NCBI GenBank assembly: GCA_041389045.1
Contig: JAWKSQ010000001.1
Span: 75,063-139,062 of the forward strand
Length of the DNA: 64,000 nt
Direction of reading: 5' to 3'
Origin: Minisyncoccota bacterium
GTDB taxonomy: Bacteria; Patescibacteriota; Minisyncoccia; Phycocordibacterales; UBA918
Below the pieces are notes generated by a model that saw only the letters and a list, made by a program, of their open reading frames with translations, searched no databases and had not been told where the DNA came from. The position numbers were made by a program, and so were the translations under genes. Numbering within the stretch: the first letter of the stretch is position 1; each line of letters starts with the position of its first letter. Shown here piece by piece: positions 1 through 64,000 of the stretch.

Positions 1-76
1 TTTGAGATATAAACAAGCTTTAGTCTAAACCTCACCTGAAAGTGGCCTGGCGACAATCTGCTATACTCATAGCTAT

Positions 77-559
77 ATGGCGCATCAAAATTACTACCTA
101 GACCTTTGTATAGAAGCTTTTATTGTAAATAACGGGGCAGTTTTACTTCGACTTCATGAAAAATATAATATCTGGACTGGTCCCGGTGGCCATTTGGACC
201 CAGGTGAAGATTCTAACGAGGGAGTGAAACGGGAAATTTGGGAAGAGGTTGGTCTTGAGGTTGATTTGGTAGGACCAACTGGCTGGACCAAGATGGATAC
301 TAAGACAAATCTTGACTTAGTTCCGCCCATCTACGTCAATCGACACAAGATTAATGATGTTCATGACCATTCTTGCTTTATTTTTGTGGCAGTTTCTAAA
401 TCGAGAGAAGTAGCACCCCAAACTGAAGCCGATATGGGAGTAGAGTGTATTTGGGTAGACCAAAAGCAACTAGATGACATGCACAATAACGACCCTCGTT
501 TTAGAGAGGAAGTCTATCGTTACGCTACAACGGCTTTAAAGTTGGCCTCGGCTGTTTAG
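77..559 (+). CDS. NUDIX hydrolase
   Basis: 160-aa ORF with a canonical Nudix box GHLDPGEDSNEGVKREIWEEVGL (Gx5Ex7REUxEExGU). Confidence 0.85.
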   Translation: MAHQNYYLDLCIEAFIVNNGAVLLRLHEKYNIWTGPGGHLDPGEDSNEGVKREIWEEVGLEVDLVGPTGWTKMDTKTNLDLVPPIYVNRHKINDVHDHSCFIFVAVSKSREVAPQTEADMGVECIWVDQKQLDDMHNNDPRFREEVYRYATTALKLASAV

Positions 560-561
560 TT

Positions 562-846
562 TTAAAAATCTCCGTCTACCATCTCACCAACCACCAACTG
601 GCAACCTCTAGTACCAACCACGGCTGAATAGGGGGTCTGGGGCGGAATATTAAATCTGTCACCTGGTACTAGATTTTTTACTTGTTTGGAAAGAGTAATT
701 TCAAAAGATCCTTCAGTGACAAAAATACTGACCCGATCTTTATGTTCAATTTCTTCATAAATAGCTCCCGGAGCATCTTGATGCTCATAAACATAAGTAA
801 AACCTTCTTTTTCTAGAGTTTGAATACAGCGTTCTGATAGTTCCAT
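562..846 (-). CDS. small cupin-like protein, function unknown
   Basis: 94-aa ORF convergent with the NUDIX gene. It is a short beta-rich protein. The family call rests on weak pattern recall only. Confidence 0.35.
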   Translation of the reverse strand: MELSERCIQTLEKEGFTYVYEHQDAPGAIYEEIEHKDRVSIFVTEGSFEITLSKQVKNLVPGDRFNIPPQTPYSAVVGTRGCQLVVGEMVDGDF

Positions 847-902
847 GGTGGTATTGTAGCAAATTAAAAATGATCATTTATAAATTTTGTTATAATTAAT
901 TC

Positions 903-1544
903 ATGAAAATCACTAAAATTGGACATTGTTGTTTACTAATCGAGATTGAAGGGAAGCGAATTTTAACCGATCCAGGTAAACTCACCACCGCCCAAAATAC
1001 TCTTTCTAACATTGATTTAATTCTAATCACACACGAACATAGTGACCATCTACACACAGAGTCACTAGTAGAGATCCTACGTCTTAATCCAGAAGCAAAA
1101 GTAGTTACCAACTCCAGTGTTGGAAAGGTACTGAGTGAACTAAATATGACTCACACAATTCTGGAGGGGAATGATGAGGAAGTTGTTCTCGGTATTCTCC
1201 TTGAAGCCTTTGACGGCCCGCACGCCGAAATATATGAAAATTTTGGGCAAGTGCAAAATACTGGCTACTTCATTGCCGAAAAACTATTTTACCCAGGGGA
1301 CTCATACATCAAACCCGGGAAGAACGTCCCAGTACTAGCCCTACCTGTCTCTGGACCCTGGTGCAAATCGTCAGATGCCATTACTTATGCGCTCCAGGTA
1401 AAGCCGGAGAAGGCTTTTCCGGTGCATGACGGTCTCCTTAATGAAAACGGAATCATGGTGACTCATGGTGTATTTGAGAAAAATCTAGCTGACAATGGTA
1501 TAGAATTTGTAAGAATGGTGGAAGGAGAGACTAAGGGTTTTTAA
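903..1544 (+). CDS. MBL-fold metallo-hydrolase
   Basis: 213-aa ORF with the HxHxDH metal-binding motif (ITHEHSDHL) and a later conserved His/Asp (PVHDG). Confidence 0.8.
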   Translation: MKITKIGHCCLLIEIEGKRILTDPGKLTTAQNTLSNIDLILITHEHSDHLHTESLVEILRLNPEAKVVTNSSVGKVLSELNMTHTILEGNDEEVVLGILLEAFDGPHAEIYENFGQVQNTGYFIAEKLFYPGDSYIKPGKNVPVLALPVSGPWCKSSDAITYALQVKPEKAFPVHDGLLNENGIMVTHGVFEKNLADNGIEFVRMVEGETKGF

Positions 1545-1558
1545 AATACTTTATTTAT

Positions 1559-2065
1559 ATGAAATGGATTGGTATCAGCGGGAGCTGGAAATTGACGAAC
1601 GACACTGTCGAGAACGACGTTCGGGCATACGTGAAGGAAGTTATAAATAGAGGCGACGGAATTGTCTCGGGTGGAGCACTTGGAGTAGACTTTTTTGCGG
1701 TTGACGAGGCTTTGAAATACGACCCTAAGGCTTCTAGAATTAAGATTTTTATTGCTTCTTCGCTAGAGAATTATATTTCTCACTATAGAAAACGAGCCGG
1801 GGAAGGAGTGATAACTAGAGGGTTGGCCGAAGGCTTAATTAGCCAATTGTCATATTTGAAGAAAGCCAATCCCGAAGCACTAGTGGAGAATCTGGAAAAT
1901 GAGATTCTTAATACTAAAGCGTATTATGAACGCATTACCCAAATCGTGGCTTTCTCTGACGAACTAGCGGCTTTCCAGGTAAATGATAGCGAAGGGACAC
2001 AGGACACTATAAACAAGGCTAAGTTAAAAGGTATACCAGTTTTCCATAAGAAGTATTCTTTGTAG
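1559..2065 (+). CDS. SLOG/DprA-like Rossmann-fold protein, function unknown
   Basis: 168-aa ORF. An N-terminal strand plus the glycine-rich GGALGVD motif is reminiscent of DprA/LOG-type nucleotide-binding domains. Confidence 0.35.
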   Translation: MKWIGISGSWKLTNDTVENDVRAYVKEVINRGDGIVSGGALGVDFFAVDEALKYDPKASRIKIFIASSLENYISHYRKRAGEGVITRGLAEGLISQLSYLKKANPEALVENLENEILNTKAYYERITQIVAFSDELAAFQVNDSEGTQDTINKAKLKGIPVFHKKYSL

Positions 2066-2117
2066 GGACGATTAAAAATCCTACAAAGTAATTGCAATTT
2101 TTTGCTATAATTTCAGG

Positions 2118-3038
2118 ATGAAAAAGACAGTTGTCACGGCTGGGGCGAAGAATGCTGATATAGATGTCCTGGGTTGCGTTGTTGCCTACGCTGAGCTTTT
2201 ACGGCTAGAAGGGGTAGAGTCGGTGCCGGTGGTGCCAGGGAAATTTACTATGAGTGTCACGCCTTCCATACTAAGTTTGGGTTTTATTTATGAAAATGAT
2301 TATCAAAGTGACGGTGAGGAAAACTTTGTCTTGGTAGACATCTCTGACTATGAACATTTTCCTGACTTTGTTGACTTAGGTAATGTAACTGAGGTTTATG
2401 ACCACCGCTATGGTCACGAAGAATATTGGCGGGAAAAGCTTGGTAGCGATTCGCATATAGAAATAGTTGGTGCCTGCGGCACGCTCATTTGGGAGCAGTT
2501 TAAAAAGCGAGGGAAGGCAGGAGAAATAAGTGTAACTTCGGCAACATTGCTACTCGCTTCTATTGTATCCAACAATTTAAACTTTAAATCCACCATTACG
2601 ACCGAGCGTGACAAAATTGCTTTTGCTGAACTAAAGGAAATCGTGAAAGTCCCAGACAATTGGGTAGAAGAGTATTTTGCTGAGCAGGAAAGTATTTTAC
2701 TTGGAAATTTTGAGGAATATTTGGTAGCTGACACTAAGGTTTTCAGACTAAATACTGAGAATTTCGCCATTGGACAAATTGAGCTTTGGGATGCTGAAAA
2801 AGTTATTGAAACTAAGATTAATACAATTGAGAAAGTGATGGGAGTCTACGAACCAATTCCTTGGGTTGTAAACATAATTAACATTTCCAAGGGCTTTAAC
2901 TATATCTATTCATCTAATGAAGGAGGGAAAGGGGTAATAGAAAAATGTCTTGGGGTGACTTTTTCTAATGATTTAGCGAAGACTGACGGGTTGGTACTAA
3001 GGAAGCAGTTAATGAAGGTAATAAAGGGTGGTAAGTAG
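2118..3038 (+). CDS. DHH/DHHA2 phosphoesterase, family-II inorganic pyrophosphatase-like
   Basis: 306-aa ORF with DHH-family motifs in the expected order: NADIDVLG (DxD), VLVDISD, YDHRYGH (DHH-like), then a C-terminal DHHA2-like region. Confidence 0.55.
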   Translation: MKKTVVTAGAKNADIDVLGCVVAYAELLRLEGVESVPVVPGKFTMSVTPSILSLGFIYENDYQSDGEENFVLVDISDYEHFPDFVDLGNVTEVYDHRYGHEEYWREKLGSDSHIEIVGACGTLIWEQFKKRGKAGEISVTSATLLLASIVSNNLNFKSTITTERDKIAFAELKEIVKVPDNWVEEYFAEQESILLGNFEEYLVADTKVFRLNTENFAIGQIELWDAEKVIETKINTIEKVMGVYEPIPWVVNIINISKGFNYIYSSNEGGKGVIEKCLGVTFSNDLAKTDGLVLRKQLMKVIKGGK

Positions 3039-3092
3039 AAATATCTAATTTAAAGCTACTGAACTAGCTCAATCGGGCTTCGAGTCCTTGGG

Positions 3093-3139
3093 CCTGAAAT
3101 ACAAAAAGCCGGCTGTTCGCCGACTCTTTGTATTTCAGG
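3093..3139. terminator. long hairpin between convergent DHH gene and tRNA-Arg
   Basis: cctgaaatacaaaaagccggc / gccgactctttgtatttcagg forms a stem of about 21 bp with 2 mismatches and a 5-nt loop. Confidence 0.55.
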
Positions 3140-3212
3140 TGCACCCGGAGGGACTCGAACCCCCAACCCTCTGATCCGAAGTCAGATGCTCTATCCGTTG
3201 AGCCACGGGTGC
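3140..3212 (-). tRNA. tRNA-Arg (anticodon TCG)
   Basis: 73-nt cloverleaf read by hand. The acceptor stem is GCACCCG/CGGGTGC. The anticodon stem is TCTGA/TCAGA with loop CTTCGGA. The T-arm is GGGGG-TTCGAGT-CCCTC. The discriminator A is followed by CC then T, so a full CCA is not encoded. Confidence 0.9.
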
Positions 3213-3228
3213 GGTAACGAGCAGTCTA

Positions 3229-3906
3229 CTATTGTTTAATGTAAAACTCAACCAACATTTTTTGCCAAAAGCGCATCTTGTTTAGTAGCGCCTTACTAGA
3301 ACGAACTTCAATCCGAAGACAGCCTCGGTAATCAGGTCGCTTTTTAACACCCAACCCTGAAGGTTTTATAACTGTACTTAAAAACTGATCTGGATGTACT
3401 TGTAATTTTTTAATCCACCAATCATCACACGCTTCAGACTGATACGGTTTGTGTATGTACAAACGAAATCGTAAATCCTTTTTTGCTATATCAGCAAACA
3501 TAATCAACCAAAGCATCATTACTTGTTGCATTTCCGCGTCAGAATTCATAAATTGCCACTGATTTGTCCGCTTGCCACCCTCTGCCCAATATAGATTTAT
3601 TCCAGCGTGAAAAAATGGATCATGCTGATATTTCTTAAACAATTCTCTTGCCTCGATTAGCTGATCTTTTTCCCTTATCAAGCGCTTACTGCGTAATATG
3701 CCAGCGACTTTAATTCGACCGTGGCTAATGCGAGAATTTTTCCTACTCTTTAAAGCTAATTTTTCTTTTTTAGTTAAAGGTAAATCTTTTAGCCACAGTG
3801 ACAGGGAACTTTTCGCTACTGGCACCATTTCTTTAATTTCAGTATAGGTATAACCCTTCTGTCGTAAAGCTATAGCTTTAGCTTTTTGGTGTACTAGAGC
3901 TTTCAT
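3229..3906 (-). CDS. HTH-domain protein, possibly LAGLIDADG-like endonuclease relative; function unknown
   Basis: 225-aa ORF next to the tRNA. It has an N-terminal resolvase/IS-type HTH-like segment (GYTYTEIKEMVPVAKSSLSLWLK). The central NLYWAEGGK resembles a single LAGLIDADG-type motif. There is no confident family assignment. Confidence 0.35.
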   Translation of the reverse strand: MKALVHQKAKAIALRQKGYTYTEIKEMVPVAKSSLSLWLKDLPLTKKEKLALKSRKNSRISHGRIKVAGILRSKRLIREKDQLIEARELFKKYQHDPFFHAGINLYWAEGGKRTNQWQFMNSDAEMQQVMMLWLIMFADIAKKDLRFRLYIHKPYQSEACDDWWIKKLQVHPDQFLSTVIKPSGLGVKKRPDYRGCLRIEVRSSKALLNKMRFWQKMLVEFYIKQ

Positions 3907-3989
3907 TCATATAACCTAACATATAGGTTCGAATGTAACCAACTCAATTATGTACAATTCATTAAAGAAACATACAATGATTAATAATT

Positions 3990-5462
3990 ATGATTGACTC
4001 GACTAAGATTCCGCTTTTCGTTAGGGAAGTGAGCGCCAGCCTGGAAAAAGCTGGTTTTGAAGCCTATTTAGTGGGTGGCTGTGTTCGCGACCTAGTATTG
4101 GGACGAACACCCAAAGACTGGGATTTCACTACTTCAGCTCACCCGGATCAAATTCAATCTTTATTTTCAGACAGTTTTGTAACAACGACTTCGGTACCGT
4201 CGGAGTAAAAAATAGTGATGAAGAAACTGAAGAAAGCCTACGAGTCATTGAAGTTACTCCTTATCGAAGCGAAGGCCTGTACAGCGACGCCCGCCGTCCA
4301 GACAGTGTGACTTTTGGCGTCACCCTTGAAGAAGACTTAGCCAGACGTGATTTCACTGTTAACGCTCTCGCCTTTAGGCTTGCTGATGGAAAAATGGTTG
4401 ATTTATTTGACGGGATCAAAGATTTACAGGCCAAAAAACTGAAAGCCGTTGGCGATCCTAACGAACGTTTCGCTGAAGATGCCCTTAGAATGATGCGAGC
4501 CATCAGACTGGCGGCCGAGCTCGACTTTGTGATTGAGGCCGAAACAATGGATGGGATTATTAAAAACGCTTCTTTACTCAAAAAGATTGCCATCGAAAGA
4601 GTTAATGTCGAGTTTGTACGCTTGATAGATTCCAAAGCACCCATGCAAGGTATCATTTTCCTTGAAAAACTAGGTTTGCTCCAAAGTATTATTCCTGAAC
4701 TTAGAGAGGGAATTGATTGCGAACAAGGTGGGATTCACGCTTTTGATGTCTTTGAACACAATCTACGCACTCTCCAAGCGGCAGCGGATAAGAATTATTC
4801 TACTGAAATACGCTTAGCCGGCTTACTACATGACATTGGTAAACCAGCCACCAGAAGAACCGGGGGAAAGAACAAGCACTACACTTTCTTTGGACACGAG
4901 GTGGTAGGAGCCAGAATGGCTAAAAAAATCCTTGAAAGACTTAAATTTCCACGCGAAACTATTGATCAAGTCGAAAAATTGGTTCGTTGGCACATGTTTT
5001 CTCAGACCCAGACGAAATTACTCTAGCAGCGGTCCGGCGTACCATCGTGCGGATAGGGAGGACAATATCGAAGACCTACTAAATCTACGGGTTTGTGACC
5101 GTATTGGTACTGGGAGGCCTAAAGAGCAACCCTTCCGCTTCCGCCAATATAAAGCCATGGTGGATGAAGCTTTACGCGACCCAATTTCTGTCAAACTTCT
5201 CAAAATAAATGGGGATAAGATTATGGAAATGTCTGGGGAAAAACCGGGGAAAAGACTAGGATATGTACTGAATGCACTGTTGGAAGAGGTGTTGACAGAC
5301 CCGGGGAAAAACACCGAAGAATACCTAAAAACAAGGGTATTTGAGTTACTTGAATTGAATGATTCGGAGCTTCAGACCTTGGCTGAAGCAGGGAAGGTAA
5401 AACAAGCAGAAGAAGAAGCTGCTGCGCTAAAAGAAATCGCTAGGGAACATAAGGTGGGGTAG
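3990..5462 (+). pseudogene. cca: CCA-adding enzyme (tRNA nucleotidyltransferase + HD domain), reading frame broken three times
   Basis: ORF fragments 3990-4208 (frame 0), 4307-5026 (frame 2) and 4932-5462 (frame 0) together give a full-length protein. It has a Pol-beta-type nucleotidyltransferase (GGCVRDLVLGRTPKDWDF, RRDFTVNALA) and an HD domain (LLHDIGK...FFGHE). Continuity is restored by adding 1 nt in the T-runs near 4161-4178 and 4997-5000 and in the G-run 5056-5058. Confidence 0.8.
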
Positions 5463-5484
5463 CCAAATCGCCCTTATTAATTAG

Positions 5485-5517
5485 AAAACCGCGAGAGCTT
5501 GTGGCTACGCGGTTTTT
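5485..5517 (+). terminator. rho-independent terminator after cca
   Basis: aaaaccgcg ... cgcggttttt: a GC stem followed by a T-run. Confidence 0.6.
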
Positions 5518-5562
5518 CTTGCCAACATGATGCTGGTAGGAACAAATGCTTGGTGGTCGGGT

Positions 5563-6015
5563 CTAATCTCTCGTCACCCAAATTAACACCAGATTAAAGA
5601 TTGCAATAACTGCGCCAATAAGAGCTGTGATTAGCAAAGAAATTACTAGAATACCTGGCAATACCCAAGGTCCATAGTGATTTGTGATCCACATCCCTCC
5701 TGGTGAGGTGTACCAGACAGCAAACACGCCTCCCAAGATTGCTACAAAAATCATAGCGGAAATTGCCACAAAATCTCTGAAAGCCTCACGAATGATGATT
5801 ACGCTATAGCCAACAAATTTGTTCAGTATTTGAACCGTACACCATAGTGTTACATACATAACCAAACAAAAGGTAGCAAAAAGTGGTGCCGTCAACTGAC
5901 CAAACTGCAACCAATTAGTCGGAACACCAAACGGAGACTGTGCAAGCAAGATAAATCCTGCTCCCAGAACTGTGACAGGTGACATTAGTGCCACCAAAGA
6001 ACCTGGAAAAAACAT
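5563..6015 (-). CDS. small polytopic membrane protein, unknown function
   Basis: 150-aa ORF with about four hydrophobic helices and no recognisable family. Confidence 0.5.
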   Translation of the reverse strand: MFFPGSLVALMSPVTVLGAGFILLAQSPFGVPTNWLQFGQLTAPLFATFCLVMYVTLWCTVQILNKFVGYSVIIIREAFRDFVAISAMIFVAILGGVFAVWYTSPGGMWITNHYGPWVLPGILVISLLITALIGAVIAIFNLVLIWVTRD

Positions 6016-6222
6016 GAGGGTACCTCCCGTTTATTCAACAACCTTAATCATAGACCTCTTAGCATGTATATGTAAAGAATTATTAACTAACAGTTATGTA
6101 ATAGTTATGCATATTAAATGCCTAACAATAAAAAGGTCCTTATTTATAAGCTTATTACATTAAAACGTAACCAATTCCATCTCTCGAACTAAAATTATTA
6201 GTTTCAGTTTATGGACAGTTAG

Positions 6223-6346
6223 TTCGTCCAGCACTTTCTTCTCGGATTGAAGAAAGTGGGACATAATTATGTATCAAAATATTGGACCTATGGTTAAGTT
6301 GAGTCATTTCGTCCAGCGATTTTCCTTCCGGGGAAAAATCGGGACA
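6223..6346. ncRNA. two tandem copies of a structured motif (TTCGTCCAGC - hairpin - GGGAC)
   Basis: Copy 1 (6223-6263) has stem ACTTTCTTC/GAAGAAAGT. Copy 2 (6308-6346) has stem GATTTTCC/GGAAAATC. The flanks are identical and the stems differ completely but still pair, which is covariation. Strand is undetermined. Confidence 0.3.
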
Positions 6347-6474
6347 CCTATTTACTTCATTAAAAAAGACAACGTTTGAGCCGACAAAATGTGACACATT
6401 CTCGTTATGGTCTCGAATGTTTCTACATTTTCCTGTCTAAGTTCACAATAATCGCTGACGCTCATTTGTTCACT

Positions 6475-6540
6475 TATAAAAAAGGCCTGGGGGAATCGAT
6501 AGCGAATGTGGAGATTCGCTGCCGGTTCCCTCAGGCCTTT
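6475..6540 (-). terminator. long two-tier hairpin followed by T6 on the minus strand
   Basis: aaaggcctg(a/g)gggaa...ttccc(c/t)caggccttt encloses agcgaat/attcgct. The A6 at 6478-6483 reads as a T-run on the minus strand. Confidence 0.45.
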
Positions 6541-6914
6541 CGTTAGGTCGAGCTTTATATTGTTCGGGGTATATAACCCCAGTTGGCGTCATTATCTGAC
6601 TAACCAAGACCAAAGCTCTACGTTGTTTTAGAGAAATAAATTTCGCTTGGACATTCCTTCGGAACCTTCCGTTTGCTCCGACTGCGCGTCTAAGGATACT
6701 TCTCTGTGGGTGGGTTGTTGTTATGAACTTAGATATTGGAGGTAATATCGTTGTGTTTTAAAGGATCTCTTTAAGGGGTACCTCCAGGGTTCTTTCTTGA
6801 ATGTTTCAAGAGAGAACTCTGGAGATGCCTGCTCGCCCTTTCTGGGCCTACATGTATCTTATGTCCTTTATAGTTTTGTGTAAAGGACATCATGTGAGTA
6901 ACTGTGAATAACTC

Positions 6915-6952
6915 AAACTTGTTTGTCCTTTATAAAGGACAAACAAGTTTTT
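6915..6952 (+). terminator. perfect palindromic hairpin + T-run
   Basis: aaacttgtttgtccttta/taaaggacaaacaagttt is followed by ttttataaattttt. No plus-strand CDS lies upstream. Confidence 0.55.
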
Positions 6953-7066
6953 ATAAATTTTTATAGTGAATTTACACTTATTTAAAGCCGTATAATTAGT
7001 ACTAACTGACTACTATTGACAAAATCGAGAAGTGTATTGTTTTGATGTTGTAACTCTTGATTAGTT

Positions 7067-7867
7067 TTAGAAATCTATTGACGTAAGCTCAACAGAAACC
7101 GGACAGTGATCGCTACCAAAATCATCTGGGTGGACAGAAGCTTTTTTAATGATAGAAGTAAGCGAGTCTGAGACCATGACATAGTCTATCCGCCATCCAA
7201 CATTTCTTTCCCTAGCGGCACCGAAGTGTGACCACCAAGTGTAGTTACCTCCAGTTTTGTTAAACTGGCGAAACGTGTCGACAAACCCAGCTTCAAGCAT
7301 TTTATCTATTCCTTCTCTCTCTTCTCTGGTAAACCCTTTCTTCCCTTCGTTCTCTTTTGGTCGTGCTAAATCAAGTTCGGTATGTGCCACATTGAAGTCC
7401 CCACAAAAAATTACTGGTTTCTGTTTTTGTAGTGAAACCATGTACTCAAGATAAGCTGGATCCCACTCTGTTCGCATTGGTATCCGAGAGAGATCATCTT
7501 TAGCGTTTGGCGTATAGACCGTACTAATGAAAAAATGCTCAAATTCAAGGGTTAAAACCCGTCCTTCCTTGGTTGTGTCGCCGTATTTATCGTTTAAAAC
7601 GTGCTTTTTAGTGATTTTCTCTGGAATACCATAAAAAATGGCTTCTGGTTCATGTTTGGTAAATATTGCCGTTCCAGAATAACCTTTTTTCTCGGCGGAA
7701 TGCCAATATGATTCATATTCTGGGAAATCTAGCTCCACCTGGTCTTGGTTGGCCTTGGTTTCTTGTAAACAAAGAACATCCGGCTGATGTTTGGCAATAA
7801 ACCTTTGTAAATCACCCTTTTTAAGGACAGCCCTAATACCATTAACGTTCCACGAAAAGATTTTCAT
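7067..7867 (-). CDS. xth: exodeoxyribonuclease III
   Basis: 266-aa ORF with SWNVNGIRA, LCLQETK and a C-terminal SDHCPV, the hallmarks of the EEP-fold AP endonuclease / exonuclease III. Confidence 0.9.
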   Translation of the reverse strand: MKIFSWNVNGIRAVLKKGDLQRFIAKHQPDVLCLQETKANQDQVELDFPEYESYWHSAEKKGYSGTAIFTKHEPEAIFYGIPEKITKKHVLNDKYGDTTKEGRVLTLEFEHFFISTVYTPNAKDDLSRIPMRTEWDPAYLEYMVSLQKQKPVIFCGDFNVAHTELDLARPKENEGKKGFTREEREGIDKMLEAGFVDTFRQFNKTGGNYTWWSHFGAARERNVGWRIDYVMVSDSLTSIIKKASVHPDDFGSDHCPVSVELTSIDF

Positions 7868-7983
7868 ATTTGTATATGATAACTATACTTATATTAGATA
7901 CTGATAACAAGTTTTAAATTGCATATTTATATGGAACTTGTATAGTAAAATCTGGCCCAACAACCTTCTTAAAGGAGAGCGTC

Positions 7984-8430
7984 ATGTACCTGGACTTTAT
8001 CCTTAATGTTATGTTCTTCGTTTTGGTTGCATTCTTCATTGGCATTTACCTCGGTGACATTCATTGCTGGCTCGCTGGTGCTCTGGGGCAAGGGAAGTAT
8101 CGTGATTACTGGCTAAGGCAAAGTCCTTTGGTCGCATTTTTCTTTCTGATCTTTGGCACAATCTTGCTTTTACCCTTCATGATTCAATACCTGCTCAAGT
8201 TCATTGAAGATGTCTTGGCTTACGTCAGCCTGCTTTTTGGGCTTATTGGAGAATATATCCGCTACTTAGGAGAAGAGTTCTTGAAATTCAAACTAACTAA
8301 TCCATTGCAGTCGCTGGCGAAGTTTTCCCTGCTGGGAATTGGCTACATTTTTATCAGCCTAAGCGTTTTGGTTATTACAACAGCCGGACTGATTACCAAA
8401 CTTACTAGCCGAAGAGTAGGTGTCGCTTGA
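7984..8430 (+). CDS. membrane protein, unknown function
   Basis: 148-aa hydrophobic ORF. AAGGAG lies 7 nt upstream of the ATG. Confidence 0.5.
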   Translation: MYLDFILNVMFFVLVAFFIGIYLGDIHCWLAGALGQGKYRDYWLRQSPLVAFFFLIFGTILLLPFMIQYLLKFIEDVLAYVSLLFGLIGEYIRYLGEEFLKFKLTNPLQSLAKFSLLGIGYIFISLSVLVITTAGLITKLTSRRVGVA

Positions 8431-8480
8431 GGGATCGCCGAGCAGGAACATCTAGGGACTTATTTCGTCCTTGGGAATAA

Positions 8481-8508
8481 CGGCCAGAAGCTTTGCTTCT
8501 GGCCGTTT
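8481..8508 (+). terminator. rho-independent terminator
   Basis: cggccagaag-cttt-gcttctggccg followed by ttt. Confidence 0.55.
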
Positions 8509-8644
8509 GATATTAAAAAGTTGTGTTCATACATATATTATATGAATACGCTGAAATATCTTGGACCGGGAAATCAGGCTTGCACTCTAAAACAGAAGTA
8601 ATACACTATATAGAAGCTTAATCTTAAAAGATAAATAATAAAAT

Positions 8645-9097
8645 ATGGATAGCAAACCAGAAGAATTTACTACTAATCCAGAAACTCAGACAAACGCTGA
8701 AAGCACTACTCCTGTTACTCCTTCACCAGTTGCGGAGACTACCACTGAAGACACAAAATCAAACTCTTCTGAACTGGAGTTTTCTGAACACACTATGATG
8801 GCTGCCTTAGCTTATGTGGGTCCGTTAGTCTTCATTCCTTTATTTATGAAGAAAGACGATCCTTTTACTTTCTTTCACGTTAAACAAGGACTAGTTCTGT
8901 TCGGTATGGAAGTCGTACTATGGCTAGTTGGGGGGTGGTTTATGATGGGTATCATGTTTGGACCAATGTCTACTGTACTAATGGTTATTAAGTTAGTTAT
9001 ATTCGTTTTGGCTATACTTGGTATCATGAACGCCCTAAAGAAGGTCCAGAAAGAAATTCCAGTTGTCGGCAAATTTGCCCATCATATAAAGATTTAG
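8645..9097 (+). CDS. membrane protein (DUF4870-like) with acidic/Thr-rich N-terminal tail
   Basis: 150-aa ORF. The segment ALAYVGPLVFIPLF...FHVKQGLVLF is typical of small DUF4870-type membrane proteins; this is from recall only. Confidence 0.45.
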   Translation: MDSKPEEFTTNPETQTNAESTTPVTPSPVAETTTEDTKSNSSELEFSEHTMMAALAYVGPLVFIPLFMKKDDPFTFFHVKQGLVLFGMEVVLWLVGGWFMMGIMFGPMSTVLMVIKLVIFVLAILGIMNALKKVQKEIPVVGKFAHHIKI

Positions 9098-9273
9098 AGT
9101 TGAGGATGGACTATTACCCTAACCTAGATTAGTGGCTTCATCGGAAAAGCTTGTGTTTATGTGTATATGTGCTTTAATAAGCACAGCGAAACAGCACTCC
9201 TCCGAAACAAGGTGAAAGCGTTGATCAGGTGAAGTAAAGTTTTGTCGTTAATCAAAGTATAAATAAAAATCAA

Positions 9274-9504
9274 ATGACAGGTTCAATTGTTCGAAAGCGA
9301 GATAATGGTTATGGTTTTATCAAGCCAGATAATGGTGATAAGGATGTTTTCTTTCACGCACAATCTCTAGTAGACGTCGCTTTTGACGATCTGCAAGAAG
9401 GTGACTTGGTTACTTTTGATGTAGAGCAAGGTCCAAAAGGCCCAGCTGCAACAAATGTACGCCTAGCATCAAACGGCGGCGCTGCTGCTAATGACGCTCA
9501 ATAA
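9274..9504 (+). CDS. cold-shock domain protein
   Basis: 76-aa ORF with an RNP1-like GYGFIKP and an RNP2-like DVFFH. A long 5' leader (9100-9273) is typical of csp genes. Confidence 0.85.
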   Translation: MTGSIVRKRDNGYGFIKPDNGDKDVFFHAQSLVDVAFDDLQEGDLVTFDVEQGPKGPAATNVRLASNGGAAANDAQ

Positions 9505-9519
9505 TTAAGCCTCACTAAG

Positions 9520-9556
9520 AAAATGACCACGCTCCGTACGGAGCGTGGTCATTTTC
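9520..9556 (+). terminator. rho-independent terminator after csp
   Basis: aaaatgaccacgctccgtacggagcgtggtcatttt: a perfect 14-bp stem. Confidence 0.75.
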
Positions 9557-9700
9557 TATTTACCGCTTTTAATAAAAAACCATAAGGGAAAAGTCTTTAA
9601 AAAATTTAATGTTGTGATAGTCAACAAAACCTTAACAAAAATATCATTTCGTGCTAAAAACAAAGTGGCGCTGGTGCCACAATAAAAGAAGGAGAACGTG

Positions 9701-10108
9701 ATGGACGTGAGTGCAGTAGAAGAGATAGTTCAAACGGTGAGTACTAATCTGCTCCGCATACTGGTAAGCAAACCTTTCCAAGGTATCGCCCCAAACCAAG
9801 GTATTTTGAGCCTCACAGACATAACCGACTATCTGAACGACACCTTCAAACCGGCTCAGGAACAAATCCCTGAACGACTGGTAGCAGTCTACTTGAATCG
9901 AGCTGCTCGCTATGACTGGATCAGACCAACAGGAGGCAGTCTGTTTACACCAACTGACTCTGGACAAATTCTGGGAAGGTATGTGAAGCTGCTCGCCGAA
10001 GACGCGAAGCCTGGAGATCGTTTACACAAGGTATTGCCTGCAAGAGACTACCTCCACTATCACAACTTACCTGATGATTTTGACAATCAGCGTCAATTCC
10101 GGCACTGA
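9701..10108 (+). CDS. hypothetical protein
   Basis: The ORF track gives 9698-10108. An ATG at 9701 is preceded by AAGGAG. A terminator-like hairpin follows at 10126-10148. No family is recognised. Confidence 0.4.
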   Translation: MDVSAVEEIVQTVSTNLLRILVSKPFQGIAPNQGILSLTDITDYLNDTFKPAQEQIPERLVAVYLNRAARYDWIRPTGGSLFTPTDSGQILGRYVKLLAEDAKPGDRLHKVLPARDYLHYHNLPDDFDNQRQFRH

Positions 10109-10219
10109 AAGCCAGGCCAGGACTTTAAGCGACCCCAGGGTCGCTTTTACTTTATTTAAAGATTAATGATTTTAACAAAAATTAGCCAACCGCAAATAAC
10201 TGGCATACAATGTATAAGT

Positions 10220-11155
10220 ATGAAAAATATTTTGATTGCATTTATTTGCTTATTTGTGGTTGGCGGAGCTGTTTATTACTTTATTTCTAAGGACCAAACA
10301 GACGTAAATTACGAGAAACCGGAACTAACTCCGACTCAAACTGAAAATAATATTCCTGAAGTAGAAACCCCAGTTACTGAAAATGAGGTAGCTACCCCGA
10401 CTGTCGTTCGAGGTGAAATGGAAGTAATTGGACAGTCAGTTGGCGGAGAAGATATTGTTGCTTACCACTTTGGTACTGGCGACAAAGAAGCTTTGTTCAT
10501 TGGCGGTATCCATGGTGGCTACTCTTGGAACACTGCTCTCTTAGCTTACGAATTAATTGACTGGCTCAAAAAAACTCCAACGGCGATTCCAGATGATGTC
10601 TCAGTCACTATTATTCCGACTCTCAATCCAGACGGACTGAAGAAAATTGCTGGTACTTCTGGTAGTTTCACTGCCGCCTCAATTACTGGTACAGAAGCAG
10701 ACAAAGCTAAGGCGAGATTCAATAACAACAACGTTGATTTAAATCGAAACTTTAGTTGTGAATGGAAAGCGGTTGGTACTTGGCAAAACCAAAGTGTTAG
10801 TGGTGGTAGTGAGCCTTTCTCTGAACCAGAAACAAAAGCCATCCGTGCTTACGTGGCAAAGTATGAGCCAAGTGCTGTCGTAACTTGGTACAGTGCTGCC
10901 GGCGGGGTTTACGCTTCAAATTGTAAGCAAGGCATCCTACCGGAAACAAAAGCCTTGACTGAACTTTTTGCTAAGGCTTCCGGCTATAGCGCTCATGAGG
11001 AATTCAATTATTACGAAATAACTGGTGATATGGTGAACTGGTTTGCTAGTGAAAATATTCCCGCTATTAGTGTTCTACTAACTGATCACAAAAATAGTGA
11101 ACTCAATAAAAACAAAGCCGGAGTAGAAGCCGTCCTAAATTATCTAGCTGAATAA
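10220..11155 (+). CDS. M14 zinc-carboxypeptidase-like protein, predicted catalytically inactive paralog
   Basis: The ORF track starts at 10166. The internal ATG at 10220 gives a signal-anchor (MKNILIAFICLFVVGG). It retains VDLNRNF, but the positions aligned with the active paralog read HGGYSW (E to S), TWYSAAG (H to Y) and ISVLLTD (E to L). Confidence 0.65.
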   Translation: MKNILIAFICLFVVGGAVYYFISKDQTDVNYEKPELTPTQTENNIPEVETPVTENEVATPTVVRGEMEVIGQSVGGEDIVAYHFGTGDKEALFIGGIHGGYSWNTALLAYELIDWLKKTPTAIPDDVSVTIIPTLNPDGLKKIAGTSGSFTAASITGTEADKAKARFNNNNVDLNRNFSCEWKAVGTWQNQSVSGGSEPFSEPETKAIRAYVAKYEPSAVVTWYSAAGGVYASNCKQGILPETKALTELFAKASGYSAHEEFNYYEITGDMVNWFASENIPAISVLLTDHKNSELNKNKAGVEAVLNYLAE

Positions 11156-12063
11156 TGACTTTTGCGACTAACAGGTTTCTTATCGTCATTGGTCTAGGAG
11201 TTATCTTTATCATTGGTGGCTTAGTTTTTTGGTTAAACCCTAGTGAGCCAGAGGTAGATACTATACCCGAGCCCGTCATCGAAGAAGAAGTCGAACCAGA
11301 AGTAACAGTTCCTAAAGTAGAGTCAATCGGCACCTCTGTCGAGAACCGAAATATTGAAGTCTATACTTATGGCACTGGCGAGAAGACTTTAGTCTTCGTC
11401 GGGGGAATGCATGGTGGATACGAGTGGAATAGTGTCTTAGTGGCTTACGAATTTATTGATGAACTTGAAAATGGCACATTTACAGTACCGGAAGAATTTA
11501 CCTTAAAGATCATACCAGCCCTTAATCCTGACGGACTCTTCAAAGTAGTTCAGAAAGAAGGACGTTTTCTAGCTACAGACATACCACCTAACGACGCTCA
11601 TCAAACTGGGGCAGGAAGGTTCAACAGCCATAACGTTGACCTCAATCGTAACTTCGCTTGCAAGTGGCAACCAGAAAGTACTTGGCGAGGTAAGACTGTT
11701 AGTGCCGGTACCAGTGCTTTTTCAGAACCAGAATCTCTGGCCCTGAAAAACCTAATCGAAAAAACGAATCCCTTGGCGGTAGTTTTTTGGCACAGCCAAG
11801 CTAACAACGTTTATGCCTCTGAATGTCTAAATGGGGTCTTACCCAAGACACTGGAAATCATGAACGCGTATGCTAAGGCAGGTGGTTATGGTGCTGTCGC
11901 TAGCTTTGATGCTTATCCAGTAACCGGAGACGCGGAAGGATGGCTAGCCTCAATAAACATTCCCGCTATCACCGTAGAACTTGAAGGTAGAACTACTCCA
12001 GAATGGACTCGCAATCGAGCAGGTATAGAAGCGGTCATAAAATCCTTTAGTTCTAGTAACTAA
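11155..12063 (+). CDS. M14 family zinc carboxypeptidase (membrane-anchored)
   Basis: 302-aa ORF whose start overlaps the upstream stop (ATAATG). MHGGYEW, VDLNRNF, FWHSQ and TVELEG match the M14 zinc-ligand and catalytic positions. Confidence 0.7.
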   Translation: MTFATNRFLIVIGLGVIFIIGGLVFWLNPSEPEVDTIPEPVIEEEVEPEVTVPKVESIGTSVENRNIEVYTYGTGEKTLVFVGGMHGGYEWNSVLVAYEFIDELENGTFTVPEEFTLKIIPALNPDGLFKVVQKEGRFLATDIPPNDAHQTGAGRFNSHNVDLNRNFACKWQPESTWRGKTVSAGTSAFSEPESLALKNLIEKTNPLAVVFWHSQANNVYASECLNGVLPKTLEIMNAYAKAGGYGAVASFDAYPVTGDAEGWLASINIPAITVELEGRTTPEWTRNRAGIEAVIKSFSSSN

Positions 12064-12068
12064 ATATC

Positions 12069-12110
12069 AGCCACAATAAAGGCCCCGCGAGCGGGGCCTT
12101 TATTGTGGCT
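12069..12110. terminator. bidirectional terminator hairpin
   Basis: agccacaataaaggcccc...ggggcctttattgtggct lies between convergent genes. Confidence 0.7.
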
Positions 12111-12120
12111 GGGTTTTAAT

Positions 12121-14622
12121 TTACGATTTGTCTCGATCAAATAAAGCTGTGACAATAAACAGTGAACCGATAACGAGCAAAGTAACAACTCGCCAAACAA
12201 TTTCCATTTCCCAAATATCAATCAAGACGATGTGAAGTATTACAATCACTAATAGTGAAACTCCAGCGTATTTGAAATCTGGCTTTTTAATTCGCTTACC
12301 GTATAAGTAAGACAGTAGACCAAGCACAGTATAAACAAACAAAGCTAATGATACTGCTCCCGCTCCATCTGCCACAGTGTGTGAAATAGACCAGACCAAA
12401 CCAACTGAATAAACAAAAGCGAGACCGAACAATAATTTGCTCCAGGCCAAGACGTTTTTTTCGTCTTCATTATTCTCACTACTGTAGTGACGTCGCAGTC
12501 CCATCGCTAACAACACAAACACCGCTACCAAACCAAACAGACCAACTGGCTCGGCCGAGAGGACTCCCTCATTCCAGCCACCAAGATTAAATGATGAAAG
12601 GGACATAATAATTGGTAAGGCTAGAGCGCTGATAGATGTCCCAATCCAATTGATGTTAGCCCGCAATAAAACAAAGAGGGAAGTCAGTCCGTACAGTACC
12701 CAAGCGTAACTGCTGTAGATGGCCACCGTCGCTAACACCCTTGAATCTAAAAGTCCATGCCAAAAGACATAGAAGAAAGTGAAGAGATAAATGACCGTCA
12801 CCATGATGAGGTTACCAACCACTCGCCTTAAGACCGCATCATAATCTTTACAAAAACGCTGGGTGATAGTTAGTGTCGTCAAAAACAAAACCAGAAGAAT
12901 ACTTAGTACCCCGAACCCATCTGGGTGCCTGAGACCATCTTCCCAAGCCGAGCTCGCAAAAGACGGCAGACTAAACATCACCGGTATCGTAAGCGAAGAA
13001 GTAGCATAAACCATGAGATTAACCGATGACTTCAATCTTAGTAAATAATATATGTATGAGAGTGAGATGATCGCCCACATTATATAGGTAATCACTAAAG
13101 CTTCTGGATCATTAAACAAACTGCCGGCTACGACCGCCACCACGGCGTAAGCGTAGAAAAATGCCAAAGTACCAAAAGTGCTAGCTAATGTTTGCCCATA
13201 CTTATGAACCGCCACCGTCGGTTGATGTATCAACCATAAAGCAGAGAGGAAAAGTGACGAACACATACTATAAATCACTAAGGCACTTGAATGCCAAATA
13301 CCCGCTTCCCAGTCTGAGCTAACGAAAAAAATGAGCGATCCTAACAGTGGTAAAAGATAAGTGAAAGCAACTACACTAATTACTCGAGACGGTAGCCCAA
13401 GATAAGTAGCGACCAAAAAGGCTGCGGTTATTTCTGCAATGTAAGCGAGGATAAGTTCAGACTCAGAAAAAAGGAAACTGGTACCAACTAAGACCCCCGC
13501 TCCCGCACCAGCAATAAAGACCGCCACCACCTTAAGAGGAAAATTTCTTTCCGCCAGCAAGTAACCCATAGCACCAATAACGAAGGTGGCCATGAAAATT
13601 GCGATACTCGGTTCCTTGGTTAATTCTGAAGCGAAAGCCACGTAACTTACAGCCAGAATACCAAAGGTGGTGACATCAATGGCTTGTGGCTTTGCCGAGA
13701 CAGTCAGGGACCGAGTGATACTAGCAAAAAACAAAAGGGAGAATACGACCACAAACAACCACAAAGTAACATCAGCAATTGAGTTGTCTGTCGCAATGAT
13801 AGTTTGGTAACAAGTAACACCAGCTAACATTATTAAAGTTAGTGATCGTATCTCCATCTTCAGTCCCACAAAAATCAATCCCGCCGTTAGCACCAATAAG
13901 TAGAGCAATAACCAAAGTGGCTCAGCAACACTACCAATCAATAGTGGTACTAGTAACCCTAGGACTCCTGAAAGAATAGTGAGCCATGACACCTTCGTCT
14001 CGAAAGCAACGAAAACTGTGTACCCGATACTAAACGCTAAAAGCGCGAGGGCAAATACTGGAGAGAACATTTGAAAAACTACTTGGGCGGCGGAGACGGT
14101 AGCGCAAACAATACCGGTCCCAAGAGCAGTCAAAACTAGATACTGTGTCACTTCGATTTTTGATCGATACCAAGCTAAGGCGTAGGTGGCCAGAGCTAGA
14201 GCAAAGCCGAGGGCGATACGTAACTCTGGTGAGAGCCAACCCTTTTCAATAGCATAACTTACAAACCAAGCGGCTCCTAAGAAAAAGAAAAGTCCACCAA
14301 TTTTTATTAAGGTATGTTCCTTAAACCAAGACACTAAGAGAAGTTCATCGGTCTCCTTTGAAGACTGTGCTTTAAGCAACTGCTCATGCTCATGCACTTC
14401 TAGTGGAGCAAAACCAACATTTGGTAGTGGTCGTGGGGCAGGAGGAATAGCTACCGGAGAAAAATCTGGCTTCGGTATTTCTGAAAGTGACTTCGGGGAA
14501 TCAGACTTCGGTTCAGTAAAATTATTTCGAGTGACTCCTTTTTCTAGGTCAGTTACTCGATCTCTTAGTTGTAAATGAGAGACTAGTAAGAATAAAAACG
14601 CAATTACTAAAATAGCTATCAT
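12121..14622 (-). CDS. large polytopic membrane protein (DUF2339-like)
   Basis: 833-aa ORF that is almost entirely hydrophobic helices after a short N-terminal region. The family call is from recall. Confidence 0.55.
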   Translation of the reverse strand: MIAILVIAFLFLLVSHLQLRDRVTDLEKGVTRNNFTEPKSDSPKSLSEIPKPDFSPVAIPPAPRPLPNVGFAPLEVHEHEQLLKAQSSKETDELLLVSWFKEHTLIKIGGLFFFLGAAWFVSYAIEKGWLSPELRIALGFALALATYALAWYRSKIEVTQYLVLTALGTGIVCATVSAAQVVFQMFSPVFALALLAFSIGYTVFVAFETKVSWLTILSGVLGLLVPLLIGSVAEPLWLLLYLLVLTAGLIFVGLKMEIRSLTLIMLAGVTCYQTIIATDNSIADVTLWLFVVVFSLLFFASITRSLTVSAKPQAIDVTTFGILAVSYVAFASELTKEPSIAIFMATFVIGAMGYLLAERNFPLKVVAVFIAGAGAGVLVGTSFLFSESELILAYIAEITAAFLVATYLGLPSRVISVVAFTYLLPLLGSLIFFVSSDWEAGIWHSSALVIYSMCSSLFLSALWLIHQPTVAVHKYGQTLASTFGTLAFFYAYAVVAVVAGSLFNDPEALVITYIMWAIISLSYIYYLLRLKSSVNLMVYATSSLTIPVMFSLPSFASSAWEDGLRHPDGFGVLSILLVLFLTTLTITQRFCKDYDAVLRRVVGNLIMVTVIYLFTFFYVFWHGLLDSRVLATVAIYSSYAWVLYGLTSLFVLLRANINWIGTSISALALPIIMSLSSFNLGGWNEGVLSAEPVGLFGLVAVFVLLAMGLRRHYSSENNEDEKNVLAWSKLLFGLAFVYSVGLVWSISHTVADGAGAVSLALFVYTVLGLLSYLYGKRIKKPDFKYAGVSLLVIVILHIVLIDIWEMEIVWRVVTLLVIGSLFIVTALFDRDKS

Positions 14623-14692
14623 AAAAAATATTAAGTTATGCTCTAAGTATGCGCCAAATAAATCTATCTGTCACGGCAAACTTTGCACCAAA

Positions 14693-15628
14693 CTATTTTT
14701 TTCTTTTGGAGTGAAATTGTTTATGAACGGCTCTGAGATGAGAGTCAGTGACGTGAGTATAAATCTGGGTGGTACCAATATGTGCATGACCAAGGAGAGC
14801 TTGCACTGAACGTAGGTCTGCGCCATTACTTAGAAGGTCAGTAGCGAAACTGTGTCTAATAACGTGTGGGGTGACTTTACGTGTGATACCAGCTTTAGTG
14901 GCATAGTGCTTTAAAAGTCTCTGCACCGTACGCGGTGTCACTCTGGCTTCTTCACCAATATGTGCCTTCTTACCGTAGCGAACAAAGAGAGCATCGTCCA
15001 TATCTTTCCGAGCACTTAAATAATCTTTAATTTTCGCGCGGGCCGTATCGGAAAGAAAAACTACACGCACTTTATCTCCCTTACCTCTAACTGAAAATTC
15101 ATCGCGAGACAAATCCACATCATCAATCGACAAAGAGCAGAGCTCTGAGATACGTAAACCAGTCGAAAATAAAAGTTCGAGAATAGCTTTGTCTCTTTTA
15201 CCTTCTAAGGTGTCTGTCTTAGGTGAGGACATTAACCGTTCTAGTTCGGCGGTGGAAATTAAATCCAAAGAACGTTCCGGGACTTTAGCTAACTCTATCC
15301 GCTCCGGTGAGACCGACTCAATTCCGCGCTTACGCAAAAACTTCAAAAAGGCCCGCAGGGCTATTAGGTAATAATTTTGGGTACGGCGTTTCATTGGTTC
15401 GGTGCGACCACCAATTTTAGTGCCGGCTTGGCGGTTAAGGTGTAATCGGAATTCACGGATCTGTTCCTCAGTGAGGGCACTAGGCTTAGTCACCTTCACA
15501 AAGGTAAAAAACCGACTCAGATAGCGGTCATAATTCTCGACAGTCTTCACACTCCGTCCCCGTTCGATTTCGAGATACTCTAAAAATTGTCGTTTGAGTT
15601 CCACAAGCGTCATGACTATAGTATACAA
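14693..15628 (-). CDS. tyrosine recombinase XerC/XerD family
   Basis: 311-aa ORF with an N-terminal SAM-like core-binding domain. The C-terminal catalytic motifs are HVIRHSFAT and LLGHAHIGTTQIYTHV. The start may be the internal Met at 15613. Confidence 0.85.
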   Translation of the reverse strand: MYTIVMTLVELKRQFLEYLEIERGRSVKTVENYDRYLSRFFTFVKVTKPSALTEEQIREFRLHLNRQAGTKIGGRTEPMKRRTQNYYLIALRAFLKFLRKRGIESVSPERIELAKVPERSLDLISTAELERLMSSPKTDTLEGKRDKAILELLFSTGLRISELCSLSIDDVDLSRDEFSVRGKGDKVRVVFLSDTARAKIKDYLSARKDMDDALFVRYGKKAHIGEEARVTPRTVQRLLKHYATKAGITRKVTPHVIRHSFATDLLSNGADLRSVQALLGHAHIGTTQIYTHVTDSHLRAVHKQFHSKRKK

Positions 15629-15676
15629 CGATTATACCGACACCGTTTTGACAAACTGTCGAACTCTTAGTCTGGC

Positions 15677-15705
15677 TTGCCTATTTAGACTTTTTATGCT
15701 ATAGT
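15677..15705 (+). promoter_or_regulatory. sigma70-like promoter upstream of rpsO
   Basis: TTGCCT, a 17-nt spacer, then TATAGT preceded by TGc (extended -10). It is followed by a leader of about 85 nt with pairing potential. Confidence 0.4.
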
Positions 15706-15791
15706 TATAGGAACCTTCGCGGTTAATCCTGTGTGCTCCTTATATGCACTTCGTGCGTATCTAATATAGGCGAGCCGCTTCATTCATATAT

Positions 15792-16058
15792 ATGTTAACA
15801 AAACGAGTAAAAGAAAACGTGCTGAAGGGTAGTCAGCGTCACGAAGGTGATACTGGTTCTCCAGAAGCTCAGGTGTCATTATTGACCAGGCAGATTGAGG
15901 AACTTTCTACTCACTTGCGCAAGCATAAGAAAGACTTCCACTCTCGTCGCGGACTACTACAAATGGTAGCCGACCGAAGAAAGCACCTAAATTACTTAGA
16001 GAAGAAAGATGAGAAATCATACCAATCTCTAATTAAGAAGTTAGGCCTTAAGCGCTAA
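15792..16058 (+). CDS. rpsO: 30S ribosomal protein S15
   Basis: 88-aa ORF with [14 protein letters not shown] and [16 protein letters not shown], the classic S15 sequence. Confidence 0.95.
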
Positions 16059-16060
16059 AT

Positions 16061-16087
16061 AAAAATGCTCCAGTCTGGAGCATTTTT
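16061..16087 (+). terminator. rho-independent terminator after rpsO
   Basis: aaaaatgctccagtctggagcattttt. Confidence 0.7.
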
Positions 16088-16149
16088 ACGTTTCACGCTA
16101 TAGTGAACACAGATCAGTATTTTAATAAGAGGAACTAAATTATTTTTAT

Positions 16150-16734
16150 ATGGGAATTATCCGACATCCGGAACAACGAGTGGCCATTTTAATTGACACT
16201 CAGAATCTTTATCACAGTGCCAAAAATTTATACAAATCAAAAGTAAACTTCGCAGCAGTCGTTAAAGCTGCTCTCGGTAACCGCAAACTTATTCGCGCAC
16301 TATCTTATGTGGTTAATACCGAGGGAGGGGAAGAGACCCCTTTCTTTGAGGCGCTCGAAAAAGTTGGTATCGAAATCAAAACCAAAGACTTGCAAATATT
16401 TTACGGTGGAGCCAAGAAGGCTGACTGGGATGTGGGTTTGGCTATCGACGCCATCAAGCTCGCTCACAAAGTCGATGCAATTATTATCGCGACTGGTGAT
16501 GGTGACTTCATACCACTAGTTGAATATGTTAAGAGCCAAGGTTGCCAAGTAGAGGTGATTACTTTTGGTCGCTCAGCTTCATCACGTTTGCGTGAAGTAG
16601 TTGATGACTTCATTGACATGGACGAAAATCCGCACGAATTTTTAATCGGTTACAAAACTAGCAAACGCGGAAACAAAACTTCACTCAGACGACACATCAA
16701 AAAAATTGTTGGGACTGATACTGACAACGACTAG
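16150..16734 (+). CDS. NYN-domain (LabA-like) protein
   Basis: 194-aa ORF. RVAILIDTQNLYHSA and IIATGDGDFIPLV are typical of the NYN/LabA PIN-like fold. Confidence 0.7.
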   Translation: MGIIRHPEQRVAILIDTQNLYHSAKNLYKSKVNFAAVVKAALGNRKLIRALSYVVNTEGGEETPFFEALEKVGIEIKTKDLQIFYGGAKKADWDVGLAIDAIKLAHKVDAIIIATGDGDFIPLVEYVKSQGCQVEVITFGRSASSRLREVVDDFIDMDENPHEFLIGYKTSKRGNKTSLRRHIKKIVGTDTDND

Positions 16735-16766
16735 TAATTAATTAATACTCACTTTCACGACGAACT

Positions 16767-18890
16767 ATGCAAAGAAAAATCTATACTACAGAATTTGGTG
16801 GCCGAACTCTCACCGCAGAATTTAATGACCTGACTGCTCACACCAACGGTTCAGTTATGCTCACTTACGGTGAGACAGTTATCCTTGTCACAGCAGTAAT
16901 GGGTCGGGAAGAAAATTCTGCTCTACCTTACTTTCCACTTTCAGTTGAATTCGAAGAAAAATTTTATGCGGCTGGAGAAATCTTAGGTAGTAGATTTATG
17001 CGTCGTGAAGGCCGTCCGAGTGACGAGGCAGTACTTTCGGCTAGAATTGTCGACCGAACTATTCGTCCACTTTTTTATTCTCACTTACGTATCGACATTC
17101 AAGTAGTCGTAACTGTTCTATCGATCGGCGAAGATGACCCTGATGTTCTGGGCGTCATTGGTGCGTCGTTAGCACTTTCAACTTCTAACATTCCTTGGCA
17201 AGGTCCGGTCGGAGCTGTCCGGATCGCCAGAAGAAAAGTTGACGGTAAAATTATTTTTAATCCTACCTACACTGAGAGAGAAATTGGTGAACTAGACTTG
17301 GAAGTACTAGCTTGCGGTAAGGACGGTAACATCAACATGATTGAAACCGCTGCCTACGAAGTAGGGGAAGAAGAAATCATTTCGGCTCTAACCGAAGCCA
17401 CTAAGATACACGGTGAACTAGAAGCTTGGCAAAAAAACATCATTGCCGAAATTGGTAAAGAGAAGCGGGTTTTGTCTACTCCAGAGATACCATCCGTTCT
17501 TGAAACTTTTTTTGCTGACTCTTTTTTAACTAAGCTACAACAAACACTCTTCAGCGACCAAGCTGGTAAAGATCATATCTATGAGTTAAAAAATTCTTTC
17601 TTGGAAGCTGTCTCCGCCATTGAACCACCGATCGATAAAAAAATCGCCGGTGCTTATTTTGAAGAACAGATAGACTTAGAGTTACACAAGGGAGCTGTCC
17701 TCGAAGGGAAGCGGGCTGACGGACGAGACTTTGACGCCGTACGAGAACTCTACGCACAAGCTGGTGGGGTGTCCCCAGTCCTTCATGGTTCAGGTATTTT
17801 TTATCGAGGGGGGACCAGAATATTTTCCGCTCTAACTTTAGGCGGACCTGAAGCAGCCCAAATGATAGATACCATGGAAGAAAGACATGTAAAAAAGAAT
17901 TTCATGCACCACTACAACTTCCCGCCATTTTCAGTTGGTGAAACCGGGAGAGTTGGTGGTTTTAACCGACGAATGATCGGTCATGGGGCTCTAGCTGAAA
18001 AGGCATTGGTACCGGTCATTCCTAGTAAGGAAGTTTTTCCTTACACCATTCGTTTAGTTTCGGAAACTATGTCTAGTAACGGTTCTAGTTCGATGGGTTC
18101 AGTCTGCGCCTCTACCTTGGCCTTAATGGACGGTGGTGTCCCGATACTTAGACCTGTGGCTGGTATTGCGTCAGGAGTAATGATCCTAGGCAGTGACTAC
18201 AAATTACTAACTGACATTCAAGGACCAGAGGATGAATTTGGTGACATGGACTTTAAAGTAGCTGGCACGACTGAAGGAGTGACCGCTATTCAAATGGACG
18301 TGAAAGTAGCTGGTATTCCACTACAAATTTTAGGAGAAGCCCTAGAAAAAGCGCGCTTAGCGAGAATTCATATCTTAAAAACTATGACCGAAGCCATTGC
18401 TTCACCAAGACCAAACATCTCACCACGAGCGCCAGAAATTGTTTCTCTCACCATCCTCCCCGAACAAATTGGTCTAGTGATTGGTTCTGGTGGTAAAACC
18501 ATTAACGGTATCAAAGACCAAACTGGTGTCGAAGAGATAGTAATTGAGGATGATGGAATTGTTTATATTACTGGTAAAAATGGCACCGCTGGTTTGGCAG
18601 CTGAAAAGATTAAAGCCCTAACTAAGAGATATGCTGTAGGCGAAAAGGTGGAAGCTACCATTACGAAAATTGCTACTTTCGGTGCCTTTGCAAAACTCGA
18701 TACATATAATGAAGGTTTGATACATATTTCTGAAATTGCACCTTTCCGACTAGAAAACCTAGACGGATTACTTACAGTTGGAGAAACTATCCCGGTCATT
18801 GTTAGTAAAATTGAAGAAGGTAAAATTGGCTTATCCATTAAGCAATTAGACCCTGATTTTGCTACCAACCGGGGGATAAAACGCCCATAA
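16767..18890 (+). CDS. pnp: polyribonucleotide nucleotidyltransferase (PNPase)
   Basis: 707-aa ORF with two RNase PH-like domains, a KH domain (GLVIGSGGKTINGI) and an S1 domain (GEKVEATITKIATFGAFAKL). Confidence 0.95.
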   Translation: MQRKIYTTEFGGRTLTAEFNDLTAHTNGSVMLTYGETVILVTAVMGREENSALPYFPLSVEFEEKFYAAGEILGSRFMRREGRPSDEAVLSARIVDRTIRPLFYSHLRIDIQVVVTVLSIGEDDPDVLGVIGASLALSTSNIPWQGPVGAVRIARRKVDGKIIFNPTYTEREIGELDLEVLACGKDGNINMIETAAYEVGEEEIISALTEATKIHGELEAWQKNIIAEIGKEKRVLSTPEIPSVLETFFADSFLTKLQQTLFSDQAGKDHIYELKNSFLEAVSAIEPPIDKKIAGAYFEEQIDLELHKGAVLEGKRADGRDFDAVRELYAQAGGVSPVLHGSGIFYRGGTRIFSALTLGGPEAAQMIDTMEERHVKKNFMHHYNFPPFSVGETGRVGGFNRRMIGHGALAEKALVPVIPSKEVFPYTIRLVSETMSSNGSSSMGSVCASTLALMDGGVPILRPVAGIASGVMILGSDYKLLTDIQGPEDEFGDMDFKVAGTTEGVTAIQMDVKVAGIPLQILGEALEKARLARIHILKTMTEAIASPRPNISPRAPEIVSLTILPEQIGLVIGSGGKTINGIKDQTGVEEIVIEDDGIVYITGKNGTAGLAAEKIKALTKRYAVGEKVEATITKIATFGAFAKLDTYNEGLIHISEIAPFRLENLDGLLTVGETIPVIVSKIEEGKIGLSIKQLDPDFATNRGIKRP

Positions 18891-18964
18891 ACTACTTCAG
18901 TTTATTAACGGACCAGTACAAAATACACCTCACAAACCCTTAATTTCATGCAATACTAGAGGTA

Positions 18965-20665
18965 ATGGACACGCAAACACAGACTGGCTCTATTGCAGGT
19001 ATCCGTACTTACGCTAAAGACCTCGAAAGAAAAAAAGCCGAAAACGGTGCGGTTGACATGTCTACCGCAAAAAAGAAAGTCCCCGTTCCAATTGTTACTC
19101 TTAAAAAACCGGAAGAGCGTAAATACCAAGCTCCTAGCTGGACAGGTAACAAAAAACCAGTGCCACCTCCTCCAGGAAAAAAAGAAGCCATTGACGAAAA
19201 ACTGCCAGACATCCCTAAATCAACTTCAGAAACTAGTGAACCGACCTTAAAACCAATCTCCGCACCAAAACCAAATAAGGAAAGTAGCATTGTGATAGAT
19301 AACGAAGATGCTGCTTCGGCTGTTATTCTTAGTGACACTAAGAAAGATCGTTTCAAATTAGTACCAAGTATTTTTTCTTCGATCGCAGATTGGTTTGCTG
19401 AAATGAAACGCAAACGAGCTGCTAAAAAAATTCCTAAGTATACTGTACCTGACGCTACTAGAAGAAAGGGGGTTATTCAAAGAGCCACCTCTAAAACTGG
19501 TAAACTAACGACCTTTGACCACACTAGTATCCAGGAAAGAATCCGCGCACGAAAGGAACGATCTACTCCGAGAGAACCATTAACAATTTGGACAGCCAAA
19601 ACTGAGCCTGGTTATCCTTTACTGGAAGCTCCAGAAGAAGTCGTGTCAAACGTTCAAGTTTTCCCGAAGAAAAGTTTCCGTAGTCCGGCCACTCCGGTAG
19701 TAGAAGTACCGAAACCTGAACCGGTTATAGTAAAAGCTCCAGAGCCAATACCAGTAATCGAGAAAATTCCTGAGCCAGTAGTCAAAGTAGAACGACCACC
19801 TGTGGTTGTTCCACCACAACCAACAGTTTCGACTCAAGAGATAAAACAACCTGAACCAGAGACGCTAGTAGAAGAAGTTAACCTACCAGTTGAAACCGAA
19901 CCTGAAGCATCTGAAGTTGTCCCCGTTAAAAGAACGGTTCCAACTGAAGTCAGACCAATCACAAATTTAAATCCGAAATCTTTCAAAGAGTGGTTGTTTA
20001 TTATAAACACCAACGTAATCTCACTCGGTGTGGCCGGGATCGTCTTAGCACTAGTAGTAGTGGGTAGTGGCTTATATTTCTGGTACAGCTCACAGTCAGG
20101 ACAGCTTGAAATTATTGTTTCGCCCAACTATCCAGCGGCCCTGACTTCACCTCTTCAACCAGTAAAACTAACTGCCACGACCAAAGCTGACCTACTTAAT
20201 GTAGTTTCTGAAAATAACAACCAAAGTTCATTCGACGTACTACAACTAATTCTAGTTGACCCCCTATCTACTACTGGACTCATTCCAGCTTCTGAAGTTG
20301 CTTCTATCTTGAATCCAAATCTCAATGCCGCCTTCACGCAATCCTTAAAGTATATTTATTTTGGATCAGTCAGAAAAAATGATCCTTTTATCATCTTATC
20401 TATCACTGATCCAGCTACTGCTAAGGGAGGGATGTTGGCTTGGGAACTGAGCCTACACGATGACTTAGCTGGTTTATTTAAAAACACCGGCAACCTTCCA
20501 GCTACCAAGTTTAAGGATTCAGTCATTGAAAACACCGACGTACGTATATTAGAAAATGCTGACGGTAACAATACCCTCATCGTATATGGTACAGCGAATC
20601 GAGGCACTATAATCATTACTAATAAAGTTGAAACCTATAAGGAACTTATTGAGCTAATTAAATAA
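18965..20665 (+). CDS. proline-rich, single-pass membrane protein, unknown function
   Basis: 566-aa ORF with a Lys/Pro-rich N-terminal half containing PEP(V/I) periodicity. One TM segment (VISLGVAGIVLALVVVGSGLYFW) precedes a C-terminal domain. Confidence 0.5.
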   Translation: MDTQTQTGSIAGIRTYAKDLERKKAENGAVDMSTAKKKVPVPIVTLKKPEERKYQAPSWTGNKKPVPPPPGKKEAIDEKLPDIPKSTSETSEPTLKPISAPKPNKESSIVIDNEDAASAVILSDTKKDRFKLVPSIFSSIADWFAEMKRKRAAKKIPKYTVPDATRRKGVIQRATSKTGKLTTFDHTSIQERIRARKERSTPREPLTIWTAKTEPGYPLLEAPEEVVSNVQVFPKKSFRSPATPVVEVPKPEPVIVKAPEPIPVIEKIPEPVVKVERPPVVVPPQPTVSTQEIKQPEPETLVEEVNLPVETEPEASEVVPVKRTVPTEVRPITNLNPKSFKEWLFIINTNVISLGVAGIVLALVVVGSGLYFWYSSQSGQLEIIVSPNYPAALTSPLQPVKLTATTKADLLNVVSENNNQSSFDVLQLILVDPLSTTGLIPASEVASILNPNLNAAFTQSLKYIYFGSVRKNDPFIILSITDPATAKGGMLAWELSLHDDLAGLFKNTGNLPATKFKDSVIENTDVRILENADGNNTLIVYGTANRGTIIITNKVETYKELIELIK

Positions 20666-20667
20666 TT

Positions 20668-21042
20668 ATGATTGATACTAATACATTTAAGATTGAACTG
20701 GAGAAAAAATTAGCCACTATTATTAATGACCTAGAAACTATTGGCGTTTATGATGAAACGACTGACGACTGGCAAGCTGTCCCTGAAATAGAGGAACTCA
20801 GAGAGGCTGACGAAAATTCTGAAGCTGACGCCACTGAAGAGTGGAATGAGAGACGTGCTACTTTGTCGACTTTAGAAATTGAGTATCGCGACATCAAACG
20901 AGCGTTACAGAAAATTGAAGCCGGGACATTCGGTCTTTGTGAAATCTCCGGTGAAGCAATTGAGGAAGATCGACTGAAGTTCAAACCAACCGCTCGCACC
21001 TGCACCGCTCACATGGATGACGAAAGTCAGCTACCTCTATAA
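20668..21042 (+). CDS. DksA/TraR-family zinc-finger protein (non-canonical Cys pattern)
   Basis: 124-aa ORF with a coiled-coil-like acidic region followed by GLCEISGEAIEEDRL...ARTCTAH. Confidence 0.55.
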   Translation: MIDTNTFKIELEKKLATIINDLETIGVYDETTDDWQAVPEIEELREADENSEADATEEWNERRATLSTLEIEYRDIKRALQKIEAGTFGLCEISGEAIEEDRLKFKPTARTCTAHMDDESQLPL

Positions 21043-21045
21043 TTT

Positions 21046-22554
21046 ATGATTGCCACTGTCTACACAGTCCAACCCCATGTCATGCAGGGAACCATTGTGT
21101 GTATTGAAGCAGACCTCTCACGAGGTCTGCATTCGTTTTCGATAGTTGGTCTCGCTGGTAAAGCGATCGAGGAATCAAAAGACCGAATCAGTAGTGCCAT
21201 CAAACATACCGGCTTTGATTCCCCTAAAAGCAAAAACCAAAAGATTACTATTTCACTTTCACCAGCCGACCTAAAGAAAGAAGGACCATTGTTTGACCTA
21301 CCGATTGCTATTGCTTATCTAGTAGCTAGTGGGGAATTAACATTTAGCGAAAAAATAATTTTCATTGGTGAACTAGGTCTTGATGGCACTCTTAAACCAG
21401 TCAAGGGAGTTTTAAATGTGGTGTTAGCCGCTAAGGAAAACGGTTTCACAAAAGTGATAGTGCCAGAAGATAATGCCCTAGAAGCAGCCCTGGTAGAAGG
21501 GATGGAAATCTACAAAGCAAAAGACTTACGGACTGTCATGGACCATTGCGATCAAACTAGTGAGACGCACAAACTTATTGCACCAGAAGTTTTAACGACC
21601 TTGGACGAAAACTGGAACGAGGGGAAAGTTCTACTCGAAGATATAAAAGGGCAAGAGAGTGCCAAGCGAGCGTTGACGATCGCGGCGGCCGGCAGACACA
21701 ACGTGATATTAGTCGGACCACCTGGTACTGGTAAGACCATGTTAGCCCGTGCCTTTCAAAGTCTTTTACCACCACTAAGTAGAGAAGAGGCTCTGGCCGT
21801 AACTGCTATACACTCTCTAACTGGCACTATTACGAACATTTCCAGCCGACCGCCATTTAGAGCCCCGCACCATACTGCTTCCTATACCGCTTTGGTTGGT
21901 GGTGGAACACAGCCTAAACCAGGAGAAGTAACCTTGGCTCACAAAGGGGTTTTATTTATGGATGAATTTCCTGAGTTTGAAAGACGGTGCCTTGACGCCC
22001 TAAGACAACCACTCGAAGATAGGGTGGTCAGTATCTCAAGAGTCCAGGGAACAGCTTTGTTCCCGGCCGACTTTATTTTAGTTGCCGCTCTAAATCCCTA
22101 CCGGGGAAAGGAAGATGGTACCACTGATTTAGCTAGAGCTATGCAAGAAACTTACCGCGGTAAAATATCCGGACCAATTTTAGATCGTATTGATCTCTGG
22201 ATCGAAGTCCCGCACGTTGATTATAAAACTCTATCCAGCTTAGAAACTAAGACTAACGAAACGACCATCGTCCGAGACAAAATACTGTCAGCTAGAAAAA
22301 TCCAAAGTGAGCGTTTAACGGGTAGAGGGATCAACACTAACTCCGCTATGACTAGTCGTGATATTGATCATTGTCTAAAAATATCAAAAGAAGTCTCTAA
22401 CCTACTCGAAACATCGTCAACAAAACTCAATCTGTCACCCCGTGGCTATCATCGCTTACTCAAAGTTTCTAGAACCATTGCTGACTTAGATGGGGAGGAA
22501 GACATTTTAACTAAACACGTACTCGAAGCTTTACAATATCGAACACCAGCCTAA
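21046..22554 (+). CDS. YifB/ComM family Mg-chelatase-like AAA+ ATPase
   Basis: 502-aa ORF with an N-terminal Lon-like domain, Walker A GPPGTGKTML, Walker B VLFMDEFPEF and the typical C-terminal ALQYR. Confidence 0.9.
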   Translation: MIATVYTVQPHVMQGTIVCIEADLSRGLHSFSIVGLAGKAIEESKDRISSAIKHTGFDSPKSKNQKITISLSPADLKKEGPLFDLPIAIAYLVASGELTFSEKIIFIGELGLDGTLKPVKGVLNVVLAAKENGFTKVIVPEDNALEAALVEGMEIYKAKDLRTVMDHCDQTSETHKLIAPEVLTTLDENWNEGKVLLEDIKGQESAKRALTIAAAGRHNVILVGPPGTGKTMLARAFQSLLPPLSREEALAVTAIHSLTGTITNISSRPPFRAPHHTASYTALVGGGTQPKPGEVTLAHKGVLFMDEFPEFERRCLDALRQPLEDRVVSISRVQGTALFPADFILVAALNPYRGKEDGTTDLARAMQETYRGKISGPILDRIDLWIEVPHVDYKTLSSLETKTNETTIVRDKILSARKIQSERLTGRGINTNSAMTSRDIDHCLKISKEVSNLLETSSTKLNLSPRGYHRLLKVSRTIADLDGEEDILTKHVLEALQYRTPA

Positions 22555-22584
22555 AACAAAAGCCCCTATAGGGGCTTTTGTTTT
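22554..22584. terminator. bidirectional terminator hairpin
   Basis: aaaacaaaagcccc-tata-ggggcttttgtttt lies between convergent genes. Confidence 0.7.
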
Positions 22585-22600
22585 AGGCTCTTCTTTTAGA

Positions 22601-23620
22601 TTAAAAAGGATTACTAGCACCACGAACTTCAAAGTGTAGGTGTGAACCAGTCGATCTACCAGTGTTTCCCACTGCACCAATCACTTCACCTTGGCTGACA
22701 TAAGCCCCAACACCGACACTGTTAGCAGAAAGGTGAGCGTAAAGTGTTTGCGCACCATTCTTATGTTTAATTACAATATACTGACCATAACCACCATTCC
22801 AACCAGAACTTTTAGAAACAATAACTTCTCCGGCACCAGCTGATCTGACACTCGCGCCATTTTTAGCTGCCAAGTCAACAGCGTTGTAACCATGTATACC
22901 CTGGGAACGTACTGAGCCCGGTAACGGGTGAGTAAGCCAACTTCCACCAGAAACTCCGGTGGAAGATTTGGCTACTGAAGAAGTGACGGGGACTGACTTA
23001 ATCTGACCACCAGGTACTACCACCGTTTCTCCAACTACTAAGTCATTGTTAGAAGTTAGATGATTGTAGGCTAACACCTCGTCGACATCACCGTCATACT
23101 TTTTAGCGATAGAATTAATAGTGTCACCCTTCTTTACAATATGTTGTACACCGGCAATTGGTAAAATAATGAGAGTCTGGCCCTCTCTAATAGAGGTAGC
23201 TTTTGGCAAGTCGTTAGCCCAAAGTATCGTATTGGCAGTAACACCATACATATCAGCAATATGTGAAAGGGTGTCTCCAGACCTAACGGTATAAACACTA
23301 ATTTCTCCTGTGGCACTCTTTCTAGAAGCAATAACGTCATCTCCAACTGGACCAGAAGAAACTAGGGCTCCCTCGTTAACCAAGACCTCTGCTCCTCCAC
23401 GTGAACCTTGCGGGTTTGGATTTTGTAGCGCTGACAACACTGATTCATCAATAGCTGAGGTCAGAACAGGGGATTCACTTAAAGTGGTTTCAGGACTAGC
23501 CTTTACACTCTTAAAAAAACCAGAATGCAAAGAAACTGGAACCACAATAACAGCTAAGAAAAGCGCCCACTCGAAGAAATTCCAGTGATAGGGCAACGCC
23601 TTCTCGGCATTATCTGTCAT
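22601..23620 (-). CDS. LysM-domain M23 peptidoglycan endopeptidase
   Basis: It has two LysM repeats (YTVRSGDTLSHIADMYGV..., HIVKKGDTINSIAKKYDG...) and an M23 domain (GNTGRSTGSHLHFEV). The ORF track extends to 23833, but the Met at 23620 precedes the TM anchor and is the more plausible start. Confidence 0.85.
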   Translation of the reverse strand: MTDNAEKALPYHWNFFEWALFLAVIVVPVSLHSGFFKSVKASPETTLSESPVLTSAIDESVLSALQNPNPQGSRGGAEVLVNEGALVSSGPVGDDVIASRKSATGEISVYTVRSGDTLSHIADMYGVTANTILWANDLPKATSIREGQTLIILPIAGVQHIVKKGDTINSIAKKYDGDVDEVLAYNHLTSNNDLVVGETVVVPGGQIKSVPVTSSVAKSSTGVSGGSWLTHPLPGSVRSQGIHGYNAVDLAAKNGASVRSAGAGEVIVSKSSGWNGGYGQYIVIKHKNGAQTLYAHLSANSVGVGAYVSQGEVIGAVGNTGRSTGSHLHFEVRGASNPF

Positions 23621-23994
23621 CTGACCAATAATCGAATTTTTGTGATTATGTTCAGAATCTTTTTCGGTACGTTTTATAAGTAATTTTTTATGGACTCGCC
23701 GCTGTACTTCCACTACGGTATATCGGAAACAAAAAGAGCCACACAGGTGCAGCTCAAAATGCACTCTACCCAAAATCTTTTGGTATGCGTAAATTGTACT
23801 AGAACCCCAGGCAGGAGCAATTGACGAATTCACATATTCTACCCAGACTTTGACAAGGTCTGGCGAGGGTTACTTTCTAAGCCTACTTTAGACGTTGACA
23901 ACACTTAAATAGCACTTCCTAATTTAACAGTCTCGATATTTTTGATAGGAAGAGGATTTTACTCACCTTGGCATGTTATAGTATTTTACTTCTT

Positions 23995-25956
23995 ATGGAC
24001 CACGGACAAAAATATCTCGAAGGTTTAAACGCTGAACAAAAAAATGCCGTGCTAAAAACCGAGGGACCCCTCCTGATTCTCGCCGGGGCTGGTTCCGGAA
24101 AAACCCGTGTTATTACTCATAGAATCGTTCATTTAATACATACGGGCGTAGCCCCACACAATATATTAGCCGTCACCTTCACCAATAAAGCCGCGAAGGA
24201 GATGCGCGAACGAGTAGAAAGTCTCGTTCATAAATATCCGCCAAGTGAGCGGGCTGTCATTGACTCTCTGCCGGTAGTAACCACTTTTCACGCCCTGGGA
24301 GTTAGGCTACTACGGGAATTTCATGAGTATTTGGGGCTACCTAGACATTTCACTATCTATGATCGCAGTGACAGCCTGCGCGCTGTAAAACAGGCTTTGG
24401 AGCAAGCTAACTACAATCCAAAGGAATTTGAACCGAAGAAAATCCTCAGTAAAATTTCAAGGGCTAAGGGCGATGCTCTAAGCATGGCTTCATTTAAAGC
24501 CAGTGCGGATAGTTTTCCTGATCAAGTAGCGGCCACGGTTTGGGAAAAGTACGAAAGTATCCTTAAAGCAGAACATGCTCTAGACTTTGACGATCTGCTG
24601 GTAAAAACACTTCACCTTATTACGGCTAATCCACCCGTACGCGACATATTGCAAAATAGATACAAATACATCCATGTCGACGAGTACCAGGACACTAATG
24701 CCGTGCAGTTTTCAATTGCCAAAGCTCTCTGTAGTGAGAAGCAAAATCTTTGCGTAGTAGGGGACATTGATCAAAATATCTACTCTTGGCGCGGAGCAGA
24801 CATAAAGAACGTTTTACAATTTGAAAATCAATTTCCAACCGCTCACACCATTTTACTTGAAGAAAACTACCGCTCCACCAAAACCATCATCGCCGCTAGT
24901 AACGATATTATCGAAAAAAATAAAAACCGTATTCCCAAAGCAGTCTTTACCAGTAACGGTGAAGGGGAGAAAATTTCTCTTTACGCGGCCATGACAGGAA
25001 CTGATGAAGCCGAGTATATTGCTCTCACGGCGCAGTCATTAATTGAAGGTGGGCGAAGACCATCAGATATTGCCGTTTTATATCGAACTAACTTTCAATC
25101 ACGCGCGCTCGAAGAAGCCTTCCTGAACTTTGCTATTCCATACCAGTTGCTGGGCACTAAGTTTTATGAACGTAAGGAAATTAAAGATGTCCTTTCCTAT
25201 CTTAGACTGGCCATGAACCCTGGTAGTACCGCTGACTTAGTCCGTATTATCAACGAACCAGCTCGCGGTATTGGTAAAGTCACCATGCTTAAAGTCGTAG
25301 AAGGGAAGCGCAGTGAGCTCAAGGGAGCCACTTTAGAAAAAGTCAGTCGCTTTGACCAAATGATGAGTGACATCACTGACGAAGCAAAAACCAAGCCGCT
25401 ATCGGAAACCTTAAAATTTATTATCAAGCGAACCGGGATTGAAGTGGAACTTAAAAAAAGTGGTACTGAGGACGATTTATCACGCTTAGAAAACTTGCAA
25501 GAACTGGTGTCGCTAGCTAAAAGATACGACGAGCAAGATCCCGAGTCTGCTATCGAAACTTTGATAGAAACAGCAGCCCTCCAAAGTGACCAAGATGAAC
25601 TCAAAGAAAAAGAAGAACAAGACGCCGTCAGACTAATGACCATTCATGCTGCTAAAGGCCTGGAATTTCCTTGTGTCTTCATTAGTGGCTTAGAAGAAGG
25701 TCTCTTTCCACACGAAAGACTAGACGACACTGGGATTGACCATGAAGAAGAGCGTCGACTATTTTATGTCGCCCTCACTCGCGCTTCAGAAAAAGTATTT
25801 TTAACCTACGCGCATATGCGGACCATCTACGGTAGCCAAAGGATAAATGTTCCATCGTCTTTCTTAAATGATATTAAAACTGAACATATCGAATCGACCA
25901 ACCCTAAAGGTTTTGGTGGTGAGTCTGGCTACGAAGCAACCATCTTCCTTGATTAA
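23995..25956 (+). CDS. pcrA: ATP-dependent DNA helicase PcrA/UvrD family
   Basis: Walker A AGAGSGKTRV, VDEYQDTN and SF1 helicase motifs throughout. An ATG lies at 23995 inside the TTG-initiated ORF that starts at 23968. Confidence 0.9.
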   Translation: MDHGQKYLEGLNAEQKNAVLKTEGPLLILAGAGSGKTRVITHRIVHLIHTGVAPHNILAVTFTNKAAKEMRERVESLVHKYPPSERAVIDSLPVVTTFHALGVRLLREFHEYLGLPRHFTIYDRSDSLRAVKQALEQANYNPKEFEPKKILSKISRAKGDALSMASFKASADSFPDQVAATVWEKYESILKAEHALDFDDLLVKTLHLITANPPVRDILQNRYKYIHVDEYQDTNAVQFSIAKALCSEKQNLCVVGDIDQNIYSWRGADIKNVLQFENQFPTAHTILLEENYRSTKTIIAASNDIIEKNKNRIPKAVFTSNGEGEKISLYAAMTGTDEAEYIALTAQSLIEGGRRPSDIAVLYRTNFQSRALEEAFLNFAIPYQLLGTKFYERKEIKDVLSYLRLAMNPGSTADLVRIINEPARGIGKVTMLKVVEGKRSELKGATLEKVSRFDQMMSDITDEAKTKPLSETLKFIIKRTGIEVELKKSGTEDDLSRLENLQELVSLAKRYDEQDPESAIETLIETAALQSDQDELKEKEEQDAVRLMTIHAAKGLEFPCVFISGLEEGLFPHERLDDTGIDHEEERRLFYVALTRASEKVFLTYAHMRTIYGSQRINVPSSFLNDIKTEHIESTNPKGFGGESGYEATIFLD

Positions 25957-25983
25957 CCCACTATTGCTATTTGTACTAGGACT

Positions 25984-26841
25984 TTGTATGCTCGAAGGGT
26001 GAAACAAACTAAGGCCAGAGACCAAGAAAAACCAGATGCTTTCAAACATAAGAAATCACTCGGACAAAATTTCCTCACTAGCGATGTGGTGCCAAACTGG
26101 CTATGCGACTCAGCCGACCTTAAACGTGGTGAGACCGTCCTCGAGATTGGTCCTGGCACCGGTCGACTAACGAAAGTCCTTCTCGAAAGAGGGGTTCGAG
26201 TCATCGCTGTGGAAGCCGATGCCCGCGCTGTAGCTAGTTTGAAAAAGACTTTCGACCAAGCTCTAGCAAAAGGCAGTCTCACTATCCATCACGGTGATTC
26301 TAGAGAAATCACTCCCGAAACTCTTGGTCTAAGGGATAAAGAATTTAAGGTAGTAGCTAACATTCCTTATTATTTATCAGGAATTTTACTACGATCTTTA
26401 CTGGAATCAGCCATTCAACCCACGACTTTGGTCTTTTTAATGCAAAAGGAGCTAGTTCACCGGATAACTAGGGATAAAAAAGGGTCTTTACTGGCCCTTG
26501 GGGTAAGAGTTTTTGGTGAAGTGAGCTACGTTAAAACCGTAACCCGAGGTCACTTTGTACCAATGCCGAAGGTTGATTCAGCCATTTTAGCTGTTACCAA
26601 CATAAATCGTGATAATTTCATTGACTTGGATCCAGAATTTTTCTTTACCATTCTACACCTTGGACTTGGTAAAAAGCGTAAACAACTCCTATCTAACCTA
26701 ACCGAAAGTTGGCACCGTGAGGATTTAGAAAATATTTTTACCAACCTAGATCTACCTTTAACAGTCCGGGGAGAAGACCTACCACTAGAAACCTGGCTTA
26801 GCTTAGCTAATCAGCTAAAAGCCCTACCGCTTGAGGATTGA
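25984..26841 (+). CDS. rsmA: 16S rRNA (adenine1518/1519-N6)-dimethyltransferase
   Basis: 285-aa ORF with KKSLGQNFL, the SAM motif LEIGPGTGRLT and NIPYY. Confidence 0.9.
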   Translation: MYARRVKQTKARDQEKPDAFKHKKSLGQNFLTSDVVPNWLCDSADLKRGETVLEIGPGTGRLTKVLLERGVRVIAVEADARAVASLKKTFDQALAKGSLTIHHGDSREITPETLGLRDKEFKVVANIPYYLSGILLRSLLESAIQPTTLVFLMQKELVHRITRDKKGSLLALGVRVFGEVSYVKTVTRGHFVPMPKVDSAILAVTNINRDNFIDLDPEFFFTILHLGLGKKRKQLLSNLTESWHREDLENIFTNLDLPLTVRGEDLPLETWLSLANQLKALPLED

Positions 26842-26916
26842 TTTAGACTAAATGTCATACACAGGTATAGATAAAACTTCGTCATATATCTAGTTATTGA
26901 CTGCTATAATAAAACC

Positions 26917-27819
26917 ATGGATTACTCTCGTAACCCCAAAGTCATTGGTGCTTTTTTGGTTGGTTTTGCTATGGTGGCCGGAGCTTATTTAGCCAACAAC
27001 TTTGGCGAACCTAGAGTCGGATTACCTAGCGTACCCCTAGCAGTTGCTGACACAGCTCCAGCTAGAGTTTTCATCCCCACCAGCGACCAGAATGCCGACG
27101 GACTAGAAGATTGGCGCGATCAATTTATTTCGGCTCCAGCCGTTAACCTAGCAGAAGGGGATGTAGAGGAGGTCTACACGCCACCAACTACTCTGACTGG
27201 CCAACTTGGCGTCTCTATTATGGAGGGGCTTATTACCGTGAAGGGCGCTGGTTCCTTGGGCAAATCTGAAGAAATGGTAGTTAGTGACGCTATTAAACAA
27301 CTTGAAAGGGTAGCCACTGCTGACATTATTTATGATGTCCGCGATATTATTATCTCGGAAGATTATTCTGACGAAACTATTCGTAGCTACGGTAACGCCT
27401 TAGCCAACATTTTGATTACCGAAAGTGCACCAGACATGCGCAATGAACTAGTTATCCTACGTGACTATCTAGAAAGCGGTAAAGCGGAGGATCTGGCAGA
27501 CTTAAAGAAACTAGCTTCCGTCTACAAGAATTATCGTGATGCTACTTTAAATACCCCGGTACCAAAGATATTTGTGAAGGAACATCTCGACCTCATTAAT
27601 GTCTACAATGCCCTCTATACAGACTTAGACACTATGACCAAAGCCAGTGAAGACCCGATGCTTCCTTATGTTAGACTTAAGCGATATGAAGACGATGTTA
27701 ATGGCATGGCTTTGGCAATGACTAATATCTATGACGCCCTGGTACCTTACGCGAGAGTCTTTAGGATGAACGACTCAGTCATGATGTTTGCCAACCTCAA
27801 CGCCGTTTTAACTAATTAA
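26917..27819 (+). CDS. membrane-anchored protein, first gene of the T4SS-like operon; unknown function
   Basis: 300-aa ORF with an N-terminal TM (VIGAFLVGFAMVAGAYL). It is on the same strand as, and 7 nt from, the next gene. Confidence 0.4.
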   Translation: MDYSRNPKVIGAFLVGFAMVAGAYLANNFGEPRVGLPSVPLAVADTAPARVFIPTSDQNADGLEDWRDQFISAPAVNLAEGDVEEVYTPPTTLTGQLGVSIMEGLITVKGAGSLGKSEEMVVSDAIKQLERVATADIIYDVRDIIISEDYSDETIRSYGNALANILITESAPDMRNELVILRDYLESGKAEDLADLKKLASVYKNYRDATLNTPVPKIFVKEHLDLINVYNALYTDLDTMTKASEDPMLPYVRLKRYEDDVNGMALAMTNIYDALVPYARVFRMNDSVMMFANLNAVLTN

Positions 27820-27826
27820 CTAATAT

Positions 27827-29254
27827 ATGAACACTCTAAACAAAATCATTGAACGAGGACTCATCACCATCTTTGCTCTATGTTTTAGTTTTGTTAGTTT
27901 GTATATTCCAAATTATTTTAGTAAGCCAGAGGTAGTAGAAGCTGGTCTTGCTGGAGGTGGAGCTACTGAGGTTACCCAGATACTAAATAATATTGAACTT
28001 TTAGGAGTGAATGCTTGGACGTCTATTTCAGCCACTGCTGACACAATAACTTCAGCCATGACCTCAAACCAATGGATCAAGGATAACGTCTTAGACGGTA
28101 TTGGCTGGTCTTTGGCTAAAGGTATTCTCTCAACCATGACCTCCAGCATCGTCAACTGGATAAATTCCGGCTTTAAAGGCAGTCCAACTTTTGTGCAAGA
28201 CATCAGCAATTATTTACTTGAAGCGGGAGACAAAGCTATCGGCCAGTATCTAGAGCAACTAGGTGGACCGATGTCATTTATTTGTTCTCCCTTTAAACTC
28301 GACGTCCGCCTGGCGGTCGCTATCGAATACGACCAGGTACGAGACGTTAAAACCGCTCAGCCAGCTTCTACTTGTAGCCTAACTGGTGTCATGCGCAATC
28401 TAGAAGGTTTTGTAAACGGCACCGAAAACTTCGTTGATGCAGGCGGTTGGGACGCTTGGTTTAGAATCACCTCAAACCCAAGCACTTATACCCCTTATGG
28501 TTCTGTCCTAGCGGCTAAAGCTGGTGCTAATGCTCGTATTATTAATGCTCGCGGGGAAGAGATTAAGCTCCTGGACTTTGGTGACGGTTTTCTATCAAGT
28601 AAAATCTGCGAAACTGTCCACGGAGCTGGTACTAGTCGTGACAACTGCTTTGTTTCCACTCCTGGTAAAGTGATTAGTGAGGCTTTAACCTTCCAACTCT
28701 CAACCGGACCAAGAACCCTTATCGAAGCGGACGAAATCAACGAAATTGTTGGAGCGCTATTTGGTCAACTAACTAAACAAGTCATTACCGGAGCAGCCGG
28801 ACTACTTGGTCTTTCGGGTGGTACTGGTTACACCTACTCTGGGGTACCACTCACCACCCAAGTAGCGGCTTCTGGCTTTACTTCTGACCCATCGCAACTA
28901 AATACTCTGTTGACCGAAGCACGTAGTCGTGAAGTTGATCTTCGCTTACTCACTTTTGTCTACGCCCCACAGCTAGAAGATTACTCAGAAAATATTAGTA
29001 ATAATTCTGGCCGTCGCGCCTCAGCTGAAACCGCTCTAGATGAAATTACTACCCTCCAGACTACTACCCTAAATAACATCGCTACTCTGGACGGACTAAT
29101 TAGCAGATTTAACAACATTCCACCACCAGCTTCAGATGAAGAAAAGGGTGCTTTACTACAAGGGATTGCTAACGACTACTTTGCCCTAAGTAAACTACAC
29201 ACTAAAGCCGAGGTTGATAGCTACGAAAGATACTGGCAGGGATTACTGCGATAA
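27827..29254 (+). CDS. T4SS-locus protein, N-terminal TM, unknown function
   Basis: 475-aa ORF tightly packed in the operon. No motif is recognised. Confidence 0.4.
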   Translation: MNTLNKIIERGLITIFALCFSFVSLYIPNYFSKPEVVEAGLAGGGATEVTQILNNIELLGVNAWTSISATADTITSAMTSNQWIKDNVLDGIGWSLAKGILSTMTSSIVNWINSGFKGSPTFVQDISNYLLEAGDKAIGQYLEQLGGPMSFICSPFKLDVRLAVAIEYDQVRDVKTAQPASTCSLTGVMRNLEGFVNGTENFVDAGGWDAWFRITSNPSTYTPYGSVLAAKAGANARIINARGEEIKLLDFGDGFLSSKICETVHGAGTSRDNCFVSTPGKVISEALTFQLSTGPRTLIEADEINEIVGALFGQLTKQVITGAAGLLGLSGGTGYTYSGVPLTTQVAASGFTSDPSQLNTLLTEARSREVDLRLLTFVYAPQLEDYSENISNNSGRRASAETALDEITTLQTTTLNNIATLDGLISRFNNIPPPASDEEKGALLQGIANDYFALSKLHTKAEVDSYERYWQGLLR

Positions 29255-29257
29255 AAT

Positions 29258-31507
29258 ATGTTAGTTCACTCTGGTAAAAAACTCATGAAGGTTACAGCCA
29301 TAACAGCGCTGATGCTCTGTGCCTTGGTGTTTCTGTTCTTTCCAGAAATTAGTAACGCTCAATTAGGAGCGGTTGGTTCCGCAGTTGGTTCCGGTATAGA
29401 GTGGTTACTTTGGACCTTCGTCAATGTCTTTTTTGGTTGGATGGTTTGGGTAGGTGGGGAACTACTAAATGTCGGAGTAAATACTTATGTAATTGGCTTT
29501 GGAGCACAATACGAAAGTACCGGACTTGGTTTTGCTATCGATAGCCTCTGGGTGGTCATACGAGACATTTTTAACCTAACCTTTATCTTTGGGCTAGTCC
29601 TCATTGGACTCAAGATGATCTTCAATGCCGACGATGCTGGAAATAAACGCATGCTAGTGTCACTTATTATGGCCGCTCTTCTGGTGAACTTCAGTCTGTT
29701 TATCACCAAGTTTGTCGTTGATTTCTCAAATATCGCTGCTTACCAATTAGTTGACGCTTTTCCAAAAGTCGGTGGGAAAGCTGACATTTCAGGCAGTTTT
29801 ATGGAGCTTATGGGTCTTACTGGAGCCTTTAACTGGGGTACTTCTGTAGGTGTAGAATTCTCAAAAACGACTGGCTTTACTGGTCTTGGCTATATATTTG
29901 GTACGTTATTACTTTTCCTAATTTCGGCTTTTGTCTTCTTAGGCGGAGGTTTGCTATTAATTATTCGTTTTGCTGTACTCAACCTCTATATGGTACTTTC
30001 CCCGCTGATGTTTCTGGGTTGGGTTTTCCTGCCGCCGCTAGTGTCACATCTGACTACTGGAAAGGTTTTTAAGCCGAGCTTTCTTTGCCCCAGCTTATAT
30101 TTTGATGCTTTACCTCGCCCATACCATTTTGACATCATTTAACTCTACTGGAGCTGCCCGTAAATCCATAAGTTCTATGTTCACTCCCCAGTCTGCCTCT
30201 TCCTTTGAAGCAGTTATTCCACCTTTTATTCTTACCTCAATTTTCCTAATTGCTGCCATCGTCATTGCCCAGAAAATGAGTAGTAATGGCGGAAGCGCTC
30301 TTATAGCGGCTCAAAACGCCATGATGAGTAAGGTTAAAAATGGCGTTACTAATACTTCCAGAAAGATTGCTACCACCAGCGGACGAGCTGCTTCATACTT
30401 TCCGAGACAAGCTGCCAGAACTGGTATAAATAGGGCTGGTAACAGGCTCCTTAAGGGATTTGATAATGTGCAAGCCAAAACTAGATCCAAAGCTTCTGAA
30501 ACAGGGGCTGGTTACTTTACTAAAAAAGCAGCTGGATTTATGTCATTGAATTCGGTAGATCGGGTAGCCGTGGCACCACAAAAGCTCTTAAAGAAACCCA
30601 GCTTGGTACTGGCATGACATATGATACTGAAGCGGCTTACAAAAGTAAGACTGCTGCCAATACTAGAGGTCGAGCTAATGTTATGGAAATGAGTGAACTT
30701 AACGAGCTTAAAGCCCTAACCGACAAACGTAATCTTGGACCACTTAATGCTGATGACTCAGCTCGCTTAGAAAAATTAGAAGAAAGGAGATCTTATCTAG
30801 AAGGAAAAGCAAATGAACTCGTAGCTTCTGTGACAGATTTAAGTACTAAACAAATGGAAGATATGACGGACGAGATGCTTGAGTCTATCGCCGAAAACCT
30901 CACCAACTCTCAGGTCGAGAACTTCATGAAGAGCGATAATGTCAGTGCTGAAACAAAAGGTAAACTTATTAAAGCTCGTCAAGCTGCCATTACAAAGGTT
31001 GTTGGAGCGACAGGTTCTATTATTACAGCGGAACTGGCAAAACGCACGATTGACGAAATTGAAACCATGGGTGACGTGTGGATCCGTGATAATGTACACC
31101 TCTTTACTAAGCCACAGATGGACGAACTAAAGAAGAGTAAGAAGTTTACTGAGGTACAACGAAATTCTTATGCTCAAACACGAAATGATAGACATAAAGA
31201 TGCAGCAGTAGCTAATACTCGCGCTTCTCTTACTGAACTCTTTACTCTTAGAAATAGCGACGGTTCTCGAAAACCGAGAAAGCCCGAAGATATCGCCAAT
31301 TTAGGCAGAGATGTACTTATGAAAGATGCTGCTATCACTATGTTATCGGCTGCGGACTTAGAAGTTATTGCTGACAAAAAGACATTGACTCCAACTGAAC
31401 GAAAGGAAATCTATGAAAAGGTCATGGATGTTACTTACACAGGTGCCAACGCTACGGCACTAAGAGAATACTTCCGTTCACCACAAGGATCACGAAATTG
31501 GGGTTAA
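29258..31507 (+). CDS. VirB6/TrbL-like polytopic membrane protein with long hydrophilic C-terminal tail (frame-disrupted)
   Basis: ORFs 29258-30142, 30102-30617 and 30614-31507 are involved. It has a signal peptide and at least 6 TM helices. The protein sequence continues sensibly (..GWVFPAAASVTSDYWKGFLSRAFFAPAYILMLY..) if 1 nt is added in T-runs 30024-30027 and 30066-30070. The third junction is an ATGA overlap and may be genuine. Confidence 0.5.
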
Positions 31508-31520
31508 GAAAAATTAATTT

Positions 31521-31970
31521 ATGGAAATAACTGACACAGAAAGAGATAGTCGTTACGAAAACGCTACACCAACCCAAAAACAGCTTTACTCTAGCTCCGA
31601 AGCTGGAGCTAGCTTGTCTGCCATAGCTCAAAAATATGACTTATCCAGTGCTGATATCTATAGAAAATTCGCTATTACCGTTGGTGACTTTATTTTAGGT
31701 TTTTATCGATCGGAAGATTTCGCACTAGTCTTGGAACAAAACGTTGGTCTAAGTACTCAAATGTCAGCCCTGGTAGCCGTAGATGTTAAAGAATTCCTTT
31801 CTCCACTTATTACCGCAACCACTGACAATGTCCCATTACCCAATTCAGTAACTAGTGGAATAGCGCAACCACAACAAGAAAATGTTTACACCAGTACTCA
31901 AGCAGCAATCTTGACCGAAAAGCCGACTGGCAACTTCTCTGCGGGAGCAAAGTGGGAGAGTGAAAATTAA
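31521..31970 (+). CDS. hypothetical protein (T4SS-like operon)
   Basis: 149-aa ORF in the operon with no recognisable family. Confidence 0.4.
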   Translation: MEITDTERDSRYENATPTQKQLYSSSEAGASLSAIAQKYDLSSADIYRKFAITVGDFILGFYRSEDFALVLEQNVGLSTQMSALVAVDVKEFLSPLITATTDNVPLPNSVTSGIAQPQQENVYTSTQAAILTEKPTGNFSAGAKWESEN

Positions 31971-32019
31971 TCCTGTGTGGATAGTCACCACACTCTAAGC
32001 CACCAAGTTTAACTGGGGC

Positions 32020-32448
32020 GTGTATAATACTTATATGCGTTTTGAAGTCCCACAGTTCATTGAGATTGAGGATAAAATATTTGGCCCGCTGACTTGGCGA
32101 CAATTTCTTTATGTTGGGGGAGGGGTGGGCATGGGCGTAGTACTCTTTATTACCACCCCGTTTATTGTATTTCTCTTGATTGGTTTACCACTTTCTTTGC
32201 TAGCTGGTGCCCTGGCTTTTTATCCGGTTAACAATCGTCCTTTTTCTTTCTTCCTCGAGGCGATTGTAAATTACTTGCGGGGGACCAAACTTTATCTTTG
32301 GAAAAGAAAAGACGCCCCCGTTCACAAGCACAGCTTTGCCCCTAGCCAGAGTGGCCTCTCTGACTTAACTCCGACCGCCCCCAAACGAGTCACTACCACC
32401 TCGCTCGCTCGCCGACTTGAACTAGAAGCCCTTCAAAAAAAAGAATAA
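32020..32448 (+). CDS. PrgI-like small membrane protein
   Basis: MRFEVPQFIEIEDKIFGPLTWRQFLYVGGG followed by two TM helices matches the PrgI-family N-terminus found in Gram-positive-type T4SS loci (from recall). The likely start is the Met at 32035. Confidence 0.6.
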   Translation: MYNTYMRFEVPQFIEIEDKIFGPLTWRQFLYVGGGVGMGVVLFITTPFIVFLLIGLPLSLLAGALAFYPVNNRPFSFFLEAIVNYLRGTKLYLWKRKDAPVHKHSFAPSQSGLSDLTPTAPKRVTTTSLARRLELEALQKKE

Positions 32449-32449
32449 T

Positions 32450-33088
32450 ATGCCAAAAGTTACCGCTGCTACACAAGATTTCGTTACACTTAAAGACATC
32501 AAAGATGGGGTGGTTTTGCTTAAGAGCGGACAAATGTGTTCGGTCCTCCTAGCTTCTTCTATCAACTTCGCTCTTAAGTCATACGACGAACAACAAGCCA
32601 TCCTGCACCAGTTCCAAACCTTTCTAAACTCACTAGATTTTTCTTTGCAAGTTTATGTCCAATCAAGGAGACTAAATATTGAACCATACCTTGAAGTACT
32701 GGAGACCAGAGTGGAATCACAAGACAATGACCTTATGCGCATTCAGCTCCGCGAATACATTGAGTACATTAGACGTTTTACGACCGAAAACGCGGTCATG
32801 AGTAAAAACTTCTTTGTTGTCATTCCTTACTCGCCAGCTCCGATCAATCTCACTAAAGGGATTACTTCAATGTTTTCTGGTCGCCAAGTACAAAGTAATC
32901 TCTCGACCGAAAAACAATTCGAAGAACACCGAACTCAACTAGAACAGAGAGTGGCGCTAGTTGAAAGCGGATTAAACGGGGTAGGGGTAAGAACGGTCCC
33001 ATTACAAAATGATGACCTGGTAGAATTGTTTTATCATATTTATAATCCCACTGATCCAACCGGTGCACCACCAACCTTAAATAATTAG
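32450..33088 (+). CDS. VirB4 N-terminal-domain-like protein (separate ORF)
   Basis: 212-aa ORF. DIKDGVVLLKSGQMCSVLLASSINFALKSYDEQQAILHQFQTFLNSLDF resembles the N-terminal domain of Gram-positive VirB4 ATPases such as Tn916 Orf16 (from recall). Confidence 0.5.
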   Translation: MPKVTAATQDFVTLKDIKDGVVLLKSGQMCSVLLASSINFALKSYDEQQAILHQFQTFLNSLDFSLQVYVQSRRLNIEPYLEVLETRVESQDNDLMRIQLREYIEYIRRFTTENAVMSKNFFVVIPYSPAPINLTKGITSMFSGRQVQSNLSTEKQFEEHRTQLEQRVALVESGLNGVGVRTVPLQNDDLVELFYHIYNPTDPTGAPPTLNN

Positions 33089-33089
33089 T

Positions 33090-34880
33090 ATGGGCTTTCT
33101 CGATTTCTTACAACCACCAGAAAAAAAAGACACCAACATCAGTGATCAACTGATGACTTTGGTCGACGTTGTAGCACCAGCTGCTGTTAACATCGCTCCG
33201 CGAAATCTAAACCTAAGTGGCCTGAGCGCCCGTGTACTATACGTAGTAGCCTACCCTCGTTACCTAACTGAAGGTTGGCTCGAACCAGTTCTTAATATAG
33301 AACAAGAGCTTGACGTAGCCATTTATATTCACCCCATCGACACAGCTGACACTCTAAAAAAGTTCCAGAAAAAAGTGGCTGAGGTGCAAAGCCAAATCAG
33401 TGTGAAAGCCGAGCGGGGCGAAGTCCGTGACCCACAACTAGAGGCGGCCTATCGTAACCTTGAAGACCTGCGTGACAAACTCATGCAAGCTGAAGAAAAG
33501 CTTTTTAACGTTGGTCTTTACTTAACCATTTATGGCAAGAATGAAGCCGAACTAGACAAAGCCGAAAACACCATCAAGGGCATGCTCGACGCTAAGCAGA
33601 TCTATCTTAAGCCAGCCCTCTTCCAACAGGAACCGGGCATAAAAAGTATTTTTCCCACCGCTTCCGATGAACTTTTGGTACACAATAAATTTAATTCTGA
33701 ACCGCTCTCTAGCTTCTTTCCCTTCACTTCTTTCGACCTCACTTCAGACACCGGTATTCTCTACGGTCTGAATCGTCACAATTCCTCATTGGTACTTTTT
33801 GATCGATTCTCTCTTACCAACTACAACTCAGTTACTTTTGCTACCTCTGGCGCCGGGAAGTCATACGCTCTGAAGCTTGAAATTTTGCGTTCACTGATGT
33901 TCGGTACGGAAGTGATTGTCCTTGACCCAGAACGAGAATACGAATATTTAGCCGAAGCTACTGGCGGACGATTCTTCAACATTTCACTTTCTTCTGACCA
34001 CCACATCAATCCTTTTGACCTCCCGGCTCCCCAAGCAGACGAAAACCCACGAGACGTACTTCGGTCTCATATCATTGAGCTAATCGGACTCTTTAGATTG
34101 ATGCTTGGTGGCCTGACTCCAGAGGAAGATACTATTCTCGACTTAGCCATTCAGGAAACCTACGCCCTTAAAGACATTACTGGTGACGCAGATTTTACTA
34201 ACCAAGAACCGCCCCTCTTAAGTGACTTCGAAATGGTCTTGGCTGGGATGGATGGTAGTAGCTCACTCATTACTAGACTACAGAAGTATACTTCTGGAAC
34301 TTGGTCTGGTTTTATGAATAAAGCTACCAATGTCGACATCAACCAAAAGTTCGTCGTATTTTCACTACGCGATATGGAAGACGAACTGAAGACCATCGCG
34401 ATGTATATCATCACCAACTTCATCTGGAGCGCGGTGCGTAGACGCCTAACTAAGCGACTTTTAGTGATTGACGAAGCCTGGTGGATGATGAAATCTGAAG
34501 ATACTGCTTCTTTCTTATTTAGTATGGCCAAACGGGGACGTAAGTACTACCTTGGTATCGCCACCATTACTCAGGACGTGGACGATTTCCTCCGCTCACC
34601 TTACGGCGTACCAATGATCACCAACTCATCCATCCAGTTCTTGATGAAACAATCGCCGACCGCTATCGACAACATTCAAAAAACTTTCAACCTGACTGAC
34701 GAAGAGAAGTTTCTCTTACTAGAGTCTGGAGTAGGGCAGGGTATATTCTTCGTTGGTCTTAAACATGTAGCCATTAGGGTTATCGCTTCTTACACCGAAG
34801 ACCAAATCATCACTTCCGACCCATCTCAACTTTTACAAATCCAGCGCTCGAGAGAAGAGCTTAGAGCCGCCAGAGCGTAG
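33090..34880 (+). CDS. VirB4/TrbE-type T4SS ATPase
   Basis: 596-aa ORF with Walker A TSGAGKSYALK and Walker B LLVIDEAWWMM. It has the typical YPRYLTEGWL segment and a C-terminal QGIFFVG. Confidence 0.85.
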   Translation: MGFLDFLQPPEKKDTNISDQLMTLVDVVAPAAVNIAPRNLNLSGLSARVLYVVAYPRYLTEGWLEPVLNIEQELDVAIYIHPIDTADTLKKFQKKVAEVQSQISVKAERGEVRDPQLEAAYRNLEDLRDKLMQAEEKLFNVGLYLTIYGKNEAELDKAENTIKGMLDAKQIYLKPALFQQEPGIKSIFPTASDELLVHNKFNSEPLSSFFPFTSFDLTSDTGILYGLNRHNSSLVLFDRFSLTNYNSVTFATSGAGKSYALKLEILRSLMFGTEVIVLDPEREYEYLAEATGGRFFNISLSSDHHINPFDLPAPQADENPRDVLRSHIIELIGLFRLMLGGLTPEEDTILDLAIQETYALKDITGDADFTNQEPPLLSDFEMVLAGMDGSSSLITRLQKYTSGTWSGFMNKATNVDINQKFVVFSLRDMEDELKTIAMYIITNFIWSAVRRRLTKRLLVIDEAWWMMKSEDTASFLFSMAKRGRKYYLGIATITQDVDDFLRSPYGVPMITNSSIQFLMKQSPTAIDNIQKTFNLTDEEKFLLLESGVGQGIFFVGLKHVAIRVIASYTEDQIITSDPSQLLQIQRSREELRAARA

Positions 34881-34897
34881 TATACTTGGGTATACCT

Positions 34898-35743
34898 ATG
34901 GCCCTACCGCAAAGAAAAAACGAACCTCAAGTTAACCAACCTAACCCTGGCCAAGTTAGGAGTGTCAAAAAGGTTTTTGGTTATGGCGGAGAAAATCTCG
35001 GGACTGGACGAACTGCCAGTAATGACGACTCACATTACTCATCACTACGTCCAACTGTAGACAGTACTTTCGCCGAGTCTGGCTATGGCCGCTCCGACAT
35101 GATGATGCAACCGACCGGACTTGGGGGACAAACAAAAGAAAAAAAGGGGGCTAATCAACCAGAAGAAGAACGAATCTCTGAAGAAGAGGAGACTAGGGCT
35201 TTTCACCGCCAAAACACTAGACGTATCCTTGGTAAACAAAAGCTTCCCACCTCATTATCGAGCGCAAAAAACCTAGTGGCCAAAACTCGAGTCACCACCA
35301 TAAATTCGGCAGCTGTTTCTTGGCAAGGACCGCTGTGGCTGACTTTCCAAGTGCCAATGGCAATTTTTAATATTATTACTTTGGCTATGTTCGGGGTAGT
35401 TGATTCTTTAGCAACCGATAATAACAACCCTTTCACATGGGCTGTTGGTAAACTGACCAGTGCGGCTAACAGCCTTGTCAGTATGGCAGGATTTAGTTTG
35501 GCTGATTTTGCTACCGGTATATTCTTCATAACAACTATCGCCATTTTAGCCTTTGGTATTGCTTCCATTTTCTTTCTTTACCTGCAATACACCATGGCTG
35601 GTTTAAAACCTTTATCTGGCACCCATGCTGGACTAAAACTGGGAATGTTACTTTTAGTCATTCTTGGTTACAGCATTCCGATAGCTAACATGCTTCCTTT
35701 CGTTTTTCTTTGGATGGCTGTAGTTTGGTTTTACCCTAAATAA
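34898..35743 (+). CDS. membrane protein with disordered N-terminus (T4SS-like operon)
   Basis: The ATG at 34898 lies within the ORF that starts at 34886. The hydrophilic N-terminal half is followed by about 4 TM helices. Confidence 0.45.
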   Translation: MALPQRKNEPQVNQPNPGQVRSVKKVFGYGGENLGTGRTASNDDSHYSSLRPTVDSTFAESGYGRSDMMMQPTGLGGQTKEKKGANQPEEERISEEEETRAFHRQNTRRILGKQKLPTSLSSAKNLVAKTRVTTINSAAVSWQGPLWLTFQVPMAIFNIITLAMFGVVDSLATDNNNPFTWAVGKLTSAANSLVSMAGFSLADFATGIFFITTIAILAFGIASIFFLYLQYTMAGLKPLSGTHAGLKLGMLLLVILGYSIPIANMLPFVFLWMAVVWFYPK

Positions 35744-35797
35744 GTCAGTGAATAGCCCTAAATTCACTGAAAATATTTGTTACTATATAGCTATAGT

Positions 35798-36757
35798 ATG
35801 AAATATCTCTTATTACTTTCGCTCTTGCTTTTAGTGCCTGGCGGGACATCCCTAGCCCAAACTGGACTTAGCGTTGGTGGAGAGTCTTTATCGATCGTTC
35901 TGGATCCACTCTTTCCAACCCCTGAAAGCAAGTTCACCGCTACCGCCGATGATTACGCCCTACCTTCTCAAGGGAACTCTATTCGCTGGTATGTTGATGG
36001 AAAGTTACTTACTGAGTCTGCCAATAAGCGTGAGATTACTCTCACCGCTAAAAAAGTTGGTGTCCCCACTACTATTGAGTTAGTAGTGGGTTTAAACGGT
36101 GGTGCTAGCGCGAGTGTTAAAAAAGTAGTTAATCCAGCCTATCTCGACCTCATTATTGAACCGCAAACCAGAATCCCTTCCTTCTATAAAGGACGAGCCT
36201 TGCCGAGTGTTGGTAGCTTAACTAACGTGACCGCCATTATTAATGCCGGTGAAGTTACCCCAGCCAACCTCATGTATAACTGGCGCCTAAATGGTAAGGC
36301 TCTAGAAAATGGCTCAGTCCGAGGCCGGAACAACATCACCTTTGCAATGCCTCAAGGCCCATACGCCACCCTTAGTCTAGAAGTTACCACTCTAAGTGGG
36401 GAAGTGATTGCCAGACGGATTTTTGATATTCAGAGTCTTACTCCGACTTTGTCTTTTTATGAGATGAGTACCCTTTATGGCTTGCGAGAAAAATCAGTCG
36501 GTGGTGGTTTGTCTCTAATTGGTAATAGTGTGACCGTCAAAGCCGAACCATATTATTTAGACTTGCGCACCTACAACTATCCCGACCTAACGGAGTGGCG
36601 CATTAATGGCCTTTTGAATGACAATAACAGCAATAATCCCTATGAAATAACCTTAGCTAATGGAGGTGGAGGAGGAATTGGTAGTGCTGACTTCCACGTA
36701 CGCGACACCACCCAACTATTACAAGGCGCCCGGGCTAACTTTCAAATAAACTTTTAA
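35798..36757 (+). CDS. secreted protein, unknown function (T4SS-like operon)
   Basis: Signal peptide MKYLLLLSLLLLVPGGTSLAQ from the ATG at 35798. The sequence is beta-rich. Confidence 0.45.
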   Translation: MKYLLLLSLLLLVPGGTSLAQTGLSVGGESLSIVLDPLFPTPESKFTATADDYALPSQGNSIRWYVDGKLLTESANKREITLTAKKVGVPTTIELVVGLNGGASASVKKVVNPAYLDLIIEPQTRIPSFYKGRALPSVGSLTNVTAIINAGEVTPANLMYNWRLNGKALENGSVRGRNNITFAMPQGPYATLSLEVTTLSGEVIARRIFDIQSLTPTLSFYEMSTLYGLREKSVGGGLSLIGNSVTVKAEPYYLDLRTYNYPDLTEWRINGLLNDNNSNNPYEITLANGGGGGIGSADFHVRDTTQLLQGARANFQINF

Positions 36758-36760
36758 AGT

Positions 36761-37944
36761 ATGAAACAAAAAACCCTTATCATCATCGGTGTCGTCATTG
36801 TTTTCATACTTTTGTTTGCTTGGATTTATTTACTATTCTTCGGTACCCCACAAGATCCCAAACAAGTTTTTAGTGATTTAGGCTTTGGTGGGGAAGAAGA
36901 AACTGGTATCGTGATTCCTCCACCGATTGAAGAACCCTTACCAGAGACTCCGGCCGAAAGACCGAAACTGAGACAACTAACGACCAGACCCGTTGTAGGC
37001 TTTGTCGAAGTACAAGCCACCACCACTGATCCGGTCACGGTCTACTACGCCGAAGCTGGTACCGGACACATTTATGAAGTAGACCCTTTATCTGGTAATG
37101 AAAAACGTATTTCCAATACCACTATCGCTGAAGCTAGTTACGCTACTTTTTCACCTCTAGGCGACTACGTAGCCGTCCGCAGTGGACATGATCGCAGAGC
37201 CAATTCTATTACCCTTGGCACACTTAATAAAACTGATGGTAGTCTCGACACTGAACCCTAAGTGAAAGAATCGAAGATTTGAAAATAGTAAACGATACCC
37301 AGTTACTTTTCACCACGAGAGAAACATCTGGTCTAACTGGCTATGTCTACAATCTCAAGACCAAGGCTAAGTCCAATATCTTTACTCTACCTTTTTACGA
37401 GGCCAACATAGGCTGGGGAGACAGTAGTACTAGTACGCATACAGCTTATCCAAAACCAACCTATGCTCTGGAAGGATTTTTATATGAAATAAAAAGCGGA
37501 AAAATGAAACGACTACCACTGGAAGGTTTCGGCTTTTCAGCTACGGCTAATGCAGACATGGTGCTCTACAACAAGATTTCGGGGGATAGTACTGTTAGCT
37601 ATGTCTATGAACGGGCACAAGATGAAAGTCGAGCACTGGACGCCGTCGTTGTGCCAGAGAAATGTCACTTACCCAAAACTGGACTCCAGTTTGTTTGTGG
37701 CTTTGAAGCGACCGTCATCCCTTACGAATTCCCGGACACCTGGTATCGTGGCAATATGAGCTTTAAAGACTCTATTTGGCTTCTCGACGTCGATAGCATG
37801 ACGGGAGAAGATGTAGTTAATACCTTTACCGAAAGTGGCCGCGAAATAGATATGACAAATTTAAATTACTATCCTGACCATACCAGCAATTCACTTTACT
37901 TTACAAACAAAAACGATAATACTCTTTGGTTATATGAATTCTAA
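36761..37944 (+). CDS. membrane-anchored beta-propeller-like (TolB/PD40-like) protein, frame-disrupted once
   Basis: ORFs 36761-37261 and 37279-37944 join as ..SLDTEP-LSERIEDLKIVNDTQ.. if one C is added to the C-run 37256-37258. The N-terminal TM and segments such as GTGHIYEVDPLSGNEKRIS suggest PD40-like repeats. Confidence 0.45.
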
Positions 37945-38747
37945 ATCCACATTCCTGTTTACCTTAGTCGTTACGTTTCTGTTACCGACAGCTTTAGTAC
38001 TGGCCGCCACCCCAGTCAAAACCCTTGTCGGTATTCCTGGTATTACTGATACTGATCTGAGCTTTGGTAATTACATCAATGCCCTGTATGGCCTCTCCAT
38101 TAGTATTGCGGCCTTGCTCGCTGTCATCAAGATTATTATTGCTGGCATGAAGTACATGCTGTCTGACATCGTCACCAGTAAAGCTGACGCTATTAAAGAT
38201 ATTCGGGGCGCTTTACTCGGTTTACTTATCGTCATCTCCGCTGTTTTGGTGCTAAACATTATTAACCCTCAACTAACCCAAACGAATGTTTTCCAGGATA
38301 TTAAAAAGATAAATGCTACCCCTAGTTCGCTAGTAGGAAGTGGCAATGTAAGTGGAGGCCCGTTACCAACCCAATCAACTCCTTTAGCTGGTATCCCAGG
38401 AGCTGGTGAAAAAATTATTTGTAGTAACGCTACTTGTCAAACAGAAATGAGAGCTTGCAAAGATAGGGGGAAAGGTAGATCAACCTCCTCTTCGTGTAGC
38501 TGGTAAAACTGACACCTTCAACTGTCTTTACGGAGAAGTAGTTTCCAAGCCAACATGCGTAAAGATGGGCCGCTAATGTATCTGAATTCGGAGGCGAAAC
38601 AACGTACGATAATGTAGATTGTTCCAAAACAGTGCAAAATGTCCTGCTGGTACAACCTATTATCCTCCAGCCGCTGGAGAGCTCGTGGCACAGTGTTACA
38701 AGGCCTTTCCCAAACCTTCTACGAGTCAAAGCACAACGGCTCAGTAA
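37934..38747 (+). CDS. T4SS pilin-like (VirB2/TrbC-type) protein with Cys-rich C-terminal extension, frame-disrupted
   Basis: It has a signal peptide plus two hydrophobic helices flanking IIIAGMKYMLSD...AIKDIRGALLGLLIV. After the annotated stop at 38506 the reading frame can be followed through three shifts (G-run 38466-38470, ggcc 38568-38571, A-run 38636-38639). It reaches a TAA at 38745-38747, directly in front of a strong terminator. Confidence 0.5.
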
Positions 38748-38786
38748 AATAGAACCCCAAGACGTTAGTCTTGGGGTTCTATTTTT
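38748..38786 (+). terminator. rho-independent terminator ending the T4SS-like operon
   Basis: aatagaaccccaagac-gtta-gtcttggggttctattttt. Confidence 0.8.
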
Positions 38787-38829
38787 AACACTATATGCAC
38801 ACTAATTAACTAGTTGTTCGTGTCTAAAC

Positions 38830-39558
38830 CTACCTATGCTTTCTGACATAAAACTCTTGACCAATCGCTACTAAGTTACTAACAAAGAAGTAGAGGGCGA
38901 TAGCGGCGGAAATGGCATAAGCAGCGAAGACAATGATAATCGGCATGACGTAACGCATCTGGAGTTGCATATTACGCATAAAGTCATCCTTCAGTGACGG
39001 CTCTGCACCCTCTACTTTAGGTGGTAGCGCCGGCATGGAAAGCTTTATTTGATAGAACTGAGTTACACCCGCCAAGAGAGCTAAAATCATACTCTTACCG
39101 GTAATATCGATGATTCCTAAGAAGTTCATCGTCACAGTAACTGGACTAGCAATAAACGAGTATAGTATCTCTGTATTAATTTCAGGTAGAGCAATTCCAC
39201 CACCACTATAGACTGAAAAATATAGGGCGATAATAATCGGAATCTGTAAAAAGAGTAGGAAGATACTAGCAAAAGGATTCATGCCCGCCTCTTTATAAAT
39301 AACCATCATCTGTCTAGCTTGTTCTTCGCGATTGTCTTTATACTTCTCCTTAAGTTCCTTGAGCTTAGGCTCAATTTCACGCATGACTTTTTGTGTCTTA
39401 GCGGCCTTGATCGACAGCGGTAAGAGAATCATCTTAACTAAAATCACCGTAGCAATAATCGCCAACCCTACGTCACCACCAGGAATTACATCAATAAAAA
39501 AAACGAGCCCATTATAAACTGGGTCAAAGAAAAACGTGTGCCAAATATAACTAAACAT
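38830..39558 (-). CDS. yidC: YidC/Oxa1-family membrane protein insertase
   Basis: 242-aa polytopic ORF in the conserved rpmH-rnpA-yidC position. It has the PLSIKAAKTQKVMREIEPKLKELKEKY segment. Confidence 0.85.
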   Translation of the reverse strand: MFSYIWHTFFFDPVYNGLVFFIDVIPGGDVGLAIIATVILVKMILLPLSIKAAKTQKVMREIEPKLKELKEKYKDNREEQARQMMVIYKEAGMNPFASIFLLFLQIPIIIALYFSVYSGGGIALPEINTEILYSFIASPVTVTMNFLGIIDITGKSMILALLAGVTQFYQIKLSMPALPPKVEGAEPSLKDDFMRNMQLQMRYVMPIIIVFAAYAISAAIALYFFVSNLVAIGQEFYVRKHR

Positions 39559-39569
39559 AGATGCTTATT

Positions 39570-39902
39570 CTACCTTTTATTTAGGGCTCGTCCAATCTCA
39601 GTAGCAACCTGGGACACGAACTCCGCCCTGGTCAGTTTACTAATAGCTGGTTTGGTGACTACTATGAGCGCCACTTTTGGATCTAAATCCAACCTCATCT
39701 TTCTAAGTAAAGCATAAATACGTCTCCGGATGCGATTACGTTCATGGGCGAGCTTAGCCACTTTTTTCGGAACTACCACAGACGAAGTAAAAGTCGGGGC
39801 AGGGGACAAAATAACGGTTGTATAAACACCATGGATTCGCCTACCACTAGCAAAAACCCTAGAAAACTGGGCTCTATCTAGCCGTTCTTTCTTAGGTAGC
39901 AT
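39570..39902 (-). CDS. rnpA: ribonuclease P protein component
   Basis: 110-aa basic ORF with the RNR motif region AHERNRIRRRI. Synteny with rpmH supports the call. Confidence 0.9.
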   Translation of the reverse strand: MLPKKERLDRAQFSRVFASGRRIHGVYTTVILSPAPTFTSSVVVPKKVAKLAHERNRIRRRIYALLRKMRLDLDPKVALIVVTKPAISKLTRAEFVSQVATEIGRALNKR

Positions 39903-39931
39903 AATTTAAGTATAACTTACAAAAAAAGCTC

Positions 39932-40081
39932 TTAACGAGCTTTTTTAACCGTTAGTTGGGCACGTCCTTTTCGTCTCCTGGCCTGTAGCACCTTTGCTCC
40001 TGAGGTAGTTTCGCTACGTACGAGAAAACCATGGGTAGTGGCCCGCTTCTTTTTACTTGGTTGATAGGTTCTTTTACTCAT
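39932..40081 (-). CDS. rpmH: 50S ribosomal protein L34
   Basis: [22 protein letters not shown]... from the ATG at 40081. The ORF track's longer form (to 40120) is an upstream extension. Confidence 0.9.
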
Positions 40082-40172
40082 AGAAAATATTAGTATTTGA
40101 AATACCGACACACTATACATGAACGTCTAAATATTTCAATAGGGGAGCCATCTCTTAAATTCTAGTAACAAT

Positions 40173-40192
40173 TTATACACAGTTTATACACA
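40173..40192. promoter_or_regulatory. two tandem DnaA-box-like 9-mers (TTATACACA x2, 11-bp phasing)
   Basis: TTATACACA occurs at 40173-40181 and 40184-40192, matching the TTATCCACA consensus at 8 of 9 positions. The boxes lie in the rpmH-dnaA intergenic region. Confidence 0.5.
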
Positions 40193-40307
40193 GTTGCATT
40201 TTTTGATTAATCTAAGAGGGTGAAAATTTAATAAGTTTGCGTGAAATATTTTACAGTCTCGCTAATGCGGGTATAATGCAGATTACGTTTTAGATTATTT
40301 ATCTGCT

Positions 40308-41692
40308 ATGAATCCCATTTCACATCCTTCATCTTCATCCAGTATCGTTCGCACTGAACACATCGATATTAAGAAGTTGTGGGATGATGCTTTGGTTAAG
40401 ATCGAACTAGCTATTACCCCAGCCAACTTCAAGACCTGGTTTAGAGATACCCACATCCTTTCTCTTGAGGACGGCACTGCCACTCTTGGCGTACCGAGTG
40501 TCTTTGTTAAAGACTGGCTACAGGATAAATTCCAGTCCATGATCCTCAAAACTCTCCGGGAACTTTCACCTTATGTGCGTAGTATTGAATACGATGTGGT
40601 GCAAAGAAGCGACCGTCGCAGTGAAGGCAGTAAAACTCAAACCATCAACGCTGCCCTACCACTGGAAGAGTATTACATCAACAAGAGCGACAACCTTAAT
40701 CCGAAATACTCTTTTGAAACCTTCGTCATTGGACCTTACAACGCCCTCGCTCACGCTGCCGCTAAAACTGTGAGTGAAAAGCCTGGTATTGCTTACAACC
40801 CTCTATTTATTTATGGAAAGACTGGTCACGGTAAAACTCATCTCATCCAAGCTGTCGGTAACCAAGTGAAGAAGACTGGTAAGAAAGTCTTCTACGTCAC
40901 TAGCGAAAGGTTTGCGGTTGATTATTTCAATTCACTACAAAGTGGTACCGCCAATAATTTTAAAGATAAGTATCGACAATACGATGTACTAATCATGGAC
41001 GATGTCCAGTTCTTGGCCACCAAGGAAAAGACTCAGGAAGAACTATTTCACCTCTTTAACGCTCTCCACGACACTAACAAGCAGATCGTTTTTTCTAGTG
41101 ATGTTCACCCCGCTCTCTTAGCTGGCCTAGAAGATAGACTACGATCGAGATTTGCCCAAGGCATGATTGTCGACATCCCAGCTCCGGACCTAGAATCACG
41201 CGCTGCCATTCTTAAAGCTAAAGCAGCCCAAAACAGCATCACCCTGGCTGAAGAAGTGGTAAATCACTTAGCTTATACCATCGAAGGTAACATTCGTGAG
41301 CTGGAGGGAGCCTTAAACACCATCATGTGCCAATCCCAACTACTAGGGAGAACCCTAACCCTCGATGAAGTAAAGGTGATTATCAAAAACAGCTCGAGAC
41401 CAAGAAAAACCCTAGCGGTATCTGATGTCGTTGATAAAGTGGCTCGTTATTTTGATATTGATCAGTCCAGTATTTACGAAAAGACCCGACGTAAAGAGAT
41501 TGTAAAACCTCGTCAAATCATCATGTATTTGCTACGCGAAGATTTCCAAGTTTCTTACCCTGCTATCGGAAAGAAATTAGGGGAAGAGACCACACGACAG
41601 TTATTCACTCTTGTGAAAAAATTAAAAATGAACTGAAATCTAACACTGAATTAGAAGAAGAGATTTCTCAGATTCGTATCTTACTCAAGTAG
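40308..41692 (+). CDS. dnaA: chromosomal replication initiator DnaA (C-terminus frame-disrupted)
   Basis: Walker A GKTGHGKTHL with box VII/VIII regions. The ORF ends prematurely at 41636. Adding one G to the G-run 41580-41583 restores the conserved ..LGGRDHTTVIHSCEKIKNEL...ILLK* ending at 41692. Confidence 0.9.
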
Positions 41693-41695
41693 TAT

Positions 41696-41724
41696 AAAAG
41701 CCCGGGACTTGTCCCGGGCTTTTA
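41696..41724 (+). terminator. rho-independent terminator after dnaA
   Basis: aaaagcccgggac-tt-gtcccgggctttt. Confidence 0.75.
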
Positions 41725-41729
41725 TAAAC

Positions 41730-41997
41730 CTTTAACAACTTAAGAATAAGCTGGGTATAATACAAAAACAAACTGTTAGTTATATTGGTAAAAGGTGAGG
41801 GTAAATGACTTTTAAAATTTAGTTATACCCACAGTAATTAAAAGTTTAGTTACTATCCCCAAAGATAAACACCCTACCCACAGCTATTAACAGACAGTTG
41901 TGAATTAGTGAGGAATAAGATATCCTAAAAATACAACATATATTTAGGATATGCACACTTCCACAAGACTAATAGTAGAGAGTAAAATGAATTAAAT
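41730..41997. promoter_or_regulatory. dnaA-dnaN intergenic region, candidate oriC segment
   Basis: The region is AT-rich with degenerate DnaA-box-like elements (TTATACCCACA 41823-41833, CTACCCACA about 41875-41883). It also has the inverted repeat atatcctaaa...tttaggatat (about 41918-41958). Confidence 0.4.
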
Positions 41998-43095
41998 ATG
42001 GAAATAAACATTTCTCGTCCACAACTTACTCAAGCTCTAGAATTAGTCACTCGGATTAGTACTAAGCATGTTACTCTCCCAGTACTTCAATGTGCTCTAC
42101 TCGAAGTATCTACTAATAAATTAAAAATTAAAGCTACTAACCTAGAACTTAGTATTGAAGTTTCTTTAGACTGCAAGGTTAGTGAGGATGGTGTAGTTGC
42201 AGTGCCGGCTAATACCTTAATGCAAAGTCTTCAATATAATACAGAAAATGAAATCTCTTTACGTGAGGAAGAAGGAGTGCTTATAATTGAAACTAATAAA
42301 ACTAATACTTCCATTAAGTCTATTCCCCACGATGAATTTCCAACTATTAATAAACTTAAAGGTGAAGCAATTAAAATAAATAGAGAATTATTTTCTTTAG
42401 GTATTAAAACTACCGCTTTTGCTGCTTCAGTTTCTTCCATTAAACCAGAACTTGGTAGTGTTTATATTCAACAAAAAAAAGAACATTCACTAACACTAGT
42501 TTCAACCGACTCATTTAGATTGATGGAAAAAACTGTCCCACAAAAAGGAGTGATTTTGGAGCAAGGATTTTTGGTGCCTCAAAAGAATGCGATGGAAATA
42601 TCTAGGCTTTGTGACCTCTTGCAAAGTGATCCAGGATTAGTAGTAACGGAGAATCAGTGTGCTTTAGATTTTGCCGAAGAAGGGGTGTATGTTACTTCAC
42701 GGTTAGTGTCGGGTTCTTTTCCGGATTATGAACAAATTATTCCTAAGGAATATGTTAGTCATGTAACGGTACTTAAGAATGACCTACTTAAAGCCTTTAA
42801 AAAGACTTCAATTTTTCTTAATAAGTATCAACAAGTAACAATATCAGTGGTAGAAGGTTCTCTCACCATGTCTTCTCAAAACAATGAAGTTGGTCACGTG
42901 ACTGATTCGGTACCGGCAGTGGTTGATGGGGAGGAATTAACTTTAAATTTCAATCAACAGTATGTAGTTGATTCATTGTCACACATTACTGATGAAAGTG
43001 TAATTCTACATTTTGCTGGTATTGGCCGACCGTTAGTCATTACTGGAGTGTCTGACAAAACCTTGCGTTACTTAGTAATGCCGATGAATCGTTAA
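41998..43095 (+). CDS. dnaN: DNA polymerase III beta sliding clamp
   Basis: 365-aa ORF with three-domain clamp length and pattern, ending in the C-terminal LVMPM motif. Synteny with dnaA supports the call. Confidence 0.95.
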   Translation: MEINISRPQLTQALELVTRISTKHVTLPVLQCALLEVSTNKLKIKATNLELSIEVSLDCKVSEDGVVAVPANTLMQSLQYNTENEISLREEEGVLIIETNKTNTSIKSIPHDEFPTINKLKGEAIKINRELFSLGIKTTAFAASVSSIKPELGSVYIQQKKEHSLTLVSTDSFRLMEKTVPQKGVILEQGFLVPQKNAMEISRLCDLLQSDPGLVVTENQCALDFAEEGVYVTSRLVSGSFPDYEQIIPKEYVSHVTVLKNDLLKAFKKTSIFLNKYQQVTISVVEGSLTMSSQNNEVGHVTDSVPAVVDGEELTLNFNQQYVVDSLSHITDESVILHFAGIGRPLVITGVSDKTLRYLVMPMNR

Positions 43096-43096
43096 T

Positions 43097-43387
43097 ATGC
43101 AAAAGAGACGAGGGGAAATAACTCCTTTAAAGAATCTTTTTAATAAATATAAAAACACTCTAATTGCCCCACAGAAGACAGTAGAGATGGAAATGGTACG
43201 AGTGGTCGGGGAAGTGGTAGGAATCACTCTCAAAGAGTCCCAGGTGGCCTATACCGTGAGTACGAGGACAATCGCGATAATTGCCTCAGGTATGATAAAA
43301 CAAGAGGTTAAAATCAAAAATAAACTGATTCTAGCCGAGCTTAAAAAACATCTCGGAGCTAAAGGTTGTCCGCTCCACATTATTTAA
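43097..43387 (+). CDS. DUF721/DciA-like small protein
   Basis: 96-aa ORF 1 nt after dnaN. The pattern VVGEVVGITLKES..TRTIAIIASGMIKQEVKIKNKLILAELKKHLG resembles DUF721 (from recall). Confidence 0.4.
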   Translation: MQKRRGEITPLKNLFNKYKNTLIAPQKTVEMEMVRVVGEVVGITLKESQVAYTVSTRTIAIIASGMIKQEVKIKNKLILAELKKHLGAKGCPLHII

Positions 43388-43399
43388 GGTTAGACTCAG

Positions 43400-45613
43400 T
43401 TACTCGGCTTCAGAATCCTCATCCTCATTTCCGCTTGTGTTTGTTAGAGAAAGACCGTAGGTTTCGTTTTTCCAAGCTTGAACGGCGTATTCCCAGTTAT
43501 CGTACTGGTCGTCACTTCTAGGGTTGATAGGATCTGGTCCGAGAGGGTTTTTGCGATCAACAAAATGCAGAATGGTGTGAATATTGTTGTAGATGTGTGA
43601 CAAATCAAGTTCACCGCCAGTTTGTAGGTTTTCCATTAAAGCATTAGTGTCGATAAATTCACCCCGGATAATTGGTTTAACCCCAACACGGTTAATGGTT
43701 GGTTGAGAGAAACTTTCTTCCGGAAGTTTAGCTAAAGCCACATCCATAAATTTACGCCACATTGGAGTAACAATTAATCCTGACAAGCCACCGCCCATCG
43801 GTGAGTTATCGTTATTTCCTACCCAAGTTCCAACACTAATGTTTGGAGCGTAACCCATCAACCAGGCATCACGAAGGTTGTTGGTACTACCAGTTTTTGA
43901 AGCAACTGACCTGCCTGGAAAGTTAACGGCTGAGTTAGCGCCCCAGAGTGGGGTACGAGCGACGTTGTCTGATAAAACATCACTGATCATTAGGGTGACA
44001 TTTTTGTCGATAACCCTTTTACTTTCGACGTTGTTTTCTTCAATGATGTTACCGCGACTGTCTTCGATACGAAGAATGCTTCTAGGAGTAGTGGCAACAC
44101 CTTCGTTGGCAAAAACACCGTAAGCGTAGGTCATGTCTAAGAGTTTTACTTCACCACCACCAAGTACCAAGGTCAGCCCGTAGCGGTCTGGATCAGTTAA
44201 GGTAGTAAGTCCCATGTCGGCCGCTAGTTTGAGTGAGTCTTTGATTCCGGCTAAATAGAGTACTTTTACAGCTGGGATGTTAAGCGATTGAGCTAGAGCG
44301 TTACGTAAATTAATCGGGCCGAGGAATTTATGGTTGTAGTTATTTGGTGCATAGCATGGTGATTCGGAGCTGGGGCTGTCAGGCTCGCAGAGTGGTGAAA
44401 ACTGTGTCTTCACGTCATAAACGATAGTGTCTGGCAAATAACCTTTACTAAAGGCGGCGGCGTAGATAAAAGGTTTAATTGAGGAGCCAGGTTGTCTAGG
44501 GGCTAAAGTAATATTGAAGTTACCGTCAATGTCCTCACTAAAGTAATCGCGTGATCCAACCATTACCAGTAAGTCACCAGTCTTTGGATCGGTAGCTACT
44601 AGTCCGGCGTTAGTCGCTTTAAATTTAGTAACATTAGCTTCACCATACTCGGCGACAATTTTTTCCGCTTCTTTCTGTAAGTCCCAGTCCAGGGTGGTGA
44701 TGATGCGAAGTCCCCGTTCAGCAATTGCTTCCTCACCGTATTTGCGAGCAATTTGTTCACGAATATACATCACAAAGTGGGGCGCCCTAATTCCGGTTAC
44801 TGCTTGTGGTTGGAATTCCACTGATTCATTTTTAGCACTTTCGTATTCTTCTTCATTAATAAAACCTTGTTCTAGCATTTTCTGAAGGACTAGCTTTTGT
44901 CGGCTGTCTAGGGAGTCACGGTTGCTTCCATAAGGAGATAGAAAAGTTGGAGCTTGTGGTAGGGCAGCCAAGTAAGCGGCTTCAGCAACTGTGACATCGC
45001 TAGCTTTCTTGGCAAAAAAAGCTTGCGAGGCTTCTTCGACACCATAAATAGTTCCACCGTAGGGTGATTCGTTTAGGTAAATAGCCAGGATCTCTTCTTT
45101 AGATAAGACCCGCTCTAGTTTGATAGCCAAAATCCATTCTTTAACTTTACGAGTCAATGTCTTCTCTCGTTGTAAGACAGAGTTTTTAATTATCTGTTGA
45201 GTCAAAGTCGATCCACCTTGGCCACCAAGAAGGTCTCCTTGGCTAAAGTTACGCAAAGCGGCTCTAACAATGGCCGTTGGTTCAATACCATGATGGTTAT
45301 AGAATTGGTCGTCTTCGATAGCGATAGTGGCGTTTTTTAGGTGACGGGAAATTTCTTCGAAGGGTACCACTGTCCGTTTGACGTCTTGGTGTAAGTCATA
45401 CAGTAAAATTTCTCCCGTTCGGTCATAAATTTTAGTTGATTGGAGGACACGTCTTTCTTCAAAAGATGACAGGTCGGGTATCTCTAGTGAAGATATCCAA
45501 ATAAGCATACCGGCGGCCGATAAAATACCAACCGCAAAAAATACGATGAATAGGTCGATAAATAGTTCCTTGATGCTTATTTTGTGCCACCACTTTTTTA
45601 TTATGTTTACCAT
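43400..45613 (-). CDS. bifunctional penicillin-binding protein 1A (glycosyltransferase + transpeptidase)
   Basis: 737-aa ORF with an N-terminal TM and the GT51 motifs EDDQFYNHHG and GGSTLTQQ. The transpeptidase motifs are SSIKP (SxxK) and KTGST. Confidence 0.9.
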   Translation of the reverse strand: MVNIIKKWWHKISIKELFIDLFIVFFAVGILSAAGMLIWISSLEIPDLSSFEERRVLQSTKIYDRTGEILLYDLHQDVKRTVVPFEEISRHLKNATIAIEDDQFYNHHGIEPTAIVRAALRNFSQGDLLGGQGGSTLTQQIIKNSVLQREKTLTRKVKEWILAIKLERVLSKEEILAIYLNESPYGGTIYGVEEASQAFFAKKASDVTVAEAAYLAALPQAPTFLSPYGSNRDSLDSRQKLVLQKMLEQGFINEEEYESAKNESVEFQPQAVTGIRAPHFVMYIREQIARKYGEEAIAERGLRIITTLDWDLQKEAEKIVAEYGEANVTKFKATNAGLVATDPKTGDLLVMVGSRDYFSEDIDGNFNITLAPRQPGSSIKPFIYAAAFSKGYLPDTIVYDVKTQFSPLCEPDSPSSESPCYAPNNYNHKFLGPINLRNALAQSLNIPAVKVLYLAGIKDSLKLAADMGLTTLTDPDRYGLTLVLGGGEVKLLDMTYAYGVFANEGVATTPRSILRIEDSRGNIIEENNVESKRVIDKNVTLMISDVLSDNVARTPLWGANSAVNFPGRSVASKTGSTNNLRDAWLMGYAPNISVGTWVGNNDNSPMGGGLSGLIVTPMWRKFMDVALAKLPEESFSQPTINRVGVKPIIRGEFIDTNALMENLQTGGELDLSHIYNNIHTILHFVDRKNPLGPDPINPRSDDQYDNWEYAVQAWKNETYGLSLTNTSGNEDEDSEAE

Positions 45614-45689
45614 ATTTGAAAGCTCATATTGCCAATAGTAGCACGACTTGTCTAGACAAATTAGAGCGATAGTGTGCTAGAGTTATTTG

Positions 45690-46931
45690 ATGAAATTATC
45701 AGAAGAATTACAACTTCGTGGTTTTGTTGGCCAATTTTCGGCTGAATCTTTATCAGAAATTTTAGATAATGAAAAACACACGGTTTATCATGGGATTGAC
45801 CCATCAGCCGACTCAGCTCATGTGGGAAATTTCGTGGTATGGATGTTACTTCGGCATTTAATTAAGGATGGACATAAAGTAATTTTCTTGGTGGGGGGAG
45901 GGACTGGGATGATTGGTGATCCAAAACCAGATAAGGAAAGACCGTTGTCAGAGGAGGGTGAGGTCAAGGCGCGGGTGGAAAAAATAAAACACCAAGCAGA
46001 GACTATTTTAGGTGGAGAGCCGATTGAGTTCGCTAATAACTACCATTGGCTAGCCGAAACTAATCTCCTCACTTTCTTGCGTGATATTGGAAAACATTTC
46101 ACAGTGAATGAATTGATTAAGAAAGATGCCATTGCTACCAGGCTAAATAGCGAAACCGGACTGTCGTATACCGAATTTGCCTACCCACTGTTACAAGCTT
46201 TTGATTATTTGACACTTTACCGCGAAAAAGGCTGTACGCTACAGGTGGGCGGTACTGATCAGTGGGGAAATATCATCTCCGGCGTAGATTTAATCAGACG
46301 AGTGGAAAGAGCAACTGTACATGCCCTGACCGCACCAATTATTGTCGACAAAACTACCGGTAAGAAGTTCGGTAAAAGTGAAGGTAATGCTGTGTGGTTA
46401 GATGCCGAGAAAACTTCTCCTTATGCCTTTTACCAGTTCTGGTTTAACGTAGCGGATGAAAACGTAGTTGGTTATCTTAAGTTATTTACGATGTTGCCAC
46501 TGTCAGAGATTGCTGAGATTGAAAGTGGTTTGGTAAATAATCCTGGTACTAGAGAAGCACAAAAGCGTCTCGCCAAAGAGGTGACGGCGTTAGTGCATGG
46601 AGAAGAGATTGCTCTTGAGGTAGAAAAAGTGTCAGCTTGTTTGTTTGGTGAGGTTAAGATAACTAGTCTTGATCAAGCAGAACTAAAAACTTTGCTGGAA
46701 AACGCTCCGGTAACGGAAGCGGCAGATAAGACTATGTTAGTAGATGTTTTGGTTTTGGGTGGTTTAGCTACCAGTAAGCGTGAGGCCAGAACATTCATTG
46801 AAAGCGGCGCAGTAGCGATTTCTGGTGAAAAAATAAATGAGGTTGGTTATGTTCTAGACAAAGATAAGTTAGGTGATTTGGTCCATTTGCAAAGAGGGAA
46901 GAAAAATATTTGTTTAATAAAAATCAACTAA
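45690..46931 (+). CDS. tyrS: tyrosine--tRNA ligase
   Basis: HIGH-type motif AHVGNF, KMSKS-type KFGKSEG and a C-terminal S4-like domain. The ATG lies at 45690. Confidence 0.95.
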   Translation: MKLSEELQLRGFVGQFSAESLSEILDNEKHTVYHGIDPSADSAHVGNFVVWMLLRHLIKDGHKVIFLVGGGTGMIGDPKPDKERPLSEEGEVKARVEKIKHQAETILGGEPIEFANNYHWLAETNLLTFLRDIGKHFTVNELIKKDAIATRLNSETGLSYTEFAYPLLQAFDYLTLYREKGCTLQVGGTDQWGNIISGVDLIRRVERATVHALTAPIIVDKTTGKKFGKSEGNAVWLDAEKTSPYAFYQFWFNVADENVVGYLKLFTMLPLSEIAEIESGLVNNPGTREAQKRLAKEVTALVHGEEIALEVEKVSACLFGEVKITSLDQAELKTLLENAPVTEAADKTMLVDVLVLGGLATSKREARTFIESGAVAISGEKINEVGYVLDKDKLGDLVHLQRGKKNICLIKIN

Positions 46932-46968
46932 AACAAAACTGCCGGGCAAAGCCCGGCAGTTTTGTTTT
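46930..46968. terminator. bidirectional terminator hairpin
   Basis: aaaacaaaactgccgggc-aaa-gcccggcagttttgtttt lies between convergent tyrS and the acidic-protein gene. Confidence 0.8.
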
Positions 46969-46979
46969 AGTTGATGAAA

Positions 46980-47270
46980 TTACATCTCGTCAACGTCGTC
47001 AAAAGTATCAAAATCAACATCCTCCGCATCATCTTCTAGGGGGGCGTCTCGATCAGCGTCTTCATCCTCGTCTTCATCTCCGTCATCTTCTTCCTCATCT
47101 TTTTTATCTTTCTCACCAGCTTCATCGATATGGCCAAAACCTTCCATATCATCTTCGGCAATATCATCAGCGTCTTCCTCTACCTCATCCAAGATGTCGT
47201 CAGCTAAAGTAGCATCCTCATCTTCTGGGGTTTCTAATTCTTCCTCATCATCACTTCGTAAAAATACCAT
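46980..47270 (-). CDS. extremely acidic (Asp/Glu-rich) small protein, unknown function
   Basis: The ORF track gives 46980-47306, with an ATG at 47270. More than half of the residues are D or E (..EEDDGDEDEDEDADRDAPLEDDAEDVDFDTFDDVDEM). It lies directly downstream of ruvC, on the same strand, ahead of a terminator. Confidence 0.5.
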   Translation of the reverse strand: MVFLRSDDEEELETPEDEDATLADDILDEVEEDADDIAEDDMEGFGHIDEAGEKDKKDEEEDDGDEDEDEDADRDAPLEDDAEDVDFDTFDDVDEM

Positions 47271-47346
47271 ACTTGATTGATTACTAATTACGGATTGTTG
47301 TAACAAAGTTGAGCGACAATTTCAACCCCGCTATCAAGGGTCGATT

Positions 47347-47826
47347 TTACCTACTTCGGCCGTGTTGTGCAAGGCAGGTTAAGCCCACCGCAATAGCGTC
47401 ATATTCATCATCAAGGGCTTTTTGGGGCAAGTTTCCTACTAAGTGCTTAAGCATACTAAAAACTGCTTCCTTATCGCTACTGCCATAGCCAGTGACAGCC
47501 ACTTTGATTTCTTGTGGCCCAAATTCGTAAACGACGCAATTGGCCTTTTTAGCTAAATAAACAATCGCCCCTCTTGCTTCAGCTACGCCAATGGCGGTCT
47601 TGATGTTTTTGTTGAAAAAGAGTGTCTCGATAGCTACGCAATCTGGTCGATAGTCGACTAGCAGTTTTTCAATTGCGGTGCCAACTGTTAATAGTCGATC
47701 ATTAAAATCTTCAGTTTGAATTGTTTCGAGGCAGGTTGAGTAGAGTAATTGGTCTTTACCTTCACTATTATCCATGATGGCAATACCTACTCTCCCATAA
47801 CCAGGGTCTATGGCTAAAACTTTCAT
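47347..47826 (-). CDS. ruvC: crossover junction endodeoxyribonuclease RuvC
   Basis: 159-aa ORF with MKVLAIDPGYGRVG (catalytic Asp) and the RNase H-like pattern DDEYDAIAV. Confidence 0.9.
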   Translation of the reverse strand: MKVLAIDPGYGRVGIAIMDNSEGKDQLLYSTCLETIQTEDFNDRLLTVGTAIEKLLVDYRPDCVAIETLFFNKNIKTAIGVAEARGAIVYLAKKANCVVYEFGPQEIKVAVTGYGSSDKEAVFSMLKHLVGNLPQKALDDEYDAIAVGLTCLAQHGRSR

Positions 47827-47829
47827 AGT

Positions 47830-48366
47830 TTAGACATCATCGGCGGTGGTAAATATTTCTTGTACGTCAGACTGTTCTTCGATAGCTTCGATTAAAGTTG
47901 CCAAAGCCTCTCCGTCCTGGTCTCCAAGTTCTACAGCGGAATTAGGAATATAGACCCCGTCTTTCTTACTAAAAGCCCAACTTGCGGAACCGGGTGTACC
48001 AAGTTGATAACCAAGCTTACTAAAGGTGTGTTTAATTTCCTGGCTAGTTCGATTATTGTTATCTGTCACGGCCGTAATAAGCATGGCTACTCCACCTGGT
48101 CCATAAGCTTCAAACAAAACTTCCTGCAAAGCTACTCCATCAGCCCCGGCTCCCTTGGCTACAGCGCGTTCGATGTTGTCCTTGGGCATTGAGTCTTTCT
48201 TAGCGCGTTCAATGGCAGCTACTAAACCAGGGGAAGATGTGTCCCCGCCAGCTTTCTTAGATTCCATAGTAATAAGCAAAGAGTGTTTGGAGAAAATTTT
48301 ACTTCGTTCCGCATCAGTAGCGGCTTTTTTGTGTTTTATTTTTGACCACTTGTTATGTCCTGACAT
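47830..48366 (-). CDS. yebC: YebC/PmpR family protein (short form)
   Basis: MSGHNKWSKIKHKKAA... and YEAYGPGGVA match YebC. At 178 aa it is about 60 aa shorter than the canonical protein. Confidence 0.8.
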   Translation of the reverse strand: MSGHNKWSKIKHKKAATDAERSKIFSKHSLLITMESKKAGGDTSSPGLVAAIERAKKDSMPKDNIERAVAKGAGADGVALQEVLFEAYGPGGVAMLITAVTDNNNRTSQEIKHTFSKLGYQLGTPGSASWAFSKKDGVYIPNSAVELGDQDGEALATLIEAIEEQSDVQEIFTTADDV

Positions 48367-48375
48367 AAATAAATT

Positions 48376-49371
48376 TTAAGTTAAATTTTGGATATGAGTG
48401 TAACCACTCCCGCTGACCACTCTGCCTTTGGGGGTTCGTTCGAGTAATCCAAGTCTAATTAAATATGGTTCAATAACGTCTTCAATGGTGGACTGTTCTT
48501 CACCAGTAGCGGCAGCGATAGTGTTCAGTCCAACTGGCCCACCACCAAATTTTTCAATAATAATTTCTAGAACACCACGATCTTGAGCGTTGAGTCCAAT
48601 AGTATCTACGCCCAATAAGTTAAAGGTTTTGTTAGCGATTTCATCGGTGAGAGCCGATTCAGCCAGTTGGGCCATATCGCGACAACGCTTGAGGAGGTAG
48701 TTGGCTGTACGCGGGGTGGCACGACTACGTCCGGCGATAGAGAGGATAGTTTTGTTGTCGGCTTCAACTTGTAACACTAGAGCGGAGTGGTCCAGTATCC
48801 GAGCGATTTCTTCGTTAGTATAAAAATCCAACCGAAAGGTTCCGCCGGAGAAGCGTGACCGCAGTGGAGCGGACAACATCGAGATACGGGTAGTGGCAGC
48901 CACTAAGGTGAAAGGGGGAAGGTCGAGCTGATCAGTACGCGCGGAAGGTCCTTTGCCGATAATAATGTCCAGGACCCCAGACTCCATCGCCGGGTACAGG
49001 ACCTCTTCAATAGTTTTTGATAGGCGATGAATCTCGTCGATAAAAAGCACGTCACCTGGAGATAGATTAGTCAGGATAGCAGCCAGGTCCCCGACTCTTT
49101 CAATAGCTGGACCAGAGGTAGTGCGCATATTGGTGCCAAGGGTCTTGGCAATGAGGTGGGCCAATGTAGTTTTACCTAGGCCGGGAGGTCCGTAAAGCAG
49201 GATGTGTTCAGCGGCGTGTCCTCGTTCGCGCGCAGCCGTTAGCAAGATGCGGAGGTTTTCTTTTATTTTTTCCTGTCCGACATAATCTTCCCAAGATTGG
49301 GGTCGAAGAGCCTGGTCTAGATTACCAGTTTCGTCTCGAGTAACAGCGGTTTTTTTGGCCTTTTCTGACAT
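48376..49371 (-). CDS. ruvB: Holliday junction branch migration helicase RuvB
   Basis: 331-aa ORF with Walker [12 protein letters not shown], Walker [10 protein letters not shown] and a winged-helix C-terminus. Confidence 0.95.
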
Positions 49372-49454
49372 AGACCTATAGTAGCAAATCTACGATAATT
49401 TTGCTCTTTTATATATAAAAATAAGGCCAAAGCACAGCTGGTTGGCAGGGGTAG

Positions 49455-49485
49455 TTGACAAAAATTATATCTGTGCTAGTATATA
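49455..49485 (+). promoter_or_regulatory. sigma70-like promoter with no downstream CDS
   Basis: TTGACA (49455-49460), a 16-nt spacer, then TGcTAGTAT (extended -10). It points into an ORF-free structured region. Confidence 0.4.
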
Positions 49486-49553
49486 CAGGTAACACGTTCT
49501 CCCGGTGTCAGCAACACCAATTCTTTTGTTTTAAATACTAACAGTTAACAGTC

Positions 49554-49697
49554 TTTCCAGACGATAACTCTCTAAGCAACTTGGGTACGTTGCGAGGGTT
49601 TTGTGGCGCTCACCTCGAGTGAGGGTGCTGCAAAATTTCTTAGCGCGGTATTCACTTTCAATGCGGAAGCCTTGCTTAGAGAGTTATATTCTGGAAA
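49554..49697. ncRNA. 144-nt element closed by a 26-bp helix (candidate sRNA or MITE-like element)
   Basis: tttccagaCGataactctctaagcaa (49554-49579) pairs with ttgcttagagagttatATtctggaaa (49672-49697), giving 24 of 26 bp. The interior contains further hairpins. Confidence 0.35.
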
Positions 49698-49742
49698 ATA
49701 GTCGGAGGACTTAACTGCTTTTGACTATATCATACTCCTTTT

Positions 49743-49771
49743 AAAAAACAGCTTGACCTAAGCTGTTTTTT
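49743..49771. terminator. bidirectional terminator hairpin
   Basis: aaaaaacagctt-gacct-aagctgtttttt lies just downstream of the pilB stop (minus strand). It also ends any plus-strand transcript from the 49455 promoter. Confidence 0.7.
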
Positions 49772-49801
49772 ATATCTCACCTAGTTGAGAGTCGAATATA
49801 T

Positions 49802-51531
49802 TTAGACGACATGCGCTAAAAAGGCGTCGTCAGTATCAGTTCCGTTCGTTGGAGTAGTTGCTACTATTTTTGGCATTTCTATTACTCTGGCTAATTCTGC
49901 GTAAGAAGTATCTCCCCGTAAAACTTTTTCGGCTCCGTCCTCTACCATATTGGCGATACCTTGTGGTTTTGCCGCTTCGATAATTAGGTGTTCGCGGGGG
50001 TCGCGAATAATAACTTCTTCGACTGCTTGATCCATAAATATGGCTTCGAATATTCCTGACCGTCCTTTGTAGCCGGTATTTTTGCAGACAGGACAGCCGA
50101 CTGGTTTGTAGAGAGTAAGAGGTTTTTGTAAAGTTTGCGGTTCAGGGTGATTTGCCATTACTTGTTTTAAGGTTTCAAATTCAGCATCTGTCGCTTCATA
50201 GGTAACTCTGCATTCAGTACAAAGTCTGCGAACCAATCGCTGTCCCAAGAAAACATTTAACGCACTACCCAAGGTTCTTATATCAACTCCCAAATCAGTT
50301 AAGCGGGTAAAAGCGGCAGCTGCGCTGTTGGTGTGAAGGGTAGAGAAGACGAGGTGACCAGTTTGTGCAGCGTGGAGTGCTGTTTCAGCCACTTCTTTAT
50401 CACGAATTTCACCAACCATAATAATATCGGGGTCTTGTCTCAGCACTGCTCTAAGTCCAGAAGCAAAGGTGTAGTCTTCACTAGTTTGAGTTTGAACAAT
50501 GCCTTCTAGTTTGTATTCGACCGGGTTTTCAATCGTGATAATTTTGACCCCGGCTGTATGGGCTTCTTGTAAGCAGGCATAAAGCACGGTGGTTTTTCCT
50601 GAGCCGGTTGGCCCAGTAGTGACAATAAGGCCATTAGGCTTTTTAATTTCTGCCACTAAGGCTTCGCGTAGTTTGGGACTGAGGTCGATGTTTTCTAAAC
50701 GAAAAGTAGCAATTGAAGGGTCAAGGATTCTCATTACGATAGATTCGCCGGAAGCTCCAGGAATGACCGAAGATCGGATTTCAATTTCTCTGTCACCGGC
50801 CATAAAAGTAAATCGACCATCTTGAGCTTGAGTTCGTTGATTAAGGACCATGCCTGACAGTAGTTTTAACCTGGACATAATTCGTTCGTAGATATAGCGA
50901 TCGATATCATAGATGTCACTTAAGATGCCGTCGAGACGATAGCGAAGTCGAATGGCGTTTTCCTCGGGTTCGATATGGATGTCTGAAGACTTGAGTGAAA
51001 CTGCTCCAGCAAAAGCCAGTTCCAGAGTTTCGGTAACCCTACGTGCGTTGTCGACACCCTTAACTTTGGTCATCAGTTTGGCGACGTCGTCCTTGGTGTT
51101 TATTTGTCTAATGAAACTAGCGATTTCTTCAGGGTCAATATCAAAAACACCTTTAGTTTTAGCTTTAGAGTCAATTATATCTTGGTAGCGTTCCCAACCG
51201 TGTTCCAGGCTACTAGTAGAGCAAAGATAGGGAGTGACGGTGAGTCGACTTTTTTCTTGGATTTCTTCTAAGACTTGTAAGGTGACAGCATTGTTTGGGT
51301 TTCTTAAAGCAACATGAATAGAATTGTGTTTAAGTTCAAAACCAACCAAGTTGGCCTCCCGAGCCTTTTTTCTGGAATTAGACCGATAGCTTCTGGGTTA
51401 ATGGTGTAACCGTGGAGATTAATGTATTCAAGACCATACTGCGGAGCCATGGCTTGGACCAACTTTTCTTCCTCGCCACGACGAAGTTCGTCGATTCTGA
51501 GGTTAGCTTCCGAATCATCGAAATTAAGCAT
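49802..51531 (-). CDS. pilB: type IV pilus assembly / type II secretion ATPase PilB/GspE (frame-disrupted once)
   Basis: Walker A GPTGSGKTT, the Asp and His boxes, and the tetracysteine CTEC...CPVC are present. The N-terminal fragment (51304-51627, real ATG at 51531) joins the main ORF as ..IPEKKAREANLVGFELKHN.. if one T is added to the T6 run 51366-51371. Confidence 0.85.
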
Positions 51532-51589
51532 ATAAAATATTGTATCATGTACGAACTGCGCGTGGTGTTCTATAGTACTGTGTGAAAAT

Positions 51590-52045
51590 ATGAAAAAAAT
51601 TGAAATTGCCAATCTAAATGAGCTCAATGATTTTGCCAGTCACTTTCTTCTGAGTTTAGAAAAAAGTGCTGACACTAGTAAGGTGTCCGTTGTGACTTTA
51701 ACCGGTGAACTCGGTGCGGGTAAAACAACCTTTGTCCAACACTTAGCCAAAAGACTAGGTGTCACTGAAGTGGTACAGAGTCCGACTTTCACTATTTATA
51801 AAATTTATGATACTGAAAATAAGTTTTTTAAAACCCTGGTCCATATGGACGCTTATCGGATTGAAGATATTTCTGAACTAAGACCGCTTAATTTTCATAA
51901 AATACTTGAGCAACCAAATACTTTGTTTTGTATTGAATGGGCGGAAAGAATCAAAGAGGCCTTACCAAAAGAGGTGGTGTCACTAACCTTTAGTCATCAA
52001 GGTGAGAATGGTCGCGTGGTCCAGTTGGAAGGATTGGATATGTAG
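51590..52045 (+). CDS. tsaE: tRNA t6A biosynthesis protein TsaE
   Basis: 151-aa ORF with the P-loop GELGAGKTTFVQ, SPTFT and HMDAYR motifs. Confidence 0.85.
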   Translation: MKKIEIANLNELNDFASHFLLSLEKSADTSKVSVVTLTGELGAGKTTFVQHLAKRLGVTEVVQSPTFTIYKIYDTENKFFKTLVHMDAYRIEDISELRPLNFHKILEQPNTLFCIEWAERIKEALPKEVVSLTFSHQGENGRVVQLEGLDM

Positions 52046-52108
52046 ACTCGAGCCTACATCTCTCATCTGTCTAGTGCGGGGAACTGCAAAAAAAAGTATA
52101 CTGTCAGA

Positions 52109-54523
52109 GTGTCAACAAAAACCTCCAAAAAAGAAACAAAGAAACGTCTCATCTTGCTCGATACTCATGCCATTTTGCATCGGGCTTACCATGCTCTGCC
52201 GGACTTCACTTCACCTAAAGGTGAACCAACCGGCGCTCTCTATGGCGTAGTAGCCATGCTTTTGCGAATCGTCGAGGAACTTAAACCTGACTACGTGGTA
52301 GCATGTTATGACTTACCAGAACCAACTTACCGTCACGAAGCCTTCGCTGACTATAAAGGTAAAAGAGAAAAAACTGATGAATCACTCGTGGCGCAAATAA
52401 TCCGCTCCCGTGATATTTTTAATTCTTTCGGTATTCCTATTTATGAAGCGCCAGGCTTTGAAGCAGACGACCTCTTGGGAACAATCGCTAGCCAAGCTAA
52501 GTCATCATCACTAGAGATAATTATCGCCTCTGGTGATATGGATACGATGCAATGTGTGGACGGAAAAAAGGTCCAGGTCTACACCTTAAAGAAAGGTATC
52601 AATGACACTATTCTCTATGACGAAAAAGCGGTTATTGAGCGCTTTGGTTTTGCACCGGCCTTAGTGCCTGACTACAAAGGGCTTCGGGGTGACGCTTCGG
52701 ATAATATTCCTGGTATTGCCGGCATCGGCGAAAAGACCGCTACCGATCTAATACAGAAGTTTGGTGATCTGGATAAGCTCTATAAAAAACTAAAAAAAGA
52801 TGAAGAGGCTTTTCTTCAGGCTGGTATCAAACCAAGAATGATAAACCTACTGCGAGAAGGAGAGGAGGAGGCTCGCTTTTCTAAAATGTTGGCGACTATA
52901 CGCTGTGATGTACCGATGGAATTTTCTTTACCAGAGAAACATTGGCGAGAAAATGCAGACGCAGAAAAAGTTATTTCGCTTTTTAGTGAGCTAGGTTTTA
53001 AGACCCTAGGTAATAAAGTAAAAGCATTATTTGATATTAAAGTAGAAACACAGTCTTTTGATCTACCAAATGGAGAAAGTTCAATTGATCAGGATGAGTT
53101 GGCTGAAGCTAGTGTTTTGCTGTGGTTAGTAGAGAGTGAAAGAACTAACGCCACCGCGCAAGACATCGTTGACTATGGTCAGTCTTTCCTCGAGGCAAGT
53201 GATTTCAAATCAACCAAAGCCAAGCTATTGGAACAAGTACAAAAAACTGGGCGTTTGGCCGAAGTATATGAAAAGATTGAGCGACCACTTTGTACGGTGG
53301 TAAAGGCTTTAAGTGCAACCGGCATTAAGCTCGATAAAAAATATTTAGCGGTCCTATCAAAACAAATGCACAAAGAGTTAGATTCACTACAAAAGAAAAT
53401 TTATGCTGAAGCCGGGGTTGAGTTCAATGTTAATTCACCAAAACAACTCGGAGAAATTTTATTTGATAAACTCGGCCTCAAGCCAAAAAATCAAAAGAAG
53501 ACAGCTGGTGGACAGCGTTCCACTAAGGAGTCTGAGCTAGAAAAAATGAAAGATGATCACGCTATTATTCCGGCGATTTTGCGTTACCGAGAGTTACAAA
53601 AATTAGTTTCCACTTATATTGATGCATTACCAGAGTTGGTAAGTCCTGACGGTCGCCTGCGATCAACTTTTCTCCAGACGGGAGCGGTGACAGGGCGGAT
53701 GGCTTCGCGCGACCCGGGTCTGCAAAATATTCCTACTCGGACTGAGGAGAGTCGGGCGATTAGACGAGCCTTTGTAGCGGAAGAGGGCTTCACTATGGTT
53801 AGTATCGACTACTCGCAGATTGAGCTTAGAATCGCGGCCATTCTTTCGCATGACGCTAAGTTGGTAGATATCTTTAAGCGGGGTGAAGATGTTCATACGG
53901 GAGTAGCGGTGCGAGTCTTTGGGGTCCATGCCGATGAAGTGACCAGTGAAATGCGCCGTAAGGCCAAGGTGATCAACTTCGGTATTCTCTATGGTATGGG
54001 CGTAAATGCCCTGAAGGCAAATTTAGGGGGTGATACTTCACGTGAAGAAGCGCAGTCATTTTTAAATGCCTACTTTAATACCTTTACGCGTCTCGCCGAT
54101 TACTTGGAGGAAACCAAAGAATTTGCTCGAGATAACGGCTTTACAGAGACCTTGTTTGGACGACGCCGTCACTTTCCGGGGATTATGTCCAAGGCGCCAT
54201 TCATCAAAGCGCAAGCGGAAAGAATGGCTATTAACGCTCCGATTCAAGGCACTGCCGCTGACGTGATGCGAATCGCTATGAATGAGGTTCATAGTTACTT
54301 AACTAAAGAAAAGAAAACAGATGATGTGCGAATGCTTCTTCAGGTCCATGATGAACTGGTGTTTGAAATTAAAACGGAGTTAGTGGAAAAGGAAATCCCC
54401 AAACTAGTAGAGTTGATGGAGGGAGTTATGAGAGGGCAGGAGACTTACGGGGTTGAGGTTAAGGTTGATGTGGCCGTTGGTCCCAATTGGGCGGATTTAG
54501 TAGATAGAAAAAAGTCTAAGTAG
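52109..54523 (+). CDS. polA: DNA polymerase I
   Basis: 804-aa ORF with a 5'-3' exonuclease domain (LILLDTHAILHRAYHA). Polymerase motif A is DYSQIELR, motif B is RRKAKVINFGILYG and motif C is QVHDE. Confidence 0.95.
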   Translation: MSTKTSKKETKKRLILLDTHAILHRAYHALPDFTSPKGEPTGALYGVVAMLLRIVEELKPDYVVACYDLPEPTYRHEAFADYKGKREKTDESLVAQIIRSRDIFNSFGIPIYEAPGFEADDLLGTIASQAKSSSLEIIIASGDMDTMQCVDGKKVQVYTLKKGINDTILYDEKAVIERFGFAPALVPDYKGLRGDASDNIPGIAGIGEKTATDLIQKFGDLDKLYKKLKKDEEAFLQAGIKPRMINLLREGEEEARFSKMLATIRCDVPMEFSLPEKHWRENADAEKVISLFSELGFKTLGNKVKALFDIKVETQSFDLPNGESSIDQDELAEASVLLWLVESERTNATAQDIVDYGQSFLEASDFKSTKAKLLEQVQKTGRLAEVYEKIERPLCTVVKALSATGIKLDKKYLAVLSKQMHKELDSLQKKIYAEAGVEFNVNSPKQLGEILFDKLGLKPKNQKKTAGGQRSTKESELEKMKDDHAIIPAILRYRELQKLVSTYIDALPELVSPDGRLRSTFLQTGAVTGRMASRDPGLQNIPTRTEESRAIRRAFVAEEGFTMVSIDYSQIELRIAAILSHDAKLVDIFKRGEDVHTGVAVRVFGVHADEVTSEMRRKAKVINFGILYGMGVNALKANLGGDTSREEAQSFLNAYFNTFTRLADYLEETKEFARDNGFTETLFGRRRHFPGIMSKAPFIKAQAERMAINAPIQGTAADVMRIAMNEVHSYLTKEKKTDDVRMLLQVHDELVFEIKTELVEKEIPKLVELMEGVMRGQETYGVEVKVDVAVGPNWADLVDRKKSK

Positions 54524-54524
54524 C

Positions 54525-55232
54525 ATGCTTAAAGTTTTTTGTGGTAATGATGTGATTGGGGTAAGGGAATCGGCTTCAACCTACTTGACTGAACTACGAC
54601 TTGAGGATGATGAGTTGGATGTTGGTCGGCTCGAGGCAGAAAATTACGAACCAGGCAAGTTAGCTAGTCTGTCAGAAACTATGCCGCTGTTTGGTGGTAG
54701 TAAGGTTTATGTAGTAGATATGCCGTCCACCATGGCTGATTTTTGGAATGAAGTTTTGGCTGAAATTGAGACCATGGAAAGGTCACAACACACTTTTATT
54801 TTAATTGAGGGAAATATTTTAGCTGCCGATAAAAAGAAAATAAGTAAATTTGTCCCGGACATCACTGAGTATAAAAAAACGGCTGAACAAAATTTTGATG
54901 CTTTTAAAATGGCCGAAGCTTTGGCCCGTAAAGACAAGAAGTTGTTATGGCTTTTGTTACAAGAATCAATCGTCTCCGGTATGTCAGCCGAAGAGATTAT
55001 TGGCATACTCTGGTGGCAACTCAAGACCTTACGTTTGGCGACGTTGACGAACTTGGCTACTGAAGCTGGGGTAAAAGATTATCCATACAATAAGGCTAAG
55101 CGGTCTCTGTCTAATTTTAAAGCTGGGGAAGTCGGAGTGTTGTCGCTTTCACTACTTGAGCTCTATCATGATGGACACTTAGGTAAAAGAGACATTACTT
55201 TGGCTCTTGAGGAGTGGGTGCTCCGGATGTAA
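54525..55232 (+). CDS. holA: DNA polymerase III delta subunit-like protein (short)
   Basis: 235-aa ORF 1 nt after polA. The N-terminal pattern (..LASLSETMPLFGGSKVYVVD..) is weakly HolA-like. The call is tentative. Confidence 0.4.
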   Translation: MLKVFCGNDVIGVRESASTYLTELRLEDDELDVGRLEAENYEPGKLASLSETMPLFGGSKVYVVDMPSTMADFWNEVLAEIETMERSQHTFILIEGNILAADKKKISKFVPDITEYKKTAEQNFDAFKMAEALARKDKKLLWLLLQESIVSGMSAEEIIGILWWQLKTLRLATLTNLATEAGVKDYPYNKAKRSLSNFKAGEVGVLSLSLLELYHDGHLGKRDITLALEEWVLRM

Positions 55233-55240
55233 GTGTGTTA

Positions 55241-55271
55241 AAAAACGAGGGGCCAGCGCATGCGCTGGCCC
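55241..55271 (-). terminator. rho-independent terminator of the minus-strand accessory genes
   Basis: gggccagcgca/tgcgctggccc is followed on the minus strand by a T-run (A5 at 55241-55245 on the plus strand). Confidence 0.6.
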
Positions 55272-55276
55272 TGACG

Positions 55277-55669
55277 TCATTTCGGTTCTGTGGCTTTGCT
55301 GTGATAGACCAGGTTTATCCTTCCCAGTGGGGTCCAGATGCCACCCAGCTTGAGTTCACAAACTTCATCCACTATCCGTGCGTCAAATACTGCGGCCGTT
55401 ACCGGCAAGCTACCACTTACGCCACCAAACAATCCTTCCCACCAACCTTCTTCGCAGAATTGGGTGAAGACTTTTTTGTGTTCACTGGCATGGACTGGAA
55501 GCCACTGCACTTTGTCAGCCCAGAAGGTTTTCTGCTCTGCAAATCCGTACACGACCTTTCTTTTCGTATTTGGCCATTCTAACAAAATACCGTATGAGCC
55601 TGTGCGACCAGATTGAGTGAAGACCACCAAATTATTGCTGGCCGGGCCGGGGGTAAGAACATTTGTCAT
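55277..55669 (-). CDS. hypothetical protein
   Basis: The ORF track gives 55277-55699. The ATG at 55669 lies 6 nt after AAGGAG. The terminator orientation supports the minus strand over the overlapping plus-strand ORFs. Confidence 0.45.
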   Translation of the reverse strand: MTNVLTPGPASNNLVVFTQSGRTGSYGILLEWPNTKRKVVYGFAEQKTFWADKVQWLPVHASEHKKVFTQFCEEGWWEGLFGGVSGSLPVTAAVFDARIVDEVCELKLGGIWTPLGRINLVYHSKATEPK

Positions 55670-55732
55670 CGGTTTCTCCTTTTGATTTTTTGTACTCAAG
55701 TAATTTACCTGGTGAAGCCAGTACGTGACCAG

Positions 55733-56092
55733 CTAAAGAAAGTGTTTCCAAACCGATCCAATACGGTTCTTTGTTTGGATCTTGTGGTTTTCATTGCAAA
55801 GAAGTTCGTAGGCCACTTCACTTACTGCTCGACCGTCTAGAACCTCATGTTTTTGAAGGTCTTCGGTTAGTACGATAAGGCCTCTCCACAAGCTTTTGTC
55901 ACACATTGTGTCATAGTCGTTCTTGTTGAAGGTATAGCAATACGCTGGTATAACACAAACTACGTCACGGTACTGAAACCTATAAATACGCAGTAGGGAA
56001 CCTACTTGTTCAAGAATGAATCCATGGTAGGAATCTACTTTGCTCGGTGAGTAGAAAACAAGTGACCCAGGTTCAAGGTAGGAATCTCCCAT
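55733..56092 (-). CDS. hypothetical protein
   Basis: 119-aa ORF with AGGAGG 7 nt upstream of the ATG. No family is recognised. Confidence 0.5.
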   Translation of the reverse strand: MGDSYLEPGSLVFYSPSKVDSYHGFILEQVGSLLRIYRFQYRDVVCVIPAYCYTFNKNDYDTMCDKSLWRGLIVLTEDLQKHEVLDGRAVSEVAYELLCNENHKIQTKNRIGSVWKHFL

Positions 56093-56213
56093 TTCAAAGC
56101 CTCCTAGTTTGTTAGGAACAAAAGATCAATTTAAAACTATCTCATCATAAATAACGGGAGAATGCAATTTTGAGTTTTAGGTGAACAAATTAAAATATTT
56201 TCAAAGGGTGTAT

Positions 56214-56462
56214 GGTTACGAATCACTAAGTATATTTGGTTAGTTAGGTTAGAAAATAACTTCAGGGATCGTCCTGACGGCCACCAATGTATTTTATTTC
56301 GCAAACTTATAAAATACATGGTGCCGCGGGACAAGGCTCGCTCATAAATATCGCTCCGCCGTTCGATCCCTAGACGCAACGTACGAAGGTACGTTGCTTG
56401 GGCGCACAAATAAAAAACTGCCAAAATGTATGTGGGTGGTCACGAATCACTAAGTATATTTG
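56214..56462. repeat. 25-nt direct repeat (24/25 identical) heading two diverged ~220-nt modules
   Basis: GGTtACGAATCACTAAGTATATTTG at 56214-56238 and GGTcACGAATCACTAAGTATATTTG at 56438-56462. Confidence 0.7.
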
Positions 56463-56573
56463 TTCGTCTTCGACTCCAAATCTACTAAGTGTTCTCGACC
56501 CCACCTCACTCGTTCGCTAGCTCACATCGCTCCGGTTCGCGCACACGCCGCTCCTGCCGCAGGGCAGGAGCCA

Positions 56574-56615
56574 AATAGAAAAGCTTCAGTCTCGCGAGAC
56601 TGAAGCTTTTCTATT
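56574..56615. terminator. strong symmetric terminator hairpin
   Basis: aaatagaaaagcttcagtctcg/cgagactgaagcttttctattt. Confidence 0.7.
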
Positions 56616-56853
56616 TGCGTGTGTGCCCCGTGTCGGTATCGGAAAATTACCCATCAAGCCCAGTAAGGGTTCCCGAGCGACTCAGGTCGCTCTTTTCTGA
56701 CCCCTCTCGGTAGGGGTATATTTATAGCCAGATGTTACAAATCTGACACCCAAACGGCTATTTAAAGAGCATTTTCAAAACGATTCTAAAATACGGATAT
56801 GGCTCTAAATAAGGATATTTTCGTACAAATGGACGGTAGTATAATTAAGGTAT

Positions 56854-57570
56854 ATGTACACAAAAAATATGCTATCTACTCTCCGACAAGCACTCGTTCA
56901 ACGAAAGGCTATTGAGGAACAAGTAAAGCAGGCGCTTAAGCCTATGGAACCCACGCTCCGCTTCATTGCAGAGCTCCAAGCCGTTTATCAGGAGGTATAT
57001 GGATGTGAATCTTCCACTGAGATATCAGTGGAAGCAATTCCAAAGCCAGCGAAGCAGGTAAAGCCAAAAACGAAGAAAGAGGTATTGTTCACTCCAGCGA
57101 AGGTTGATTTGCCATCAGGAGCAACGTGGCGAGACATTACTATCGCGTTTCAAAATAAAGAGGACGTTGAGATTAAATACAAAGACACGATTATTGGTCG
57201 ATACTCTCACCAAGACCTTGGCTTCGCTCAGGAAAACACTGGATGGAAAAACCCAGACCGCCGATGGGCACTGCTTACCGTGTTAGCTGTCGCAGGTGAG
57301 TTCAAATCACAGACAATAATCACCAAAGACCACTTGATGAATGTTTGCGACGTAAAAACACAAAACGCAGTAGAAAAACGAAAGAGTGATTTGGCAACGG
57401 GACTACGATTAGCGTTCGGTATCCAAGAAGAACCGTTTGAGAGATATTCCCATGAAACAGGCTATTGTTCCAAATTCACCCTTCTTCCAGAAGCAGATTT
57501 ACGTGGAAATGGTGAATTACGTCATTCAGGAGTAACTGATTTCAGCGATTCTATATACAGCGATGACTAG
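56854..57570 (+). CDS. hypothetical protein (island ORFan)
   Basis: 238-aa ORF with TATAAT at 56840-56845 just upstream. No family is recognised. Confidence 0.45.
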   Translation: MYTKNMLSTLRQALVQRKAIEEQVKQALKPMEPTLRFIAELQAVYQEVYGCESSTEISVEAIPKPAKQVKPKTKKEVLFTPAKVDLPSGATWRDITIAFQNKEDVEIKYKDTIIGRYSHQDLGFAQENTGWKNPDRRWALLTVLAVAGEFKSQTIITKDHLMNVCDVKTQNAVEKRKSDLATGLRLAFGIQEEPFERYSHETGYCSKFTLLPEADLRGNGELRHSGVTDFSDSIYSDD

Positions 57571-57636
57571 AGCCTGAAATCTCAGCAGTAGATGGTAGAG
57601 GGACAATTAATATAAAACCCCCTCCATACCATCTAT

Positions 57637-58911
57637 ATGGCTAAAAACATTACATGGCACACCGAGACACGCAAAGTCGATGATCTCGTGCCGTACGACA
57701 AGAACCCTCGCACCTTGTCGGAAAAACAACGTAAAGACCTAGAAGCGAGCATTACCAAGTTCTCCCTAGCGGAGATTCCCGCCATTAACACTGATAATAC
57801 AATCGTGGCTGGGCACGCCAGACTGAAAGTAATGCAGTTACTCGGTCGTGGGCAAGAAGAAATTGACGTGCGGGTACCAAATCGTGCCCTGACCAAGAAG
57901 GAGTTTGAAGAGTATCTTCTGCGTTCCAATAAGAACACTGGCTCGTGGGACTACGAGCTCCTAAAGGGCTTCGACACTTCATTCTTGCTGGATATTGGAT
58001 TTGATGACGGCGATCTCTCAGACATCTGGGACGATGTGCTCGAGATCGATGACGACGAGTTCAACGAAGAGAAGGAGGTCAAGAAAGCCGAGAAGACTGA
58101 CATCAAGACAGGTGATCTGTTTGCACTCGGTAACCACCGTCTTATATGTGGTGACAGCACCAATCCTGAAGTTATTGAACGATTGATGGGTGGCAGTAAG
58201 GCACAGATGGTGTATTGCGACCCGCCGTATAACATTGACCTCGACTATAACAAAGGGGTTGGTGGCAAAGCGTCGTACGGTGGCGATGTCGATGATAAAA
58301 AGTCAGACACTGACTATCGAGTTTTCCTCGCCAGCATTATGAAGAATACGCTGAAAGTCTCGGAGCAGGACGCACACCACTTCTGGTATTGCGATCAAGC
58401 ATATGTCGGGATGTTGCAATCGCTCTATGCTGAGCTTGGAATTGCATACAAGCGTACCGCACTCTGGATCAAGAACGGTATTAATCCGACTCCTAAGATT
58501 GCGTTCTCCAAACTCTACGAGCCGTGCGTCTATGGGGTGACTGGTAAGCCGTACCTATCACCGAAGCACACTAAGCTCGCTGAGATTCTGAATAAGGATA
58601 TTGGTATCGGTAACGCTACCATCGATGACATTACAGACATGCTCGATATCTGGCTTGTCAAGCGTGAGTCGGGTGATGACTATCAGCATCCAACTCAGAA
58701 ACCGCTCTCACTCCATGAGCGCCCACTCAATCGTTGCACCAAGATTGGAGACCACGTTCTCGATACCTTCGGTGGCAGTGGCTCTACCTTGCTCGCTTGT
58801 GAGCAGCTGAAGCGCACAGCGTTTCTGGTCGAACAAAATCCCGTCTTTACTCAGGTACTCATCAACCGCTATGAAAAATTCACTGGCACCAAAGCTACCA
58901 AGATCAATTAA
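57637..58911 (+). CDS. ParB-like nuclease domain fused to N4/N6 DNA methyltransferase
   Basis: 424-aa ORF with an N-terminal ParB/Srx-like region (LVPYDKNPRTLS...IVAGHARL). The methyltransferase has motif IV CDPPYN and motif I DTFGGSGSTLLA, in beta-class order. Confidence 0.85.
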   Translation: MAKNITWHTETRKVDDLVPYDKNPRTLSEKQRKDLEASITKFSLAEIPAINTDNTIVAGHARLKVMQLLGRGQEEIDVRVPNRALTKKEFEEYLLRSNKNTGSWDYELLKGFDTSFLLDIGFDDGDLSDIWDDVLEIDDDEFNEEKEVKKAEKTDIKTGDLFALGNHRLICGDSTNPEVIERLMGGSKAQMVYCDPPYNIDLDYNKGVGGKASYGGDVDDKKSDTDYRVFLASIMKNTLKVSEQDAHHFWYCDQAYVGMLQSLYAELGIAYKRTALWIKNGINPTPKIAFSKLYEPCVYGVTGKPYLSPKHTKLAEILNKDIGIGNATIDDITDMLDIWLVKRESGDDYQHPTQKPLSLHERPLNRCTKIGDHVLDTFGGSGSTLLACEQLKRTAFLVEQNPVFTQVLINRYEKFTGTKATKIN

Positions 58912-59686
58912 GACAGGGGACATTATCTGTCTTGGTGAGCATGTTCTTATCTGCGGTGATTCATCGAAAGTAGATCTCTCGGTGTATGGCAATATTGATC
59001 TGATTCTGACCGACCCGCCGTACGCTGTTGATTACGCTGAGAGCAAGCGTGGGATTGGCAAGATCGCCAAGGACAAAGACATCTCTAACGATGGATTCAT
59101 GTCTGACCAGCAGTATGTGGAATTCACCAAGAGCTGGCTTCAACCACCGCTTGCGAAGCTGTCCAAGAAAAACAGCATCTACATTTTCAACTCGGATAAG
59201 ATGATCTTCGCCCTCCGACAAGCCTGCGTTGAGGTTGGTATGAAAGTCGCGCAACTCATCATCTGGGTGAAAGATCGAGCGATTGTAGGGAGACTCGACT
59301 ATCTCCCTCAGCACGAACTGATTCTCTACGGTTGGAAAGGTACACATCACTTCAAGCGTGGCAAGGATAAGTCTGTGGCGTTTTATCCGAAACCATCTTC
59401 GAGCAAGCTTCACCCTACAATGAAGCCGGTCGGGTTGCTCCGTAGACTGATTCTTAACAGCACCAAAGTTGGCGACACCGTCTACGACCCATTTGGTGGC
59501 AGTGGCTCAACCTTGATTGCCTGCGAGCACACTAAGCGTAAGTGCATCATGGTTGAGATGGATCCTGAATACTGTGAGACCATCGTTGCCCGCTGGCAGA
59601 AACTAACTGGCTATGAACAAACGCGAGAAGCGGATACAGGAGCGAATTCTGAAACAGCAAGAGAAAGTGCTCCAGTCTCTGCGTGA
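58871..59686 (+). CDS. N4/N6 DNA methyltransferase
   Basis: 271-aa ORF with TDPPYAVDY and DPFGGSGSTLIA. Its N-terminal IKTGDIICLGEHVLICGDS parallels the upstream methylase. It overlaps that gene by 41 nt. Confidence 0.85.
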   Translation: MKNSLAPKLPRSIKTGDIICLGEHVLICGDSSKVDLSVYGNIDLILTDPPYAVDYAESKRGIGKIAKDKDISNDGFMSDQQYVEFTKSWLQPPLAKLSKKNSIYIFNSDKMIFALRQACVEVGMKVAQLIIWVKDRAIVGRLDYLPQHELILYGWKGTHHFKRGKDKSVAFYPKPSSSKLHPTMKPVGLLRRLILNSTKVGDTVYDPFGGSGSTLIACEHTKRKCIMVEMDPEYCETIVARWQKLTGYEQTREADTGANSETARESAPVSA

Positions 59687-60053
59687 ATCGGGTAACGTAA
59701 GCTTCGCGTGCAAGAAAGCTGGTTTGAGTCGTGAGACGTACTATCGTTGGGTAAAGGAGGATGAAGACTTTGCGGTACAGTCCGATCAGGCAATCTGTGA
59801 CGGCAAGAGTTACGTGAATGACCTTGCTCACAACCAGCTCATGCGAAGTATCAGTGAAGGTCACTTTCCAGCGATTAAGTTTCAGCTCAGTAACTGTCAC
59901 GATGATTATCATCCGAAGAAGACCACTTCGCCGTATCGTATTGAAGAGATGACTCAGCCAATCACCATTGCTTCAATTCCTGTTATTGCTCGACTGAACC
60001 GATACAAAGAGTTCATAGAGAATGGAGGTGATCCAGATGATTGGGAGGGATGA
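59613..60053 (+). CDS. HTH protein, phage terminase small-subunit-like
   Basis: 146-aa ORF. ESGNVSFACKKAGLSRETYYRWVKEDEDF is typical of terminase-small / HTH_23-type N-termini (from recall). It overlaps the methylase gene by 74 nt. Confidence 0.45.
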   Translation: MNKREKRIQERILKQQEKVLQSLRESGNVSFACKKAGLSRETYYRWVKEDEDFAVQSDQAICDGKSYVNDLAHNQLMRSISEGHFPAIKFQLSNCHDDYHPKKTTSPYRIEEMTQPITIASIPVIARLNRYKEFIENGGDPDDWEG

Positions 60054-60088
60054 AATAAAACCACTGCACGTCAGTGGTTTTATTTTTT
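60054..60088. terminator. bidirectional terminator hairpin
   Basis: aaataaaaccactg-cacg-tcagtggttttatttttt. Confidence 0.7.
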
Positions 60089-60440
60089 ACAATCCTGCAC
60101 GTTTGCAATCAGCCTTCTCAATCTCTTTCCACTTTAGATAATTTGGTTGGTCTTCGGCTTGGAGGTAGGCGGCTGATACTAGACCAGCTTGGACGCAAAT
60201 TTCTATAGCGTCACCTGCTTGTTTTGATAAATTGTATTGTCTGACTGAATCCTCAGCAACTTGGTCCTCGATTCTATCCATACTTGTGCCAGCTTGTTGT
60301 TCAAGTCCTCCTCCAAATAGGAACCATGCTCCTGCTCCAAGTACGAGGAGACTAAGGACACCTTTTGCTACGGATGAAGATTCTTCTTTTTCTTCTGAGG
60401 GCTCATCCTTTTTAGAAGATGATAATTTAAATGATTGCAT
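60087..60440 (-). CDS. small single-pass membrane protein, unknown function
   Basis: 117-aa ORF with a charged N-terminus, one TM (GVLSLLVLGAGAWFLFGGG) and a C-terminal domain containing 2 Cys. Confidence 0.4.
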   Translation of the reverse strand: MQSFKLSSSKKDEPSEEKEESSSVAKGVLSLLVLGAGAWFLFGGGLEQQAGTSMDRIEDQVAEDSVRQYNLSKQAGDAIEICVQAGLVSAAYLQAEDQPNYLKWKEIEKADCKRAGL

Positions 60441-60446
60441 ATAAAT

Positions 60447-60574
60447 GTGGCTTACGATTTATAAATTGAGCGGATACACAAAGCCCGCTACCAGGAGAGC
60501 CAAAGCTCCTATGCAGGTTTCCCCACATAACGTAAGCCACGCCCTGATAACGGGTTTTCTATGGCTTACGATTT
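60447..60574. promoter_or_regulatory. three-part alternative-pairing element (GGCTTACG copies)
   Basis: gtggcttacg (60447-60456) and tggcttacgattt (60562-60574) are direct copies. cgtaagccac (60531-60540) is complementary to both. Confidence 0.4.
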
Positions 60575-60770
60575 TCCGACCATACCGTCAGATGAATCTG
60601 TCGGGTTAGGCCTTTGCTGTGTAATGAACATAATAGCTCAGATTGAGCTATTAGTCAGTACCTTAGCTTACATATTGGGTCTTGCGAAGGGGCACTTACC
60701 GACACTTGCTTCCACACCATCGTGTCACTTTGACTTCTAAATAAGGTAGAATATAAGTATATTTTGTTCT

Positions 60771-61382
60771 ATGCACACTCTTAAAAAAACAGCTCAAACT
60801 AACGACATAATAATCAGAGAAGCATTGGTAAAGCGGTTAGAAAACGAATACGATAGCAACCCAGAGTATCGTGTTATTCCTGAACTAGGATTGTGGCATG
60901 GTGCTTCAAGAGTAGACGTAGCGGTGGTCAATGGTGTTTTACATGGATTTGAAATAAAGAGTGACAGAGATACTCTTAATCGTTTACCCTCTCAACGAGA
61001 AGCCTATAATTCAGTCTTTGATAAAGTCACCCTCGTGGTTGGAGCAAAACATTTTGTTGATGCATTTAAAATAGTCCCTAACTGGTGGGGTATCGAGACT
61101 GCTCATTTAGATGAAAATGGGTCTGTCTTTTTTAATATAATTCGCCAAGCAGGAGAAAATCCTAAACAAGATGAGATTTCAATTGCACGATTGTTATGGA
61201 AAAACGAAGCACTGGATCTTCTTGAAAGCGAAGGTAAGGCCGGGGGTGTTCGCTCAAAACCAAGGGAATTGGTTTATGAAAGAGTAGCAGAGACTATTGA
61301 GATTGATGTTCTAAAAAAGTATGTCAGGAATGTGCTTCAGGGTCCACGCCAGAATTGGAGGTCTGATTTGCAGCTAGCGTAA
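60771..61382 (+). CDS. sce7726-like protein with PD-(D/E)xK nuclease-like signature
   Basis: 203-aa ORF. PELGLWHGASRVDVAVVNGVLHGFEIKSDRDTLNRLPSQREAYNSVFDKVTLVVG matches my recollection of the sce7726 family and carries an E...D...EIK restriction-endonuclease-like core. Confidence 0.6.
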   Translation: MHTLKKTAQTNDIIIREALVKRLENEYDSNPEYRVIPELGLWHGASRVDVAVVNGVLHGFEIKSDRDTLNRLPSQREAYNSVFDKVTLVVGAKHFVDAFKIVPNWWGIETAHLDENGSVFFNIIRQAGENPKQDEISIARLLWKNEALDLLESEGKAGGVRSKPRELVYERVAETIEIDVLKKYVRNVLQGPRQNWRSDLQLA

Positions 61383-62457
61383 GATGGTGGTTGATACTAA
61401 TTGTCAGCCATGTAGTCGGACTTCCGGGTTTGGTATTTGCTGGTGATGCAATTCGAGACACTTCAGTATCGCCAAAAGAATAGGTGTCTTGTTTGTAGAA
61501 ATCACGCTTCACTAGTGTCTGAGCATGTCCGATATATTGCTCTCTGCCCGGGCCTTTAATTCCAGTTTTACGATCTATGTGCCCAGGCTTTTTGCCACGG
61601 AAGATATACCATTTTTCATCGTCGGTGTATCGAATGCTGGCACTTCCAATAGCAGCTACATACTCGTACACAGGGTGTTGAGTTGTATAGTCAGAAAAGA
61701 AAGGTGTACGAGAAGTTATCGCATCACGAATATTATTCCAGAGTTTCCAATCCAGTCTATCCAGTTGATGCACCTCACCTGAATTAAAATTGGTTAAATC
61801 TTTAGGAAAAGCACCGCCAGACACTATGAAGGAACGCCACTCTTTTAGTTTTGGTAAAAGCGAAAGTTTACTTACAATATCAGTTGCATCGGTTCCACCA
61901 TCGATGATGCGTAAATCGACCAATAAATCTAGGTTGTTAATGTCTAGTTTGTTAACCTCGACAAACTCAGTTATGTGACGTGATAAATCCTTATCTTCAA
62001 GGTGTGATCTATCAATGCGAATACATAACCCATGTCCACTTTCTTTGGCATAAGTTACAGCAATTCCACGGGTCTCGGTATCTGCATTAGTACTAGTTAC
62101 AGGGATCACATAAGTAACTGGGATGGAGAACAAATCAAGTTCGCTTGAGGCAGATAATATCTCTTTAAAAGATGTGGCACGAAGGTCGCTATCCAAAAGA
62201 TGTACATCAATAAACACAGGTTCACGTCCACAAGACTTAAGTAAGCTTGTCGCAATGTTAGGTAAGGTTTCTAGAAATTTTTCCTTGGGAGTTTTCTTAA
62301 CCTCCCGAGTCTCCTTATCAATTGTTGGGGCTGGCATTATAAACTCAATCAGAGGTGTAATTTTTCCTCTGTCTTTTGGAAACAACTTCTCAACTGCAGC
62401 GATTTCGGCGGGTCTCCAACGCAATATAGGCACATATGGTTTAATAATTTCTGTCAT
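61324..62457 (-). CDS. 'beta protein' (sce7725-like) family protein, function unknown
   Basis: 377-aa ORF. The N-terminal YVPILRWRPAEIAAVEKL...ITPLIEF is typical of the family annotated as beta protein / sce7725-like (from recall). It starts 2 nt after the upstream gene's stop. Confidence 0.55.
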   Translation of the reverse strand: MTEIIKPYVPILRWRPAEIAAVEKLFPKDRGKITPLIEFIMPAPTIDKETREVKKTPKEKFLETLPNIATSLLKSCGREPVFIDVHLLDSDLRATSFKEILSASSELDLFSIPVTYVIPVTSTNADTETRGIAVTYAKESGHGLCIRIDRSHLEDKDLSRHITEFVEVNKLDINNLDLLVDLRIIDGGTDATDIVSKLSLLPKLKEWRSFIVSGGAFPKDLTNFNSGEVHQLDRLDWKLWNNIRDAITSRTPFFSDYTTQHPVYEYVAAIGSASIRYTDDEKWYIFRGKKPGHIDRKTGIKGPGREQYIGHAQTLVKRDFYKQDTYSFGDTEVSRIASPANTKPGSPTTWLTISINHHLTLAANQTSNSGVDPEAHS

Positions 62458-62459
62458 AT

Positions 62460-63671
62460 TTATTCTTTAAAAATATCTGCGAAGTATTTACGCACATTCA
62501 AATCAGGGTTGTTAACTATTTTATTTAGATAAATGAAATTTTGATGCTTGAATCGAATCATTCCTGCAATTACTGCGATATGCACCTGTAGTTCATTCGC
62601 TAAATCTTCTGTGGAAAATTGGTTTGGTGTAGTTTTAGCTGCACTAGTTTCCCATTTACTATTTGGAAGAATGGTTTCTTCAGCAAGTGAGTCAGCTTCA
62701 ACCTCTTTTGGGTCATTTTCTTTACTTTCCTTGTTTTGCAATTCTTCATCAAAGAAGTATTCAACGCCGATGTTGTAGTGAAGGGCGACGTGCGCAAGTT
62801 CATGCATGAGCGTAAACCAGAAGTTGTCGAGGCGATTATGACGAAGTGTAAGCCCGATTATAGGATTATCTTTGTCAGCAAAGAAAGTAGCTCCGTCTAA
62901 GTGAGACTTGGGAAGATGTGGCTCAATAATCAACTTGATACCATGTTGGTTTAAGTAATCTTGGGCAAGAAGCGGACCATTTTCTTTAGTACTGAGTTGC
63001 ACCACTTGGCGCATGAAAGCTAAGTCCACTGTCCCACTCTTATATTTTGTTGGTACCGCTATTTCAGATGCTTTTTGTATTACTCTCGTTCCCCACGCAA
63101 GCAGAGAATTATTATCGGTGCGAGGAGCAGTCCTAAAAATTGTTTTACGATACAGAACCGCTGTTTGAGGCTGATTAAACGAAGCGAAAAAATTACTGAC
63201 TAGTTCTGATTTCCCAAACTCCTTAAGACTTTTGTTACCAAAGTACCCTCGGCGTTCCATTGCTTTTACCAGTGCAGTGTCCCAGTTTTCTGACTCAGAG
63301 ACCTTGGTAGATTTTTGGATGAGCACTTTTGCTGGGATTCCAAGGCCAGATGAAAGTGCGCGAACCATATCAAGTGAGAGTTGTCGCTTGCCAGAAAGAA
63401 TTTCAGATACTCTGCCAGCACTACCGATGTAGGGCATTAAGTCAGATGGTTTAAGGTCCGCTTGTTCCATACGAAATTTGATTGCTTCGACTGGGTCTGG
63501 GAGATTTTCAGGGAATGTTTTTGACTCGTAGTCTTTCACTAGTGCGGTTAGAAGAAGTAGGCGGTCACCATCTACGGTTCCAGATTCTGGGTCACGGTCA
63601 ACTAACTCCTCAATGAGGTTGAGAGCATCTCGGTATTCTTCCTTAGTTGTGATAATTTTTATGTTGTCCAT
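62460..63671 (-). CDS. HigA-like XRE HTH antitoxin domain fused to ImmA/IrrE-type metallopeptidase
   Basis: The ATG at 63671 lies 4 nt after the higB stop. The N-terminal half has DPVEAIKFRMEQADLKPSDLMPYIGSAGRVSEILSGKRQLSLDMVRAL (HigA-type HTH). The C-terminal half has the HEXXH motif LMHELAHVAL. Confidence 0.8.
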   Translation of the reverse strand: MDNIKIITTKEEYRDALNLIEELVDRDPESGTVDGDRLLLLTALVKDYESKTFPENLPDPVEAIKFRMEQADLKPSDLMPYIGSAGRVSEILSGKRQLSLDMVRALSSGLGIPAKVLIQKSTKVSESENWDTALVKAMERRGYFGNKSLKEFGKSELVSNFFASFNQPQTAVLYRKTIFRTAPRTDNNSLLAWGTRVIQKASEIAVPTKYKSGTVDLAFMRQVVQLSTKENGPLLAQDYLNQHGIKLIIEPHLPKSHLDGATFFADKDNPIIGLTLRHNRLDNFWFTLMHELAHVALHYNIGVEYFFDEELQNKESKENDPKEVEADSLAEETILPNSKWETSAAKTTPNQFSTEDLANELQVHIAVIAGMIRFKHQNFIYLNKIVNNPDLNVRKYFADIFKE

Positions 63672-63675
63672 ATAG

Positions 63676-63963
63676 CTATTTGATTTCCCACTTCTCGTAC
63701 TCCCTATGCGTACCAATGTTCTTTACAAACACGACACCGCTGTTATACGCAACCTTAACCCACAGGCGGTAATTGTTTCCATAGATATTAAACACGACTT
63801 GTTTGTTACCTATGAGGCTCGCCCTAGGGAAGTGTGCTTTCAACTCATGGGGACCACTCCATGTATGTTCCTTTATTTCTGCTTCCCAAGCATCAATATG
63901 AGACCGAGCGTCAGAGTGCTTTTGCTTAAAGGCATCAAGAATTTCTTTTCCGATTAGTTCCAT
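63676..63963 (-). CDS. higB: type II toxin-antitoxin toxin, HigB family
   Basis: 95-aa ORF. ..HIDAWEAEIKEHTWSGPHELKAHFPRASLIGNKQVVFNIYGNNYRLWVKVAYNSGVVFVKNIGTHREY.. closely follows the HigB-type mRNA interferase pattern. Confidence 0.75.
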   Translation of the reverse strand: MELIGKEILDAFKQKHSDARSHIDAWEAEIKEHTWSGPHELKAHFPRASLIGNKQVVFNIYGNNYRLWVKVAYNSGVVFVKNIGTHREYEKWEIK

Positions 63964-64000
63964 GTTGTTAGTAATATATTGATACCTTTTTATTAGTTCC

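Follow-up and report, generated by a model that had tools for sequence, protein, structure and literature searches.

The window analysed here is the whole stretch of 64,000 nucleotides. Its positions 26917-38786 are occupied by one operon on the plus strand, which runs from an ATG at 26917 to a hairpin at 38751-38786 (Table 1). The intergenic gaps measure 1-49 nt and there is one overlap. Array, spacing and a single strong terminator had been described from the letters alone together with a count of twelve genes, and this count has to be corrected. The operon consists of 11 genes in intact relatives, and the window contains 14 mechanically called open reading frames (ORFs) because single-base indels interrupt the VirB6-like gene, the propeller gene and the tail of the pilin gene.

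Table 1. Features of the operon and its borders (TM, transmembrane).
Feature	Position	Strand	Basis or remark
Candidate extended -10 promoter (TGCTATAAT)	26902..26910	+	read from sequence; ends 6 nt 5' of first ATG
g01: 300 aa, one N-terminal TM anchor	26917..27819	+	family-less
g02: 475-aa TM-anchored extracytoplasmic protein	27827..29254	+	conserved Cys, WINSGFxGSP motif
g03: extended VirB6/TrbL-like polytopic protein, long hydrophilic tail	29258..31507	+	orthologues
g04: 149-aa soluble protein, fast-evolving	31521..31970	+	family-less
g05: PrgI/VirB3-like membrane protein	32020..32448	+	PF12666 PrgI
g06: TrsD-like, detached VirB4 N-terminal part	32450..33088	+	NCBIfam profiles
g07: VirB4-type ATPase, short form, 596 aa	33090..34880	+	Pfam, NCBIfam, PDB profiles
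g07 Walker A (ATSGAGKS)	33840-33863	+	read from sequence
g07 Walker B (LLVIDE)	34458-34475	+	read from sequence
g08: 285 aa, disordered N-part, 4-5 C-terminal TM segments	34886..35743	+	family-less
9-bp inverted repeat between g08 and g09	35745..35770	.	sequence and L082 comparison
g09: secreted, three tandem Ig-like beta-sandwich domains (predicted)	35777..36757	+	AF2 model
g10: TM-anchored TolB-like beta-propeller	36761..37944	+	orthologue profile vs PDB
g11: VirB2/TrbC-like pilin, variable Cys-rich C-terminal tail	37934..38747	+	orthologue profiles
Intrinsic terminator	38751..38786	.	13-bp GC-rich stem, then T run; A and T runs flank

The hairpin (dG -30.2 kcal/mol, z = -8.3 against shuffled sequences) is probably a bidirectional terminator common to the operon and the convergent yidC gene. 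At the opposite end L082, L004, L006 and L007 all retain the motif ACTGCTATAAT / ACTGCTATACT at 6-7 nt before the start codon of g01, which makes it a promoter candidate; with the -10 motif this close to the start codon, g01 is possibly a leaderless first gene. The inverted repeat is retained in L082, where an A-to-G change leaves the pairing intact, and may represent an internal RNA stem-loop.

All components named in the sequence-only reading (a VirB4 ATPase, a separate VirB4-N-domain-like ORF, PrgI, VirB6, a pilin and a propeller) were backed by profile searches. The ATPase g07, in which both Walker motifs were located, scores 348.6 bits against the NCBIfam profile conju_CD1110 (curated cutoff 325) and also matches P-loop_TraG (91 bits) and PDB 4ag5 (E 1.7e-38). 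Its best 120 homologues are 575-618 aa long with 82-94% identity, and the closest VirB4s outside the CPR stem from monoderm bacteria (27-36% identity). The preceding g06, which belongs to the known TrsD family, matches VirB4_plasma at positions 103-244 (E 6.9e-10), conju_CD1110 at positions 11-117 (E 1.1e-6) and the TrsD profile (E 3.5e-6; 27 bits vs a cutoff of 200); in 77 loci its counterpart stands on its own as an ORF of 206-289 aa. g05 reaches 39.7 bits for PrgI compared to a Pfam gathering score of 27, and is present in 49 of 49 loci. The VirB6 identity of g03 follows from its orthologues: PF04610 TrbL is found in five of the 18 (best E 2e-8), and in the L082 orthologue TrbL_3 matches weakly. 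The protein has 5-7 TM segments and is about 750 aa long in relatives, where single ORFs of 676-805 aa occur (L001, L004, L006, L014, L015, L082).

The pilin g11 comprises a signal peptide and two TM helices followed by the Cys-rich tail. While the window copy stays under the Pfam gathering score (21.5 bits), PF18895 matches 20 of 22 orthologues (best E 4.7e-10) and TrbC matches four of the 22; for the NCBIfam pilin-like family Mbov_0395 g11 reaches 25.7 bits (E 6.9e-6), where 40 would be needed to pass the cutoff. The mechanical ORF stops at 38506 and the tail runs on in other frames to a TAA at 38745-38747. The tails have a median length of 141 aa and an even number of Cys residues in 42 out of 44 cases. 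This pattern suggests a disulphide-rich pilin tail, which would be a small addition to the published picture.

Six proteins of the operon are lineage-specific, of which g01, g02, g08, g09 and g10 are membrane-anchored or secreted and g04 is soluble. g01, with a single TM segment at residues 9-27 and orthologues detected in 28 of 49 loci, has no match in Pfam, NCBIfam or PDB profiles. g02 is present in 44 of 49 loci and has 623 homologues, every one unnamed or hypothetical; it has no Pfam match, fold and PDB comparisons were empty, and its AF2 model is poor (pLDDT 61) with the exception of a C-terminal helical bundle. Neither a family match (Pfam, NCBIfam) nor a TM segment was found for g04, whose position is taken in relatives by a gene of 168-305 aa. 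No family was found for g08 (Pfam, NCBIfam), and comparison with pilin and VirB6 profiles revealed no relation to either. g09 (55 of 57 loci; NCBI start 35798, giving 319 aa) has a signal-like N-terminus. Its AF2 model (pLDDT 88.7, pTM 0.73) returned generic Ig/FN3 multi-domain adhesin-type matches only in Foldseek; a secreted subunit with three Ig domains, as predicted by the model, would be another small addition. g10 is a single ORF of 392-401 aa in close relatives, and its orthologue profile matches TolB propellers in the PDB (E 7e-4 to 2e-3), in line with the membrane-anchored beta-propeller-like protein noticed earlier. Genes resembling virB8 or virB1 were not recognised inside the operon.

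The earlier description did not mention the frame breaks in the VirB6-like gene, the propeller gene and the pilin tail. About three single-base deletions, near 30024 and 30066 (T runs) and near 30600, split g03 in the window into the ORFs 29258-30142, 30102-30617 and 30614-31507. A 1-base deletion near 37257-37260 splits g10 into 36761-37261 and 37279-37944, and the pilin tail (38440-38747) is likewise frame-shifted. At least seven frame disruptions inside g03, g10 and g11 could be taken to mean that the system is decaying in this genome and that VirB6, propeller and pilin are true pseudogenes. We consider this very improbable. A single-base indel also breaks the essential dnaA at 41582, within the DNA-binding domain, and similar indels break the gene of the CCA-adding enzyme three times. 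Because the same kind of indel occurs in these two genes, and because all 11 operon genes are intact in the closest relative L082, the frameshifts have the appearance of errors. Those sites that were inspected closely lie at short homopolymer runs, the frames outside the shifts are open and conserved, and g03 regains its original frame after three deletions. The 416-kb contig would fit a long-read assembly. The frameshifts of g03, g10 and g11 are thus most likely assembly errors and not signs of decay.

The operon adjoins the replication origin, as had been proposed, with dnaA and dnaN 1.5 kb downstream and the minimum of the cumulative GC skew at about 40-42 kb. More than 575 related loci occur in Patescibacteria MAGs. 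The order uvrD-rsmA-operon-yidC-rnpA-dnaA-dnaN is maintained as a syntenic block in dozens of Paceibacteria MAGs, and a recently integrated mobile element is therefore excluded. dnaA follows virB4 at a distance of 3.6-8.2 kb in 55 of the 57 loci with enough downstream flank, and the orientation of operon and dnaA is identical in all 52 loci checked. Across Paceibacteria loci the median identity is 71% for VirB4, 59% for DnaA and 40% for DnaN, and the GC content of the operon equals that of its flanks.

Gram-positive conjugative elements typically carry the VirB4, TrsD, PrgI and VirB6 families, and a gene for a tyrosine recombinase is present at 14693-15628, which might point to an integrated conjugative element, or its remnant, located near oriC by chance. 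This explanation appears extremely unlikely, as dozens of divergent genomes keep identical housekeeping flanks and orientation, VirB4 is more conserved than DnaA, and neither a GC anomaly nor a nearby relaxase or T4CP was found. The recombinase itself has a XerC/D-type domain layout and lies 11 kb off, with housekeeping genes, among them those of PNPase, a Mg-chelatase-like ATPase and UvrD, standing between it and the operon. Among the window ORFs scanned there was no member of the relaxase, VirD4 (T4CP) or VirB11 families. The corresponding earlier claim holds to this extent; the absence of a coupling protein is valid for the 64-kb window and is no proof of a genome-wide absence, since VirD4-like genes are located elsewhere in most Patescibacteria genomes according to a phylum-wide survey (PMC12102498). 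Given these genes, the system may have a role in DNA transfer with a distant T4CP.

The locus is already known from work published in 2023-2025 (Wang et al. 2023; Quinonero-Coronel et al. 2025). In these sources nearly all Patescibacteria are reported to carry a conserved chromosomal T4SS-like cluster beside dnaA (PMC12102498), and the monoderm type, the TrsD split, the pilins, the absence of a relaxase and the position near dnaA are described (PMC10633639, PMC12102498). The survey gives the same gene repertoire and near-dnaA location across the phylum and names Paceibacteria explicitly (PMC12102498). Epibiotic growth of Southlakia epibionticum, of the class Saccharimonadia and not Paceibacteria, depends on its T4SS (SEML1_0006-0019), in which pilins are present and a recognisable T4CP or relaxase is lacking (PMC10633639). 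In Paceibacterales enrichment cultures the unknown genes with the highest expression include those of T4SS pilins (PMC10936435). The earlier remark that T4SS-like loci exist in CPR/Saccharibacteria agrees with publications on Patescibacteria. The organism studied here, represented by a Candidatus Paceibacterota MAG, belongs to the Paceibacteria (Parcubacteria) and not to the Saccharibacteria.

The published clusters share with our locus PrgI/VirB3, VirB6, VirB2-like pilin(s) and a VirB4 accompanied by its own TrsD-like gene, as well as the chromosomal position beside dnaA/dnaN/rnpA/ksgA with no adjacent relaxase or T4CP. They differ in that Saccharimonadia carry several pilin genes in an array instead of one gene with a long Cys-rich tail, and in the peptidase/lysozyme gene, which does not directly follow virB4 here. 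We did not find the accessory set (g01, g02, g04, g08, the Ig-domain g09 and the TolB-like g10) described in the available parts of PMC10633639 and PMC12102498.

The order VirB3-like, TrsD-like, VirB4 is also found in conjugative MPF-FATA systems of the pGO1/pSK41/pIP501 type (TrsC-TrsD-TrsE / TraC-TraD-TraE), where TrsD likewise has a small gene of its own, akin to the N-terminus of VirB4. These systems are plasmid-borne, possess a relaxase, a T4CP, a VirB1-type hydrolase and VirB8-like proteins, and have no pilin. CD1110-family VirB4 proteins of Clostridia/Bacilli conjugative elements are one polypeptide of about 750-800 aa, of whose profile g06 and g07 span positions 11-117 and 179-732 out of 752; here it is split in two. 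The identity of g07 to plasmid homologues is only 27-36%. In Mycoplasma ICEs, a wall-less/monoderm lineage also pairs VirB4 with a pilin-like protein (Mbov_0395, matched by g11), and g06 and g07 match the Mbov_0397 VirB4 with E-values of 6.9e-10 and 2.7e-77, respectively. All these scores are under the equivalog cutoffs, however, and the Mycoplasma genes sit in mobile elements.

A similar cluster lies on the megaplasmid NZ_CP062975 of Pontibacillus sp. ALD_SL1 (351.8-361.4 kb). It consists of a pilin-like gene (Mbov_0395 family), a second small protein, proteins of 779 aa and 116 aa, a TrsD-like protein of 274 aa and a short VirB4 of 621 aa; the last two share 31% and 33.5% identity with g06 and g07, respectively. 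The annotation within 9 kb shows neither a relaxase nor a T4CP, and replicon typing gives non-mobilizable. Unlike in our locus, virB4 is followed by a giant M23 peptidoglycan endopeptidase and the cluster adjoins flagellar genes, not oriC; homologues of g01, g02, g08, g09 and g10 were not detected in it. This relaxase-less cluster, too, may be a small addition to the published picture.

The proposal of a Gram-positive-type minimal T4SS in a small-genome epibiotic CPR bacterium, distinct from an ordinary conjugative element, is in agreement with the profiles, the monoderm-nearest VirB4s, the synteny and the publications. In our judgement the locus is likely the form that the chromosomal, vertically inherited T4SS of Patescibacteria takes in Paceibacteria, derived from the monoderm (MPF-FATA) conjugation machinery and uncoupled from relaxase-driven DNA transfer; we hold the identity of the secretion system with high confidence. 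For the pilus or translocon mechanism the balance is about even. The VirB4 hexamer would dock onto VirB3 and VirB6 at the cytoplasmic membrane and, driven by ATP, extract pilin from the membrane, which could then polymerise into a short pilus or conduit with the disulphide-rich tail oriented outward. The Ig-domain g09 and the TolB-like g10 may form the envelope-crossing, host-touching part together with g01, g02 and g08. This envelope-spanning architecture is a guess, because VirB8/VirB1-like genes were not recognised and five subunits are family-less.

With regard to the direction of transport, the pilus and VirB4 might import host DNA and so feed a cell unable to make nucleotides, comparable to the archaeal Ced or the Helicobacter pylori ComB system. 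ComB is a chromosomal T4SS that does not serve conjugation and has VirB2-, VirB3-, VirB4- and VirB6-like parts without relaxase and T4CP. Unlike our locus it shows a diderm architecture (VirB7-B10) and acts with ComEC, and no sequence kinship closer than the shared VirB4 family was seen. Uptake has been put forward in reviews as a candidate role (PMC11665869, PMC12857230), and g07 matches NCBIfam CedB weakly over a stretch of about 80 residues (E 6.7e-11). This match is, however, confined to the shared P-loop region (41 bits vs a cutoff of 700), the operon has no DNA-binding or DNA-processing gene, and comEC is dispensable in Southlakia, from which an import of DNA by the T4SS does not follow. 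We therefore regard a dedicated DNA or nucleotide uptake machine as unlikely. In the reading we prefer, the T4SS would serve a contact-dependent exchange with the host, by exporting proteins or taking up macromolecules of the host, instead of conjugation. The type IV secretion-like cluster is real and probably central to the host-dependent life of Patescibacteria.

The sequence comparisons support the view that the operon is a Patescibacteria-clade type IV secretion system (T4SS) derived from MPF-FATA, an interpretation that closely matches published work. Quinonero-Coronel et al. 2025 surveyed 3,035 genomes, found VirB4 in 2,417 of them, and describe these VirB4s as a monophyletic clade nested in MPF-FATA, with TrsD as the most abundant VirB4-associated component, PrgI/VirB3, VirB6 and VirB2-like pilins nearby, relaxases rare, and the Paceibacteria cluster near dnaA, dnaN, rnpA and ksgA (PMC12102498); a T4SS review of 2025 repeats these points (PMC12857230). 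The operon shares the TrsD-like protein, PrgI/VirB3, VirB6, the VirB2-like pilin, the vicinity of dnaA and the lack of an adjacent relaxase with this clade. As a kind the finding is already known, and the window adds another member from a public MAG. The idea of a Gram-positive-type T4SS used for something other than conjugation, which arose from the sequence-only reading, is supported, and that observation was largely correct.

The product of g07 matches P-loop_TraG with 91 bits, contains both the Walker A and the Walker B motif, aligns with PDB entry 4ag5 (E 1.7e-38) and passes the curated cutoff of the NCBIfam model conju_CD1110 (348.6 bits vs 325, profile positions 179-732 of 752), as expected for the VirB4 ATPase it had been taken for. 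It is 67-94% identical to Paceibacteria homologues, and its best plasmid matches outside the Patescibacteria (CPR) belong to Actinomycetota and Bacillota (27-36% identity); judged by similarity, g07 is closest to Patescibacteria VirB4s and then, outside the phylum, to those of monoderms. The preceding gene g06, which stops 1 nt 5' of g07 and had been suspected to be a separate VirB4 N-domain, is indeed TrsD-like and covers N-terminal parts of VirB4 models (NCBIfam: Mbov_0397 positions 103-244, E 6.9e-10; CD1110 positions 11-117, E 1.1e-6; TrsD/TraD family, E 3.5e-6). As g06 provides the N-terminal and g07 the ATPase part, VirB4 is divided between the two. This division is genuine, because every one of the best 120 VirB4 homologues has a length of 575-618 aa and the g06 counterpart stands as an ORF of its own, with 206-289 aa, in 77 loci.

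The remaining recognisable components were also identified correctly beforehand, although the evidence is partly found in orthologues. PrgI/VirB3 (g05) reaches 39.7 bits with PF12666 compared to a gathering score of 27. The VirB6/TrbL-like assignment of g03, with 5-7 TM segments and, behind them, ~350 aa of hydrophilic tail, relies on its orthologues, five of 18 matching PF04610 (best E 2e-8) and the one in the closest relative (locus L082) weakly matching TrbL_3; the copy in the window lacks a VirB6 family match since it is frameshifted. The VirB2-like pilin g11 stays under the PF18895 gathering score in the window (21.5 bits vs 26.6), yet 20 of its 22 orthologues match this family (best E 4.7e-10), and the window copy itself hits the NCBIfam Mbov_0395 pilin-like model with E 6.9e-6. 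For g10, the TM-anchored TolB-like propeller, a PDB profile search gives E 7e-4.

The operon is a tight array on one strand, as claimed earlier, with gaps of 1-49 nt and a single overlap (coordinates in the table). The count of twelve genes did not hold: mechanical calling yields 14 ORFs in the window, and intact relatives, including the closest one with a VirB4 94% identical, have 11 genes. Housekeeping genes flank the operon on both sides. Its start is marked by a conserved candidate extended -10 element, TGCTATAAT, six nt 5' of the first ATG; the motif ACTGCTATAAT is found at equal distance from the first ATG in several relatives, and this spacing suggests that g01 could be a leaderless first gene. 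The strong terminator postulated for the end of the array is a GC-rich hairpin with a perfect 13-bp stem and a T run behind it (dG -30.2 kcal/mol, z = -8.3 vs shuffles); it was missed by a simple terminator scan and confirmed by sequence reading and folding. The A and T runs flanking the hairpin on both sides suggest that it serves the convergent yidC as well. Within the array, the 33 nt that separate g08 from g09 contain a 9-bp inverted repeat kept in the closest relative with a pairing-preserving change; the repeat may represent a processing or attenuation site between the membrane-machinery genes and the genes of exported subunits.

Features of the operon and its surroundings; positions refer to the window, lengths to the proteins of the closest relative (L082)
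Feature	Position	Strand	Remark	Length (aa)
CCA-adding enzyme / poly(A) polymerase-family gene	3950-5462	+		
Peptidase_M14 pair	10166-12063	+		
DUF2339 protein	12121-14622	-		
Mainly + strand genes	16150-38506	+		
LysM + Peptidase_M23 gene	22601-23833	-		
uvrD/pcrA	23968-25956		upstream of operon	
rsmA/ksgA	25984-26841		upstream of operon	
Extended -10 element	26902-26910			
Operon ORFs	26917-38506	+		
g01		+		299
g02		+		475
g03		+	VirB6-like	747
g04		+		170
g05	32020-32448	+	PrgI/VirB3	142
g06	32450-33088	+	TrsD-like	211
g07	33090-34880	+	VirB4	597
g08		+		284
Inverted repeat, g08-g09 gap	35745-35770			
g09		+	Ig-like domains	319
g10		+	TolB-like propeller	392
g11		+	pilin-like	247
Terminator hairpin	38751-38786			
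yidC	38830-39558	-	downstream of operon	
rnpA	39570-39902	-	downstream of operon	
Paired TTATACACA sites	40173-40192			
dnaA	40308-41636		downstream of operon	
dnaN	41998-43095		downstream of operon	
YebC/TACO1 gene	47830-48366	-		
PilB-type T2SSE ATPase	49802-51349	-		
Same, with overlapping upstream ORF	49802-51627	-		
Higher-GC island	56800-60100			
N6_N4 DNA methyltransferases	57637-58911; 58871-59686			
HTH transposase-like fragment	59613-60053			
Peptidase_M78/IrrE-like and PF14350 genes	61324-63716	-		

In representative genomes at least 575 loci matched VirB4, all of them, among the matches listed, from Patescibacteria MAGs of the Paceibacteria/Parcubacteria type, including Kaiser-, Nomura-, Campbell-, Taylor- and Adlerbacteria. 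The gene order uvrD-rsmA-[operon]-yidC-rnpA-dnaA-dnaN is a conserved block: dnaA follows virB4 at 3.6-8.2 kb in 55 of the 57 loci whose downstream flank covers at least 9 kb, and the orientation is the same in 52/52 loci. By tblastn g02 was detected in 44, g03 in 48, and g05 and g06 each in all of 49 loci, while g09, g10 and g11 were found in 55, 54 and 51 of 57. We regard g02, g03, g05, g06, g07, g09, g10 and g11 as eight class-conserved subunits and g01, g04 and g08 as three fast-evolving ones. The median identity of VirB4 (71%) exceeds that of DnaA (59%), YidC (50%) and DnaN (40%), a pattern typical of core genes on which purifying selection acts strongly, and not of mobile elements.

This bears on the rival view that the operon is a conjugative MPF-FATA T4SS or part of an integrative and conjugative element (ICE). 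Pfam found no relaxase and no VirB11 among the window ORFs scanned, and no VirD4/TcpA-type coupling protein was present among the ORFs scanned in the 64-kb window, in line with the absences noted before. Other sizeable ORFs were identified by Pfam as PNPase, Mg-chelatase-like ATPase, PBP1, Pol I, RuvABC/YebC, TyrRS, carboxypeptidases, an XerC/D-type recombinase, methyltransferases and a PilB-type ATPase, the latter located 11 kb from the operon on the opposite strand and, by its size (515 aa) and location, presumably type IV pilus-related. According to the survey, most Patescibacteria genomes have VirD4-like genes at a distance (PMC12102498). Position and flanks of the operon are fixed across divergent genomes, its GC content equals that of the flanks, and no composition shift occurs; we therefore give the ICE next to no chance. 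Inside the operon neither a VirB1-type peptidoglycan hydrolase nor a VirB8-like protein was recognised. A protein with two to three LysM domains and Peptidase_M23 is encoded 3 kb upstream of the operon, divergently from uvrD, and its gene has kept this position in the closest relative; it may be the missing wall hydrolase of VirB1 type. M23/LysM-containing VirB1 candidates are named in the survey, which separately describes VirB1 homologues as accompanying VirB4 mainly in Paceibacteria (PMC12102498).

The proposed location next to the replication origin agrees with dnaA downstream of the operon and with a cumulative GC skew minimum at ~40-42 kb, consistent with dnaA marking the origin. Candidate DnaA boxes are two TTATACACA sites, spaced by 11 nt, in the rpmH/rnpA-dnaA intergenic region upstream of dnaA; across the window, near-consensus boxes are about as frequent as expected by chance, and only this pair stands out. 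The 22 kb left of dnaA, with the T4SS operon, carry almost exclusively + strand genes, so that, with oriC at dnaA, transcription of the operon would run toward the origin and head-on to replication. This is not what a simple gene-dosage rationale would suggest, although the skew signal of the window is not clean.

Elsewhere in the window, two adjacent N6_N4 DNA methyltransferases and a fragment resembling an HTH transposase occupy a higher-GC island (0.487 at 58-60 kb), probably a remnant of a restriction-modification system or a mobile element. A Peptidase_M78/IrrE-like protein (418 aa) and, directly downstream, a 'Beta protein' of PF14350 (377 aa) are encoded by a gene pair that resembles a module for defence or regulation. 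Zinc carboxypeptidases of the Peptidase_M14 family are encoded by two tandem paralogues; behind them, on the other strand, lies the gene of a polytopic membrane protein of 833 aa with DUF2339.

Several operon genes are interrupted in the window. Single-base deletions near 30024, 30066 and about 30600 leave g03 in three pieces, g10 falls into two ORFs with the break near 37257-37260, and the tail of g11 shows ~3 frame shifts before the true stop at 38745-38747. This could mean that the three are true pseudogenes and the system is decaying here. However, the indels are not confined to T4SS genes, as essential dnaA and the CCA-adding enzyme carry the same kind. In dnaA a 1-base deletion at ~41582 (AGGGGAAG vs AGGTGGAAG in relatives; window 41575-41640) falls inside the conserved GRDHTTV DNA-binding motif, after which the next frame reads GRDHTTVIHSCEKIK as in two of the related loci (L001, L004), leaving a DnaA of 442 aa compared to 462 aa in relatives; the CCA-adding enzyme gene uses all three frames with ~3 single-base deletions. 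The deletions in g03, g10 and dnaA sit on short homopolymer runs. Since essential genes are hit alike and the source is a 416-kb NCBI MAG contig (locus tags R3B53_00610 and R3B53_00655), we take the breaks to be most likely assembly indel errors and consider decay very improbable. The apparently truncated YebC/TACO1 (178 aa, second domain at profile positions 2-56 of 160) and the 107-aa ORF overlapping the PilB-type ATPase upstream in another frame may be further artefacts of this kind.

For g01, g02, g04, g08 and g09 no Pfam match exceeded the gathering score, and the NCBIfam scan gave no significant match for the first four; PDB profile searches with g01, g02, g03, g06 and g08 returned chance-level matches only. 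The g09 protein has a weak, short BiPBP_C match under the Pfam gathering score, and its AF2 model (pLDDT 88.7) shows three tandem Ig-like domains; Foldseek retrieved generic multi-Ig proteins only, with TM-scores of 0.2-0.3, from which no specific function is readable. The model of g02, built from a 55-sequence alignment, is poor (pLDDT 61), and Foldseek with it found nothing in the PDB with E < 0.39. No relation of g08 to the pilin or VirB6 emerged from hhalign against both profiles, and a weak NCBIfam match of g02 to TrbJ (VirB5; 31 residues, E 0.0024) was taken as chance. The pilin g11 usually bears a variable extracytoplasmic tail (median 141 aa past the pilin core), with an even number of Cys in 42/44 orthologues and at least four in 29/44. 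If the subunits pack like VirB2/TraA, the tail would be displayed on the filament surface. Secreted g09 and the g10 propeller are both conserved across the class.

A related cluster is found on a Bacillota megaplasmid of Pontibacillus sp. ALD_SL1 (NZ_CP062975), typed as non-mobilizable. At 351.8-361.4 kb it encodes, in the same order, a pilin, a VirB6-size protein, a small membrane protein (VirB3), a TrsD-like protein 31% identical to g06 and a short VirB4 33.5% identical to g07, followed by a giant M23 endopeptidase; flagellar genes adjoin the cluster, and no relaxase or coupling protein is annotated within 9 kb. The combination of split VirB4 and pilin is thus not confined to CPR, and the cluster may be a counterpart of the CPR system in a free-living monoderm. 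Together with the g11 tail, the g09 Ig fold, the g10 propeller and the head-on orientation, it is one of the small additions made here.

As the most likely working model we propose that the membrane translocon of VirB3, VirB6 and VirB4 with TrsD would use ATP to extract and polymerise pilin and would move substrates too, while the lineage-specific exported proteins would form the wall-crossing, host-contacting part, so that the T4SS would serve contact-dependent exchange with the host, not conjugation. Import of DNA or nutrients, a distinct rival on the direction of transport, seems unlikely to us. Wang et al. 2023 found by Tn-seq that the Southlakia T4SS (SEML1_0006-0019) is essential for epibiotic growth, and describe it as similar to Gram-positive conjugative systems, with pilins and without a recognisable coupling protein or relaxase (PMC10633639). 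In Paceibacterales enrichment cultures T4SS pilins rank with the unknown genes of highest expression (PMC10936435), and a perspective of 2024 calls the function "completely unknown" (PMC11665869). We tentatively, and with considerable doubt, consider that g02, g09, g10, the 4-TM protein g08 and g11 with its disulphide-rich tail form a Paceibacteria envelope/pilus module undescribed for any T4SS; this would imply a monoderm T4SS pilus in which each subunit bears an adhesin-like tail, latching onto the host and drawing material.

Patescibacteria are host-dependent and make up perhaps a quarter of bacterial diversity, and no T4SS before theirs had been reported as essential to the bacterium carrying it. 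The operon in the window establishes no new principle, but is a clean Paceibacteria example with defined borders, and the list of conserved and fast-evolving subunits picks out the unknown proteins worth structural and genetic work.

Follow-up and report, generated by a model that had tools for sequence, protein, structure and literature searches.

What kind of element are the two hairpin-bearing modules that stand in tandem in a 762-nt gap on the 5' side of a genomic island in this CPR bacterium? The window, by which we mean the whole 64,000-nt stretch of DNA that was analysed, is bacterial chromosome from a Candidatus Paceibacterota genome, with genes for RuvABC, TyrRS, a PilB-like protein, TsaE and PolA. 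Gene order runs from polA through a 235-aa ORF without a family match and two small minus-strand ORFs to the gap with both modules. The island 3' of the gap carries a 238-aa gene, two N6/N4 DNA methylases, a terminase-small-like HTH protein, a LOOT RNA (Rfam RF03000; 60496-60612, minus strand; also found in the related loci L001 and L003), a phrog_984 protein, a 'Beta protein' and an HTH/M78 protein, and it extends beyond base 64000. ARAGORN finds no tRNA-Arg(TCT) within the 64-kb window and no tRNA or tmRNA in 56000-57000. A first-pass annotation, made from the letters of the window, took the modules to be diverged paralogues of one structured non-coding unit, standing as free genes in a divergent intergenic region; as will be seen, the paralogy stands and the setting does not.

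Both modules belong to one kind of unit, some 200 nt long, rich in hairpins and without an ORF, of which they are tandem copies. The near-identical 25-mer that first drew attention, GGT[T/C]ACGAATCACTAAGTATATTTG at 56214-56238 and 56438-56462, is above chance: it occurs in none of 100 shuffles and, allowing three mismatches, nowhere else in the 64 kb. It grows to a 31-mer (28/31 identical, at 56208 and 56432, spacing 224 nt), outside which the modules can hardly be aligned to each other. This box forms the left edge of module 1 (56208-56238, plus strand) and of module 2 (56432-56462, plus strand, preceded by TGGT), and each copy contains the -10-like sequence AGTATATT, at 56229-56236 and 56453-56460 respectively. 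A second shared box, ATCGCTCCG followed by (CC)GTTCG, is likewise present at 56350 and 56526 as claimed, but it is weak when taken alone, since the gapped 16-mer turns up by chance in 18/100 shuffles. In module 1 it corresponds to the motif ATCGCTCCGCCGTTCG (56350-56365, plus strand), which resembles 56526-56539 of module 2, although the family alignment described below offers an alternative, with 56318-56341 of module 1 beneath the family CTCCG box. Hairpin P2 begins 26 nt (module 1) and 24 nt (module 2) from the start of the shared box, with a stem of 9 bp and a loop of 4 nt in each case: gcaacgtac-GAAG-gtacgttgc at 56376-56397 and gctcctgcc-GCAG-ggcaggagc at 56550-56571, both on the plus strand. 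These stems lie where they had been reported and exceed chance expectation, there being three perfect 9-bp/4-nt hairpins in 56207-56616 where 20,000 shuffles give P(>=1) = 0.002 and P(>=2) = 0. Folding is far stronger than in shuffled sequence on the plus strand (z = -5.3 for module 1, -9.6 for module 2) and on the minus strand (z = -3.0 and -8.5).

Module 2 (56432-56626) is nearly intact. All its parts are given on the plus strand: a linker motif, TAAGTGTTCTCGACCCC (56486-56502; family form GCTAAGTaCTCTCGACCCC), a CTCCG motif (56526-56539; family consensus CATGnCTCCGnCCGG) that is predicted to be unpaired, and a three-way junction (56539-56626) in which a 10-bp outer stem, P1 (56539-48 with 56617-26), encloses P2 and P3. 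The last of these had been picked out at the start as a very strong terminator: P3 is a perfect palindrome of 23+23 nt (56572-56617), resembling a bidirectional terminator, with a flanking A-tract and T-tract, and ends in TTTTCTATTT. Module 1 (56208-56431) retains the box, a CTCCG-like motif, P2 and an A/T-rich hairpin, P0 (56281-56323, plus strand; its arms, 56287-97 and 56309-19, are 100% complementary), whereas P1 and P3 are absent. The first-pass annotation placed this hairpin correctly but called it extra. It aligns with P0 of the related loci L001, L004, L006 and L024, and a family sequence profile detects module 1 with P0 retained (E = 1e-4 over 56209-56384); the hairpin is therefore the ancestral P0, lost from module 2. 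Judged by its sequence, module 1 is a decayed tandem copy. No further copies exist in the 64-kb window beyond these two adjacent modules.

Homologues of module 2 were found in L001, L004/L005, L006, L024-28 (without the box), L029 and L030 (two copies), that is, in five lineages of related metagenomic contigs from Paceibacteria-type CPR genomes. The box itself has homologues in L001 (two), L004/5, L006, L024, L029 and L030, and L001 carries an additional short box-plus-linker copy upstream of its module. The family plan consists of the box TGGTCACGAnTnACTAAG with a -10-like hexamer, the linker GCTAAGTaCTCTCGACCCC, the A/T-rich P0, the unpaired CATGnCTCCGnCCGG and finally the three-way junction, with a P1 of 10-11 bp, a P2 of 9 bp with a GCAG loop, and a P3 of 13-23 bp with mirrored A- and T-tracts. 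Stem sequences are wholly different between lineages; for P2 they are GCTCCTGCC in the window, GAAAGCAAC in L006, GAAACTGAA in L001/L004 and GAAAGCAAA in L024. That stem sequence is replaced while geometry is kept had been proposed from the two window copies, and the homologues bear this out, with four further P2 stem sequences having the same 9 bp and GCAG loop. An alignment of seq­uences from the family (seven, representing only five independent lineages) has 95.9% of its cells paired, and 34/54 pairs are compensatory, both sides having changed. None of 500 shuffles matches this, and sliding the partners reduces pairing to 41-52%. P2 is 100% paired, with 8/9 pairs compensatory and an invariant loop, and P1 also covaries (TT with AA in L006, C with G in the window). 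There are nearly no G-U pairs in P1-P3; counts over P0-P3 on the plus strand (10 G.U against 7 A.C) are uninformative as a means of assigning the strand. The unit is under selection for single-strand folding, with compensatory changes keeping P0, P1, P2 and P3.

The covariance model built from this alignment (R1) scores the window at 97.6 bits (E = 2.6e-22), recovers all family copies except the decayed module 1, and finds nothing else, no further copy appearing in any examined locus. Rfam 15 has no match to the modules or their homologues at the gathering threshold, and at E <= 10 the best matches are palindrome artefacts far below threshold (MIR7696, 23 bits against 83; sot2652, 20.6 against 61). 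The family is thus a new structured non-coding family with strong covariation, absent from Rfam. It was suggested at the outset that a lack of homologues or covariation, or a simple duplication of a promoter fragment, would speak against structured RNA paralogues; homologues and covariation were both found, in five lineages, and together they rule out the duplicated promoter fragment. Chance similarity, or such a fragment with incidental hairpins, draws on the poor alignment of the modules outside the 31-mer and on the insignificance of the ATCGCTCCG..GTTCG box alone. The shuffling results for the 25-mer and for the 9-bp/4-nt hairpins and the covarying homologues refute it, and hardly any probability attaches to it.

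Protein coding is, in our estimate, the poorest of the explanations for the region. ORFs do exist here, namely a 95-aa ORF (56137-56424, minus strand) and a 47-aa ORF (56460-56603, plus strand), and L001 and L004 have AAGGAG or GGAA followed by ATG and a 10-codon ORF across P0 and P1, which might specify a 10-aa peptide with a Shine-Dalgarno site. None of the ORFs has a family match, however; starts are TTG, frames differ among copies, no ORF is conserved across the module copies, and substitutions keep base pairs and not codons. The 95-aa ORF in particular, which had already been called unsupported, starts with TTG, has no PHROG match and overlaps the hairpins. The small peptide was rejected, as neither its start codon nor its frame is conserved, the ATG being missing in the window, L024 and module 1.

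The unit also has a precise location. Homology between the window and all related islands starts at 56621-56629, at the core GTGT/GCCCC (the slash marks the putative crossover point); read on the opposite strand, this sequence is the tRNA-Arg(UCU) 3' end. In the family the core is TGGT/GCCCC, which equals this tRNA 3' end, and in L024 it includes the encoded CCA as TGGT/GCCCCC. The identification rests on L029, where ACCTGTGT/GCCCCC continues into tRNA-Arg(TCT) at 2209-2281 (minus strand), and on L024, where AAGTGGT/GCCCCC continues into tRNA-Arg(TCT) at 9246-9320 (minus strand); the core is thus the tRNA 3' end. The left flanks of L003, L007, L017 and L020 are unrelated to that of the window and diverge exactly at the core, and with unrelated sequence to the left of GTGCCCC the junction must therefore lie there. 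Two marks of a tRNA-targeting island junction, identity of the core with a tRNA 3' end and divergence of the flanks, are present.

The cassettes share a format, [core]-block C-cargo-hairpin H, and join each other and the tRNA gene at the core. The island of L024 is complete, running from core, block C, leader and a 231-aa gene to hairpin H (GACTTACTGAGA...CCCCTCTCGGTAGGTC) and then TCTTGCTAAGTGGT/GCCCCC-tRNA. Junctions come in two forms. In the short form a cassette abuts the tRNA directly, as in L024 (H-GCTAAGTGGT/GCCCCC-tRNA), or two cassettes are directly joined, as in L031 (H-TCGCTAAGTGGT/GCCCC-block C, also written H-GCTAAGTGGT/GCCCC-block C). In the long form (L004/5, L029 and L030) the junction reads H-...GGGTGGT/CACGAG...module...CCTGTGT/GCCCCC, followed by block C or the tRNA. 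The module is thus an insert in its own right, some 200 nt long and placed exactly within the core. In L030 the cassettes form an array: block C-Fic-H-module-core-block C-(58 aa, 107 aa, HTH/M78)-H-module-core-block C-238-aa gene. The array of the window has the two tandem modules, the core, block C and the cassette led by the 238-aa gene. The unit occupies the att core of an island array, and the divergent intergenic setting first assigned to the modules needs correcting: both are separate units lying within the tRNA-Arg attachment core of an array of island cassettes.

To the right of the core comes block C (56622-56718, plus strand), a conserved arm at the left of the protein-coding cassette, with a terminator-like hairpin (56675-92) and, at its close, the motif J2 (CCCCTCTCGGTAGG, 56701-14), which also makes up the 3' half of hairpin H; insertions occur directly after J2, among them the gene for a large serine recombinase in L001/L002. 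Among the examined loci this is the only recombinase, and it is present in L001/L002 only; none was found in the complete L024 island, and there is no tyrosine integrase in any examined locus. We considered whether block C is a tRNA-like gene and rejected this, ARAGORN and Rfam returning nothing. Block C is followed by the conserved leader of the 238-aa gene (56719-56853, plus strand), which holds an invariant palindromic 34-mer (56726-59) and AGTATAAT (56838-45), 8 nt before the ATG. These approximately 230 nt of upstream DNA (56622-56853 in the window) show 79-93% identity across all fetched contigs and are more conserved than the encoded protein.

The 238-aa gene itself (56854-57570, plus strand), the first of the island cassette, had been called an ORFan, but its product has 36 homologues in CPR bacteria at 51-78% identity, and a protein from a Candidatus Paceibacterota MAG (P0001) is 100% identical to it over 98%. 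The analysis covered 30-odd contigs that carry homologues. Where the 238-aa proteins are 72-77% identical, the PilM proteins of the hosts are 55-62% identical, which fits a mobile or strongly constrained element. An AlphaFold2 model (mean pLDDT 74) predicts an N-terminal helix of 48 residues followed, after a disordered linker, by a winged-helix-like C-terminal domain, for which the best PDB matches, all weak, are winged-helix proteins of OmpR/PhoB type (CadC 5ju7, E = 0.017; AdeR, RitR and BaeR); a profile search of PDB sequences gave no match. The protein is probably a DNA-binding regulator and not a recombinase.

Wider searches extended the family little. The modules are unmatched by blastn against 50,697 phage records. 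Scans of IMG/VR with an exact 21-mer from the box and a 20-mer from block C gave no matches, and a protein-pattern scan of the same database for the 238-aa family gave no relatives. Scans with invariant 21- to 28-mers of the leader added one new contig from GTDB genomes, one from JGI metagenomes and none from IMG/VR. Nine matches to module motifs in IMG/VR are due to chance, the covariance model finding nothing in them. A literature search on CPR islands and integrases returned nothing relevant. The roles in phage packaging or as an antitoxin that had been floated for the modules gain no support.

What, then, does the unit do? We tentatively favour, at somewhat less than an even chance, an island-borne small-RNA cassette at the junction that doubles as a bidirectional terminator and insulator, a reading drawn from sequence features. 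The unit would be a compact transcription unit bounded on the left by the promoter-like box and on the right by P3. The expected start sites are near 56468 (module 2) and near 56244 (module 1), and transcription from them would give a candidate RNA of about 150 nt that would run through the conserved unpaired motifs and the hairpins and stop at P3; a transcript of module 1 would continue through into module 2. P3 would also stop convergent transcription arriving from the right, which in L029 comes from the tRNA gene and in L001 from that of the serine recombinase: it adjoins the core and has both its A- and T-tracts paired, and it would therefore terminate convergent transcription too. The module would in this way insulate the adjoining cassettes. 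Two properties by which small-RNA genes are recognised, a covarying secondary structure and a 3' intrinsic terminator, are both found, and all family copies have equivalents of the terminator-like P3. P3 is not listed in a terminator scan of the window because its T-tract lies inside the stem.

Signs of a promoter are mixed. The motif AGTATAWT, which is in both boxes of the window, also precedes, by 7-8 nt, the start codons of the 238-aa gene (motif 56838-45, ATG 56854) and of a 203-aa gene (motif 60756-63, ATG 60771), whose promoters look like the leaderless type. It is not enriched across the window, with 7 occurrences against 5.5 expected. The boxes of L001 have TATAAT and CATAAT as their -10 motif, which is degenerate in L004/L029/L030 (CAAATT/CAAATA) and absent from the box of L024. 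There is no -35 element at the boxes, and a scan for the sigma-70 consensus made no call on them. A further complication is that the 3' half of P1 comes only after the U-tract of P3 and reaches 3 nt into the core, so that P1 cannot form in a terminated RNA from either strand, and yet P1 covaries. The covariation of P1, the near-absence of G-U pairs and the weak promoter signs keep two rivals alive, one a junction element acting as DNA and the other a site that folds as single-stranded DNA.

The first of these is a close rival of the small-RNA reading, though we consider it rather unlikely. According to it, the module has no RNA product of its own and is the tRNA-proximal arm, or the accumulated scar, of integrative cassettes. 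It would hold sites for a recombinase or accessory protein (the box and J2-type motifs) together with the bidirectional terminator P3, which would re-terminate the tRNA gene after integration and insulate the cassettes, and the two copies in the window would have been left behind by successive integrations or by a local duplication. The module is indeed always at the att core, between cassettes or beside the tRNA, and J2 is present in both arms. Moreover, P1-P3 are nearly all Watson-Crick, which suits function on both strands; the P3 variant of L029 and of the second L030 module (L030b) is a C.A mismatch on the plus strand and a G.U pair on the minus strand, that of the tRNA; and the genes to the left have terminators of their own ahead of hairpin H. 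The linker holds TTGCTAAGT, identical to the right-end tail of the cassettes, followed by a weak resemblance to the tRNA T-arm, although as a fossil att junction it is marginal when compared with cassette tail plus tRNA (p 0.005-0.08, driven by TTGCTAAGT). We rejected the box as a relic of a tRNA 3' end, its similarity to tRNA not being significant (p 0.06-0.88), and this counts against the DNA-level explanation. So does the pattern of conservation, since arms that bind proteins keep sequence and not structure, whereas here the two hairpins that do not serve as terminators, P0 and P2, still have perfect stems despite replaced sequence, P2 with an invariant loop. The box, moreover, carries a -10 motif of the type seen at island genes.

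The second rival, a recombination site of folded single-stranded DNA comparable with integron attC or the attP of CTX phage, is in our view very improbable. P2 and P3 would extrude, the halves of P1 would form a duplex with the crossover point (CCTGTGT/GCC), and a recombinase would read structure, not sequence, when moving cassettes. Such a site would accommodate the crossover point, which falls within P1, 3 bp from its base, as well as the covariation of P1, a stem that a terminated transcript could not form; the replaced stem sequences pair perfectly by Watson-Crick rules, and the cassettes of the L030 array are separated by the same structured unit. Against this, R/L boxes (GTTRRRY) and extrahelical bases are lacking, no tyrosine integrase of the integron type is present, and large serine recombinases act on duplex DNA. 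Module-free short junctions in L024 and L031 show in addition that cassettes can join without the module. Unlikely as well, if less so, is a broader scheme in which the unit is a mobile, ORF-less 'RNA or structure cassette' of an undescribed integron-like system of CPR cassette arrays anchored at tRNA-Arg(UCU). Units with att half-sites (TGGT/... and ...TGT/GCCCC) would then be shuffled by site-specific recombination, with the folded three-way junction being read, and the same low probability covers the scheme and this detail jointly.

The family resembles several known systems. As in islands accreted at tRNA 3' ends, the core equals the tRNA 3' end, left flanks differ by genome, an intact tRNA is found at the far end (L024, L029), and cassettes are added serially with repeated junctions (L030). 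Here, however, the junction holds a unit of about 200 nt with compensatorily kept structure and not the core alone, and, while tRNA targeting is classically the work of tyrosine integrases, most cassettes lack an integrase and the sole recombinase type seen is large serine. Integrons, with their attC sites and ORF-less cassettes, share with our loci the arraying of cassettes by separators that keep structure and replace sequence, the position of the crossover point in a stem and the existence of units without an ORF. They differ in that our loci have no R''/R' (RYYYAAC...GTTRRRY) or L''/L' boxes, no extrahelical bases, no IntI and no attI/Pc platform, and in that the array is anchored at a tRNA gene and includes junctions without the structured unit.

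Small-RNA genes of islands and prophages resemble the unit in their length of about 150 nt, a -10-like element at the edge, covarying hairpins, unpaired motifs, a strong terminator and residence in mobile DNA. The present unit, which is predicted from sequence, belongs to no Rfam family, has a covarying P1 that spans the terminator, and is cassette-like between att half-sites. P3 is comparable to bidirectional intrinsic terminators in being a long perfect hairpin with mirrored A- and T-tracts between convergent genes, cargo on the plus strand against tRNA or recombinase on the minus strand, but it is set in a conserved three-way junction together with a hairpin of invariant loop, neither of which a plain terminator needs. 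The LOOT RNA (RF03000) is another structured RNA on the same island family; it is, however, unrelated in sequence and structure, about 4 kb away and on the other strand, and the modules fail its model. REP/BIME elements or MITEs would be expected in many dispersed copies, in contrast to the two adjacent ones of the window. We do not assign the unit to any named family.

To our knowledge, few regulatory RNAs or mobile-element mechanisms have been described from the tiny genomes of CPR bacteria (Patescibacteria). The family reported here is tied to a precise genomic position, a tRNA-Arg core between cassettes whose cargo includes methylases, Fic, HTH/M78 regulators and LOOT RNA. Should the unit prove to be a small RNA, it becomes a candidate regulator moving together with defence or mobile cargo; should a recombinase instead read it as folded DNA, this would suggest that integron-like cassette systems exist beyond the known integron lineages. 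On either reading, the coordinates and the covariance model can be used on CPR metagenomes and metatranscriptomes.

Closer inspection of the conserved left arm of the protein-coding island cassette (block C) and the leader that follows it (together 56622-56853) reveals DNA identity of 79-93% across all related contigs, whereas the protein encoded downstream is just 51-78% identical. This DNA contains an invariant palindromic 34-mer (56726-56759), the imperfect palindrome TTTTCAaAACGATTCTAAAA and, immediately 5' of the promoter, two GGATAT direct repeats. The motif AGTATAWT lies 7-8 nt upstream of the ATG of both the 238-aa gene (56838-56845) and the 203-aa gene (60756-60763), and neither start carries a Shine-Dalgarno site, a combination which suggests that the island has leaderless mRNAs.

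The 238-aa gene itself (56854-57570) was described as an ORFan in the first-pass annotation, a label that no longer applies, as we found 36 homologues in CPR bacteria. Its product has no family match in Pfam or PHROG; the predicted fold consists of a long N-terminal helix followed by a C-terminal domain with weak similarity to OmpR/PhoB winged-helix DNA-binding domains.

Two related contigs (L030, 659-4865, and L004, 2990-3130) reveal a cassette array in which structured spacers of ~420 nt each recur. Three copies of block C are found between distinct cassettes, which carry, respectively, Fic; 58-aa, 107-aa and HTH_3/Peptidase_M78 proteins; and the 238-aa gene. Where a cassette right end joins the tRNA (L024, 9236-9262) or another cassette directly (L031, 2680-2700), the junction CTAAGTGG-TGCC-CCACTAG displays dyad symmetry between the right-end tail and the tRNA acceptor/T-stem, and a GT at the join is common to all junctions. 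This junction may be the site on which the recombinase acts. The sole recombinase seen among all island copies is a 449-aa large serine recombinase, encoded on the minus strand of two contigs (L001, 3494-4843; L002, 125-1474), where its gene is inserted directly 3' of motif J2, at the end of block C, and separates block C from the leader. The same point is occupied by other inserts in L004 and L029.

Within the hairpin-rich modules, a 10-codon ORF (M-S/L-P-P/S-G-T-Q-A-R-N) covers P0 to P1 in L001 (3275-3330) and L004 (4632-4690); its ATG is accompanied by a Shine-Dalgarno site that is strong (in L001, AAGGAG). It is probably not a functional peptide gene, because neither the window nor L024 nor module 1 has its start codon. 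To the left of module 1 is a 119-aa ORF (55733-56092, minus strand) without a family match, whose ATG is preceded, at a distance of 8 nt, by a good GGAGG site; this ORF and the 140-aa ORF could be part of an older cassette.

In the right-hand part of the island (61324-63716, minus strand), a 'Beta protein' (PF14350) gene adjoins one for a 418-aa HTH and Peptidase_M78 (ImmA/IrrE-like) protein; these may form a regulatory or defence pair. Minus-strand LOOT RNAs (RF03000; 67-80 bits over the three copies) were detected in the window (60496-60612), L001 (8638-8756) and L003 (9792-9906). In these three independent island copies the RNA occupies an equivalent position, past the gene of the 146-aa HTH protein and a small gene on the minus strand, and LOOT RNA therefore appears to be one of the components of this CPR island family.
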